Positions 1-64,000 of a stretch of DNA of 64,000 bases are shown here, one piece after another. The notes under the pieces were generated by a model. It was not told the DNA's origin and did no database searches. It saw only the letters and a program-made list of their open reading frames with translations. Numbering within the stretch: the first letter of the stretch is position 1; every line of letters begins with the position of its first letter. Source of the DNA: Geosiphon pyriformis uo1 (lineage: Eukaryota > Fungi > Glomeromycota); the NCBI GenBank assembly GCA_016748015.1, contig JAAOMT010000778.1:129176-193175 (forward strand), in the 5' to 3' direction. The translations under genes were made by a program, and so were the position numbers.

Positions 1-2070
<2,070 letters not shown>

Positions 2071-2219
2071 GGTTATGTTAAAAAGAGCGAGTTTTAGTTT
2101 ACTGACACCCGAGCCTTTGACCGAGTCCTTAATTCAGTCCTCAACTTTATACGTCATGTATTACCTAAATTTCATTTATAAATTTGAATTATTATATTAT
2201 ATTATAAATTATTTAGTCT

Positions 2220-4327
2220 TTTAACAATTTGACAGTGTTTTGAATTCAAGAATTCAGACAGTAAAAAAACATAAACAACTATTTTTAGATATTATTAATT
2301 TTAAATATCAATAAACAAAAATTCAACATATTAAAAAATAATATTTTTAAGCAGATTTATGATTTTTAGGTTTAAAAAGTTAATATTTTATTAAAATACT
2401 TAGTATAATTAATTTTTTAAAAAAATAATAAAAATTATGAAAATAATAACATTAATTATTATTTTTAATTAAAACATTTTATATTACTAAATAAAAAAAG
2501 GCTTATTTAATTCAAATAACAAAAATAATATTATATAATTAGTACATATTAAATTAAATTAAAAATAATCGTTAAAAATCTTTTTTGGTTTTTATAATTA
2601 TAATTTAAAAATTACAAAATTATGTTTTTAATCTTAAGTAAAAGTTTTTTATTTAAAGTATTTTTTAAATAAATAAATAAAACTAATTTTAATATTATTA
2701 CTATTATTACACAAAGTTTTAAGATTTTAACAACAAATTAATAACAAAACAACTTTTTTTTTAGTAAATTTTTTTATTTTTGTTTAATAATTAAAAAAAA
2801 ACTTCTTTTTTCTTAAAAATATCATTATTAATTTCTTTAAATACATAAAAATAATGGTTTTTTAATGTTTTTTAAAGCATATTTTTTAATTTAAAGAATA
2901 TTTTTTTTTATAAAAAATAAAATATTGTTTTTTCAATTCTATTAGATTTTGGTTTAATAATTTTGATTATTATTATATAAACAACCAAAAAAAACAAAAT
3001 AACAAAAAACAATTTTTTTAATATTTTTTTATAAAAATAAAGCTGTTTTTTAGGTTTTATTAATTTTATTGTGTTAATATTAATTATAATATTTAATTTT
3101 ATTCTAATTGTAAACAATAATTCTTTTTTTTTAAACAAAAATAATAATATATTTGTTAAATTTAATTTAAATTAATTTTTAATCATATTAGTTAATATAT
3201 AATTTTAATTAATTATATTATTAATTACTTAATTATTAAAATTAAACTAATAAAATAAAATCAAAACATTTTTTTTTTGTTTTTTAAAAATATTATTGGT
3301 TTTAATAATATTTAAACAATTATTAGTTATTAAAGTTTTTTTAAAAAATAATTTTTATTTTAATACATAATAATTTTTTTTTTATTAATTTTTTTAATAA
3401 GTATAATTTAATTATTATTTAATATATAAAAACAAATTAAGTATTTTCAATTAAATATAACTTATATATTTATTATAATCAGTTATTTAAGTTAATTAAA
3501 ATTATATTACATATTTATATATATTATAATATTACTATTTAAATTAAAAAAACAAACATATATTAATTATATAATTTAAAACTTATTGTAAAAATTTTAA
3601 TAATATTTAATATATATATTATATTATTAAAAAATTTATCTAATAAGTTATACAAATTATAAGATATTAATTTAATATTATTAATTAAATTATTTTATTT
3701 TATAATAATTTTATATCTATATAATTATATCTATTTTTGTAATTTATAACTAATTACAATATAAATAGTTAATTTTAAGATAATAGTCTTAATATTTTTA
3801 AAAACTAAAAAAGTTTTTTCAAATCAAACTTTAAAAATAAACTTTTTATAAAAAGCAATATATAAATTATTATTAAGAAAAAAATGTGTAAAATTAAAGC
3901 AAAACACTTATTAATAATTTTATATTATTATTAATATTTAATTTATATGTAAAAATATAATCAAAAACTTTACTTTTTTATAATACAAACACAAAATTTT
4001 TGGATATAAAAACATTTTTTGACTGTTATAAATAATTGTTTATAAACTATTTTTATCAAATAATATACAAATTAATTAAAAATTTGTTAGTAAATTTAAA
4101 TAGCATATAAAAATTAACAATTATTTTATTATTAAATTTAATTTTTTATTAAGCATAATACATTATTTTGTAAATATTATGAATAAAATACCAAGTATTT
4201 TTAGAAACAATAAAACTATTTACTAATAAAAACTTTTTTAAATTAATACAAAAAAACAAAAAAACAGTTTTATTAGTTAAAATATTAACAATATTATATT
4301 TATAATATTAAAATAGTTTTTTATTTT
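2220..4327. other. Extremely AT-rich non-coding tract, probably a hypermutated TE relic
   Basis: Almost no G/C and almost no CpG. Only spurious K/I/N/F-rich ORFs. No family could be assigned. Confidence 0.5.
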
Positions 4328-4475
4328 AAATTAAATAACTTTTTTCTCTCATTCCTTTACAAATCCCAAAAAAGAGTCAAAAGTTTTTTGAAAGAAGTTT
4401 TTTACTATTCAGTACGATAAATCCAAACTGTTTCTGCTTGATTATGAGGCCGTTGTTGGCCCTAATATTGTTGTC

Positions 4476-6263
4476 ATGAAAAAGTCAGTTGAAAGTTCTG
4501 GCTTTGTGGGTGGTTTCAAGACTGTTCTGTCAAGGAAAAAGAGAAGAGGTGGTGTTCTTGAAGACAATACTGGTGGTAAAGAGGGTTCTGCTAAGGTGCA
4601 AAGTGGTCATTCATGGAGTTCGGAGACTGGTGATACCACAGAATCTGACAGTGTTGATATGGAAGAGGAGTGTCTTGTAGAGGAAACAAGTTTCGATTAT
4701 GGTGAAAGTGGTGCACTTGTTGGTGGAGATTTGGATTAAACGCTGAAAGATTCGTGAGTGACAACTAGAAAAGCATTGGGAAAGCCTTTGGGAAAGATCA
4801 ACTTCCTGGATGGCAATGATAATGATGATGTTCTTCTGGATGCCCCTTTGGTGCTTCTCCCTCCTCTTAAGAACCTGGTCAATGTTTCTGTTAGAAAGTC
4901 ATTTGCTTTGGATTTGGATCTGAAAGCAGTAGAAGGAAATTCGGCCCAAGAAAAGCTCAAAAAAATCAGAAGTTTATTTTCAGGAATCAATGGTTTTGGG
5001 AGGGCATCTACCCCCTCAAAATTATTAGGGATCATCAGAGCGACGTTCACTTCCGAATTGGGTCTAATGAAAGCCACTAAAAAGGCTACTGGTGCGAATA
5101 TCATAGTAAATACCAATCTTAAGAGATCGGCTGGTCGCTCAGATTGGGCTGTGGTGTTGAAGAAAATTCCAGTTGGAACATCAGCTGAGGCTGTGCGCAC
5201 TGCGCTCTTTGAGTTTGAGACAATTAAGTCAATTAAGATGCAATTGGTGGGGCTGTGGCAGAAGGCTGTGGTAGAATTTGAGCATTCAGACCACACCGAT
5301 TTGGTCGCAGCAAAGTGGTCAATCTTAATCGAAAAGGATGCTGTACGGGTGGCTAGATCAGATTTGGACAAAGTATCATGGGACACGAGAGATCAGCATA
5401 GAGCGCTGCTCTATACTCTGCCAATGGGAACGACTGCTCATGACATCTGGGATTTTATTGGTTCTGTGGGTGGGAAGATGTGTGTCATTGATCGTCATCC
5501 TATTACGTATGCTAGGGCTAGGTGTGCTGTTATCTGTTTTGATTCTGCTGAATCATTGAATGCCATTGTGGGAACCATGCCAGTGTTGAGGGGTGCCAAT
5601 CTACACTGGTCTTGTCTTGTTTCAGCCAAGTATGCCAAGTGTGGGAAATCAGGTCATACGTCATTGGGCTGTGCAATTGGTGGAAGAGTTTCTTCAGGTT
5701 TGTCTTCGCGTAAAGTCCTGTCGGATACAGATAAAAGCAGATTGGCGGCCATCTATGCCAAGCGATCAGCTCCAGTTGCTTGTCCAGTCTCTTTTGGTGG
5801 TCTCTCTTGGGTAAAGATTGCTAGTGGGTCTTTTTTTCCTTCTTTCTCTGGACAAAATACTTCAGTGGAATTTGGTTCCTCTTCAAAGATAGATCCGTCC
5901 CTGCCAGTTTTGATAAAAGTCAATGATAGGTTTGCTGCTCTTGAGTGCAGTCTTGCCAGCCTCATGGAGCAAGTAGGTAAGCTGGCTAAGAGGTTGGATG
6001 TACTTGGACCAACAGTTTCCCAGCCAAGCTTTAGATGTCAGCTGTTGGTGACCCCTTCATCACAGAATCAAGGGGCGGATGTAGTGATGAGTGAGAGTTT
6101 GGGTGCAGTCACTAGTGGTGAGATTGTTGTGGGAGCAGTGTCTTTCGATGTATCTTTGGTATCCAAGTTGGAAGACAGCATAAAGTGTCTGATAGAAACA
6201 GTTCTGGGACTTTCAGCCAAAGTGGACAGTTTTGGGGTGAGTTCAAATTCCTTTTCTTTTTAA
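4476..6263 (+). pseudogene. LINE ORF1 (two RRM-like domains, degenerate CCHC knuckle, coiled coil)
   Basis: ORFs 4476-4739 and 4758-6263 are one frame broken by TAA/TGA (CAA/CGA-derived). Motifs AVVLKKIPVGT...KAVVEF, ALLYTLPMGTT...CAVICF and (C>Y)AKCGKSGHTSLGC. Confidence 0.85.
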
Positions 6264-9200
6264 TGAACAGTTTGGTTTGGAATTTTGCTACTTGCAATGT
6301 CAAAGGTATAAACAATCTTGTGAAACAGGACGATATCATTCATTGGCATATAGAGAAGAACAATTTAGTTTCTATTTTTACAGAATCAAAGTTAAGAGAG
6401 AAAATTCGCCCCTGGATTGTTAACAAATATGATGGTGTGCGGGTGTTTACCTCTGGTTTGGAATCTGGCTATCTGGGAGCTGGTGTCACTGTCATTATGA
6501 ATTTTTTCTTGGCAAGACATGTGTGCAAAGTGTCAGAGGTGCCTGGTCGGCTCTTGTCCATTAAGTTACTTTTCAAAAATAAACTTTCGGTGTCTATTCT
6601 GGGTCTGTATGCTGGTGCTTCCTCAGCAGTTCGGTTTTCTCAGGCTGGTGAAGTCAACTCTCTCATTGCAAAAGCTGTTAATGAATCTTCCTTCATTGTT
6701 CTCAGTGGCAATTTCAATGAAGATGGTTCTCACAGGTGTGCGAGTTTTAAAAAGTGTCTGGATTTGGGTCTGGTTAATGCCTTGGGTGGAAGCTCCTGTG
6801 GGAAATTGCCGACTTGGTCTAATTCTCAGGGCGTTGCTAAGACAATTAATTTTATGTTTGTTTCTTCAAATCTGGTCAATGCAATTGTGGGTCGCAATGT
6901 GTTTGGCGTTGGGAAATACTTTGATACTGATCATCAGGCTGTCTCAGTGTTAGTGGGTTTGGGTGATCTGCTTGATGTTCAGTTGAATTCTGTTCGCAGA
7001 CAAGCAAATAGGGATTGCTGGAAGTATGATTGCAAAGGTGCAGATGATGTTAAATGGGCCAAATTTAAGGAAGATACGGTGGCAAATGCTGCTGTATTTC
7101 ATGACAATTTTCTTGCAGCCAGGGTTCTCTCAGACTTGGATTTGATGTGGGTTGCTCTCCGTAAAGTGATGTGTCTGTCTGCTGAGGTGGTTTTCAGGAA
7201 AAAGTGGTTTAAGGAATATGATAAAATTTTTAACAAGGATTCATCCAAATTTCACAAGCTGGAGCTCTTGGTGTCTAAGTTAGTTAGAGCATTTCATATT
7301 GATTCTGCTGAGGAGTTTACATCTCTGCTCGACAGGTGGGAAGGTTTGGATTCAGTCAATGCTTCTGCAGTGAAGTCTCTCTTTCTATCAGGTTCCCACT
7401 TCAATGCTATTTGGTCAGTTTTGTATAAGGTCAAAAAGTTTTATCACGCATCCAAAATGTCAGAAGTGGAGCGAGTTAGGGAATCTCAAATCAGGTCAGC
7501 AATAGATAAGAGGATAAAGAGTTTCGAATTGGACAAAAGTCATATTATTAGGAGTGTATTGGAATGTCCTTTTCACAAAGTAACTTTGGATCATCTGGTT
7601 GTTGATGGTGAGTTGGTTTTGGAGCCTGCTCTGGTTAAGGCCAAAGTGGATGCAGTCATGGAGGGATAGACTAGGAAGCGCGATGTAGTTTCTGATGTTA
7701 CTGGTATCTGGAGTTGCCAATATTAGCCTTTAGAATATGTTTTTAACAACGCTTTTTCTGGTGTAATAAGCTTAATTGATTTTGATGAGATGTCTAGTGT
7801 CGTTTTGAACCTGCCTGATGGGAAAGCTGCTGGTCTCTCTAGTATCTCAAATAAGTTGTGGAAACATAGTGACAAATCGGTTTTGGACATGCTTTTAGTG
7901 CTTTTAAATGTTTGCTTGGAGTGTGAATCTGTTCCTGGGCCTTGGAAGAAGGCTTGGGTATCGATGATCCCCAAACCTTATGAATGGAAGAATGTTCTCA
8001 CGAATACCCATCCTATTGCTTTGGTTAAAATGGCTCGCAAAATTCTTTCTAAAGTGCTTTTGGACAGAATTTCTTTGGCTTGTAGTGTTTTTGATGTTCT
8101 GAGGGGAAATAATTTTTCTGTTTTAAAAGGCACAACCACACAGTCTCCCATTTTTGCTATTGGTTCGGTCGTTGAGGATGCTTTAGAGAAGAACTGAGAG
8201 CTGTGGCTGGTCTTGCAAAACATGCAAAAAGCTTATAATTCTGTTGGCTGGGAGCATCTGAGAAAGAGCTTGGTCAGAATAAAAATGTGTGACAAATTCA
8301 TTCAGTTTTTTGGTAGCATCCACAATGATCGGGTCAACAGAGTTATGATGAATTTTGGGTTGACTGATGGATATCGGGTACATGATAGTTTAGATCAAGG
8401 GGAGGTGTTTTCTCCTCTTCTCTGGCGCATATTTTATGATCCCCTTTTGTGTGAGGTCAAGAGACAAAAAAGTGTATGTGGATATAGGTTAGACTCTTGT
8501 TTTGTTGCCAACACTGGCCGCATTGAATCTTGGGCTGGTTTGACTTCTTTCCTTGCTGCTGGTGCTTTCGTCGACGATACAATTTGGATTGGTAGCAGCC
8601 AGGCTGCCACCCAACATATTCTCAATGTTACTAGTGAGTTTTTTCAGGTCAATGACATTTCGATCAATAATGACAAAATGGTGGCCATTTCCATTAATTG
8701 CAAAGTTTCCAGCCCTCGTTTGTTGATCAGTGGTTTGCCTATTTTGATAGCCAAAAGGGGAGAGCCTCATTGGTACCTGGGTATCTTTCTGTCTACTGAA
8801 GGTTTGTCGAAGCCTAGCTTGGCTAAGGCATACTTAGATGTCCAGTTTTTCACCAATCTTGTTCTGAGAAAGGCCATCTCTGATAAGCAGTTCTCGTATT
8901 TGGTGTCAGCGGTTCTTCACTCCATAATTGCCTACAGGACTCAATTTAGTTTTGTTTCTATTAGTGTGTGTGCGAAATGGGACACTTTGATTTGTAAAGG
9001 TTTGAAGTCCAAATCTGGCCTGCCGCTCGACTTTCCCAATGATGCTATTCATCATCCTTCTCTGTACGGGTTGAAATCTTTTGAACAGGTCCAGGCTGAA
9101 AGCAAGTCAGCTGCTGTTGTTTGTTTTGCCAATTCTGTGGGTATTTTGGGCCACCTGTTTGTGCATAGGTCTCATGATTTACAGGTTCTCAACTGGTGCC

Positions 9201-10934
9201 CTCGTCACTCCCTGCTTTTCCCTTCTTATATTAATATCAGTCCTTTGAATAACTTTTTGGCTGGTGTTGTCTGGATTTTTTTGGGTTGCAATCTTTCTCT
9301 GAGTGGTCTCATAACCAAAGCTTTTTGTTTTTAAAAAGGGACCCCAATGTCTATTGTTCTTGACGAGTTAGCTTTTTATAAATGTGTCTCTTCGCTTCGG
9401 CAATATGGAATTGTCTTTGTTGAGCAGCTTTGCGATCGAACTGGTTCTGTTTTCAAATGGAGGACTTTTAAGTGGTGAAAGAGACTGGACCCTTAGGGCC
9501 CGATTCCTGATTGGTTTAATGCTGCTGTTCACTTTTTGTCTGGTTCTGGATCATCTCCCGTTTGTTCTCTTTTGTCACTGAATGTTGACTCATCTGACGT
9601 ACTTGTGTCTTGCGAGTTTGATGTTGTTTGCAATCGCTTATTGGAGATTGATTCCAATTGTCTTTCTTTGTTTACAGATGGTTCTCTGTGTGGGCTGGGT
9701 ACTCTTGGTATAAAGACTGGCACTGCTGTTTTTTTTGAGGACATTGATTTGGGTTTGGGTGTGGAAGTTTCTGGTTTGGTTTCTTCTACCATGATGGAGC
9801 TGCAGGCCATTGCTTTGGCTCTCGAGTGTGTCCCTTCTTCTCATTCGGTTAATCTGTTTTCGGACAGCCAGGCCGCTTTGGATGCATGCAGGTCAGAGTT
9901 AATATTAGGGCGTCCAGATTTCAGGAATCAGTGTTGGGTTGAACACCGCCATATTTCTAATGTCATTTGTCGCAAAAATTTGGATGTTAATTGGATTAAA
10001 GTTAAGGGTCACTCTGGAGTCTTAGGCAATGAGCATGCTGACACTTTGGCTAAGGCTGCAGTGTCTTCTGGTGTGCATCTTCCTCACAAGATCGATGAAC
10101 ATTTTCTCAAGGCTGGAGGTACTGTGGTTTCTGGTAATTCTAGACATTTTGTTTGTGGTGTTTTCTGCTTTATTCACCGTGCACATTGAGAGGTTGGTTC
10201 TGGTTCTCGGGTATTGGTGGACAGCCTGCGTGCTGATGTTGATTGGTCCAGATCGTGTTCGGTGTGGCATCCAGACTCTCATTTGGCCGCTGGCTTCACT
10301 AGTGCTCGTACTGCTGGTTCTCGGACGTATTTTATGAAGGCATTGCATCATCATCTTCCTGTTGCTGTGCATAAGTGACTTTACAATAAGGGGTATCTCA
10401 GTGTGTTGTGTTTGTTCTGTGGCAATGTTGAGATTTCAGATCATGTGTTTTCATGCCCATTCGATGCTGGTGATTGTGCTTGGTTGATGAATGCTCATGC
10501 ATCTGTTTGGGAGATGCATTCAGATTTATCTCACTCGACTTTATGTGTTTCACAGTTCCGATGCTGTTGTTAGTACGGCTATATGTAAGAGCTTTGTATT
10601 CAATAAGTGGTATTGTGAATCTTTTTCTGTTTTCAAGGATGCTAAAACGGCAGCTCAGAATATCGTGGCATTTGTGCGCAAATTCTGTCTTGCATTCCGA
10701 GATGATATTTGGCTGGTACGTGCGAAGCACAGAGCTGTTATGAAAAAGGGTGGCCTGATTCCATGTGATGGTTCTATTCCTGTCTCGATTTCTGGTCTTT
10801 CTTCAGTGCTCTCATCCAGTGTGGTTAGATTGTTGGGTATGGCTGATGCATTTAGTATTGGTTTTGGGTTTCATGAATCTAGTTTATTCTTTTCTGGTGT
10901 AGGTAAATTGGTCTCAGTGCGTATAGGTGTCTAG
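6263..10934 (+). pseudogene. LINE ORF2: APE endonuclease - reverse transcriptase - RNase H - CCHC
   Basis: APE: TCNVKG, FTESKL, G(D>N)FNE, DTDH. RT: IPKP..HPIAL, LQ(D>N)MQKAY(D>N)SV, QGEVFSPLLW, AFVDD. RNase H: FTDGS, ELQAI, FSDSQAAL, KVKGHSGVLGNEHAD. C-terminal CLFC..E..DHVFSC. Multiple premature stops. Confidence 0.92.
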
Positions 10935-11329
10935 TGTTGTCCTGACTAGTCTGAATGGCTGGTCACATGTAGAAAGAGCATGATTCATGCCTAGTTTAAA
11001 TTACTTGTATGATATATTGTACTAGGTAGTGTTTGGACCTCATTCGTTAAAATAAATAAATAAAAAAAAATTAAATAACATAAATAATTTTAGTATAAAT
11101 AATATTTATAATTTGTTTTTTTTTATTCAATAATAATTATAAAAATCTAATATTATTAAAATAAGGCTAAAAATATATTTATTAAGAACAGTTTAATTAT
11201 TAAAATAAATTACAATTGTATAAATTTTAATATATACTTAAAAAAAACTTTAATCAATTTTTTTTGTCAATCTCTTGATCATGACGAGAGTAAAAATTTA
11301 TTGAAGAATTAACAACCTCTTTTTTTCTT

Positions 11330-11953
11330 TTTCTTTCACCTTTTCATAATTATTTCTTCTAATACACCTGTTTTAGTTGTCATAGAACCAGTAGGCTCTT
11401 CTACTGGTGGTTTTGGTTTGGGTTTGGCTGGTTTGGAGACCCACCCACATACTAAAAAGAAATGTGTAAAGAGCATCTACTCTTGTATTACATTATATAA
11501 AAAGCCAAAAAAACCTAATGCTAGTGGTGTTTTGGTCAACTTGTCTATTGGCCCTCTGATATTAGAAGATATTGGTATTTCTGGTAATAAGCCTACTGTA
11601 TTCTGGGGAAGTGAAGTTGGCAGTATTGCTAATAGTATAAGTGATTTCTCAGATATTGAGAATATGGTGAACATAGTTGTCAAAAAAATGAGCTACATTG
11701 AATTAAATGAGAATGACAATATAAATAATGCTATGTTGAGAAAAACTTGCATTTAAATATATGTGTTGGGCAATCCTCTGAAGGCTCCAACATTTGACAT
11801 TATAAGCAATGATAAAAATGTGCTGGGTCTTCTGTCTCCAAAGTTTAATGGTTTCAATCAGCTGCCATCTGTTAAGTCATATGTTCTGAAGAAACATAGC
11901 TTTAAACCAGTCAAATTGTTTGCATTGAATGTTGAGTTGTCTGCTGTGCCTGG
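11330..11953 (+). mobile_element. 5' fragment of a second LINE family (ORF1 N-terminus), cut by LTR element A
   Basis: KLFALNVELSAVPG parallels KSFALDLDLKAVEG of the intact LINE ORF1. Sequence is interrupted exactly at TGTTACA (11954). Confidence 0.65.
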
Positions 11954-14870
11954 TGTTACAGTTTAAGAATTTAGCAAAAGAATCATAAAAATAATATAAA
12001 CTATTCAATCATAATATAGTGCAGTAATAATCTTAGAAAAGTAATGATTAATATAGTAGCAAACACCATCTCGCAATAGTGGCAAGCACCAGTTTACAAT
12101 AGCAGCCAACACCAACTGGTGATAGCAGCAAACACCAGATTGAAATATCAAAAAGAAAGTATTACAATGTGTTTTCTCATAGAACTACAAACATGTATAT
12201 ATACAGTAGCTTAAATATTGAGAAAAGTCAATCAAGTAATAAAAATCATAACTTATCAAGCAATAGATCCAATTTATCCAACAAACTCCACTTTAAATCA
12301 TATCTTTAAATAGTACCTTTAAATTAAATATCCCAAGAAACCTTTAAATCAAAAAGAAATGAAAAAAAATATTTAAAACTGAATTATCACAACCCCAAAG
12401 TAGTAAGAAACTCACTTGTGTTAATTATTGAATGAAACTATCATTCATCAGTTGAATTCCTTGGAAGAATAATTCCTGATCAAGATTATTCACATTGTTA
12501 CTAATTGATAAAAGCTTTATTGTGAGAATTAAGAAAAGTGCTAAAGACTATTAATATTCTGTGTTTCTAGATTAGAGAAACACATCAGGCAATTGCAAAG
12601 ATAGCCTCAGAGAAGACCCCAAACAGTGGGTAGATTTCAGTTCAGCTTCTGAAAAGGAGTACATAAACACACACAACAATCAGGAATTGAGAAATAACTT
12701 ACATTGCAACATTAAAGAGAAAGCCTTCAATATAACAGTAATATTATCACACAAATAGAATTAAGAAATTCACAAAAGACTGATTGCAATTAAAACGGGA
12801 TATCAGCAATTAAATATACCAAGAAAACCATCCCATAACATTTGGTAAACCCTACGAGGAAAGGAAATCAAAAAAAAATAATAATTAACAATAATTCATT
12901 GCTAAAAAGGAAGAAACAAAAGTGGCAACAAAAACCCCTACTCTTACTGTTCTTGAATTCTGTCATGCTATTTACACACAAAATCAAAGTAATCTTGAAT
13001 TACCAGAAGGGTGTTGTCTAGCAGAATTTGCCTTCACTTATTATATCAATGCCAGAATAAATTATCATATAAGAAAGGAAGAAGAACCACACAATGCAAA
13101 ACTTGGATTGTATAGAGAATTATCACAATACACTACAAAGGAAGTAGCAGTAATAGTCGCAACTATTGTCAAAATCTATCAAGAAATTGAGCAATATGCC
13201 AATGAAAATTTTTCAATATCCATAGGAAACACTAAGAAATGCACCAACAAAACCAAAGAAAATTTAGAAACTAATCAGAAAAGTAACCAGCAAAAACTAG
13301 GAACATCTGCTCAAACACCAAAGAAAACTGTTACTCAATCAATAAAGAAACAATGTATTTATTCACCAGAAGATAAATCATACCATTTTTCACCAGAAAA
13401 TAAGATACAAATTCCATTAGAAGCTGCATTATCATTAACATCAATTCCACAAATGCCAAGAACTCTTAGTTATACTGATAAAATTAAACAACATAACTGG
13501 GAAGACATACCAATTACAAGAAGATATTTATCACTATTCCAAAACCCTTTTTTTCAGCCAAAATTTGGAATGGAGTTTGAAAACCATAAAGAGGAGTCTA
13601 AATCGGAATCTGAAAAAGAGACCAGTAAAAAAACAATTATAAGACTGGTCACTGGAACAAGCAGTTAGTCCAGAAACCAAGAAACTTATGATCAAAAGAA
13701 AGAACCAGATATAAGGGAAGCCACTTTTAGGAATGCTCAAAGAAATATCATCCCACCTCTTCTTAGACCAATAAGCCCACCAGCAGAAAACAGTGACAAA
13801 ATGGCCACATCATACATTACAAGACTAACAGATTTCTCAGGAGAGAAAGAAGAAATGGATGTGTACATATGGCTCAGAGAAGCACAAAAAGCCATTCAGG
13901 CAAATAACTGGAACAATCAAAGAGCAATTCAAACATTACCTTTCTTCCTGAAAGGCATAGCCGACTTGTGGTATCAAAGCCTAGAAACAAAACTCACAAG
14001 CTTCGCCAAATTTAAAAATGCACTCTTAGAGTATTTTAGTAATCCAAATGCCATAATTCAACTACAAAACAAATTCAATACTATCAAGCAAAATACTGAT
14101 GAAACTGTTACTCAATACTTTGCTTAATTCAATTGAATTTGCCATCAAATTGAAGCAATTGAACAAGGATACTACACTGATTCTCAGGTTTTAAATCAGT
14201 TTATTAGAGGATTAAAAAGCAGCATTTTAGGAAAAGTATGCCCTGCCCACCCTAATTTCTTATTAGAAGCCGTTACACTTGCCAAAGCTCTTGAATCAGC
14301 TGAGAAAGAAGCTAACCATAGTCAAATGGTTAACATGGTAATGGAAGAAAATAAGACAAAAACATTAAAAAAAAGAGTAATGCAATTAGGGGAGAAACTC
14401 TCTAAGAAAATAGAAAGTTATCTCATCCCAGATCCAAGAAGAAATACATACCAACCACTCCAAAGATACAGCCAGGAAGTCAGCAACAGTCAAAATAATT
14501 ACTTGTTGTGCCAGGAATTCAGAACAGAAATGCATGCCTGCTATTTTTGCAAATGCATAGGACATTTGATTAATCAATGTCGAATGCAAATGATACAGAA
14601 AGCACATGAAAATAATTATTACATGCCACCTCAAATGCCCAGAAACCAGTACATACCAATACCATGCCAATATTTTACCACATATCAAAATCAAGAAACT
14701 TACTAGCAACAGTCCATGATAGCCAACCCAAATTGGTGTCTCAAGCCCCAAAATTAGCCCATGTAGAACCAGAACGTATTGGTCCAGAGAAATCCAAACT
14801 GCGCTAAAACCAGTTAGCAAACCAATCCAAACTACCAAAATTATCAACAAACTTATCTTAATATGGTTAA
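11954..14870 (+). mobile_element. Ty3/Gypsy family A, 3'-truncated: 5' LTR (11954-12840), PBS, gag (~12922-14870)
   Basis: LTR TGTTAC...ATAACA; PBS TGGTAAACCCTACGAGG (12843-12859). Gag capsid motifs FSGEKEE..WL....AIQANNW and FIRGL; knuckle CYFCKCIGHLINQC. No pol or 3' LTR in the window. Confidence 0.85.
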
Positions 14871-14986
14871 TCATCAGGTTAATAACTAGATTAATAATTA
14901 CTATCTAAAAATATGATGGCTAATTATATGACATTAGGAGCTAATACATATGATAACTAATAAAAAGTATGAGTTTCAATTATAAC
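14870..14986 (-). repeat. Fragment (5' end) of a family-B LTR in inverted orientation
   Basis: Reverse complement matches the first ~115 nt of B LTRs (tgttatgattgagacttatactt...tgacctgatc). Confidence 0.75.
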
Positions 14987-16438
14987 AATACCAACCCAAA
15001 TAATCAGCAAAAATTAGGTATAAATAAATACACTATTTTCAAAACAGAGATATCTTTAATCAACATAAACAATTATTTCTTGGATTAAAATATTCAAAAT
15101 GTTTTTTATACTCTTCATAAATATTGGATTAAAAACTATTCAAATATTACTTTGATTATTAAATAACAGACCACTATAACTGATAATAATAGAATACATA
15201 CTGTTATTAAACCAAAAAAAACCATTACCAGAAAAGAAAAAATTGGTAGCAAAATGAATAAATATATGCTAAAAAGTATAATAACAATGATATTTTTACT
15301 TTTTAACACAATTGAAAAAACAATCCAAGAAATCTTGTTTATAAACAAAAACTTGTCATATAAAAGACAATTAAACTTCTATGGTTATCTTGGTGAAATT
15401 ATAGAAGATATAAAACTTATGAAGAAAACAACTTTAAAGATACAGGTAGAAATTTTAGACATTATATAGTTAAATGTTTCAAGAGTTTTGACTATTGCTA
15501 AAAAAACCAAAACTTTTATACAAAGATTTGGTTTCTTGGATACAAATCTCATTTTACCTTAGGTATTATATATTTTATCTACAAAAAACTTTAATAAACA
15601 AGTTAGTTTTAAGCTAGACAAAACTCTTTAATTAAATTATCTCATAAATAGCTTGATTTTGCCAGAGTTCAATCTCTTTGGAGAGGATAATGTTATGGTT
15701 AAAATCCATACTTTTTATTAGTTAACATATGTATTAGTCACTAATATCATATAATTAGCTACTCTATTTTTAGATAGTAATTATTGACTTGATCAATAAC
15801 TTGACTATTAACCTAATCATTGATCTAATCATTAACTTGATCAATAACTTGATTATTAATCTTATCATTGACTTGATCATTAACTTAGTCATTGACCACT
15901 TTCAATAGCTATATAAGTAATAAGTTTTTTAGCTATAAAAAAACATAATTAAAGTAATAAAATAAAACTTACTATCAATTATTTTCTTTTATATTGCTTA
16001 TTTTTTTTTTCCTATTTTCAAATATCTGAACATCTTAGAATAAAAAATTACTTGTTGGCATTCACATATCTTATCTTTTTTTTTTCTTGATTTGTATTGT
16101 TAGAATTAACTTAAGAAGCAATTGCTTGCTTTTGTAATTTATTGAATAAAAAAACAATTAAAAAGCATAACAATACCTGTTATTAATTCTAAAAATTATT
16201 GAGTTGAGACATAGAATAATAGCAGTAGTATTATTTTGTTGACAATTACAGACTATTCTTTTATTTTCAGATTTCCAGAAAAATTTTATAACTGTGATTT
16301 TTATAAGACTAATTATGCTATTGAATTTTTACTTATTCAATTTATTTTTATATTGTAATTATCTCTTTGATTATTTTCATCACTTTATAATTCTGTTTTC
16401 TCTTGCTATCTATTAATTTGTTACTTCAATTTATAATA
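14987..16438 (+). mobile_element. 3' fragment of a family-B Gypsy: integrase tail, ORF3 (15065-15721, degenerate), PPT, 3' LTR (15691-16438)
   Basis: Colinear with 40428-41820. PPT ggagaggataa precedes TGTTATGG. Confidence 0.85.
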
Positions 16439-17822
16439 ATATATAACAACTCTACTTTTCAACTTACCAAAATAAATTTATTGTCAGTATTATTCAATAT
16501 TATTAAAGATTTAAAATCTAAAATAATAGAATTTAATAACCCAAATAGTCCAAATATTAATATATTTGATAAATATAATTTTCAAAATAAAGTATAAAAC
16601 TATTTTAATAAGTTTGAGTAGACAAAAAAAAAAAAACAGCTAAATATATGGTCTTAAAATATGTGTTGTTACTCATAGAATATAGAAATTAAATATTAGT
16701 ACATAAATTAGCCAATCAAAATAGACATAGTAAAAGTGGAATTCCAAGATTCTTTTTAGAGAAATTGCAGAATTCCAGAATTACAGAATTCCTGTATGAA
16801 AAATTACAGAATTTCAGAAATTCTAGGATTCTTGGCTAGAAAATTGAAGAATTCAAGGAATTTTATACAATGAAATTTATGTATATATAGCAGTAGTATC
16901 AAAAGCTAGAAAATTAGTCAAGAAAACTTAAAATCAATTAGACTTTTAAAGTTTATTAGACTTACAGATCATAATTATTAAATATTCTTCCTTTAAAAGA
17001 TAGAATATTATAACTTGAAGTGAAATTACTTTCATATTAATAAAATTATCTATTATTTTTAAATCCATGTTATTGTTGTTTGTTTAAAAATCTAATCACT
17101 TTTCTATTTATTAACACTTCATGTTGATAAAATCCAATACTTAATCATACTAAAACAATAGCTCTTGATTATAGCTATTAATGAAATACTAATTTTTTAT
17201 TTTTTTTTCTTTATTTCTTTATTTTCTTTTATTCTTTTTATTTTATTTTATTTTATTTTGTTGTTTATTAAATTGATTAAAAAAATTAAGCACTGAGTTA
17301 TTGACATCATGGATAGCTTGGTAAAAGACCCAGAAATAAGAGTATAAGATTTATAAATTAACAAATAGCTTACCAGAAGAGCATGACTGCCAAAATAAAC
17401 CAGCCATCATGTTGAAGAAAAAAATTTAATGGAATTGCAATTTTGGGAGGCTACTGATAAAACAACTATTAAATCTTTGTCTATTATACAAAAGACTCAA
17501 CCAAAACCTTTAGATAACCAAAACCTTCAAATATTATCAACCATATTAGTTATTAAGCACCAAGTTATGCATTTGTTATTTGATTTAAAATCCCAAATAA
17601 TCACTTGTAATATTTGGTGCTCCCTGTAAGGTATAATCCAACAGAGAACCAGTACTAATAACAACCATGCAGAAAAGTGGCAAACCAAAAAAAAACAAAG
17701 AAAAATCACTTAAGATTTGTGAAATTTTTATTTTACCATTACTTTTGTAAAACTTGTTAAATTAAAAACTCTAATTATTCAAAACCTGATTATTAAAACC
17801 CCAAACATTTGAAACTTACTAT

Positions 17823-20800
17823 TGTTATGGGTAAACTTGGTGGGGTATAGTGATAATATTTGGTGCTCTAATTTAGTGTTCTAAGATTGTATGTTTTTCA
17901 TAGGGTTGATGTTTATCAGTCTTTAAAGGTCTTTTCTGAATGTCAATTTACCTGTTGAGTTTTTTGGTTATAAGACACAGAGGTTTGATTTTTGCTGATT
18001 GCAACTTCTTTAAAAATGTAAACTATTTTTTTCAAGCTAACGAGCACAGTTGTTAAGATCTGGTATTATCTTTTTACTCTTCTAGTAAGCTAACAAGATA
18101 ATGTTAATATCCAAAACTTAGAAAGAGCCTTTCTCTTTTACCAGGCTATCATGAAGTCTATTTCCAGACAGTCAATTTTTCTATATTGCTGCTTTACAAG
18201 AAAAAAATAAAAAAATAAAATAAAATAAAAGAAAATAAAAGAAAATAAAAAAATAAAAAAAATAAAATAAGAAATAAATGTCCTGTCAATAGCTATGATC
18301 AAGAGCTATTGTGCCAGCAGATTAAGTAATAGATAATAACATGAATTTGAAAAATTGAAGAGATATTTTATTGATATAATTCCATTTTGGTTAATAGCAA
18401 CTATCTTTGAAAGAAAGAGTATTTAATAATTATGACCTGCGAGTCTAATTGACTCTGAAAGTTTAATTGACTTCTGAAAGTTTAATTTTCTTTTTGGATG
18501 TCTTTTTAACTTCTACAGCTACTCATTTTATACATTCTTTTTGTTTTATAAGATTGTTTCTGATTGTTTTATTATTGCTAATTATTGCTTTGCTATTTTT
18601 GTAATTGCTTCATTTTTCTATGTTATTACTAGTTATTCTATGTTATAATATGTTATCTGGTGTTATTATATGTTATTCTGTGTTATCCTACATTATAATG
18701 CATTATCTTGTATTATCCTGCATTATTCTAAGTTATAATGTATTATTCAACATTATTGTATGCTATTTTGTGTTATGTCACGTTTTGGTCATGTTTTTTC
18801 ATAACTTTGAATCAGTTTTTCTACTCAGGTAACATTATCTTTTTCTTTTAAAATTGAGCTTCTGCAAAATCATAAATTTTTTTTTGTATTAATGTTGTTG
18901 CTGTAATTTCTATTGCTATTTTTAAATCTAATTTTATATGTGACTGGGGTTTTTTTTTAACTATAGTGGTCTGTTTAGAATATTCAAGTTTAAATCTTGC
19001 ATCTGTATGTCCTCATTATTATTGCTGAATTAAGTTAATTTCTGTTCTATTGTAAGATTTAAAAACATGATATATTGTTTGGTGTTTAAAGTAAAGTTTG
19101 AATCATTGTTGTCATTGTTGGTGGAGTTTGAATTATTGTTGTTATTATCAGTGGAGTTTGAATTGGAATTAAATTCCGATTCCAATTCTTGCTGATTGGT
19201 TTATCTTCCTTGGAATTTGAATATATGATGCATAGAAGTAGATTGTAACTTGGAGCTGTTAGGTGAGTTTTGATGATTTGTTAATCAATTTTGGTACTAC
19301 TGATTCTCAAATTCCTTTTTTTTCTCTAAGTTTTTTTTGTATTAACACTTTCTCAATGCTGACTTTTGGCATGAAAAAAGGCAATCTTCACACCAGTAAG
19401 TATGAATCTGAGTAGTTTTTTTCTGGAATTTTTCCAATGGGTTTTTAAATAATTGGAATTTTGAATTTCTAAAGGTTTGATGAGTTTTATCTAAGGTAAG
19501 TTTCCTTGTACAATAGCAGGGTTGAACTTATTAGGTTTTAAATATTTAAGTTTTGAATGATCAAGTTTTGAATAATCAGAGTTTTAACTTTAACAAGTTT
19601 TACCAAAGGTAAGTTTTTTTCTACACTAGCAGGGTTAAAATTTATCAAGTTTTGAATGTTCGGATTTTGAATTATTAGGTCTTAAAGAATTGGAGTTTTA
19701 ACAAGTTTTATTGAAGGTAAGTTTCTTTATATAATAGCAGAGTTGAAATTATTGGGTTTTGAATAATTTTTGAAGTTTTTAATTTAATAAGTTTATTATA
19801 GATAAGTTTTTTATACAGCAGAGTTGGAATTATCAGGTTTCAAATAATTTTTGGAGTTTTTAATTTAACAAGTTTATCAAAAGTAAGTTTTTTATATAAT
19901 AGTAGGGTTGAAATTATCAGTTTTCGAATAATTTTTGGAGTTTTAATTTTAACAAATTTTTAATGAATTTATTAATAGTAATTTTTGAATGTTCAGAGTT
20001 TTAATGATCAGATCTTGAATAATTGGAGTTTTAATTTAACAAGTTTTTTAAAGGAAATGCTAAAATAAAAATTTTATGAATCTTAAGTAATTTTTTTCTT
20101 GTTTTTTCTTGGTCTTTCACTTTTGTAAATTTCTGGGATGTTCTGTCTTTGTGGATTTTATAACTTTACAGGGAGCACCAAATATTATGAATAAACTTGG
20201 TAAAGTATGGTAATAACATTTAATGCTCTAATTTAGTGTTCTAAGGTTGTATGTTTTTTACAGAGTTGATATTTATCAGTCTTTGAAGATTTTTTTTGGA
20301 TGTTAATTTATCTGTTGAGTTCTTTGGTTATAAGACACAGAGGTTTGGTTTTTGCTGATTGCAACTTCTTTAAAAATGTGAACTATCTTTTCCAAGCTAA
20401 TGAGTGCAGTTGTTAAGATCTGGTGTTGTCTTTTTGCCTTTCTGGTAAACTAACAAGATAATGTTAATATCCAAAACTTAGGAGGAGCCTCTTTCTTTTA
20501 TCAGACTATCACAAAGTCTATTTTCAGACAGTCAATTTTTCTATGTTGCCACTTCACAAAAAAAAAATAAAAAAATAAAAAAAAAATAAAAAAAAATAAA
20601 AAAATAAAGAAAATAAAATAAGAAATAAGTGTCTTGTCAATAGTTATGATAAAGAGCTATTGTGCCAGCAAGTTAAGTAGTGGATAATAACATGAATTTA
20701 AAGAATTGAAGAGATATTTTATTGATATAATTCCATTTTTGTTGATAGCAACTATCCTTGAAAGGAGAAGTATTTAATAATTATAACCTGTAAGTTTAAT

Positions 20801-21175
20801 TGACTCTGAAAGTTTAATTGACTTCTGAAAGTTTAATTTTCTTTTTGGATGTCTTTCTAACTTCTACAGCTACTTATTTTATACATTTTTTTTGTTTTAT
20901 AAGATTGCTTTTAATTGTTCTGTTATTGCTAACTATTGCTTTGCTATTTCTGTAATTGCTTTATTTTTCTATATTATTACTAGTTATCCTATGTTATAAC
21001 ATATTATCTGGTGTTATTACATGTTATTCTGTGTTATCTTATATTATAATATATTATCCTGTATTATTCTAAGTTATAATGCATTATCCAATGTTATTAC
21101 ATACTATTTTGTATTATGTTATGTTTTGGGCATGTTTTTTTATAACTTTGGATTGGTTTTTCTACTCAGATAACA
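17823..21175 (-). mobile_element. Non-autonomous LTR element D, nested in C
   Basis: LTRs 20183-21175 (5') and 17823-18834 (3'); PBS on minus strand at ~20164-20180; PPT at 18835-18849; TSD ctat/ctgt. The ~1.35 kb internal region has a related tandem array (~19480-20050) and a dUTPase stub (~18880-19110). Confidence 0.9.
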
Positions 21176-22200
21176 CTGTTAATAAATTTGTTAAAAAACT
21201 TATTAAATTAAAAACTTCAATTATTTAAAACCTGATTATTAAAACCCTAGACATTCAAAAATTACCATTGATAAATTTGTTAAAACTCATTAAATTAAAA
21301 ACTCTGATTATTCAAAACCCAATCATTAAAAACCCAAACATTTGAAACTTACCATTAATAAATTTATTAAAAACTCATTAAATTAAAACTTCGATTATTT
21401 AAAATCTGATTATTAAAACTCCAAACATTCAAAAATTACCATTGATAAATTCATTAAAACTCATTAAATTAAAAACTCTGATTATTTAAAACCCAATCAT
21501 TAAAACCCCGAACATTTAAAACTTACTGTTAATAAATTCATTAAAAACTCATTAAATTAAAACTTTGATTATTCAAGACCTGATTGTTAAAACCCTGAAC
21601 ATTTGAAAATTACCATTGATAAATTCATTAAAACTTATTAAATTAAAAATGTTAATTATTCAAAACCTGATCATTAAAACCCCAAACATTCAAAAAATTA
21701 CTATTGATAAATTTGTTAAAAACTCATTAAATTAAAAAATACTGATTATTCAAAACCCAATCATTAAAACCCTGAACATTCAAAAAATTACCATTGATAA
21801 ATTTGTTAAAACTCATTAAATTAAAAAATGCCAATTATTCAAAACCCAATCATTAAAACTCCGAACATTCAAAACTTACCTTTGATAAATTCATTAAAAA
21901 CTTGTTAAATTAAAATGCCAATTATTCAAAACCCAATTGTTAAAACTCCAAACATTTGAAACTTACCTTTGATAAACTCATTAAAACTCTGATTATTCAA
22001 GACTTGATCATTCAAAAACTCAAACATTCAAAACCTGATAATTTTAACCTGCTATCATACAAAAAAACTTACCATTGATAAAACTTATTAAACTTTTAGC
22101 AATTTAAACTCCAGAAATTATTCAAAAATCCAAACATTCAAAGTTCAATAAATTCCAAATTCACGATTATACAAAGAAACTTACCTTTGATAATCCAATA
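21176..22200 (+). repeat. ~87-bp tandem array (about 10 full + 2 degenerate units; one more unit at ~17735-17822)
   Basis: Unit starts at 21176, 21265, 21352, 21439, 21526, 21613, 21701, 21791, 21879, 21966. Consensus ccattgataaattcattaaaactcattaaattaaaaactccgattattcaaaacccaatcattaaaaccccgaacattcaaaaatta. Confidence 0.92.
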
Positions 22201-24777
22201 AAATCTAATTCTCACAGTACCAATAAATCAGCAAAACTCACCTGATGATTCTGAGTAAGAATATTGGAACAAAGTCACAATCAACTCCCATGTGTCATAT
22301 ATTCAAAGAAGAGCCAATTAGCAAGAACAAATAGGAATCAGAATCAGAACTTAATTCCAATTTAAACTTCACTAATGACAGCAATAATTCAAACTTCACT
22401 AATGTCAACAACAATTCAAACTCTACTAATGACAACAATGATTTAAACTCTGTTGATAATGACAACAATTCAAACTCTGTTGATAACAACAACAATTCAA
22501 ACTCCACTAAATAACAATGATAATTCAAACTCTGCCAACAACAAATTCAAACTCCACTTCAAACACCAAATAATATATCATGCTTTTAGATCTTACAATA
22601 GAGCAGAAATTAACTAAATTCAATGATAATAATAAGGGTATTATGTCTGAACATACATAATACAGATACAAAATTTGAAATTGGAGACCACTATAGTTAA
22701 AAACCCCAGTCATGTATAAAATTAAAAAAAAAAAACAATAGAAATTACAACAACAACATTAATACAAAAGAGAGATTTAGAAAATTTCACAGGAGTTCAA
22801 TATTAAAGGAAAGAATAATATTACTTATAGAATATAGGAATTAAATATTAGTACATAAATTAGCCAATCAGAATAGACATAGTAAAAGTAGAATTCCAAG
22901 ATTTCTTTTAGAGAAATTGCAGGATTTTAGAATTACAGGATTCTTATATAAAGAATTACAGAATTCCAAGAATTCTAAGATTCTTGGCTAGAAAATTGAG
23001 GAATTTAAGAAATCTTGTATAATGAAATTTATGTATATATAACAGTAGTATCAAAAGCTAGAAAATTAGTCAAAAAGACTTAAAGTCAATTAAACTTTCA
23101 GAGTTTATTAGACTTGTAAATCATAATTATTAAATACACTTTCTTCAAAAAATAGAATACTATAACTTGAAGTGAAATCACTCTTATATTAATAAAATTA
23201 TCCATTATTCTTAAATCCATGTTATTGTTGTTTGTTTGAAAATCCAATCACTTTTCCATTTATCAATACTTTATGTTAATAAAATCCAATACTTAACCAC
23301 ACTGAAACAATAACTCTTAATCACAGCTATTGATAGAATACTAAGTTCTTATTTTCTTTTCTTTATTTCTTTATTTTCTTTTGTTGTTTACTAAATTGAT
23401 TAAAAGGATTAAGTGCTGAGTTATTAATGTCATAAATAGTCTGGTAAAAAACCCAGAAATAAGGGTATAAGATTTATAAATTAATGAATAACTTATCAGA
23501 AGAGCATAACTACCAGAATAAACTGGTTATTACACTAAAGAAAAAAATTTGACAGAATTGTAATTCCAAAAGACTACTGATAAAACAACTATTGAATCTC
23601 TGTTCATTATATAAAGGACTTAACCAAAACCTTCAGATATCATTAATTATATTAGTTATTAAGCACCAAATTATGGGTTTGTTATTTGATTTAAGACTCC
23701 AAATAATCATCTGTAATAGTGTATAAACTATTTTCTTGTGAAATTATAGACACTACCAAACTCTTTTATAATATTATTTAATGACTTTTTATTGACAATA
23801 TATGTTATAATAAAAGAATATTATAAAAAAAGACAAAATGTTTAGAAAGATTACAAGTCAATTGAAAAAATGTTTTAATAGATAAAATTACTATTTTTTT
23901 TTATGCTTTTTGGCCAATTTAATTAGAAAACTGCTTTAATTTTTATGATAACTGCTATTAATATTAATAATAAAAAACTTTATAATATTGTTATGATTGA
24001 GACTTATACTTCTTATTAATTATCACATGTATTAGCCACTGATGTCATATGATTAGCCACACTATTTTTAGAAAGTGATCATTGACCTGATCAATGACCT
24101 GACCATTAACCTAACCGTCGACCTAATTATTAACCTGATCAATGATCTGATCAATGACCTGATCATTAACCTGATTATTGACCTGATTATTGACCACTTT
24201 TGATAGTTATATAAGTGATGAATCTCTTAGTTATAGAAAAGCATGTAATAACAAGTATCTAAATAATCAAAAATAAATAAAATAACAATTTTCATCTTAA
24301 TTTTTCTCCTATCACTAATTTTTTTTTTCCTACCTTCAAGTATCTGAACATCTTAAAGATAAAAAATTACTTGTTGGCCTTTTTCTGACATATATAATTG
24401 TAGCATTTGAAGATTATTTGAATAAACATAACTGAAAAACACAAGTTGATATCTGATATTGAATTCTAAGAGTGCTGATGTAAGGCATAGAATTATACCA
24501 GTGGTGATCAATTGTTGACAGTACGGACTATCCCTCTACCTTCAAATTTCCCAGTTATCTTTGAAAAGAATAGCAACTGAGATATTTTATGAGACTGATC
24601 TTGCACATTGAATCCATACTCATTCAATTCGCTCTTTAAAGTTGAATTCCCCTTTGATTATTTCTATCACCCTACAATCCTGTTCTCCTTTGCTATCCAT
24701 TAGCTTGTTACTCCAACCCATAACATAAAAGTAGTGCTTCCTGTGAGATTGTCAAAATCCACTTTGTTTTTTATTGT

Positions 24778-26329
24778 ATGAGTGATTATTCATATCTGTC
24801 ACAATAATCAAAAGAACACTTTAAAGCATACAACAAAAACAATCTAGACTTTATTGAACTTAATTCTTTGCCCCTCTGCTTGATTTGTTTCCCCATTGAA
24901 GAACAATCCAGCAGACAATTCCAAGACTTTTGGAACTGGTTCCTGAATGAGCATTCAGCTGAAATCTACACAGCTTATACAACTTATTACTTTGACCAAG
25001 CTTATTTTGAAGACAACTTTGAAGAAAAAAACAACAGTATCAATCAGCTCTTATATTCTACAACCTTTGAACAACAGCCTCCTGATCTTGAATATCTGAA
25101 TCATCAAATTTACATTTGGATTGCTGACCATTAATCAATAGTAACTCCCTTTGAAACAGAAGAAAAAAGCTACCAAACAGCCCCTATTTTTGATCTCTTC
25201 TTAAGTGAATCAGAGCACTTCACACAAACAGTTACCCCTAAATCAATAGCTAATGACCCCATGTAAACAAACATTCTGGCCACTCTCCAAGATATACAAA
25301 CTGCTCTAAAAGAAGAAACAATACCCCACTACCACTATTTAGAGATGATACACAAGATCCAATTGAATAATTGAATGATTTTGAAAGAGCTGCCACAGCC
25401 AACCAGTATGATGAAGAATACAAGTTCCAAATCGTTGATGGCTACCTTCAAGGCTCTCCTGCTACCTGGTTCTCACAGGAAACTGATGCTAATGCTCATC
25501 AAAGAATCATTAGATGAATGCCAGCAAATGCCGGAGAAAACAACACTTCTTTCACAACCCAGTTTGAAAACAAGTTCAGAACTCCAATCTTGATATCCAA
25601 ATAGTACATGGAATTAGAAAGAAGAACTCAAGGCCCTGGTGAAATTGTAACTGAATATGCTAAAGCAATCAGAAAGTTAATCAAGCATGTAGACTCTAGA
25701 AGAAATTGGACAGAAGAGCAAAAGATTCATTCCTTCACAAAAAAATTGAGAACCAATTTATCTTATGCTCTTTGCCTCTTTTGGCCCTGAAAGACAATCC
25801 TACAATAAACATGACCATTGAACTTGCCCAATGAATTGAAGACAACCAAAAAATACATTTGGGATCTATATTTCTAGTTTTTGCTCTTGCTTCTGTTATG
25901 GTTCTTGCTCCTTAAATGGCTGCTGTCTCTTTTGCTGCCCAAACTCAAGATTCAAATGAACAATTAATTGATAGACTCACAGCCAATCTTGCCTGGTTAT
26001 TAAAACCTTTGGCACAAGCAGTTAGAGATAACCAACAACTACAAAGAACCAGATATGAACCACATTTTAATTAGCCCCAGCAACTTCCTTATCAAAAACA
26101 GCAAAATCATGGTCCTTCTGTATGTTATAGATGTGGATTAACTGAACATTTCTCAAGAGATTGCAACAATCTTCCTTTATCTCCTCCAGTTCCCAAAAAT
26201 AATGACAATTAAAACAATAGACCCATTAACAATAATGCTCTCAATCAAAGACCCAACCATACCAACATCAATTTCTTTGGAGAGGATCCTCTAGTTGAAG
26301 CCACAGTCTATCAGTCTTTAAACTGATAG
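24778..26329 (+). pseudogene. Family B gag (copy 1)
   Basis: ATG 24778; ELERRTQGPGE.VTEY capsid motif; knuckle CYRCGLTEHFSRDC. Stops and a frameshift present. Confidence 0.85.
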
Positions 26330-27702
26330 GTGCACTTTCAAAGAGTGAGAATGCAAGCCAACCAGAAAAAAATCCCTTTTTTGCTTTTAACTTAACTGAT
26401 AATAATCATAACATGGATGAATTAGCAATCAACACTTTTGAATCAACCAGAAAAAAGAAGAAAGCCAAGGTTGATTTCATTCTAGATCCTAACAAAGCCT
26501 CAACTTCCACTGCTGATAACAATGAGCCACCAAAAACCAAAGTTTTTAAGAACCCTCCAAAGTTAAAATTCCCAAAAATTGTACAAAAATTTGGACCTTA
26601 TTCTGTTGTCAAAGATCTCATAAAAACCCCAGCACACATTACCTTTGGCCAGTTAATGACCCATCTACAGTTCAGAAAAAATCTCTACAAATCTCTAATT
26701 CCCAAAAAGAAAACACCAAAGACCAATAAACACTCTTGTTAAGCTGGATTTACTGACAACAACAATGTCACTCCTCTAATTTGCAAAGCACAAGTGGCTG
26801 GTTACTTCATTGACTTGATCCTAGACAGTGGATTATCTGTTAGTGTAATTGCCAAACACTTCCTTAAAGCAATTGGCAGAAAAATTGATGAGCCTTCCAC
26901 TCGACCAATAACCAATATACATGGTGACAAGAAGAAAGATCTGGGCATTGCCAAAGCTATTTCTGTTCACATCAATGGCATCAGTATAGAAACTGACATA
27001 AAAGTTTCTGAAGCTAAAGAATACACCATTATTGTTGGCAATAAGTGGCTCAAGAAAGCAAAAGCCTTACTCGACTATGAACTTTGTAAGCTAATCATAA
27101 GATATGGTGAAAAATCCATTGTGGTTAAATATCACTATTGGACAACTCCTCCAGCAACCAAACAAAATCAAGAAGATGAGCAATCAGAGGAATCAGATAA
27201 TGAAGAGAGTGATAAAAAAGATGAATAAGAAAAACAAGAAGAAACTGCTGAACTCACATATACCATTTTCACCAACAATGGCAGGCCACTAAACAATATT
27301 AAAGCTGATAGAAAGGGAATCATTATGAATGGCAAGCTGATCTGCTGGCCCTACTATGATATCTTTAGAAAAACCTTTGACCAAAAACCTGGCAAGAAAG
27401 CCAAGTATTATTATTGGTGATATGGTTCTTGTGCCCAGTGCTGGTGCAACCAACCCTTGTATTCTCCAAGTGATGAATGCAAATCATACCTGATCTATTA
27501 CAAAGATTGGGAACCAATCAGTTTGATACCTAGAGAAGAATTGAAAGAATTCCAAAAATCCTTTGAAAATGAACCACCTGAGATCCAATCACTAGTTGTA
27601 GAACAAAGAGAATCCTCTTCAGAAGAAAAAAAAATAAACATTGAAAATTTGCTGACTAGAAACAGCCCAATTATCTCAAAAGAAGGTAATACTCCTGGAT
27701 GA
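26317..27702 (+). pseudogene. Family B pol, 5' part (aspartic protease + small Cys cluster)
   Basis: LILDSGLSVS and IIVGNKWL protease motifs. Interrupted by element E. Confidence 0.85.
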
Positions 27703-28597
27703 TATTACTCATAGAAATATAGGGAATATATATTAGCATAGTTATTAGCCAATCAGAAGTAAACATAGTAAATGTGGAATTCCAGGATTCCTCGCAGGAA
27801 TTGCAAGATTCCAGAAATTACAGGATTCTCATGAGGAATTGCAGGATTCCAGAATTCTAGGATTCCTCTCAAAAAGAATTACAGGATTTCTGTTATGAAG
27901 AATTGAGGAATTGAGGAATCTCAATTATGTATATATAGCAGTAATATTAGAAGCTGAAAAAAGCAGACTTCTCAGTTTAGATTTCATCTAGACAACCTTT
28001 CAAACACAATAAATAACTATTTGGTATCACAAACTTAATTCCACTATTAACACTCCATGTAGATAGTAATTGATACTTAAACACATTGGAACAATAGCTC
28101 TTGATCATGGCTATTGATGAGATACTGACTTGCAAAATTACCTTGGCTTATTCATGATTTTCTTTTATTCTTTTCTTTATTTTATTTTATTTTGATTTTA
28201 TTGTTGTGCACTAATTGGTTAAATAAAGTGCTAGATTACTGACATTAAAAATTGCCTGGTAAAAGACCTCTGTGAGAGGGTAGGACATGTACAGAAGATA
28301 TGAAATACTTACCAGAGAATTGCTGGCCATCACGCCGAAAGAAGAATTGACAGAATTGCGATTCTGGGAAGCTATGAATAAAACAACTATTGAATCTCTG
28401 TCCATTATACAAAAAACTCAAACCAAAACCTTCAGATACAAAACCTTTAGATTAATAACATCAACGTGAATAACTTTTAGCACCAAGTTACAGATTTGTT
28501 ATTTGATTCAACACCCCAAATACTCATTCATAACATTTGGTGCTCCCTGTGAGGTATAATCCTACAGAGAACCCACATCAACAATTCCATCCAAAAA

Positions 28598-31500
28598 TGA
28601 CAGAATCAGAAAACATCAGAGCAAACCATCTAGGATTTGTGAAATTTTTATTTCAATATTACTGTCAACATTTGGGATTAACCCATAATCACATATCAGC
28701 AGAATCAGCTTTTAATTTTTACGTCAACAAAAAAATTGCTTATCTGTTGGAAACATCCATGAATATTGAATCAGCAAGAGAAACTTTTTACAATGAATTA
28801 ATTCAAAACACCAGTCTACTCACAAATCATAATTTCACATCTATCATTACTAAGATCAACAAAGAAATTGAACACCACATACAGCAAAGATACCCAATTA
28901 CTTACACAAGTAAAGGCAAAGAAAAACTACAAACACCAGCAGTAACACCTCAAAGGATACAACCACCCACTTGGAAAAAAACTAGAGTTGAGTCCCCAAA
29001 CAACCCATTCTACCACTATACTCCTGAAAGTGCCATCAATATATTATCAACAGACGCATCTACATCAAATGCAACATCAACATTTAAATGTTTCTCATTT
29101 CAAAGTAAACAAAAGAAAGAGGATTTACTAGGACCATACAGCGAGTATTTTGAAAGATTTAAATCTCAATCGCCAACGCCATCAGGATTTTGATCACCAC
29201 CACCTTAACCAAATTTCGGAATTGTAAGTCCATAGAAAATTACTGAATTGAAAGAAGAACAAGAAGTAGAAGAAGAAGAAGAATCTGAGGATCACGAATT
29301 TACTTACTAAAACCCGATTCTAGAAAACCCAGAAAGTGAAACTTCAAACTTTTAAATCCAGCCAAATTTAAACAATCAAGAAAATGACACTCCGAATATT
29401 CAAACACCACCAAATCAGAATAATCCAAACTCCAAAGTAATTAATCAATACTTACCTCTAGTTATTATCATCGATCAACCACCTGTTGAACCAATTGGCC
29501 AGCCCATCCAACTACAGAACTAGCAAAATCAACAACCACCACCAGTACTGCCTCAACAACAATAACAACTTTCACTACTACAGCAACAACAAATGGCTTA
29601 TGCATCCATCACAAAACTCAACAAATTCAATGGTAAAGAAGACAATGCCCAAGTCTGGTTAAATGACGTAGCCAAAGCCATTACAGCCAATAATTGGGAT
29701 GATGCTAGAGCGATGCAAGCAATCCCTTATTTTCTTCAGAATACTGCTGATGCATGATATCAAAGTCTTGCTGTCAAACCCCAAAATTTTAATGGATTCA
29801 AAACTGAATTCTTGTGGTACTTTAGCAACAATAATAGTATCAACAAATTAACCAACACCTTTACAATGATCAGACAAGAAGACACTGAAGTAGTCACTAC
29901 CTACTTGGGATGCTTCCATAGAAATCTATGCCAAATATAAGCCATCCAAGCCAACTATTTCACAGCACCACAGATTTTAAATCAATTTATTAGAGAATTG
30001 CATAGTAGCATCCTACAACAAGTACGTCCAATGCATCCAGTGGACCTTCCAATCACAGTTACATATGCCAGAGATTTTGAAGCAGCTGAATTAGAAGCTA
30101 ATTACGCTCAAGCTGTAAATCTAGCAATGAATAGATCATCTGAATTGGATTCCAAATTGAAGCAATTCAGTGATTCAATTAATCAGAAATTAGAGGAATA
30201 CTTAGCTGACAATCGCATAATTTATCAATCTCCTCAATAGTGTAATAATCAGGGAAATGTGAATTGTTTCCAAAATTAGTCACGTCTATCATTGTCATCC
30301 AATCAGTCATGGCAGCCAGAGATGTGCATCTGCCACAACTGTGGTAAACAAAGGCACATTAAAGCCAACTGCCATACTTATAGCAATTCACGATTGGGAA
30401 ATCAATATAGAAACTCTGATTGCCGGTTCTAGATTCTGAACTATCACCCGAATCAAGACCAATACCAACCCACTTACCTGCTTATGACACACCAACCAAT
30501 TTATTAACTGCCAGTTTATCAACTACAGTTACAAGCAATTTATCAGGTGCAGCCACAAGTAATATATCAACCACAGCCACCAGCAATCTATCAAACACCC
30601 ACCATTTAAACACTACCAGCAAACCCAGCTCAAATGACATTAGGAAACCCAAGATTGAGGATTACCCAAAACTGGAAATTGGCAATAGTTGTACATCAAC
30701 CAATCCCCAGCTCTTTTCACCAACAATCAGGATCTCATCAGTGGAATTTGGGCACCAGTCCCACCCAAAACCCGAATTCTCAACACTATTTAAGCCTCCT
30801 GGTAACTCCAGAAGATGTCACATCCAGCAATCCGGAAATTAAACAACAACAACTACCTACCAATAATATTCTATCTGCTACAATCACCAAAAATAAATCT
30901 TTAGATGCCATCTTTCCATTCGAACTCGAAGAATTGTCAAATGTGCTATTATTTAGTGAAGCTGTACTTGAAGAGAAACTGATCACTACCATGTATACTG
31001 ATGCCAAGATTGATGGCCACTTCATCAAATTAATTCTTAACAGTGGTTCAGCAGGCAGCATCATCACATGACAACTCATGAATCAATTAGATTGTCAAGT
31101 TGATCATGCTACCAGTGCTAGGATTATCACCATGAATAGAGCCACCAAAACCCCAATTGGCAAAATCAATGACTTCCCAATTGAAGTCAATGGCATCATA
31201 GTATCCATCAAAGTTCTAGTGATGGAAGCCACCTAATATTAAGCTTTAGTTGGTAATGACTGGCTATCCAAAACCAATTTTATGCTCAATTGGATGACTC
31301 AAGAACTAGTACTCAGCCAGAATGATCAACACACACGAGTCCCAGCAATGTGTGGCCATTTCAAACCCAGCAATGTCAAGACAACAACACTGTTTATTGA
31401 ATTTGAGGAGGAAGAAAACAAACCAATGTGGAAAGCATATCAAGTATCATGGGCTAATGTTAATTACAACAAACTGCTGCCAATACTTTCCTGGGACAAC

Positions 31501-34500
31501 AACAACAATGGAAAAAAAAAACAAAGAGCAAAACTTATCTGGGAAACAGATAACCTGACTTGAACTGATAATGATGAACCGACATTGAGCTGGGAATGAG
31601 AAGAAAACAAAGAAAGCAATAAAGGGAAGAAAAAAGAGAAGGAAGAAAAAACAACACTTACCAACACTACTGCTCATAACTTATACACCTATTCATCACT
31701 ACCAACTAATTATTATTGACCAAAGCTGATATGTGTTAATTGTGGCAAGAAATTGTTGTCAATAGATGCATACTATGATGATGATGAGGAATATTTAATG
31801 GCCACCAGATTCTACTGCCACACATGCATCATAGAGTGCTTTGGATGACCGAAACAATGAGGAAAGTGGGACAATCAACTATGTCTTGCATGTGGAACTA
31901 TCTTACTTGACGAAGGAATGTGGAATAACATTCCTGAGTGGGGAGGAACATGTGACGAGACATGCCAATACACCATCTTGATAAATGACTAGATATGCAA
32001 GGGAACACCAATCAACAACACATGGAAAAAAGCACTACAATAATTGGAAGGGTACTTACATGATGAACATGAACTCTGGAGAATGACAAATGTGAAGGCA
32101 GAAGGTGTGACAACCAGTGAACTACTAGAAATCAAAAACAACCCCCTATCTCTGTTTGAACCTGAATACATCCTAACATTTGACATATTCGGCAACATTA
32201 AGGATGATTTGAAAGAATTCTACGAGCCCTATTAACGGTTGACACCTACTTGAGAAGAACAAGAGCAATGGTTGGAAGAAATAAACACTTGACTATGTAA
32301 CTACTGTTTAATTTCATATGACTTCCAATATTGTAATGAGTGTGACCTCATTTACAATCTGTCACCACACATAATTTACACAATCCCAGAGGAAGAGGAA
32401 TTAATCAGCAGCTGTGCATCAGAATCAGAATTGATTTTTAATCCTGATTCAAACTCCAACAATAATGATGACGAAAACACCAGTTTCAGTTCCATCCAAT
32501 ATGGTGATAACAATGACAATGATTCCAACTCAGATTTAAACCCCAATTCAGACTATGAACAATATATTGCACTCTCTGATCTCACCAAGAAACAGGAACT
32601 TAAATGGTTTAGTGATAATAATAAAGGTATTATGCCAGATTTGATCTGAGGTATTTAGGAAAAGAGGCCATTCAATTGGAACCACATTCACACACCTGCA
32701 TTGATTTGAAAATAGCACTGGAAATTCCAGCAACAACAATGGTTCAATTAACATCTAGGAATAGTCTAGCAAAAAGAGGGATAAATATAAGAGGAGGAAT
32801 AATTGACACAGGATATGTAAGAAATATCATCGCCATGCTACAAAACGACTCAGAAAAGGCCTATATCATAGAGCCAAATGAAAAAATAACACAAGCAATC
32901 TTCCTGTCTTTGGTTAAAATAGCTCAATTAGTATCTGTAGAAAACAGAAAAGAACTAGAGATAACAGCAAGAGAGATACAGAGATTTGGATCCATGAGTA
33001 GAATAGACATACTAGTCAATATGACAAAGGAAGAAATTATTGGCCAAGGAGAAATTATTTCAACAGGTCAAGCAATTTCCATTCCACCATATGACCAGTA
33101 CATATTAGCAATAGAAAGAAAGGTAAAAGATCAGGCACAAATTTTTGAAGTAGAAACAAGCTTTTGTGAAACAGAAGAAGTTGGACTTATCAATATACAC
33201 ATACCAGCCAAGAACCACAACCATATCAAAATTCCCATTTACAACAATACAGGAAATGTTGTAGAGATACCAAAAGAAACCACTCTCAGATATTTGACCA
33301 CTAAAATTGAAGATCAACCACCAAGCATCATTCCAGACTTTTCACAATTGTGTGGATATGTGAATATTATATTACAAACAATCTATGGACGGAATGAATG
33401 TTATTTGTTACAATCAGAGCAGCTAGAGCAAATGAACATAGAAAATCTAGATCCACTTCAACAGATGCAACTAAAGATGTTACTTAACAATTTTAATGAC
33501 ATCTTTGCCAGCAAAAACAAATTTGGCAGAACTGATATTATCCAACACCAGATCAAAACTGGAGATGCAATCCCAATCAAACAAAGAGCATACAGAATAG
33601 CACCAGCAAGCCATGAGATCATCTGTCAAGAGATTAATCAAATGCTTAACAATAGACTAATCCAATCATTAATGAGCTCATGGTTGTTACCAGTAGTACT
33701 TATCTGAAAGAAGAATGGAAAGATCAAATTTTGTGTAGACTACAGAAAACTCAATAGAGTCATTTATGGAGACAATTATCCAACTTCACAGATCCAAGAG
33801 TTATTCAATGCTTTTGAAGGAAACAAATGGTTTTCAACATTGGACTTGTATAGTGGTTACTGACAAGTAGCCATGGATCTAGCTGACAAAGAAAAAATAA
33901 CACTCACTATAAGAGAGAGAAACTTTGAATTTGAAATAATACCATTTGGCTTAACCAATGCCCCAGCAACCTTCCAATGGCTAATGGAAATTGTGTATAC
34001 TGGCTTATTGTGGAAATCAGTAGTTGTATACTTGGACAACACCAATGTATTCTCAAGAACATTTGATAATCATCTCCATCATCTTTAACAAATATTCAAA
34101 AGACTGCGATGAGCAGGGTTAAAGCTAAATACACCAAGTGCTTTTTTGGCAAAACAAAACTGAAGTTTCTGAGACATATAATCAGCAAAGACGGTATCAA
34201 GACAAACCCAGACAAGATAGAAATAGTAAAAAACTTTCCAGTGCCAACCAATGGGATTGAACTAAAATCATTCTTGGAATTTACAAGCTATTATCATTGC
34301 TTCATCAAAAACTTTTCTAAAATAGCTTAGCCACTTAACCATCTACAAACTAAGAACGTGAAATATAAATGGATGGAAATGCAACAAAAAGCTTTTGACA
34401 TTTTAAGAGGAAAGCTCATTCAAGCATCAGTATTGATCTATTCAAATCACAACAAACCATTTATCATTACTACTGATGCATTAGGTCAAGCATTGGGAGC

Positions 34501-36303
34501 AGTACTATCTCAGAAAGGACTGGATGAAAGAGAACATCCAGTAGCATTTGCCAGCTGAAGCTTAACACCAGCCAAAAAAAACTATGGAACACCAGAACAA
34601 AAACACTTAGCGATATACTGGGCAGTCATGGAATGGAAAGAATACTTGAGCCAGAAGTTTGAAATGTACACAGATCACAAAAGATTAACATTATTCCAAA
34701 AACAAGAATTTGGAGATAGAAGACAGTCAAGATAGAAAATGGCACTTGCACTATATAATTATACTATACATTATAAAAAGGGAAAAAACAATGGAAATGC
34801 TGATGGTTTGTTACAAATAAGACAAATCTAAACATTCCAATTCAAAAAATATAACAAAACCAAACTACATCCAACAACAACATAATAAAAGATAAACTCA
34901 CAAAAATATTAACAACTCAAGCATTATATAAATACTCAACAGTTCAAGGAGAAATTATCTTAAACAGAACAAAATAGTATCAAACAACAATCAAAATATT
35001 TTATCATCTACCAGAATATATTTTATTGGAAGAATAGAAAAGATTCAGATCAACCAACCAGAGTAATTACAGAACTGAAAAAAGAAACAATATTATTCAA
35101 CATGCATTCAAATCCAACAGCAGAACATTTTCATAAAGAGGCAACCAGGGAAAGAACCAGAAAGAGATACTATTGGCCATCAATGTATCCAGATATCATC
35201 TAATATGTGCAAAATTGTGATGCTTGTCAAAGAAGAGGAGGAACAAGACCCAGTGAACCATTGAGACCAATCAAAGTGGGACAACTATTTGACCGTATTG
35301 GAATCGATTTAGTCAGACCATTGACAATTACCAGCAGAGGCAACAGATATATTGCAGTAGTCATAGACTATCTTACTAAATAACCAGAAGCCAAAGCAAT
35401 TCAAAGAGTGAATGCAGAATCTGTTGCCAAATTCATCTATCAAGATTTGATTTGTTAACATAGATGTTCAAAAGAACTATTATTAGACTAAGAAACCCAT
35501 TTTGTGAATAGAACATTAGCAGAACTAAGCCAAAAATTTGGAATTAAAAGACCACTATCATCACCATACCATCCACAAACCAATGGATTAGTTAAAAGAT
35601 TTAATAGAATATTGTGTAAAGCAATAGCAAAACTCAGCCAAAAAAACCAGGACGAATGAGACTTGTTCATACCATCAGTATTATTTGCTTATTGGACAAT
35701 GAAGCAAGACACCACACAAGCAACACCATTTGAATTAATATACGGTAGAACAGCAATATTACCAGTTGAGATAGAGATTAACATATATCCAACTGAACCA
35801 ATAACAGAAAAGAATTTTCAAGAGACATTGTTAAGAAGAACATATGACTTAATAGAAACATTAGAAAACAAATGAAGAAGAGCAGCTGATAACATACAAA
35901 AGTCACAAGAGAAACAGAAAGAAAAACATGATAATCAACTACCAAACAAACCAGTTGAATTTAAGATTGAAAACAAAGTACTCTTATATTATACCAAAGC
36001 AGAAAAACAATGAAGTGAAAAATTTGACCCCAAATGAGATGAACCATTTCACATAAAAGAAATTCTAAAGAATAGAGCTTACAAATTAAGACTGGATAAC
36101 AAAATCTTAACCAAAGCAGCACATGGAGATTGACTGAAACTATATCACAACATCACATCACTATCCACCAGTAATATTCCACAATTAGAAGTACAGAAGA
36201 TACTAATCTAACCAGAGGAGATTCCACGAGATCTGGAACCAATTATCATTATTAACAACAACACATTAATTAATCCATCAAAAGAATATATAAAGACATA
36301 GTA
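28598..36303 (+). pseudogene. Family E gag-pol: capsid, knuckle, protease, Cys-rich domain, dUTPase, RT, RNase H, integrase
   Basis: CHNCGKQRHIKANC; LIL(D>N)SGSAGS; dUTPase GGIIDTGY; RT FCVDYRKLN, PFGLTNAPATFQ, YLD(D>N); RNase H TTDALGQALGAVLSQ; integrase H..H..CDAC, IGIDLV, YHPQTNGLV and a GPF-type tail. Confidence 0.92.
32620..33000 (+). pseudogene. dUTPase domain within family E pol
   Basis: Motif 1 partly deleted (..FDLRY), motif 2 SRNSLA, motif 3 GGIIDTGYVRNI, motif 4 EKITQAIF, motif 5 TAREIQRFGS. Confidence 0.88.
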
Positions 36304-36327
36304 GATGCAACAAGAAATATCAGAAAA

Positions 36328-36957
36328 ATGGAAATTACAGACAACATCCACTCACTAGCACAACAACTCTTTCAATTAATTCAACACCAAGAGATAAAAA
36401 TTACAATTAATCAACAAACCATCTGATATCAAGACACTAGAAAGACATTACCACATAGAACACAGAAGAAAACAGAAAATACTGTTGACAAAATCATGGC
36501 GAAAGTAAAATTAGCAATAAAAGAGTCAACAAAAGAGTCACTATATCAAAAGTTGACTAAAAAAACTTGGAATTGGTGAATACAACAATTTCCAAGAAAT
36601 TATTGTTATTTTTACTTGGGACAACATGTGAATATCCAGAATCTATATACAGATAAAACAAAGCAATTATTTGACACCAGAATACTACAACAATTAGAAC
36701 ATTTTGTGGAAAAGAACAACTTATTCACACAGACCTGAGCCATATACCAAATACACACAGCATTTCAGGATTGACCAGAAATCTTATTTAACAAAGCAAT
36801 GAACACGGTTACAAGTAATCAATTAGGAAAGATCACCAATGCTCAATTTGAAGAATTACAGACTCAAATAACACAAGTAATTCTCGAAAATGAAATTCAG
36901 GAAATACTTCAAGAAAGAGAATTAACAGAGTTAGATTTCAACAGAGCTCAATATTAA
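36328..36957 (+). pseudogene. Family E ORF3 (210 codons, unknown function) between integrase and PPT
   Basis: Single frame MEITDNIHSLAQQLFQ...FYLGQ...VTSNQLGKITNAQFEEL...AQY*. Broken only by four TGA codons (CGA/TGG-derived). Confidence 0.75.
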
Positions 36958-37791
36958 AAGGAGGGAATAATGTTACTTATAGAAATATAGAGAATATATA
37001 TTAGCATAGTTATTAGCCAATCAAAAGTAAATGTAGTAAATGTGGAATTTCAAGATTCCTTTCAGGAATTACAGGATTCCAGGAATTACAGGATTCTCAT
37101 AAAAAATTGCAGGATTTCAGAATTCCAGGATTTCTCTCAAAAAAAATTGCAGGATTCCAGGAATTCCAGAATTCCTGTTGTGAAGAATTGAGGAATTGAG
37201 GAATCTCAATTATGTATATATAACAATAGTATTAGAAGCTGGAAAAGGCAGACCTCTCAGTTTAGATTTCATCTAGACAACCTTCCAAACACAATAAATA
37301 ACTATTTGGTATCTCAAACCTAATTCCACTATCAACACTCCATATTAATAGTAATTGATACTTAAACATACTAGAACAATAGCTCTTGATTATGGCTATT
37401 GATAAGATACTGACTTGCAAAATCACCTTGGCTTATTCATGATTTTCTTTTATTGTTGTGCACTAATTGGTTAAATAAAGCACTAGATTACTAACATCAA
37501 AAATTGCCTGGTAAAAGATCTCTGCGAGAGGATAGGACATGTACAAAAAATACAGAATACTTACCAGAGGATTGCTGGCCATTATGCCGAGAGAAGAATT
37601 GACAGAATTGCAATTCTGAGAAACTATGGATAAAACAACTATTGAATCTCTGTCCATTATACAAAGAATTTAAACCGAAACCTTCAGATACAAAACCTTC
37701 AGATTAATAACATCAATGTGAATAACTTTTAGCACCAAGTTATGGGTTTGTTATTTGATTTAACACCTCAAATACTCACTCATAACAATGA

Positions 37792-40460
37792 ATTCATGTG
37801 ATACAACACACCATCACCACCAGAAAAACTTGCTTCATCCATCTAAAACTATATCAATCCAATCACTACAATAATGAATTCATCAAGAAAAAAATAAAAC
37901 GAATGAAAGATCTTGGATTCATACAAAAAACCAAGAGTGAATAGGCTTTTCCAGTTGTAGTGGTATCCAAGAAAGATGAAACCCTGCACTTCTGTGTTGA
38001 TTATTGCCAATTAAATGCCATTACTAAAAGAAACATGTACTCATTTCCCAAAATTGATGCAATGCTAGATCAATTCAAGAGTGCTGCTTTCTTCTCAACC
38101 ATTGATCTAATTGCTGGATTTTGGCAAGTAGAGATGAATCCAGAAAGTTGGAAGAAAACCACCTTCATAACCAAGTATGGCACCTATAAATTCACAGTTA
38201 TGCTTTTTGGTTTCATCAATGCTCCTCCCACTTTTCAATGCTTAATGGACAAAGTATTTGAATTAGTGAAAAAAAATTTTGTTCTGGTTTATTTGGATAA
38301 CATAATAATGTACTCAAAAATCTGGGATGAACATCTTGAACATTTGCAAAAAGTTTTTGACCTCCTTAGAAATGCTGGCCTTAAAATAAACTCAATCAAA
38401 TCTTTCTTTAGACAGCAATCAACCCAATTTCTTGGTCATCTTATTACAAAGAATGGAATTTTTCCTGACCCAGCCAAGGTTGAAAAAGTCCAGAACATTA
38501 GACAACCAATGAATGTTCATGAACTGCACTCTTTCTTTGGTTTGGTTTCTTATTATCAGAAATTTGTTAAGAATTTTTCCAAAATCACCTCTCCACTCAA
38601 TCAGCTACTTAGAAAAAATGTCAATTACCACTGGGGTACACATCAGCAGAAAGCATTTGAAACCCTCAAAGAAAAATTGGTTACAAAACTTATTCTCAAG
38701 CAACCTAATCTGAATCAACTTTTTATCCTTCATACTAATGTATCTGGTTATGAACTTGGTGCTGTCCTGTCACAAAAAGATGAAGATGGCAGAGAATATG
38801 CAATAGCATATGTCAGTAGAACTTTTACACCAGCAGAACAGAACTATTCAGTTACTAAGCAGAAATGCTTAGCAGTAGTCTGGACTATTAGTTACTGAGA
38901 TAAGTATCTCCTGGGGGTAAAGTTTTTGGTGGTAACAGATCACCAAGCTTTGGTTTGGTTATGCAACAAAAAGAAGCTGGAACATAAAAGAATAACTTGC
39001 TGGATACTCCACTTGGACAAATTTGACTATGACATTCAACATCATCAAAACGCCGATGCTCTTTTTAGACTTACCATCTAGTGACAGTACAACTACCTCA
39101 AACCAAATCAACCTAATTATTAGTAATTCTCTCACAACCAAACACAATAATAGACTTGGACAACTACTCTGCCTTAATGGAATTTTTGGGTAAAGAACAA
39201 TACCCACTGGAATACAATTGACAACAAAAAGAACATTTGTGCAAACAATTAAATTTCTATTTGATCTGCCAGAATCAACTATACAAAAGAAACAGAAAAG
39301 ATTCTGACCATCTCCAAAGAGTCATAAGATTTGAAGAAAGAGAAATTGTGATCTATAATATGCACACTGATCTATTAGCTAGACACTTTGGAAAAACAAA
39401 AACAATTTAGAAAACTCTAGCTTGCTATTATTGGTCTACCTTAGAAAAAGACATTGCTGAGTACATTAAAACCTGTGATACCTGCCAAAGAAGAGAAAAA
39501 CCCAATAGAAAAGAAAATATCTATTCAATCTCTGTTGGCCAATCATTTGACAGGATTGGTATAGATGTTGTTAGACTCTTAACAATAACTCTTAATAGCA
39601 ACAGATACATTATTACAGCTACTAACTATCTTACAAAGTGGGTAGAAGCAAGAGCCACTTCAGACCAAACAACAGTCTCAATAGCCAATTTCATTTATGA
39701 AGATATCATATGCCATCATGGCTGCCCCAGAGAACTTTTATTTGATAGAGGAAAAGCTTTTCTCAGTACACTGGTTAAAGAACTTTGTAGAAAAATGGGA
39801 ATATGTCACAAACTTTCTTTCCCTTATTACCCCCAAACAAATTACCTAATAGAATATTTTAATAGAACACTATGTGAAACTCTAGCCAAAACAAGTAAAA
39901 AAACAAACTTATGAGACAAAGTATTGCTTTCAGCTTTGTTTGCTTATAGAACTGTGAATCATGACATAATAAGTTATGAACCTTTTTATCTGTTCTATGA
40001 ACACATGGCAATACTACCAATAAAAACTGACATTAAGACAATACCCTTTAAAGAGATCACAATAGCAAATTACAAAAACATTTTGCAAAGAAGACTTGAT
40101 ATCATTCTTGACTTATTGGTAGAAGCACAAATAGTTGCTTTTGAAAAGATAAAACAGTTTTAAGAAAAGCTTAAAAAGAAAAAAACCTATAAAACACTTT
40201 CTTTAAGTGTTGGTGACTTGGTATTAGAATACTATTCAAACAGAGACAATGTCTATGATAATAAATTCTTTAGCCAGTAGAAAGAACCCTTTATAGTCAA
40301 CAAATTTTTGAACAATGGTTTTTATATTCTTCAAGATCAATCTGGAACAATCTTTAATGATCGACCTGTTCACGGCATGCAACTCAAGAAATATTACAAA
40401 TGACCTGATTGGTTGCCTGTTGTGATAATACTGACTCAAATGATCAACAAAAATCAAGTA
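37792..40460 (+). pseudogene. Family B pol, 3' part (RT, RNase H, integrase), copy 1
   Basis: FCVDYCQLN, FSTIDL..GFWQV, YLD(D>N), HTNVSGYELGAVLSQ, IGIDVV, ALFAYRT. Confidence 0.92.
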
Positions 40461-40505
40461 TAAATAAATGCACTATTCCCAAAACAGAGGTATTTTCAAA
40501 TTGAC

Positions 40506-41162
40506 ATGAACAATTATTTTCTGGATCAAAACATTCAAAATGCCTTCTATACTCTCCATAAGTATTGGATTAAAAACTATTTAAATATTACTTTGACCAT
40601 TGGAAAACAGACCACAATAACTGATAGCAGTGGAACACATACTGTTATTAGACCAAAGAAAACAACTACCAAAAGAGAAAGAATTGGTAGCAAAATGAAT
40701 AAATATCTGTTAGAAAATATAACAGCAGCAATACTTGTACCCTCTATCATACTTGGAAAAACAATTAAAGAAATTTTACTCATAGACAAAAACTTGTTAT
40801 ATAGAAGACAATTAGAGCTCTATGGTCGCCTTGGTGAAATCATAGATGACATGAAGCTCATAAAGAAAACAACTTTAGAAATACAGACAGAAATTTTGGG
40901 CATTATATAATTAGATATTCCAAGAGTTTTAACCATTACTAAAAGAACCAAAACTCTAATACAAAGATTTGGTTTCTTGAATACAAAACTCATTTCACCT
41001 CAAGTATTATATACTCTATCTACAAAAGACTTCAATAAATTAGTTAGCTTTGAATTAGATAAAACTTTTCAAATAGACTACACTATAAATAGCTTGATTT
41101 TGCCAGAGCTCAATCTCTTTGGAGAGAATAATGTTATGATTGAGACTTATACTTTTTATTAA
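40506..41162 (+). pseudogene. Family B ORF3 (219 codons, unknown function), overlapping PPT and the first 31 nt of the 3' LTR
   Basis: ORFs 40506-40910 and 40977-41162 are one frame with a single CAA>TAA-type stop. Identical 657-nt length in three copies. Confidence 0.8.
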
Positions 41163-43352
41163 TTATCACATGTATTAGCCACTGATGTTATATGATTAGT
41201 CACACTATTTTTAGAAAGTGATCATTGACCTGATCAATGACCTGACCATTGACCTGACCATTGACTTGATCATTGATCTGATCATTGACCACTTTTGATA
41301 ACTATATAAGTGATGAATTTCTTAGCTATAGAAAAGCATGTAATAACAAGCATCTGAATAATCAAGAATAAATAAAATAACAATTTTCATCTTAATTCTT
41401 TTCTTATTGCTAATTTTTCTTTCCCTACCTTCAAGTATCTGAACATCTTAAAGATAAAAGATTACTTGTTGGCCTTTTCCTGATGTATATAATTGTAGCA
41501 TTTGAAGATTATTTGAATAAACATGACTGAAAAGCACAAGTTAATATCTGATATTGAATTCTAAGAACGCTGACATGAGACATAGAATTATACCAGTGGT
41601 GATCAATTGTTGACAGTATGGACTATCCCTCTACCTTTATATTCTCCAGTTACCTTTGAAAAAAATAGCAACTGAGATATTTTATGAAACTGATCTCACA
41701 CATTGAATCCATACTTATTCAATTTACTCTTTAAAGTTGAATTCTCCTTTGATTATTTCCATCACCCTACAATCTTGTTCTTTTTTACTATCCATTAGCT
41801 TGTTACTCCAATCTGTAATAACATAATTATTATTTGGCTTATTAACTGCTAGTGACTATTTTTTATAGTAAAAAATTCTAAATTAATCAAAATATTTCAA
41901 TATTTAAATCTTACTTCTTAATCTGTTTGTGCTAATATAATTAAAAATAAAGTCATAAAACTCTATATCTTGGATAAATAAAAATTAAGAATAAATACTA
42001 TTTTTATTATAAAATATATCTTTTTTTATTCATACTTATAATATGATAAATATATTTAGGTATTATCAAGTCTAAATTTTTTTTACATTAAATTTTTGAA
42101 CATCTTTCAATAATAAAACTTTTGTTTTTATTATTACTTATTATATTAATAACAATTTGGATCTTTAATAAACAATAATTGATTTTGAATTAATAAGTAA
42201 ACAGCATAATAAAATAAATATTGTAAACAGATTTTTTAAAATATTAAAAGATTATAAAATTACATTAAAAATACATATATATATTCTTACATAAATTTGA
42301 GTTAGTTAATAGTCAATGATAAAATCAATATATCATATAGCATATTAATATTATCTAAAATTCAAAGTTATTATAATGCTCATATTATTAAAAATCATAT
42401 TTTTTCAATATTAGTTTAAGTTGATTTTTATTATTGCTTCAAAGCTGAATTTTTGGCATTAGCATTATTTAAGGCTCAATATTATTATAGTGCTTATATT
42501 ATTAAAAACTATATTTTTTTAATATTAGCTTAAGTGGTTTTTATTATTGTCTTAAGCCAAATTTTCAGCCAAAAAAGTTATAAAAGAGTTATATACACTT
42601 TTTTTTTATACAAGTTTATCATTAATTTTATTAGTTATAATCTAATTTTTTTTAACAGCTTTTTGTTATTATCTTTGATAATACTGTAAATAATAGTACT
42701 TTTATAAAAAAGTTAATAAGAAAATTAAAAGAAAAAAATATTCAATAGAACTTAAAAGATCTTTGATTTTAATGCTTTAATTATATTCTAAACTTGGTAA
42801 TACAAACAGCTTTAGATAAAATAAAAGATAATGTTTCTAAGATATTTATTAAAAATCCAAACCAAATATATTTATCTAAAATTTTTTTAATGTAAATTTT
42901 GAATAAATTAAAGATTAGAAAACTTAACTCTGCAATTTGTATTTTATTTTAATATTTTAAGCTTTTTGAACATATCTATAATATATGTCAAATTAAATAC
43001 TATAAATCCATTTTGAATTGTTTCATCCAGTAAAATTTTATTTATAATATAATTAAGAATAGATTATTTTTTAAATTGACAAGTTGTTTATTTCTGATTT
43101 CATATATTTTAAATACAAAAATTCTAACTGTAAATTTATAAACATTAAACATTTTTATTAATACTTATATTGATTTTTATCAATATGTTATTTTATATAA
43201 TTAGTGGGCTGTCTTTAATAAAATTGATAAATTTCTTGAATTATTTAAAAATATTATGGTTAAAATATTAGCCAGTTCAAATAATACTGTTTTTTTGATT
43301 ATTTCTCTCTTTAATATTATTTTTAATTATATTGAAGACATAGTTAATAATA

Positions 43353-45720
43353 ATGAATTTAGTAAAACATTATAATCTTAATTGTATTTATTTAATTATT
43401 TATTTAACATATTTAATATTAGATTTATTACTTATTATAATAGCTAAAGCACTAAAAAAAAAGTTGATTGAATATTACTCTAAAACAAATACAACTATAA
43501 TACTCTGTATTGTATTAAATCTAAAGAAAAAATTTTATTATTTTACAAAAAAAATTTTCAAATAACAATATTAATAAAACAAAAAAACTATAAGTTATTA
43601 ATTTATTTAAACAGTTTTATTTTTCAACTTTCACACAATAAATAAATCTTTAGAATATGTACTTTCTTTTAAACAAAGTATATAGAGGGGTATAAAAAGT
43701 ATTGAACATTTAATATAATATATAAAAAAAGCTATATATTGTAATACTATTACCAATTTAAGCCATAATTTTTTTTATAATTACTTATAGTTATAATTTA
43801 CAAATCAACATAAATTGCATCCTTGTAAAACACAATAGTGGATTATATATGTATATATAAAATATCAAATATTTTTGTCATGAAAAAATTTACCACATTA
43901 AATGTGTCTTGGAAAAGAATTTTTTGAATACCAAAAAGGAAAGATTATTTCAGCAAAAATGTTAGAACATACAAACAGTAAGATTTTCATGACTATTGAA
44001 TGTTCATATTCTTCTATAATACATGTATAGAAGTTATACAAGCTAAAAAAACTTCCTAAAAAATGAATAGACCAACCACAAATTCTTGACAAATGCACAT
44101 GTAAACAACTTAAATATTCAATAATAAAGAATAAAAAAACCTGCTGCCAAACTCTTTCTCAAATATGATTAAATTTTATTAAAGATACCAACAAATCTAT
44201 TTCTATATAAACTATTCGAAATAAATTAGCTCAAGAAAGACTTCACTCATGCATTCCTTATCTTAAGCCATTAATTTTCAAATTAAATAAAGAAAAACAT
44301 TTACAATAGGTTTGTACTTATAAAAATTGGACAGTAAAAGATTTTAACTGAGTTATTTGATTAGATAAATCTATATATACACAATTTAGAAGTACAGGAT
44401 TTGGACATGTATAGTGTAAATCTTCCCAAGAGTTTCATAAGAATTGTATTACAGCCACAGTTAGAAAAAGCTTTGGTTGCATGTTTTGGGAATGTTTTTT
44501 ATGGGTTGGTTTGGGTCCTTTGGTTTCTTTGGTTGGTCATATTACTTGAGTTATACATCATAAAACCTTGGCTAATTATGCAATTCCTACAGTAAAACTT
44601 TATGTAAAAAAAACCAAAAAAAAGTTTTTTTTTTAGGAAGACAATGCACCAATTCATACATTAAAAGTCGTGCATTCTTTTTTTACCTCTTCAAATGTTG
44701 AATTACTTTCTTGGCCACCACAAAGTTCTGATATTACTCCAATAGAAATTTTTTGGTTATATATTGAAGTTAAAATTCATTAATATAATTCACAATTCTC
44801 AAATATTATACAATTAGAACAGTGGATTAAGGAAAAATAGGATGCAATATCTGTAAATTATTATTGTAATTTGATCAAGGCTAACCATGTTGAGTTCAAG
44901 CTATTCTTGAAGCAAATAGGGGTCAAACAAACTACTAACATGTATTTTAATATAATAATAAAAAATTAATAATTCATAAGTTAGTTCTTTTATATAACAT
45001 ATTATAAAAGTGTCCAATATTTTTTATACTCCTCTGTATATTAAACATTATATTAACATCAAATAACAATTTTTTGTTAAATAACAATTTTAATAATACT
45101 ATAGCATTAGTCATACAATTTATATTAAAGACAAACTTTAATAATAATAAAGAAAAAAAACTTGATGAAATTAATTGTTAAATCTCTAAAAAAGTGGCTA
45201 ATAAGGAAATAAATATAATGGCATGATAGAAAATATATTACAAAAAATATTTATTTAAATTAATATTTTATTAATAATTCGATATTTAGATATATTAAAC
45301 ACAATTTTTTTATTTTACATATATAACTTGTAATTATTTGGCAATTCAAAGATTATCTGTTGCTTTTAAACATGTTTTTTCTGCAAATAGAAATATCATT
45401 ACAAATATGAAGTCTTGTTTAGTGTTTAAAACTATAAGAGCAGCACAGTATTTTCAATTATAGATACAGAAACCATTAAAAAAAAATTAAATAATAATAT
45501 AATATAATATAATGTTTTTAATAATCAAATCTGAATATATTCATAAACTTCAAACTGAACTTGAATCAGACTTGTTGCATGTGTTTTGATTTGGTTTAAG
45601 TTTGGTAATTTTAAGTTTGGTTTAAGTTTGAGTTCAAAATTTTGCCAAATTTTCTGTTCAAGTTCAATTTAATTTGGTAATTTAATTGAACTTGAACCAA
45701 ATTAAACTGAACATTAAAAC
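43353..45720 (+). mobile_element. Highly degraded hAT-superfamily DNA transposon relic (left end undefined), interrupted by Tc1
   Basis: KKLIEYYSKT...IVLNLKKKF resembles the hAT K..Y....ILDPR.K motif. 45338-45465 translates LAIQRLSVAFKHVFSANRNIIT..KSCL..KTIRA, like the hAT dimerisation domain. Subterminal aaactgaac/gttcaagttc repeats at 45545-45720. Confidence 0.6.
43683..45036 (+). mobile_element. Tc1/mariner (DD34E) DNA transposon, inactivated
   Basis: ~28-bp TIRs (C/T)AGAGG(A/G)GTATAAAAA(A/G)TATTG(G/A)ACA flanked by TA. Transposase remnants VI*LDKS (WSDES-like), EDNAPIH and WPPQSSDITPIE, with exactly 34 residues between D and E. Confidence 0.9.
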
Positions 45721-45789
45721 TTTACTTTTGTTACAATTCAATTAATTGTAATTGAATTAACACAATTTAACTAAACTTAGATATTGCAG

Positions 45790-45980
45790 CAATAATTATT
45801 TCTTTTAGTGTATTTATAAAAATTTTTTTAATTACTACAGTCTGATTTAAATAAAATTTTGTCTTTTAAAATTATTGTTTACTTTAATGTCTTTTTTTCT
45901 GGCCAATAATGTGGTTTTTTTCATGTTTTTTTTAGATATAAATGTAGATTTAATTATTTTTTCAAATTTTAAAAAAGTAG
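45790..45980 (-). mobile_element. LINE ORF1 relic, part distal to the B2 insertion
   Basis: Minus strand reads ..KFEKIIKSTFISKKNMKKTTLLA..QTVVIKKI, homologous to SKLLGIIRATFTSELGLMKAT..WAVVLKKI. Confidence 0.65.
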
Positions 45981-46652
45981 TGTTACAGATTAGAGTAACA
46001 AGCTAACAAATAGCAAGAGAGAACAGAATTGTAGGGTGATAAAAGGAATCAAAGGGAATTCAACTTCAAAGAGTGAATTGAATAAGTATGGATTCAATGT
46101 GTAAGATCAGTCTCATAAAATATCTCAATTACTATACTTTTCAAGGATAACCGGGAAATCTGAAAGTAGAGAGATAGTCCATACTGTCAACAAATGATCA
46201 CACCTAGTACAATTCTATGCCTCATGTCAGTGCTCTTAGAATTCAATATCAGGTATTAGATGTACTCTTCAGTTACGTTTTATTCAATAATTTTCAAATG
46301 CTGCAATTACACATTTCAGAAAAAGTGTAGAAAATAACCAACAAGTAATCTTTTATCTTTAAAATATTCAGATACTTAAAAATAGGGAAAGGGAAATTAG
46401 CAATAAGAGAAAGATTGAAATAAAAGTTGTTATTTTATTTATTTAATTTCCTTGATTTCTTCATGTTTTTCTACAGCTAAAAGATTCATTGCTTATATAG
46501 CTGTCAAAAGTGGTTAATGATCAGGTCATTGATCAGGTCAATAATCAGGTCAATAATCAGGTCAATGATCAGGTCATTGATCAGGTCAATGATTACTTAC
46601 TAAAAATAGAGTGGCTAATTTATGTGATATCAGTGGCTAATACATGTAATAA

Positions 46653-47309
46653 TTAATAAGAAATATAAGTTTCAATCATAACATCATTTTCTCCAAAGAA
46701 ATTGAGCTCTGGCAAAATCAAGCTATTTATAGTATAATTTATTGAAAGGGTTTTATCTAACTCAAAGTTAACTAGTTTGTTGAAATCTTTTGTGGATAAA
46801 GTGTATAGCACTTGAGGCAAAATGAGCTTTGTATTCAAAAAACCAAATTTTTGTATAAAAATTTTGGCTCTTTTTGCAATGGTCAAAACTCTTGGGACAT
46901 CTAATTATATAATGCTCAAAATTTCCACTTGTATTTCAGAAGTTGTTTTCTTCATGAGTTTCATGTCTTTTATGATTTCACTAAGGCGACCATAGAGTTC
47001 TAGTTGTCTTCCATATGACAAGTTTTTGTCTATGGGCAAGATTTCCTTAATCATTTTTTCAATTGTGATAGAAGATATAAGTATTGCTGCTGTTATGCTT
47101 TCTAGCAGATATTTATCCATTTTGCTATCAATTTTTTCTTTTCTGGTAGTAGTTTTCTTTGGTCTAATAACAATATGTGTTCCACTGTTATCAGTTATGG
47201 TGGTTTGTTTTTCAATGGTCAAAGTAGCATTTAGATAGTTTTTGATTCAATACTTATAGAGAGTATAGAAGGCATTTTGAATGTTTTGATCCAGAAAATA
47301 ATTGTTCAT
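46653..47309 (-). pseudogene. Family B ORF3 (copy 2)
   Basis: ORFs 46905-47222 and 46653-46886 are homologous to 40506-41162. Confidence 0.8.
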
Positions 47310-47349
47310 ATTGATTGAAGATACCTCTGTTTTGAGAATGGTGCATTTA

Positions 47350-50300
47350 TTTATACTTGATTTTTGCTGGTCATTTGAGTCGGTATTACCATAACAGACA
47401 ACCAATCAGGTCGTTTATGATATTTCTTGAGTTGTGTACCATGAACAGAATGATTATTAAAGATTGTTCCGAATTGATCTTGAAGAATATAAGAATCATT
47501 GTTCAAAACTTTGTTGACTATAAAAGATTCTTTTCATTGGCTAAAAAAATTATCACCATAAACATTGTTTGTCTGAATAGTATTCTAGTACCAAATCACC
47601 AACACTTAAAGAAAGTATTTTACAGATTTTCTTTTTATTAAGCTTTTCTTAGAACTGTTTTATTTTTTTAAAAGCAATTATTCATGCTTCTACTAAGAAG
47701 TCAAGAATGGTATCAAGTCTTCTTTGCAAAATGTCTTTGTAATTTCCTATTGTGATCTCTTCAAAAGATATAGTTTCAATGTTAGTTTCTATTGGTAGTG
47801 TTGTCATGCATCTATAAAGCAGATAAAAAGATTTATAACTTGTTATGTTATGATTTACAGTTTTATAAGCAAACAAAGCTGAAGACACTACTTTGTCCCA
47901 TAAGTTTGTTTCTTTACTGGTTTTGGTTAGGGTTTTACATAATGTTCTATTGAAACGTTCCACTAGGCCATTTGTTTGAAGGTGATAAGAGGAGGAAAGT
48001 TTATGATGTATTTCCATTTTCCTGCAGAGTTCTTCAACCAGTGTACTGAAAAAAGCTCTTCCTCTATCAGATAAAAGTTCTTTGGAGCAGCCATGACAGC
48101 AAATGATATCTTTATAAATGAAATTGGCTATTAAGACTGCTGTTTGGTCTGAAGTGGCTCTTGTTTTTACCCACTTTGTAAGATAGTCAGTAGCTGTGAT
48201 AATATATCTGTTGCCATTAAGAGTTATTGTTAAAGATCCAACAACATTTATACCAATTCTGTCAATGGTTGACTAACAGAGATTGGATGGATATCTTCTT
48301 TTCTATTGGATTTGTCTCTTTTTTGGCAAATGTCACAGGTTTTGATGTATTCAGCAATGTTTTTTTCTAAGGTAGGCCAATAATAGTGAGCTAAAGTTTT
48401 CTGTATTGTCTTTGTTTTTTCAAAGTGTCCAGCTAATGGATCAGTATGCATATTGTAAATTACAATTTTTCTTTCTTTAAATCTTATAACTCTCTGGGGG
48501 CAGTCAGGATTTTTTCTGTTTCTTTTGTATAATTGGTTCTGGCAGATCAAATAGAAATTTGATTGTTTGCATAAATGTTCTCTTTGTTGTCGAGTGTAGT
48601 CTGGTGGGTATTGTTCTTTACCCAAAAATTCCATTAAGACAGAATAGTTGTCCAAGTCTATTATCATGTTTGTTTGTGGGGGAGTTACTAATAATTAAGT
48701 TGGTTTGATTTGAGAGGTTGTATTGTTACTGGATGGTAAGTCTAAAGAGAGCGTCGGCATTTTGATAATTAGCTCCTTTGCAGTGTTGAATGTCATAGTT
48801 GAATTCATCCAGATGAAGTATCCAGTGAGTTATCTATTTATGTTCCAGATTCTTTTTATTGCACAGCCAAACCAAGGCTTGATGATCTGTTACTATTAAG
48901 AATTTGGCATCAAGAAGATATTGGTCCCAATAGCTAGTAGCCCAAACTACTGCCAAGCATTCTTGTTCAGTTACTGAATAGTTCTTTTTCACTGGTATAA
49001 GAGATCTACTGACATATGCTATAGCATGTTCTTTGCCATCTTTATTTTTTTGTGAGAGTACAGCACCAAGTTTATAACCAGATGCATCAGTGTAGAGAAT
49101 AAAAGGTTAGTCCAGGTCAGGTTGCTTAAGGATTGGTTTAGTAACAAGTTTTTCCTTCAGGATTTCAAAGGCTTTTTGCTGGTATGTACTCCAGTGGTAA
49201 TTGACATTTTTCCTAAGTAGCTGGTTGAGAGAAAAGGCAATTTTAAAGAAATTCTTAATGAATTTGCGATAGTAAGAAGCCAAACCAAGAAAAAAGCATA
49301 GTTCAGAAACATTCATTGGTTGTCTAATGTTTTGGACCTTTTTAATTTTAGCTAGGTCAGGAAAGATTCCATCTTTTGTAATAAGATGACCAAGGAACTA
49401 GGTGAATTGACATCCAAAAAAAGATTTGATTGAGTTGATCTTAAGGCCAGCATTTCTAAGCAGGTCAAAAATCTTTTGCAAATGTTCAAGATATTCATCC
49501 CAGGTTTTTTAGTATACCATTATATTATCCAAGTAAACTAGAACAAAGTTTTCTTTCATTGATTCAAACATCTTGTTCATTAGGCATTGAAAGGTGAGAA
49601 GGGCATTTGTGAAACCAAAAGGCATAACTGTAAATTCATAGATGTCATACTTGGTGATAAAGGCAGTTTTTTTTCTGCTTTCTGAATTCATTTTTACTTG
49701 CCAGAATCCAGCAGTTAAGTCAATAGTTGAGAAGAAAGCAGCACTATTGAATTTGTCTAACATTACATCAAAATTGAAGAGTAGGTACATATCTCTTATA
49801 GTAATGGCATTTAATTGGCAGTAGTTGACACAGAAGTGTAGGGTTCCACCTTTCTTGAATACCACTACAACTGAGAAAACCCATTCACTCTTAGTTTCTT
49901 GTATGAATCTAAGATCTTTCATCCTGTTTATCTCTTTTTTGATAAACTCATCATTATGATGGTTGAATTGATAAGGCTTCAAATATATGAGGCAAGTTTT
50001 TCTGGTTGTGATGGTGTGTTATATCACATGGGTTTGTCCAGAAGTATTACTTTCTTTTGAGATAACTGGGCTGTTTCTAGCCAATAGATTTTCAATGTCT
50101 ACTTTTTTTTTTTCTGGGGAAGGTTCTCTTTGTTCTACAACAAGTAATTGGATCTCAGGTGGTTCATTTTTAAAGGACTTCTGTACTTTTTTTATTTCTT
50201 TCCTGGATATCAAACTGATTGGTTCCCAATCTTTGTAATAGATTAGGCAGAATTTGTATTCATTATTTGGCGAATACAAAGATTTATTGCATTAGCATCT

Positions 50301-52958
50301 GACACAAAAGCCATGTCACCAATAGCTGTATTTGGCTTTCTTGCCAGGCTTTGGTCAAAGGTTCTTCTAAGAATATTATAATAGGGCCAGCAAATTAGCT
50401 TGCCATTTACCATGATTCTTTCTTTATCTGCTTTAACATTATCTAATGGTTTATCATTGCTGGTAAAAATAGTGTAGGCAAGTTTAGCAGTTTCTTCTTG
50501 TTCTTTTTGTTCATCTTCTTCATCATTTTCTTCATCATCTGACTCATCTGATTGCTCTTCTTCTTGGCTTTGTTTGAGTACTGAAGAAGTTGTCCAATGA
50601 TAACATTTAACCACAATGGGTTTCTCACCACATCTGATGGTTAGTTCACAGAATTCATAATCAAGCAAGACTTTTGCTTTCTTGAGCCATTCATTGCCAA
50701 CTATTATGGTGTATTCTTTTGCTTCAAACATTTCCATGTTAGTTTCAATACTGATGCCATTGATTTGGACAGGAACAGCTTTGGCTATGCCCAAACCTTT
50801 TTTTTTGTTACTATGTATATTGGTCATTAGTTGTGTGGATGATTCATCAATCTTTCTGCCAATTGCTTCTAAGAAGTGTTTGGCAATGACACTAACAGAT
50901 GATTCACTATCCAGAATTAGATCAATAAAGTAACCAGCCACTTGGGCTTTACAAATGAGAGGTATGACATTGTTGTTGTCAGCAAGTCCAGCTTGGCAAA
51001 AGCATTTGTTAGTCTTTGGTATCTTTTTCTTTGGTATTAATGATTTGTGAAGATCTTTTCTGAACTGTGGATGGGTCATTAGTTGGCCAAATATAATGTG
51101 TGCTGGAGTTTCCATAAGATCTTTAACAACAGAATAGGGTCCAGATTTTTGTACAATTTCTGGGGGTTCCAACTTTGGAGAATTTTTAAAAACCTTAGTC
51201 TTTGGTGGCTTATTGTTATCAGCAGATGATTTTGATGCTTTGTTTAAATCCAAAACGAAATCAACCTTGGTTTTTTTCTTCTTTCTGGTTGATTTAGAAG
51301 TGTTGATTGCTAGTTTATCCATATTATGATCATTATCAATTAGGTTAAAAGCATAAAAGGGGTTTTTTTTTGGTTGGCTTGCACTCTTACCCTTTGGAGG
51401 TGCACCTACCAGTTTAAAGACTGGTAAACAGTAGCTTTAACTAAAGGATCTTCTCCAAAGAAATTGATGTTGGCATGATTGGGTCTTTGATTAGGAACAT
51501 TATTATTGTGGAATCTGTTATTCTGGGTATCATTATTTCAGAAAGCTGGAGGAGGCAATGGGGGATTGTTACAGTCTCTGGAAAAATGTCCAGTTAGTCC
51601 ACAGCAATAGCACACAGGTGGGCCATGATTTTGTTGTCTTTGATATGGTGGTTGCTGGGATTGATTGAAACAGGGTTCAAATCTGGGTCTTTGGAATTGC
51701 TGGTTGTTTCTGACTGCTTGGGTTAATGGTTCTAATAGCCAGACAAGATTAACTGTAAGTCTATCTATTAACTGTTTATTTAAGTCTTGAGTTTGGACAG
51801 TGAAAAAGATAGCAGTCATTTGGAGAGCAGAAGCCATAATAGAAGCAGAAGCAAAGACTGAAAGTGTAGATTCTAGGTGTATTCTTTGATTGTCTTCTAT
51901 TCTCTGAGCAAGTTCAATGGCTATATCTATTGTGGGATTATTTTTCAAGGCCAGAAGAGGCCAAAGAGCATATAATAGATTAGTTCTCAGTCCTTTTGTG
52001 AAGAAATATATTTTCTGCTCTTCTGTTTAATTTCTTCCAGAGTTCACCTGTTTAATGAGTTTTCTTATTGCTTTGACATATTCTGTTATAATCTTATTAG
52101 GGCCTTGAGTTTTTTTTCTAATTCCATACACTATTTTAAGATTAAGATAGGAGTTCTAAATTTCATTTCAAACTGGGTAGTGAAAGAGGTGTTGTCTTCT
52201 CCAGTATTTGCTGATGCTCATTTAATAATTCTTTGTTGAGCATTGGCATTGGTTTTTTGTGAGAACCAAGTAACAGAAAAGCCTTAGAGGTAGCCACCAA
52301 TGATTTGGAATTTGTATTTATTATCATATTAGTTTGCTGTGACAGCTCTCTCAAAATCATCCAGCTATTCGATTGGATCTTAAACATTATCTCTGAATAA
52401 TGATAATGGGGTGTTGTTTCTTTACCTTAAAACAGTCTATATACCTTGGAGGACAATCAGAATGTTTTGTTGCAAAGGGTCTTGAGCCATTGGTTCAGGT
52501 GTAACTGTTTGTGTGAAGTGTTCTGATTCATTTGAAAAGAGATCAAAAACAGGAGCAGTTTGATAGCTTTCTTTTTCTGTTTCAAGAAAAGTTTCTGTTA
52601 ATTGATAGACAGCAATCCAAATGTGGATTTGATAATTCAGATATTCAAAATCAGGGGGCTGTTGTTCAAAGGTTGTTAAGTATAAAAGTTGATTGATGCT
52701 GTTGTTTTTTTCTTCAAAGTTGTCTTCAAAATAAGCTTAATCAAAGTAATAAGTTGTATAAACTGTGTAAGTTTCAGCTAAATGTTCATTCAGGAACCAG
52801 TTCTAAAAATCTTGGAATTGTCTACTGGATTAATCTTCAATGAGGAAGCAAATCAAGCAGGAGAACAAAGGATTGAGTTCAATAAAGTCTAGATCATTTT
52901 TGTTGTGTGCTTTAAAGTATTCTTCTGATTGTTGTGGCAGGTATGAATAATTACCCAT
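47350..52958 (-). pseudogene. Family B gag-pol (copy 2)
   Basis: CYCCGLTGHFSRDC, LILDSESSVS, VMPFGFTNA, YLD(D>N), HTDPLAGH..CDICQ, QTNGLVERFNRTL. Confidence 0.92.
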
Positions 52959-53713
52959 ACAATAGAAAACAGAGTGAATTTTGACAACTTCACAGAAAGC
53001 ATTACTTTTATGTTACAGATTGGAGTAACAAGCTAACGGATAGTAAGAGAGAACAGAATTGTAGAGTGATAAAAAGAATCAAAGAGAATTCAACTTCAAA
53101 GAGCAAATTGAATAAATATGGATTTAATGTGTGAAATCAGTTTCATAAAATATCTCAGTTGTTATACTTTTCAAGAATAACTGAAGAATCTGAAGGTAGA
53201 GAGATAGTCCATACTGTCAACAAATAATTATGTCTGGTATAATTCTATGTCTTATATTGGTGCTCTTAGAATTTAATATCAGGTATTAGATGTACTTTTC
53301 AGTCACGTTTTATTCAATAATCTTCAAATACTGTAATTACATGTTTTAAAAAAAGGGTAGGAAATAACCAACAAGTAATCTTTTATCTTTAAGATGTTCA
53401 GATACTTGAAAGTAGGGAAAAGGAAATTAGCAATAAGAGAAGGATTGAGATGAAAGTTGTTATTTTATTTATTTGATTTCCTTGATTTTTTCATGTTTTT
53501 CTATAGCTAAGAGATTCATTACTTATATAATTGTCAAAAGTGGTCAATAATCAGGTCAACAACTAAGTCAATAATCAAGTTAATAATTAGGTCAACAGTC
53601 AGATTATTGATTAGGTCAATAATTACTTACTAAAAATAGAGTGGCTAATTTATGTAACATCAGTGGCTAATATATGTGATAATTAATAAAAAATATAAGT
53701 TTCAACTATAACA

Positions 53714-55010
53714 GTAGTAATTCTTTTAAAACCATTAATTATTAAAAAAAATTTTAATAGCTTGTGTTTTAGCTATTAATTATTTGTTTTTTTACTGTTA
53801 ACAAATTAATATTTTGTTTAAAGAAATATTAAGAAAAAGTGAAAGTAATCCAATTTTTTTTTNNNNNNNNNNNNNNNNNNNNAAGAATCTGAAGGTAGAG
53901 AGATAGTCCATACTGTCAACAAATAATTATGTCTGGTATAATTCTATGTCTTATATTGGTGCTCTTAGAATTTAATATCAGGTATTAGATGTACTTTTCA
54001 GTCACGTTTTATTCAATAATCTTCAAATACTGTAATTACATGTTTTAAAAAAAGGGTAGGAAATAACCAACAAGTAATCTTTTATCTTTAAGATGTTCAG
54101 ATACTTGAAAGTAGGGAAAAGGAAATTAGCAATAAGAGAAGGATTGAGATGAAAGTTGTTATTTTATTTATTTGATTTCCTTGATTTTTTCATGTTTTTC
54201 TATAGCTAAGAGATTCATTACTTATATAATTGTCAAAAGTGGTCAATAATCAGGTCAACAACTAAGTCAATAATCAAGTTAATAATTAGGTCAACAGTCA
54301 GATTATTGATTAGGTCAATAATTACTTACTAAAAATAGAGTGGCTAATTTATGTAACATCAGTGGCTAATATATGTGATAATTAATAAAAAATATAAGTT
54401 TCAACTATAACAGTAGTAATTCTTTTAAAACCATTAATTATTAAAAAAAATTTTAATAGCTTGTGTTTTAGCTATTAATTATTTGTTTTTTTACTGTTAA
54501 CAAATTAATATTTTGTTTAAAGAAATATTAAGAAAAAGTGAAAGTAATCCAATTTTTTTTTCTATATCAAACTTAAGAGAACTTTGAGAAAAACCACAAT
54601 TTATATTATTAATTATTTTTTTGACTTTAAAAGTAGCAACAGCAAAACTTAAAAAAGATTCACTATTAATGTTTTTTATAATATTACTGTTTTTATTATT
54701 ATTAGACCAACTGTTTAAATCTAAGTACATACTACTAAGACTAAACTTGACCAATAATATATCTTTTTATCATTAAAGTATTTAATATTACCAAGAACTA
54801 ACCTTTTTTTTTAAGAAAAAAAAACCATTAGCAAAACCATGAAAAGCTTCTTTAGGCACTTTTTTCTTAAACATATTATTACCTAAAACAGTTTTCAAGT
54901 TTATAACAAAAAGGTTATTAAGTTGAAAAATATTAAAAAAAAGCAACAAAAAAAATAAAAACTTTTTTTTTAAAAATAGGCTTCTTGAAGAATTTTTGAA
55001 CATAAAAAAG
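53714..55010 (-). mobile_element. LINE ORF1 relic, 5' part (host of B2; includes the duplicated contig end)
   Basis: KKKVPKEAFHG..GFF..KKKV at 54788-54880. ...INGFKRIT abuts the B2 TSD and continues at 45980. Confidence 0.6.
53883..54561. other. Apparently exact duplicate of 53184-53862 across a 20-N scaffold gap (probable assembly overlap)
   Basis: No differences seen by eye, whereas all genuine LTR pairs here differ by many transitions. Confidence 0.85.
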
Positions 55011-55109
55011 AAAGAAATTTTTATCTAAATATCTGTATAACTTTTTTTTTCAATATTTTTTATATAAATAGTTTAATTTTACTAAAATTCAATATTTTTT
55101 AAAAAAATA

Positions 55110-55815
55110 ATATTATAATTAAAAATTATAGTTTTTATTAATTATTACATATATTAACCAATAATATTATATAATTAATCATTTTATTTTTAAATAATAA
55201 TTAATAATTTGGTTATTAATCTGATTATTAATATAATTATTGACTTGATTATTAACTTGATTATTGGCTTAATTGTTAATCTAATCATTAATTTAGTCAT
55301 TAATTCTTTTTAATAATTATATAAACAATGAATTTCTTAGTTGTAAAAAAGCATAAAATCAAAGTAATAAAAATAATTATTATGTATCCAATATTTTTTT
55401 CTATATTGTTTATTTTTCTTTTTCATTTTTTTATCTTTAAGTATTTAAATATCTGTAAATAAAGAATTACTTATTAATATTTACATATCTTATTTTTTTA
55501 TTATTTGTATTGTTAAAATTAGCCTAAAAAGCATTTTCATATTCTTATAATTTATTAAATAAAGAGATAATTAAAAAGCACGACAATATCTGTTATTAAT
55601 TCTAAGAATCATCAAGTAAAACATAGAATAATAGCAACAATATTATCTTGTTAACAATCATGAACTATTCTTCTACCTTCAAATTTCCAGAAAAGATTAA
55701 GCAACTGTAATTATACACATTGGATCCTTATAAATTTAATTCGCTCTTTTGATTGAATTTCTCTTTTTATTACTTTCAATAGCCTTTTTCTTTGCTATCC
55801 GTTAGCTTGTTTCTC
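55110..55815 (+). repeat. Degenerate family-B-like solo LTR upstream of GCN1
   Basis: Decayed 12-bp tgacctgatcat array (~55210-55300), then catagaat..., ttctaccttcaaatttccag and ttgctatccgttagcttgtt, colinear with the B LTR. Confidence 0.75.
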
Positions 55816-55870
55816 AAAAGTGCATGAGTATTTTAAAATTGAATTACAATAAAATATATTACTTAATTAA

Positions 55871-55945
55871 ATCATGTGAAAACTACGCTTCCAGATATGA
55901 TTGAAAGTCACATGATCTAATTTTTTTTCGATTTTTTATCACGTT
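55871..55945. promoter_or_regulatory. Candidate GCN1 promoter E-box-like sites
   Basis: Inverted pair ATCATGTGA (55871-55879) / TCACATGAT (55908-55916) plus ATCACGT (55938), 100-175 nt upstream of the ATG. Confidence 0.35.
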
Positions 55946-56044
55946 TATTTTGAAAAATTTGGGCTACAATTTTATTTGGCTATCTTTTCGTTAAAACAGT
56001 ATTTCTTTATCGATTTCCCTGATATTAACCAAGCTTAGTTCGTT

Positions 56045-59000
56045 ATGAACGAGAACATAGACCCAGTTGATGTTATAACTTTAGCCGATCTTTCTTGGGC
56101 AGATTTTATTAAAAACCGGGCTATTCTCCGAATTACAAGCTCGAAAACACGAGAGCGTTTAGATTTTCTGAATCATTCCTTACTGCCACGCATCAGGGCA
56201 GGAGGTGAGGTCTCATTCATTGATTCTAGTTTACTCAACAGCCAAATCTAATCATTTTTTATAAACAAGATCTCTCCGAAAAACTTATTGGAAGTTTACT
56301 TCACGTTGTCTTATTAACTTATCCGCGTTACAATGATCGAGAATCCCGTGCTACAGTGCTGACTGTTCTAAAAGAACTTAACAATTGGAATTCCGAGGCA
56401 TTCTTGAAATCATTTGTACCATTACTCGCCAAAGAAATTGATAAATTAAATAAAAAGAGTTCAGACGGGTAGGACGCTCAAGTACAAATAAGATTAGCAA
56501 CCAGCTCTTTCTCTTTAATAATGCGGTCAAGTAAACACACATCCACATTTCATCCACCTCAAGCATTTACACGACCTCCTCTACCTACCGATTTGTCCTT
56601 CTCACTTGGATCAACTCCATGATCACATTTACGTTGACATCGGTATCTTCTGAGTCATTTATAATGTGGAAGAGTCTGATTGACTTGCAAGCAATCTTAC
56701 TTGATTCGCTTGTAAATGAGAAGGAAAAACGTAAGAGCGTCACCCGTAGCGCTGTGGTGGATGTGAGGCGGTGTGTTCGAAAGGTGTGCTATAAATGTAA
56801 TTCTTTATTCTTACAAATGTATATTTATTGGGTCAAAAGCTTTTATTAATAAAAAATGAATTTGGGGGATAATATAGAATTATACCCATATCCCAGCAAT
56901 TATTAATCATTTGACACAAAGTAAGAAAGGGAGTGCTTCATTTCCTAACGCTGTACTTTTGGGTACTGTGATTGATTGTGCGTTAAGACTCAAAAAAAAC
57001 AATGATCGAGCTTTTGTCGACAACGCAAAGGTTAGGCCTTGAATAACGATTTTACCGAAACGCCAAGAATATATCAGATTGATTAGCAGAGTTTCAAGAA
57101 AACATTTCATGTTATCTATAAAAATGAAACCATGAGTAATCAATCGATCATGTTCTGGTGTTTTTTTTAAAGCACTGCCACTTACTTTTTCGCCTAAATG
57201 CCATGATTTCCCTATTTTTGAAAGGATGATATAATACAATTTTATCTGACGTCCATCGCATCATCAAAAATACCTGTACCTACTCAAACTGCGGTAAATC
57301 AGTAATAACCGTCTTTTTTGTTATCCTTTTTTAAGCATAGTCTCTGTAAAACTAAGATGGATTCTTTGTAGGACGCCTTTCACGATTTTATTCATTGTAC
57401 AGTCGTTGAACAAGATTTTCAAGAAAAATTTATTCCTACTCTAGAGAAATTGTTATTGAGAGCACCGGAGATCATTCTAAATGGTTCTTTTTTTAATAAC
57501 TTAAACACTCCCTTGAATTTAGTGATTAACTCCACTCCGAAGACCATATAACCTCACGATTTTTTTACAGTACTAATTTCCACCATAAAAGCTTTGGGGT
57601 TTGACACTTCAGTGGTTTTCAAAAATCATTTCTTGGAATCGTTACTTGGACATGTCAGATCCACCAATAAACTAGTTCAATCAGTTGCAATCGATATGTT
57701 GCACATATTTCTAGAAAAAAGTCAAAAGTCTGAAGTTGTCATCGAAATTGGAAAGCAGATGATTCATTATTTAAATGCAGGTTAGTTAACTCAAAACATT
57801 TTCTTGGATTTCCTAAACATTTCTCTGTAAAATAAAAATAATTCCACTCAAGGTAAAGTTACAAACCCCGAACATCGTGGGATTATAATTCAAGCCATTG
57901 GTCATGTTGATAAATCACCTGCTGTGGCAAGAACTATCGTCGAAGATCTTTTGCCAATTATTTCGAAAGAGAACAGTGAACAATCCTTGGCAAAAGCTAT
58001 TGACACGTTGATTTCCCATGCTGAGTTGTTAATAAACAATGAGAAGGAGAAGGCTGATTTAGATAAGATTGCCTTGGCAGTTTTTGAGGGGCTTTCTAGT
58101 AGCAAATTTGCCGTGAGAAAAGCTTGGACTATTGCCATTGGAAGGATTACATGGAACATAATCCAAGAACCTACCGATTTTCTGCGTGATATAATAAAAA
58201 AATGTCTCATTCCACTTATATCGACGCTGGATAAGATACAATCAAATCCATTAGTTTTCCCCGGAGGCCCTATAGAGGGATATATAACGATAGCCATAGT
58301 AGAAGGGAGAACGAAAAAGTGGCACGACAAGGAAATTGGTAAGTTTTTGTATAAATTCTTAATATTTCTTTAGACTAATTTTGTATTAACATCAATTTTT
58401 CTAGATGATTTACTTCGGACGAAAAAATTAACGCAAAATATTCTCGCTACCACACCCAAACTATCTTTTTGGCTCTGGGACAAAGTGTATTGCAAAATCA
58501 CAAATTATGAAGAAGGATTATGGTTTATTAGATCGATGGAGGGTTTTCTCTTTGGAGAGAATGAAATTGCATTAGAAAAGAAGGAATTGCGGTATCATTA
58601 AAACTTAATTCCTCAAGAATTATTATTTTTGAGTTTTTTCACACACTTATTCTTTCGATATAATTTAGGATCCTTCTCGCTACTGCCTACATTTTCTTAA
58701 TCACTGCTTCTCCCGATTTTCATACGCGTCGTGAGGCTTATGATAGTCTTGTCAGGTGTAACAAATACAACCCTAAACGCATGGGAACCATTATTCGCGA
58801 AGGAATGAATCAATGGGTTTTCCATGTAAATACATATGATACTTTGAGGCCTAAATCTATTTTCTCTTATGAATATATAATCAAATCGCATTATTTGATT
58901 GTGTTCCGTAGCTCGAAAAAAACGTCAAAGATTCTACTGCACATTTAGCTTCTACCTTTTCACAATCAGACGCATCAGTTAATGCCTACCAACTCTCAAG

Positions 59001-62000
59001 AGTTCTTACTGCCATTACTACATTCTCTGAGACTATTGAAAAAGGGTTGATTGAAAATTTATTAGTTGAGCTAATTTTGTTAGCTCATCATCCTGCCATT
59101 GGTTCGTATATTTTTTATTCATTCGCTTTAACTTTGTTGATCAAACTTTCAATCTTAATCAACATTTCACTTAATGCAATCGTGCTGTATGAAAATATAT
59201 TAGTATCTCCAACAAACAAATATAATTGGATCAGTTTGGCTCAAAGAGCGCGCCTTAACCCCGGAAATCTTGTAGAAGTATATCACAACCGATTAGCAGA
59301 ACTAATTTTCGAAAATATTAAATTTGGCAATGAGGTAAATTATTTTTAACCTAATTAGCATTGTCTTGCGATTATTAAACATTGATTTATAACTTAACAC
59401 CATATTAGTCAGAAAATTTTTATAAAGCTGCAATGTCGACTGTTTCCACTCTGGTCTTTATCTCGGCGGAGACAACAGTCCCACTATTTCTGGCCCAATC
59501 TAAGAATGATTTGGACAGTCAACTTCTCCAAAATATTGGAGATCAGGAGATTGGGATTTGGAAAACACCAGAAAACGTGTTATTTGTTGATGGTACGTTC
59601 AAGAGGAAGTTATGATGGTTTGTCTATTAGGCACATTATTTTCACTATCGAGAGGATAAGCTTAGCCTTGATAAATTTTCAATTAACTCTGTAATTTTTC
59701 ACTTTTCTAGTACTCAAACGCAATAAGCAAAAGATAGTAGAAAATCGTAATCGTAAAGATTACAACACAGAAAAGTGGGAGCAAGAGATCCGTGACGAGA
59801 TTGCAAAGAAAAAAGGTGCCGAGACTCGGAAGTTGACTAAAGATGAACAAGCCGCTGTCAATGCCCAATTGTTGAAGGAATCAAATGTTCGAAAACAAGT
59901 TCAAGAAGTTTATTTCAGATTTACTAGAGGACTCGATCTTGTACATTTTTTGATTACGGGAAATCTCCAGGCATTAGAGAATCATATTGCTGAATTAATG
60001 CATATTCTGATTTTTGCGGTAAAAAATGCCAGTGTTCTGATAGGTGATAAAGGGATCGATACCTTCTTGAATCTCGGCATTTGGACATCAGAAAATATAG
60101 CACCCATTCGTACTTCAATCGGTTTGGCAACAATTCGTATCATGGAGGCTCAGGAAATCCAAGAAAAATGGCTTGAAGAGCCCTTAGGAAGTCTTATAAC
60201 AAGAGTTCTCTATCGATTAAGGGTCATTACAGAGCGTACGCGATTATCCCCTGCTTCCTTTGCTTATTGTTTCCCCCTTATTTATCAAGTTATTAAAAAG
60301 GGGGGCTCGGTCTATAAAGATGACACGAACAAAGATAGCGAATTATCTATGGAGCAAGTTGCAATGGGATTGGATATAATATCGTTTCATTCTACAATTG
60401 GCAATTCATCATTAATTCCGCGTGGCGAGGTAATTGAGGCTCTAATGCACGTCATTAAAGAGTTCCCAAAATTAGCAAAAACTGCCAAGTCTGCACTCAT
60501 AGACTTATGCCAAGCAATCGGGGATACCGCTAAGGAACGAGAAATTGAAATTCTGTTAGATGGTTTACTTTGCTCCCAACCATTTGTCAGGAATGCATGT
60601 TTGCTGGCACTAGAATACCTTGATCTGACCGATAACGATTTTGAAAAGGAATTATGGATTACGCGTTTTGATGGAGACATAACTAATGCGAAATTGGCCG
60701 TTACACTTTGGGAAGATAATGGGATGGATGTAGAGTCAAACTATGCTACAGAATTATTACCCTTACTTATACATCCAGAGCATTATGTGCGAATAACCAC
60801 CTCAAAATCAATAGGTACCGCCGTTAAGTATTTTCCAGAAACTATTTCTGAAACGTTGACTGTTCTGTATAATCTTTATTCAGAAAAGGTGAATATTTTT
60901 TTGAATTGCTTTTCCTTTTTAATAATTCTTAATGCTTAAACATAAGTTTTTAAGACACTAGCTCTTAAGCCAGACTATAACGAGTTTGGAGTGATTATTC
61001 CCGAATCATTGAATAAGAAAGACAAATGGGAAGAAAGGATTGGAGTTGGTCTCGCTTTAAGTACTCTTGCTTCAAGTATGACATCTTCCGATCTCCTTCC
61101 CTTCTTCGAGTTTTTGATCAATCGAGAGGCTGTTGGGGATGTTCATCCTGAGGTTCGGCAGAAGATGTTAGAGGTAATGAATTCTTAAATATCGTCTAAA
61201 TATATTGCAACCAACTTTGTATCTCAAGATCCCACCTTGATATAGGCAGGTTTGGCTGTTGTTGATGCCCATGGTGGGGAAAATGTAACTTCTTTAATGC
61301 CTGTTTTCGAAAAATACCTTGATACACCTGCTCCCGACTCGGAAACTCATGATCGTATTCGGGAGTCTGTCGTTATTTGGTTTGGGGCTTTAGCACGCCA
61401 TCTTCACCCAACAGATCAGAGAATACCAGTAGTTATTGATAAGCTTTTAGAAACACTCAAAACTCCTTCAGAAACAGTCCAAGTAGCGGTTGGAGATTGT
61501 CTACCTCCTTTGATCAAAGCCATAAAAAACTCTGCCCCAGATCTAATTAATGGCTTACTCAACCGATTATATCATGACGAAAAATATGCTGAACGCCGGG
61601 GTGCTGCATACGGGCTTTCCGGGGTTATTAAAGGCACCGGCATTTCTGCACTGAAAGACTGTAATGTTATGAATTCACTTAAAGAAAATATTGGCAACAA
61701 AAAAGACTATAAGTGTAGGCAGGGGGCCTTGTTTGCATTCGAGACTTTATCTCAAGGACTTGGACGTCTTTTTGAACCATATGTAATTCAAATTTTGCCT
61801 TTGCTGTTAACCGCCTTCGGTGATACTAATCCAGATATTCGGGAAGCCGCTTCAGAAACAGCCAGGGTTATCATGAGTAAAATTAGTGGACATTGCGTAA
61901 AACTTATACTCCCTTCAATACTGTCAGGTTTAGATGATCGTCAATGGCGCACAAAGAAAGGCTCTGTTGAATTGTTAGGGACAATGGCTTTTTGTGCCCC

Positions 62001-64000
62001 CAAACAACTTTCAATATCTTTGCCCACAATCGTTCCACGATTGACTGATGTTCTTACAGATTCCCATACCCATGTTCAAGCGGCTGCGAATGAAGCCTTG
62101 TTACACTTTGGTGAAGTCATTAGCAATCCAGAAATTAAAGAGCTTGTGCCAATATTATTGCAAGCTTTGAGTGATCCTGATAAAAATACAAATGCAGCGC
62201 TAGATGCCTTGCTCGAGACCGCTTTTGTTCATTATATTGATGGGCCCTCTTTAGCTTTGGTAAGAAAACTGTTTTCTCTTTCAAATATTCCTCGTATTTT
62301 TTAATGCCATTAATATTATGTAGGTTATGCCAATCCTCGAACGTGGTTTGAAAGAACGAAGTACTGATGTCAAGAAGAAATCGTCTCAGATTGTGGGAAA
62401 TATGGCTTCCTTGACGGATTTCAAGGATTTGATCCCCTATTTGGAACGCTTGTTACCTGGTCTTAAAGAAGTCTTGGTTGATCCTGTACCAGAAGCTCGA
62501 TCTACAGCTGCAAAAGCTTTGGGCACTTTAGTAGAAAGATTAGGAGAAGATAAATTCCCAACCCTTGTCACTGAGCTTGTAAATACCCTTAAATCTGATA
62601 CAAGTGGAGTTGATAGACAAGGTGCTGCGCAAGGCCTTAGTGAAGTTTTGGCTGGCTTGGGACTAGAACGTCTTGATGGGCTTTTACCCGATATAGTGAC
62701 CAACTCTGAAAGTCCAAAATCTTACGTTCGTGAGGGATTCATATCGTTGCTTATCTACTTGCCAGCTACTTTTGGCCTTCGTTTTCAGCCATATCTAGGG
62801 CGTATTATTCCACCAATATTGGCTGGTCTCGCAGATGATTCCGAATACGTTCGGGATGCATCCTTACGTGCTGGCCAAATGATAGTCGCCAATTATGCCA
62901 CCAAAGCTGTGGATTTATTACTTCCCGAATTAGAAAGGGGATTGTTTGATGATAACTGGAGGATACGGCAAAGCTCTGTTCAACTGATGGGCGATTTACT
63001 ATACAGAATTACTGGAATCAGTGGCAAATCTGAAGAACTTGAGGGTGATGAAGATGAGACTGGTGGTACCGAAGCTAGCAGGAAAGCTTTACTGGAAGTT
63101 CTGGGCAAAGAAAGAAGAGATCGTGTATTAGCCGCTTTGTATATAGTTCGACAAGATGGTATAAATATTACAAACTTGCTCTTCAATTCTGTTATTTATG
63201 TCACCTATATTTAACTTCAACTTATTTGCGAATCAAAAGTTTCTGGAATCCTCCGTCAAGCCTCCCTTCATGTATGGAAGGCAATTGTATCAAATACCCC
63301 TCGAACTATCAAAGACATTCTACTAGTTATGATGGGGATGATAATTCAAAATCTCGCTGCGCCTAGTTATGAGCGTCGGCAAGTGGCTGCACGCACTTTA
63401 GGTGAACTAGTCCGCAAGCTTGGTGAAGGTGTGCTAACTGAAATAATACCAATTTTAGAGAAAGGTCTTGAATCGACCGAGGCTGAGACACGCCAGGGTG
63501 TATGTGTCGGTTTAAACGAAATCATGAGCACTGCCAGTAGACTGCATATTATAGAATATGTAGATTCTCTTGTTCCTGCTGTGCGGAGAGCTTTGGTAGA
63601 CGAATCGGGTGAAGTCCGCGAAGCTGCTGCACAAGGTAAGCATTGATCTTTTTCATCCAATGTTATGGCCGATACTCATTTGCTTTGAAGTATTAGTAAT
63701 ATTTATCTTATCTTACATTTAGCTTTTGATACACTTCACCAGCATGTGGGGCCTAAAGCAATAGACGAGATTTTACCCTCACTTCTTAATTCCCTTCAAT
63801 CTGGCGAGAACTCCGACTATGCCTTGGAAGCTTTGAAAGAGATAATGGCAGTTCGGGCGAATGTTGTGTTCCCCGTTCTTATTCCTACTCTCATCACTAT
63901 CCCTATCACTTCATTCAATGCTCGCGCTCTGGCTTCCCTTGTATCAGTGGCTGGCTCTGCCCTTAATAAACGCCTTACGAGTATACTTAATGCCCTTGTG
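56045..64000 (+). CDS. GCN1: eIF2-alpha kinase activator GCN1 (HEAT-repeat); about 19 exons in the window, 3' end beyond the window
   Basis: [89 protein letters not shown]. Short GT-AG introns (e.g. 56205-56269, 56469-56563, 62260-62323). No internal stops seen. Confidence 0.97.

What the first reader, a model, noticed from the sequence alone, without database searches (positions are those of the whole stretch)
36328..41162. Conserved uncharacterised third ORF after integrase in two divergent Gypsy families
Seen: E has a 210-codon ORF (36328-36957). B has a 219-codon ORF of identical length in three copies (40506-41162, 47309-46653, 15065-15721) that runs across the PPT into the LTR. They share a pattern by eye: N-terminal I.ITI..QT; central (F/L)Y(GR)LG(Q/E); A.R/RA..I...F; C-terminal ISPQVLYTLSTKDFNKL vs VTSNQLGKITNAQFEEL. 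There is no signal peptide or TM segment, so it is not a classical Env. Inference: a lineage-wide soluble accessory protein in the env position, for example an anti-silencing factor, transactivator or nucleus-to-nucleus movement factor in coenocytic hyphae. This is the best candidate for an undescribed system here.
Basis: partly seen in the sequence, partly recalled or inferred. Interest (0 to 1): 0.8.

Follow-up and report, generated by a model that had tools for sequence, protein, structure and literature searches.

The report
Fungal retrotransposon's self-promoted third gene
Several Gypsy jumping-gene families of a fungus carry, after their integrase, an extra gene for a small soluble protein that matches no known family; it likely has its own promoter and is predicted to switch on its own element, which would be a virus-like control circuit in a fungal transposon.

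Summary
The third ORF is real, but all four window copies are broken by stop codons; intact 209-aa (E) and 218-aa (B) copies exist among hundreds of Geosiphon pyriformis gene models. E's ORF3 belongs to a wider family: about six Geosiphon subfamilies and three unnamed metagenome proteins at 18-66% identity, one of them intact in the same post-integrase, PPT-crossing position (L001). It folds confidently (pLDDT 81) with no Pfam, PDB or clear fold match, and has no membrane segment. B-E homology fails every standard test, but an end-to-end profile test gives z about 3.5 (likely, about 0.7). B's ORF3 shows purifying selection in one of three pairs. New here: a TATA box lies 41-47 nt before the ORF3 start in both families, and in B the LTR's 12-bp repeat motif recurs just upstream of it (rank 1 of 40 windows); E shows no such recurrence. 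Best reading: an internally promoted, likely DNA-binding activator of the element's own LTR, working like foamy-virus Tas (0.4). Expression and binding are untested. The scan noted similar ORF3s in other genomes. Verdict: new variant of a known kind.

The parts
36328..36957 (+). ORF3 of family E (209 codons; 4 internal stops in this copy). Most other copies have a second in-frame ATG 10 codons upstream that overlaps the integrase stop.
   Evidence: position 36300 differs in most contigs; divergent relatives start at the Met aligned with 36328
40506..41162 (+). ORF3 of family B, copy B1 (218 codons, 1 internal stop); crosses the PPT and ends 31 nt inside the 3' LTR
46653..47309 (-). ORF3 of family B, copy B2 (2 internal stops)
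15065..15721 (+). ORF3 of family B, copy B3 (5 internal stops, no ATG) in a 3' fragment 14987-16440 without integrase
36287..36294 (+). Consensus TATA box 41 nt before the E ORF3 ATG (candidate internal promoter)
   Evidence: background 0.59 per kb in E
40459..40466 (+). Consensus TATA box 47 nt before the B1 ORF3 ATG, overlapping the integrase stop; kept in B2 (starts 47355, minus strand) and B3 (15019)
40306..40458 (+). Integrase 3' end enriched in the B LTR repeat motif (copies at 40359, 40400, 40439): candidate response element of the internal promoter
   Evidence: rank 1 of 40 non-overlapping windows in B1 (19 hits vs next 4) and B2 (12 vs 3)
41220..41291 (+). Tandem array of the 12-bp unit in the B1 3' LTR, just upstream of the LTR TATA box; same array in the 5' LTR at 24076-24195 (10 copies, consensus TGATCATTGACC)
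37041..37210 (+). Different tandem array (8-10-bp units) in the E 3' LTR upstream of its TATA box; same in the 5' LTR at 27772-27919
27703..37787 (+). Element E: LTRs 27703-28535 and 36971-37787 (90.8% identical), PBS at 28538, gag, dUTPase, RT-RNase H-integrase, ORF3, PPT 36956-36970; TSD ATGA; nested in B1
23989..41823 (+). Element B1: LTRs 23989-24725 and 41132-41823 (91.4% identical), interrupted by E between protease and RT; PPT 41121-41131
45981..53713 (-). Element B2: LTRs 53713-53011 and 46683-45981 (87.6% identical), TSD CTAC

Best explanation
These Gypsy retrotransposons carry a conserved third gene after integrase for a soluble, mostly helical protein of about 210-240 residues, which is likely made from its own internal TATA promoter and is predicted to act in the nucleus as a DNA-binding activator of its own family's promoters. 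Shown: the gene, its position, its spread over many families, its lack of a membrane segment, a TATA box 41-47 nt before its start, family-specific repeat arrays in each LTR, and in family B the recurrence of that repeat motif beside the internal TATA box. Inferred: a short mRNA runs from the internal promoter to the 3' LTR; the protein enters the nucleus by its basic linker, its helical C-domain binds the repeat motif first at the internal promoter (positive feedback) and then at the LTR array, raising gag-pol transcription in a methylating genome. Fast divergence of the protein together with the arrays would keep each family's activator private. B's ORF3 is likely (about 0.7) a distant member of the E-type family.
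For: Real gene: intact copies (20 of 120 listed B hits are exactly 218 aa; P0125 209 aa); 0 of 12 B1-B2 indels fall in it; synonymous excess B1 vs B2, 38 of 85 differences vs 27-29 expected, z 2.5-2.9 (RT z 4.9-5.6, LTR z -1.3 to 0). Family: representatives 18-66% identical with invariant N145, F160, L167; leave-out profiles find divergent members at z 9.5-17; L001 has RT-RNase H-integrase, a spacer, an intact ORF3 and the PPT/LTR. It diverges faster than integrase: E vs H 55-64% in the integrase C-terminus, 27% in ORF3; E vs L001 50% vs 27%. AlphaFold model pLDDT 80.6. TATAWAWR at -41 (E), -47/-46 (B1, B2; also B3), -126 (L001, its only match in 3.1 kb) against 0.3-0.6 per kb. B repeat motif upstream of that TATA box: rank 1 of 40 at k = 5, 6, 7, 8; 0 and 16 of 5000 triplet shuffles reach it. 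Weak DNA-binding leads: Spo0J (Z 4.0, rmsd 3.8, 86 aligned), KorB (Z 3.4, 4.6, 85), ParB (Z 3.3, 3.1, 59) among the top 50 fold rows; C-domain aligns in register with DUF3102 (E 0.01) and DUF1016_N (E 0.06). Precedent for the logic: foamy-virus Tas (PMC3798896, passages).
Against: E shows no enrichment of its LTR repeat upstream of its TATA box (rank 5-16 of 54); L001's rank 1 at k 5-6 is confounded by an AT-rich spacer and vanishes at k 7-8. The B motif was first seen by eye, B1 and B2 are not independent, and the sites lie in integrase coding sequence. Fold Z-scores under 5 are ordinary for helical bundles and the top rows are unrelated proteins; hhalign probabilities to DUF3102/DUF1016_N are 1-4%. 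Selection is significant in 1 of 3 B pairs (others p 0.06-0.20). B-E homology: BLASTP, hhalign and hmmsearch fail; against the E-close subfamilies alone the custom test gives z 0.6-0.8; the B model is poor (pLDDT 41). Several members are neutral or acidic overall (pI 5.4-7.0). The upstream ATG overlapping E's integrase stop allows stop-restart translation without a second promoter.
Confidence: 0.4

Rival explanations
1. ORF3 is a sequence-specific anti-silencing factor: it would bind the family's tandem repeats and lower DNA methylation, as VANC does for Arabidopsis VANDAL transposons, rather than recruit the transcription machinery.
For: Family-specific tandem arrays and a fast-diverging protein match the VANC pattern (PMC5735166, abstract); the elements are CpG-depleted (0.16); in B the decayed forms of the unit point to a CpG inside it (inference).
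Against: The arrays sit directly upstream of the LTR TATA box like enhancers, not across the element; no VANC family appeared in the Pfam scans.
Confidence: 0.15
2. ORF3 acts on RNA: it would bind the element's genomic RNA to export or protect it (like Rev or the CERV protein of C. elegans Cer1) or suppress RNA silencing; the LTR arrays would then bind host factors.
For: Soluble, small, with a basic linker; CERV is a precedent in a Gypsy element (PMC10309623, abstract); a separate promoter suits any early regulator; E lacks the motif recurrence.
Against: Does not explain why B's LTR motif recurs at the internal TATA box; no RNA-binding fold stood out.
Confidence: 0.2
3. B and E acquired unrelated ORFs at the same place; the shared pattern comes from similar length, composition and helical periodicity. 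(Independent of the function question.)
For: All standard tests fail; unstable alignment; best B copy 7.0 bits, reached by 9 of 2000 shuffles; no signal against the E-close subfamilies.
Against: End-to-end profile score z 3.4-3.7 without the PPT-coded tail (0-1 of 250 shuffles, 0-4 of 250 block shuffles, three gap settings), above all 47 real-protein control slices; BLASTP B vs P0315 E 0.002 over 121 colinear residues; same order of predicted helices and strands; same position, length and TATA spacing.
Confidence: 0.3
4. ORF3 is a structural or targeting cofactor made by stop-restart or read-on from pol: it would join the particle or the integration complex and steer insertion, or move particles between nuclei of the coenocyte.
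For: In most E copies an in-frame ATG overlaps the integrase stop; these elements show no chromodomain hit, so another targeting part is conceivable.
Against: B and L001 have no such overlap (45-nt and about 320-nt gaps); all three have a TATA box before the ORF; no membrane segment.
Confidence: 0.12

Closest known systems
Sense additional ORFs between pol and the 3' LTR (aORF-3S, 'env-like') of plant and insect LTR retrotransposons (PMC7264820, first third of the text read)
   Same: Position, orientation, presence in most copies of a family, unknown function.
   Different: No transmembrane segment; fungal host; no sequence match to any Pfam family; candidate internal TATA promoter rather than splicing.
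Foamy-virus Tas/Bel1 with its internal promoter (PMC3798896, passages)
   Same: Works-like model: 209-308-aa, poorly conserved activator gene near the 3' LTR, made from an internal TATA promoter, with virus-specific response elements at both the internal promoter and the LTR.
   Different: No sequence or fold relation found; here no env, no Bet; binding and activation are untested; motif sharing seen in B only.
VANC anti-silencing proteins of Arabidopsis VANDAL DNA transposons (PMC5735166, abstract)
   Same: Element-encoded protein diverging along with family-specific tandem repeats.
   Different: DNA transposons of plants; no similarity found; arrays here lie in the LTR promoter.
Non-envelope ORF3s of bdelloid rotifer LTR retrotransposons (PMC5408684, abstract) and Oikopleura Tor env from an internal promoter (PMC4402516, passages)
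   Same: Third ORF in Gypsy-type elements, some with dUTPase (as E); internal promoter for a third gene exists in Tor3b/4b.
   Different: Those ORF3s are esterases, exonucleases or membrane glycoproteins; this one has no enzyme or Env signature.
CERV of C. elegans Cer1 (PMC10309623, abstract)
   Same: Novel nuclear regulator encoded by a Gypsy-type element.
   Different: Made from a spliced mRNA and acts on RNA export; no similarity tested directly beyond the Pfam/PDB scans.
DUF3102, DUF1016_N (YhcG N-terminus) and ParB/KorB/Spo0J DNA-binding domains
   Same: Helix with aromatic-I-G, then helix-turn-helix ending in R-L-x-x-x-F, aligned in register; weak fold rows. The resemblance was first recalled, then tested.
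   Different: Scores are far below significance; prokaryotic; no N-terminal helix-hairpin module.

Membership tests
Ty3/Gypsy LTR retrotransposon (host elements) | Two LTRs, PBS, PPT, TSD | tested here: met
   (TSD clear for E and B2, not for B1)
Ty3/Gypsy LTR retrotransposon (host elements) | Order protease-RT-RNase H-integrase | tested here: met
aORF-3S (sense additional ORF) | Sense ORF between pol and 3' LTR | tested here: met
   E, B1, B2, L001; gene models fused behind integrase: B 35 of 141, E 8 of 155, H 20 of 46; none for subfamilies F, G, I (0 of 4, 16, 22)
aORF-3S (sense additional ORF) | Kept in most copies and under selection | tested here: met
   selection significant in 1 of 3 B pairs
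Env / env-like | Transmembrane segment | tested here: not met
   highest 19-residue hydropathy 0.27-1.37 in 10 of 10 proteins; model is a soluble bundle
Env / env-like | Signal peptide | tested here: inconclusive
   no hydrophobic N-terminus by hydropathy; no dedicated predictor run
Foamy-virus Tas/Bel1 | Sequence similarity to Tas | tested here: not met
   no such family in Pfam scans of 4, 18 and 10 proteins
Foamy-virus Tas/Bel1 | Internal TATA promoter upstream of the gene | tested here: inconclusive
   TATA consensus present in E, B and L001; no transcript data
Foamy-virus Tas/Bel1 | Response elements at both the internal promoter and the LTR | tested here: inconclusive
   shared motif in B, not in E
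Foamy-virus Tas/Bel1 | Sequence-specific DNA binding and activation | not testable with these tools
   needs EMSA and reporter assays
VANC | Binds tandem repeats and causes methylation loss | not testable with these tools
   arrays present; activity untested
DUF3102 / DUF1016_N / ParB-type HTH | Significant profile or fold match | tested here: inconclusive
   hhalign E 0.01-0.06, probability 1-4%, with small alignments of 14 and 10 sequences; VIA Z 3.3-4.0
E-type ORF3 family (for B) | Significant similarity to the family profile | tested here: inconclusive
   standard tools fail; custom end-to-end test z 3.4-3.7

The most novel reading that the evidence does not exclude
Glomeromycotina Gypsy elements are complex retroelements with a foamy-virus-like two-promoter switch: an internal promoter makes a new kind of DNA-binding activator that recognises a family-private repeat at both the internal promoter and the LTR, and protein and repeat co-diverge so that each family runs its own circuit in a shared, multinucleate cytoplasm.
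Probability: 0.28. Interest if true: 0.85.

Novelty: new variant of a known kind. Interest (0 to 1): 0.6.

Why it matters
Extra ORFs after pol are common in LTR retrotransposons but their function is mostly unknown. Here one comes with a confidently folded, unnamed domain, many diverged natural variants and, in family B, a named candidate DNA target, so the question can be tested directly. LTR elements cover 41.2% of the G. pyriformis genome (PMC11952901, passage); an element-encoded activator or anti-silencer would help explain how they expanded under methylation, and would give a set of orthogonal protein-DNA pairs. It also shows that hundreds of 'hypothetical' Geosiphon gene models are pieces of this transposon gene.

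Tried and rejected
No genome held for the window, so copy-wide dN/dS and context checks were limited to window copies, gene models and contig tables. Direct B-E comparisons failed; a BLOSUM profile-profile global test gave p 0.21 and 0.03. Pfam and PHROGs: no family above cut-off; PDB sequences: only importin-5 at E 0.43. ESM Atlas: weak unrelated leads for B including DUF6192, nothing for E; DUF6192 could not be tested properly (two poor fragments). Foldseek PDB and BFVD: 0 matches at E <= 0.001; VIA best Z 4.7; this does not show that the fold is new; the N-terminal module was not folded alone. The B model (pLDDT 41) gave only generic helical rows. Homodimer prediction gave no answer (score 0.01). 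No RNA holder listed, so expression and splicing were not examined. Viral contigs and phages: no relative. CCAAT boxes near the internal TATA boxes are too common to count (3.5-5.8 per kb). No clear splice acceptor before the ORF by a simple YAG listing. The shuffle control for hhalign timed out. I recall a widespread Glomeromycotina transposon-associated family with a similar motif; no call retrieved it, so it stays an unverified lead. P0307 (a repeat protein) was dropped as a false hit. Gene models with internal deletions (likely mis-predicted introns over stops) were mostly left out of alignments: A2 uses 33 of 120 B hits, A7 uses 18 sequences.
Full report
Setting. The window is a transposon-rich stretch of a fungal genome. 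All 120 listed relatives of each ORF are named 'hypothetical protein [Geosiphon pyriformis]', so the window likely comes from that species or a very close one (inference). No whole genome was held. Self-comparison and LTR borders show element E (27703-37787) nested, with a 4-bp duplication, inside element B1 (23989-41823), a second B copy B2 (53713-45981, minus strand) and a 3' fragment B3 (14987-16440). Domain order is Ty3/Gypsy; E also has a dUTPase. B and E are far apart: RT 35-46% and integrase core 45% identical. LTR pairs are 88-91% identical and CpG is depleted (0.16 vs 0.77 in the neighbouring host gene), so these copies are old and decayed.

The observation. The four reading frames are at the stated coordinates but none is open: 4, 1, 2 and 5 internal stops, and B3 lacks its ATG. 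Intact versions exist elsewhere: 126 proteins among 269 candidates for B, of which 20 of the 120 listed are exactly 218 aa, and 125 among 164 for E, with P0125 at 209 aa. The shared B stop at codon 135 falls on a hypermutable codon. B's frame crosses the PPT and ends 31 nt into the LTR; E's ends just before the PPT. No protein of 10 tested has a membrane-like segment.

Is it a gene under selection? None of 12 indels between B1 and B2 falls in ORF3, and contig tables show no common indel in either ORF (one sample, possibly the window's own source). Nei-Gojobori dN/dS is 0.27, 0.38 and 0.31, against 0.48-0.70 off-frame, 0.36-0.59 antisense, 0.50 for the LTR and 0.22 for RT. With a null that keeps the mutation spectrum, B1 vs B2 shows a synonymous excess (38 of 85; z 2.5-2.9), the two pairs with B3 do not reach significance (p 0.06-0.20), RT gives z 4.9-5.6 and the LTR about 0. 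Stronger evidence is the family's depth.

The wider family. A profile of B plus E over 1.84 billion representatives gave 107 hits; a second search from the divergent ones gave 66 among 2404 candidates, 64 named Geosiphon and 2 unnamed. Together they define about six Geosiphon subfamilies and three unnamed metagenome proteins (P0309, P0320, P0315), 18-66% identical. All divergent hits resemble E, none B. Leave-out profiles recover the divergent members at z 9.5-17. Locus L001 holds RT-RNase H-integrase, a spacer of about 320 nt, an intact 230-aa ORF3 and a PPT-LTR junction that the ORF crosses, as in B; its integrase is 54% identical to E's and 38-43% to B's; its host is unknown. Gene models join ORF3 behind integrase in B (35 of 141), E (8 of 155) and H (20 of 46); for subfamilies F, G and I that position was not shown. 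ORF3 diverges about twice as far as the integrase C-terminus. No named relative outside Geosiphon was found, so 'lineage-wide' is not shown.

Are B and E homologous? BLASTP, hhalign and hmmsearch say nothing significant, and MAFFT registers wander. However, B aligns colinearly with P0315 over 121 residues (E 0.002), and an end-to-end profile score of B against the diverse family is z 3.6 (1 of 400 shuffles, 0 of 400 block shuffles, above all 47 control slices of real proteins). Without the PPT-coded tail it stays at z 3.4-3.7 over three gap settings; each half alone gives z 3.2 and 2.5; against only the E-close subfamilies it is z 0.6-0.8. Predicted secondary structure runs in the same order, though the B model is poor. 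With the same place, length and TATA spacing I put homology at about 0.7. The test is my own script and was one of several tried.

Structure. AlphaFold with 18 sequences gives P0315 pLDDT 80.6, pTM 0.65: a helix and beta-hairpin, a disordered basic linker, then a helical domain (80-220). Pfam, PHROGs and PDB sequences give nothing above cut-off. Foldseek finds 0 matches at E <= 0.001 in PDB and BFVD; VIA's best Z is 4.7. Among the weak rows, three ParB-type DNA-binding domains span most of the C-domain (Z 3.3-4.0). A recalled likeness to DUF3102 and DUF1016_N was tested with small alignments: in register but weak (E 0.01 and 0.06; the two DUFs score E 0.001 against each other). These are leads only. 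The linker is basic and in 4 of 10 proteins carries a basic-x-PY motif of the kind I recall as a PY nuclear signal; B and E have a basic stretch without it.

Cis elements (new). A strict TATA consensus lies 41 nt before the E start and 46-47 nt before the B start in all three B copies, and 126 nt before the L001 start, against 0.3-0.6 per kb inside the elements. Each family's LTR has a tandem array of its own short unit just upstream of the LTR TATA box: a 12-bp unit in B, 8-10-bp units in E. In B the array's words recur in the 153 nt upstream of the internal TATA box: rank 1 of 40 windows in both B1 (19 vs 4) and B2 (12 vs 3), at four word lengths, with 0 and 16 of 5000 triplet shuffles reaching it. 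E's words are not enriched there (rank 5-16 of 54), nor are E's words in B or B's in E. The motif was noticed by eye before testing and lies in integrase coding sequence.

Mechanism. The anatomy fits a two-promoter switch: a short mRNA from the internal promoter makes a nuclear protein that binds the family's repeat at the internal promoter and at the LTR. Foamy viruses work this way with Tas, whose response elements are not conserved between viruses (PMC3798896, passages); no homology is claimed. Tor elements of Oikopleura show that a Gypsy-type element can drive a third gene from an internal promoter (PMC4402516, passages). I give the whole mechanism 0.4; the gene being a real accessory gene 0.95; the internal promoter about 0.6. 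Rivals: VANC-like anti-silencing (0.15; PMC5735166, abstract), an RNA-level factor like CERV (0.2; PMC10309623, abstract), a particle or targeting cofactor (0.12). The shared B motif could equally bind a host factor.

Novelty. Sense ORFs between pol and the 3' LTR are a known class (PMC7264820, first third read), as are non-Env ORF3s in rotifers (PMC5408684, abstract). Searches for a description of this family found none; passages of PMC11952901, bioRxiv 2021.03.30.436303 and PMC3248453 do not mention such an ORF under the terms searched. The library lacks many papers; the original Geosiphon genome paper (recalled) did not appear, and supplements and the curated AM-fungal TE library were not seen and may hold these families. 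Earlier scan notes describe similar soluble ORF3s in other genomes; sequence look-ups found no overlap with them. Verdict: new variant of a known kind, an unnamed protein family with a testable target; interest 0.6.

Noticed in passing
window:32625-32990: Element E carries a dUTPase (PF00692, E 2e-12) in pol before RT; B has none detected. One gene model of subfamily I also joins dUTPase to ORF3 (P0354).
   Followed up: partly
window:28597-28900 and about 24800-25100: Both families have an unnamed domain ahead of the gag capsid region (no Pfam hit for E's); the B and E versions did not match each other by tblastn.
   Followed up: partly
window:36943-36976, 41104-41137; L001:3089-3122: A GAGCTCAAT word is conserved just before the PPT in E, B and L001, read in different frames of ORF3: a likely cis element that shapes the proteins' C-termini.
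   Followed up: partly
window:28538-28554, 24731-24750: E and B share a similar primer-binding site, which by recall resembles the 3' end of elongator tRNA-Met; not tested.
   Followed up: no
window:16667-17612, 22821-23718: Two LTRs of an E-related family; the second keeps a PPT and the last codons of an ORF3-like end upstream.
   Followed up: partly
window:12300-14865: LTR and gag fragment of a third family, whose LTR translation matches the tail of subfamily G gene models (P0319), joined directly to fragment B3.
   Followed up: partly
window:53184-54561: A 679-bp, 100%-identical tandem duplication over the B2 5' LTR: recent duplication or assembly artefact.
   Followed up: no
window:21179-22142, 19438-20087: An 87-bp satellite-like array (about 10 copies) and an inverted related array.
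   Followed up: no
window:5067-9334: LINE-like element (ORF1, endonuclease-RT pieces) by reading the translations; not searched.
   Followed up: no
window:59998-63214: Host gene exons that by recall look like GCN1 (HEAT repeats); used only as a control.
   Followed up: no
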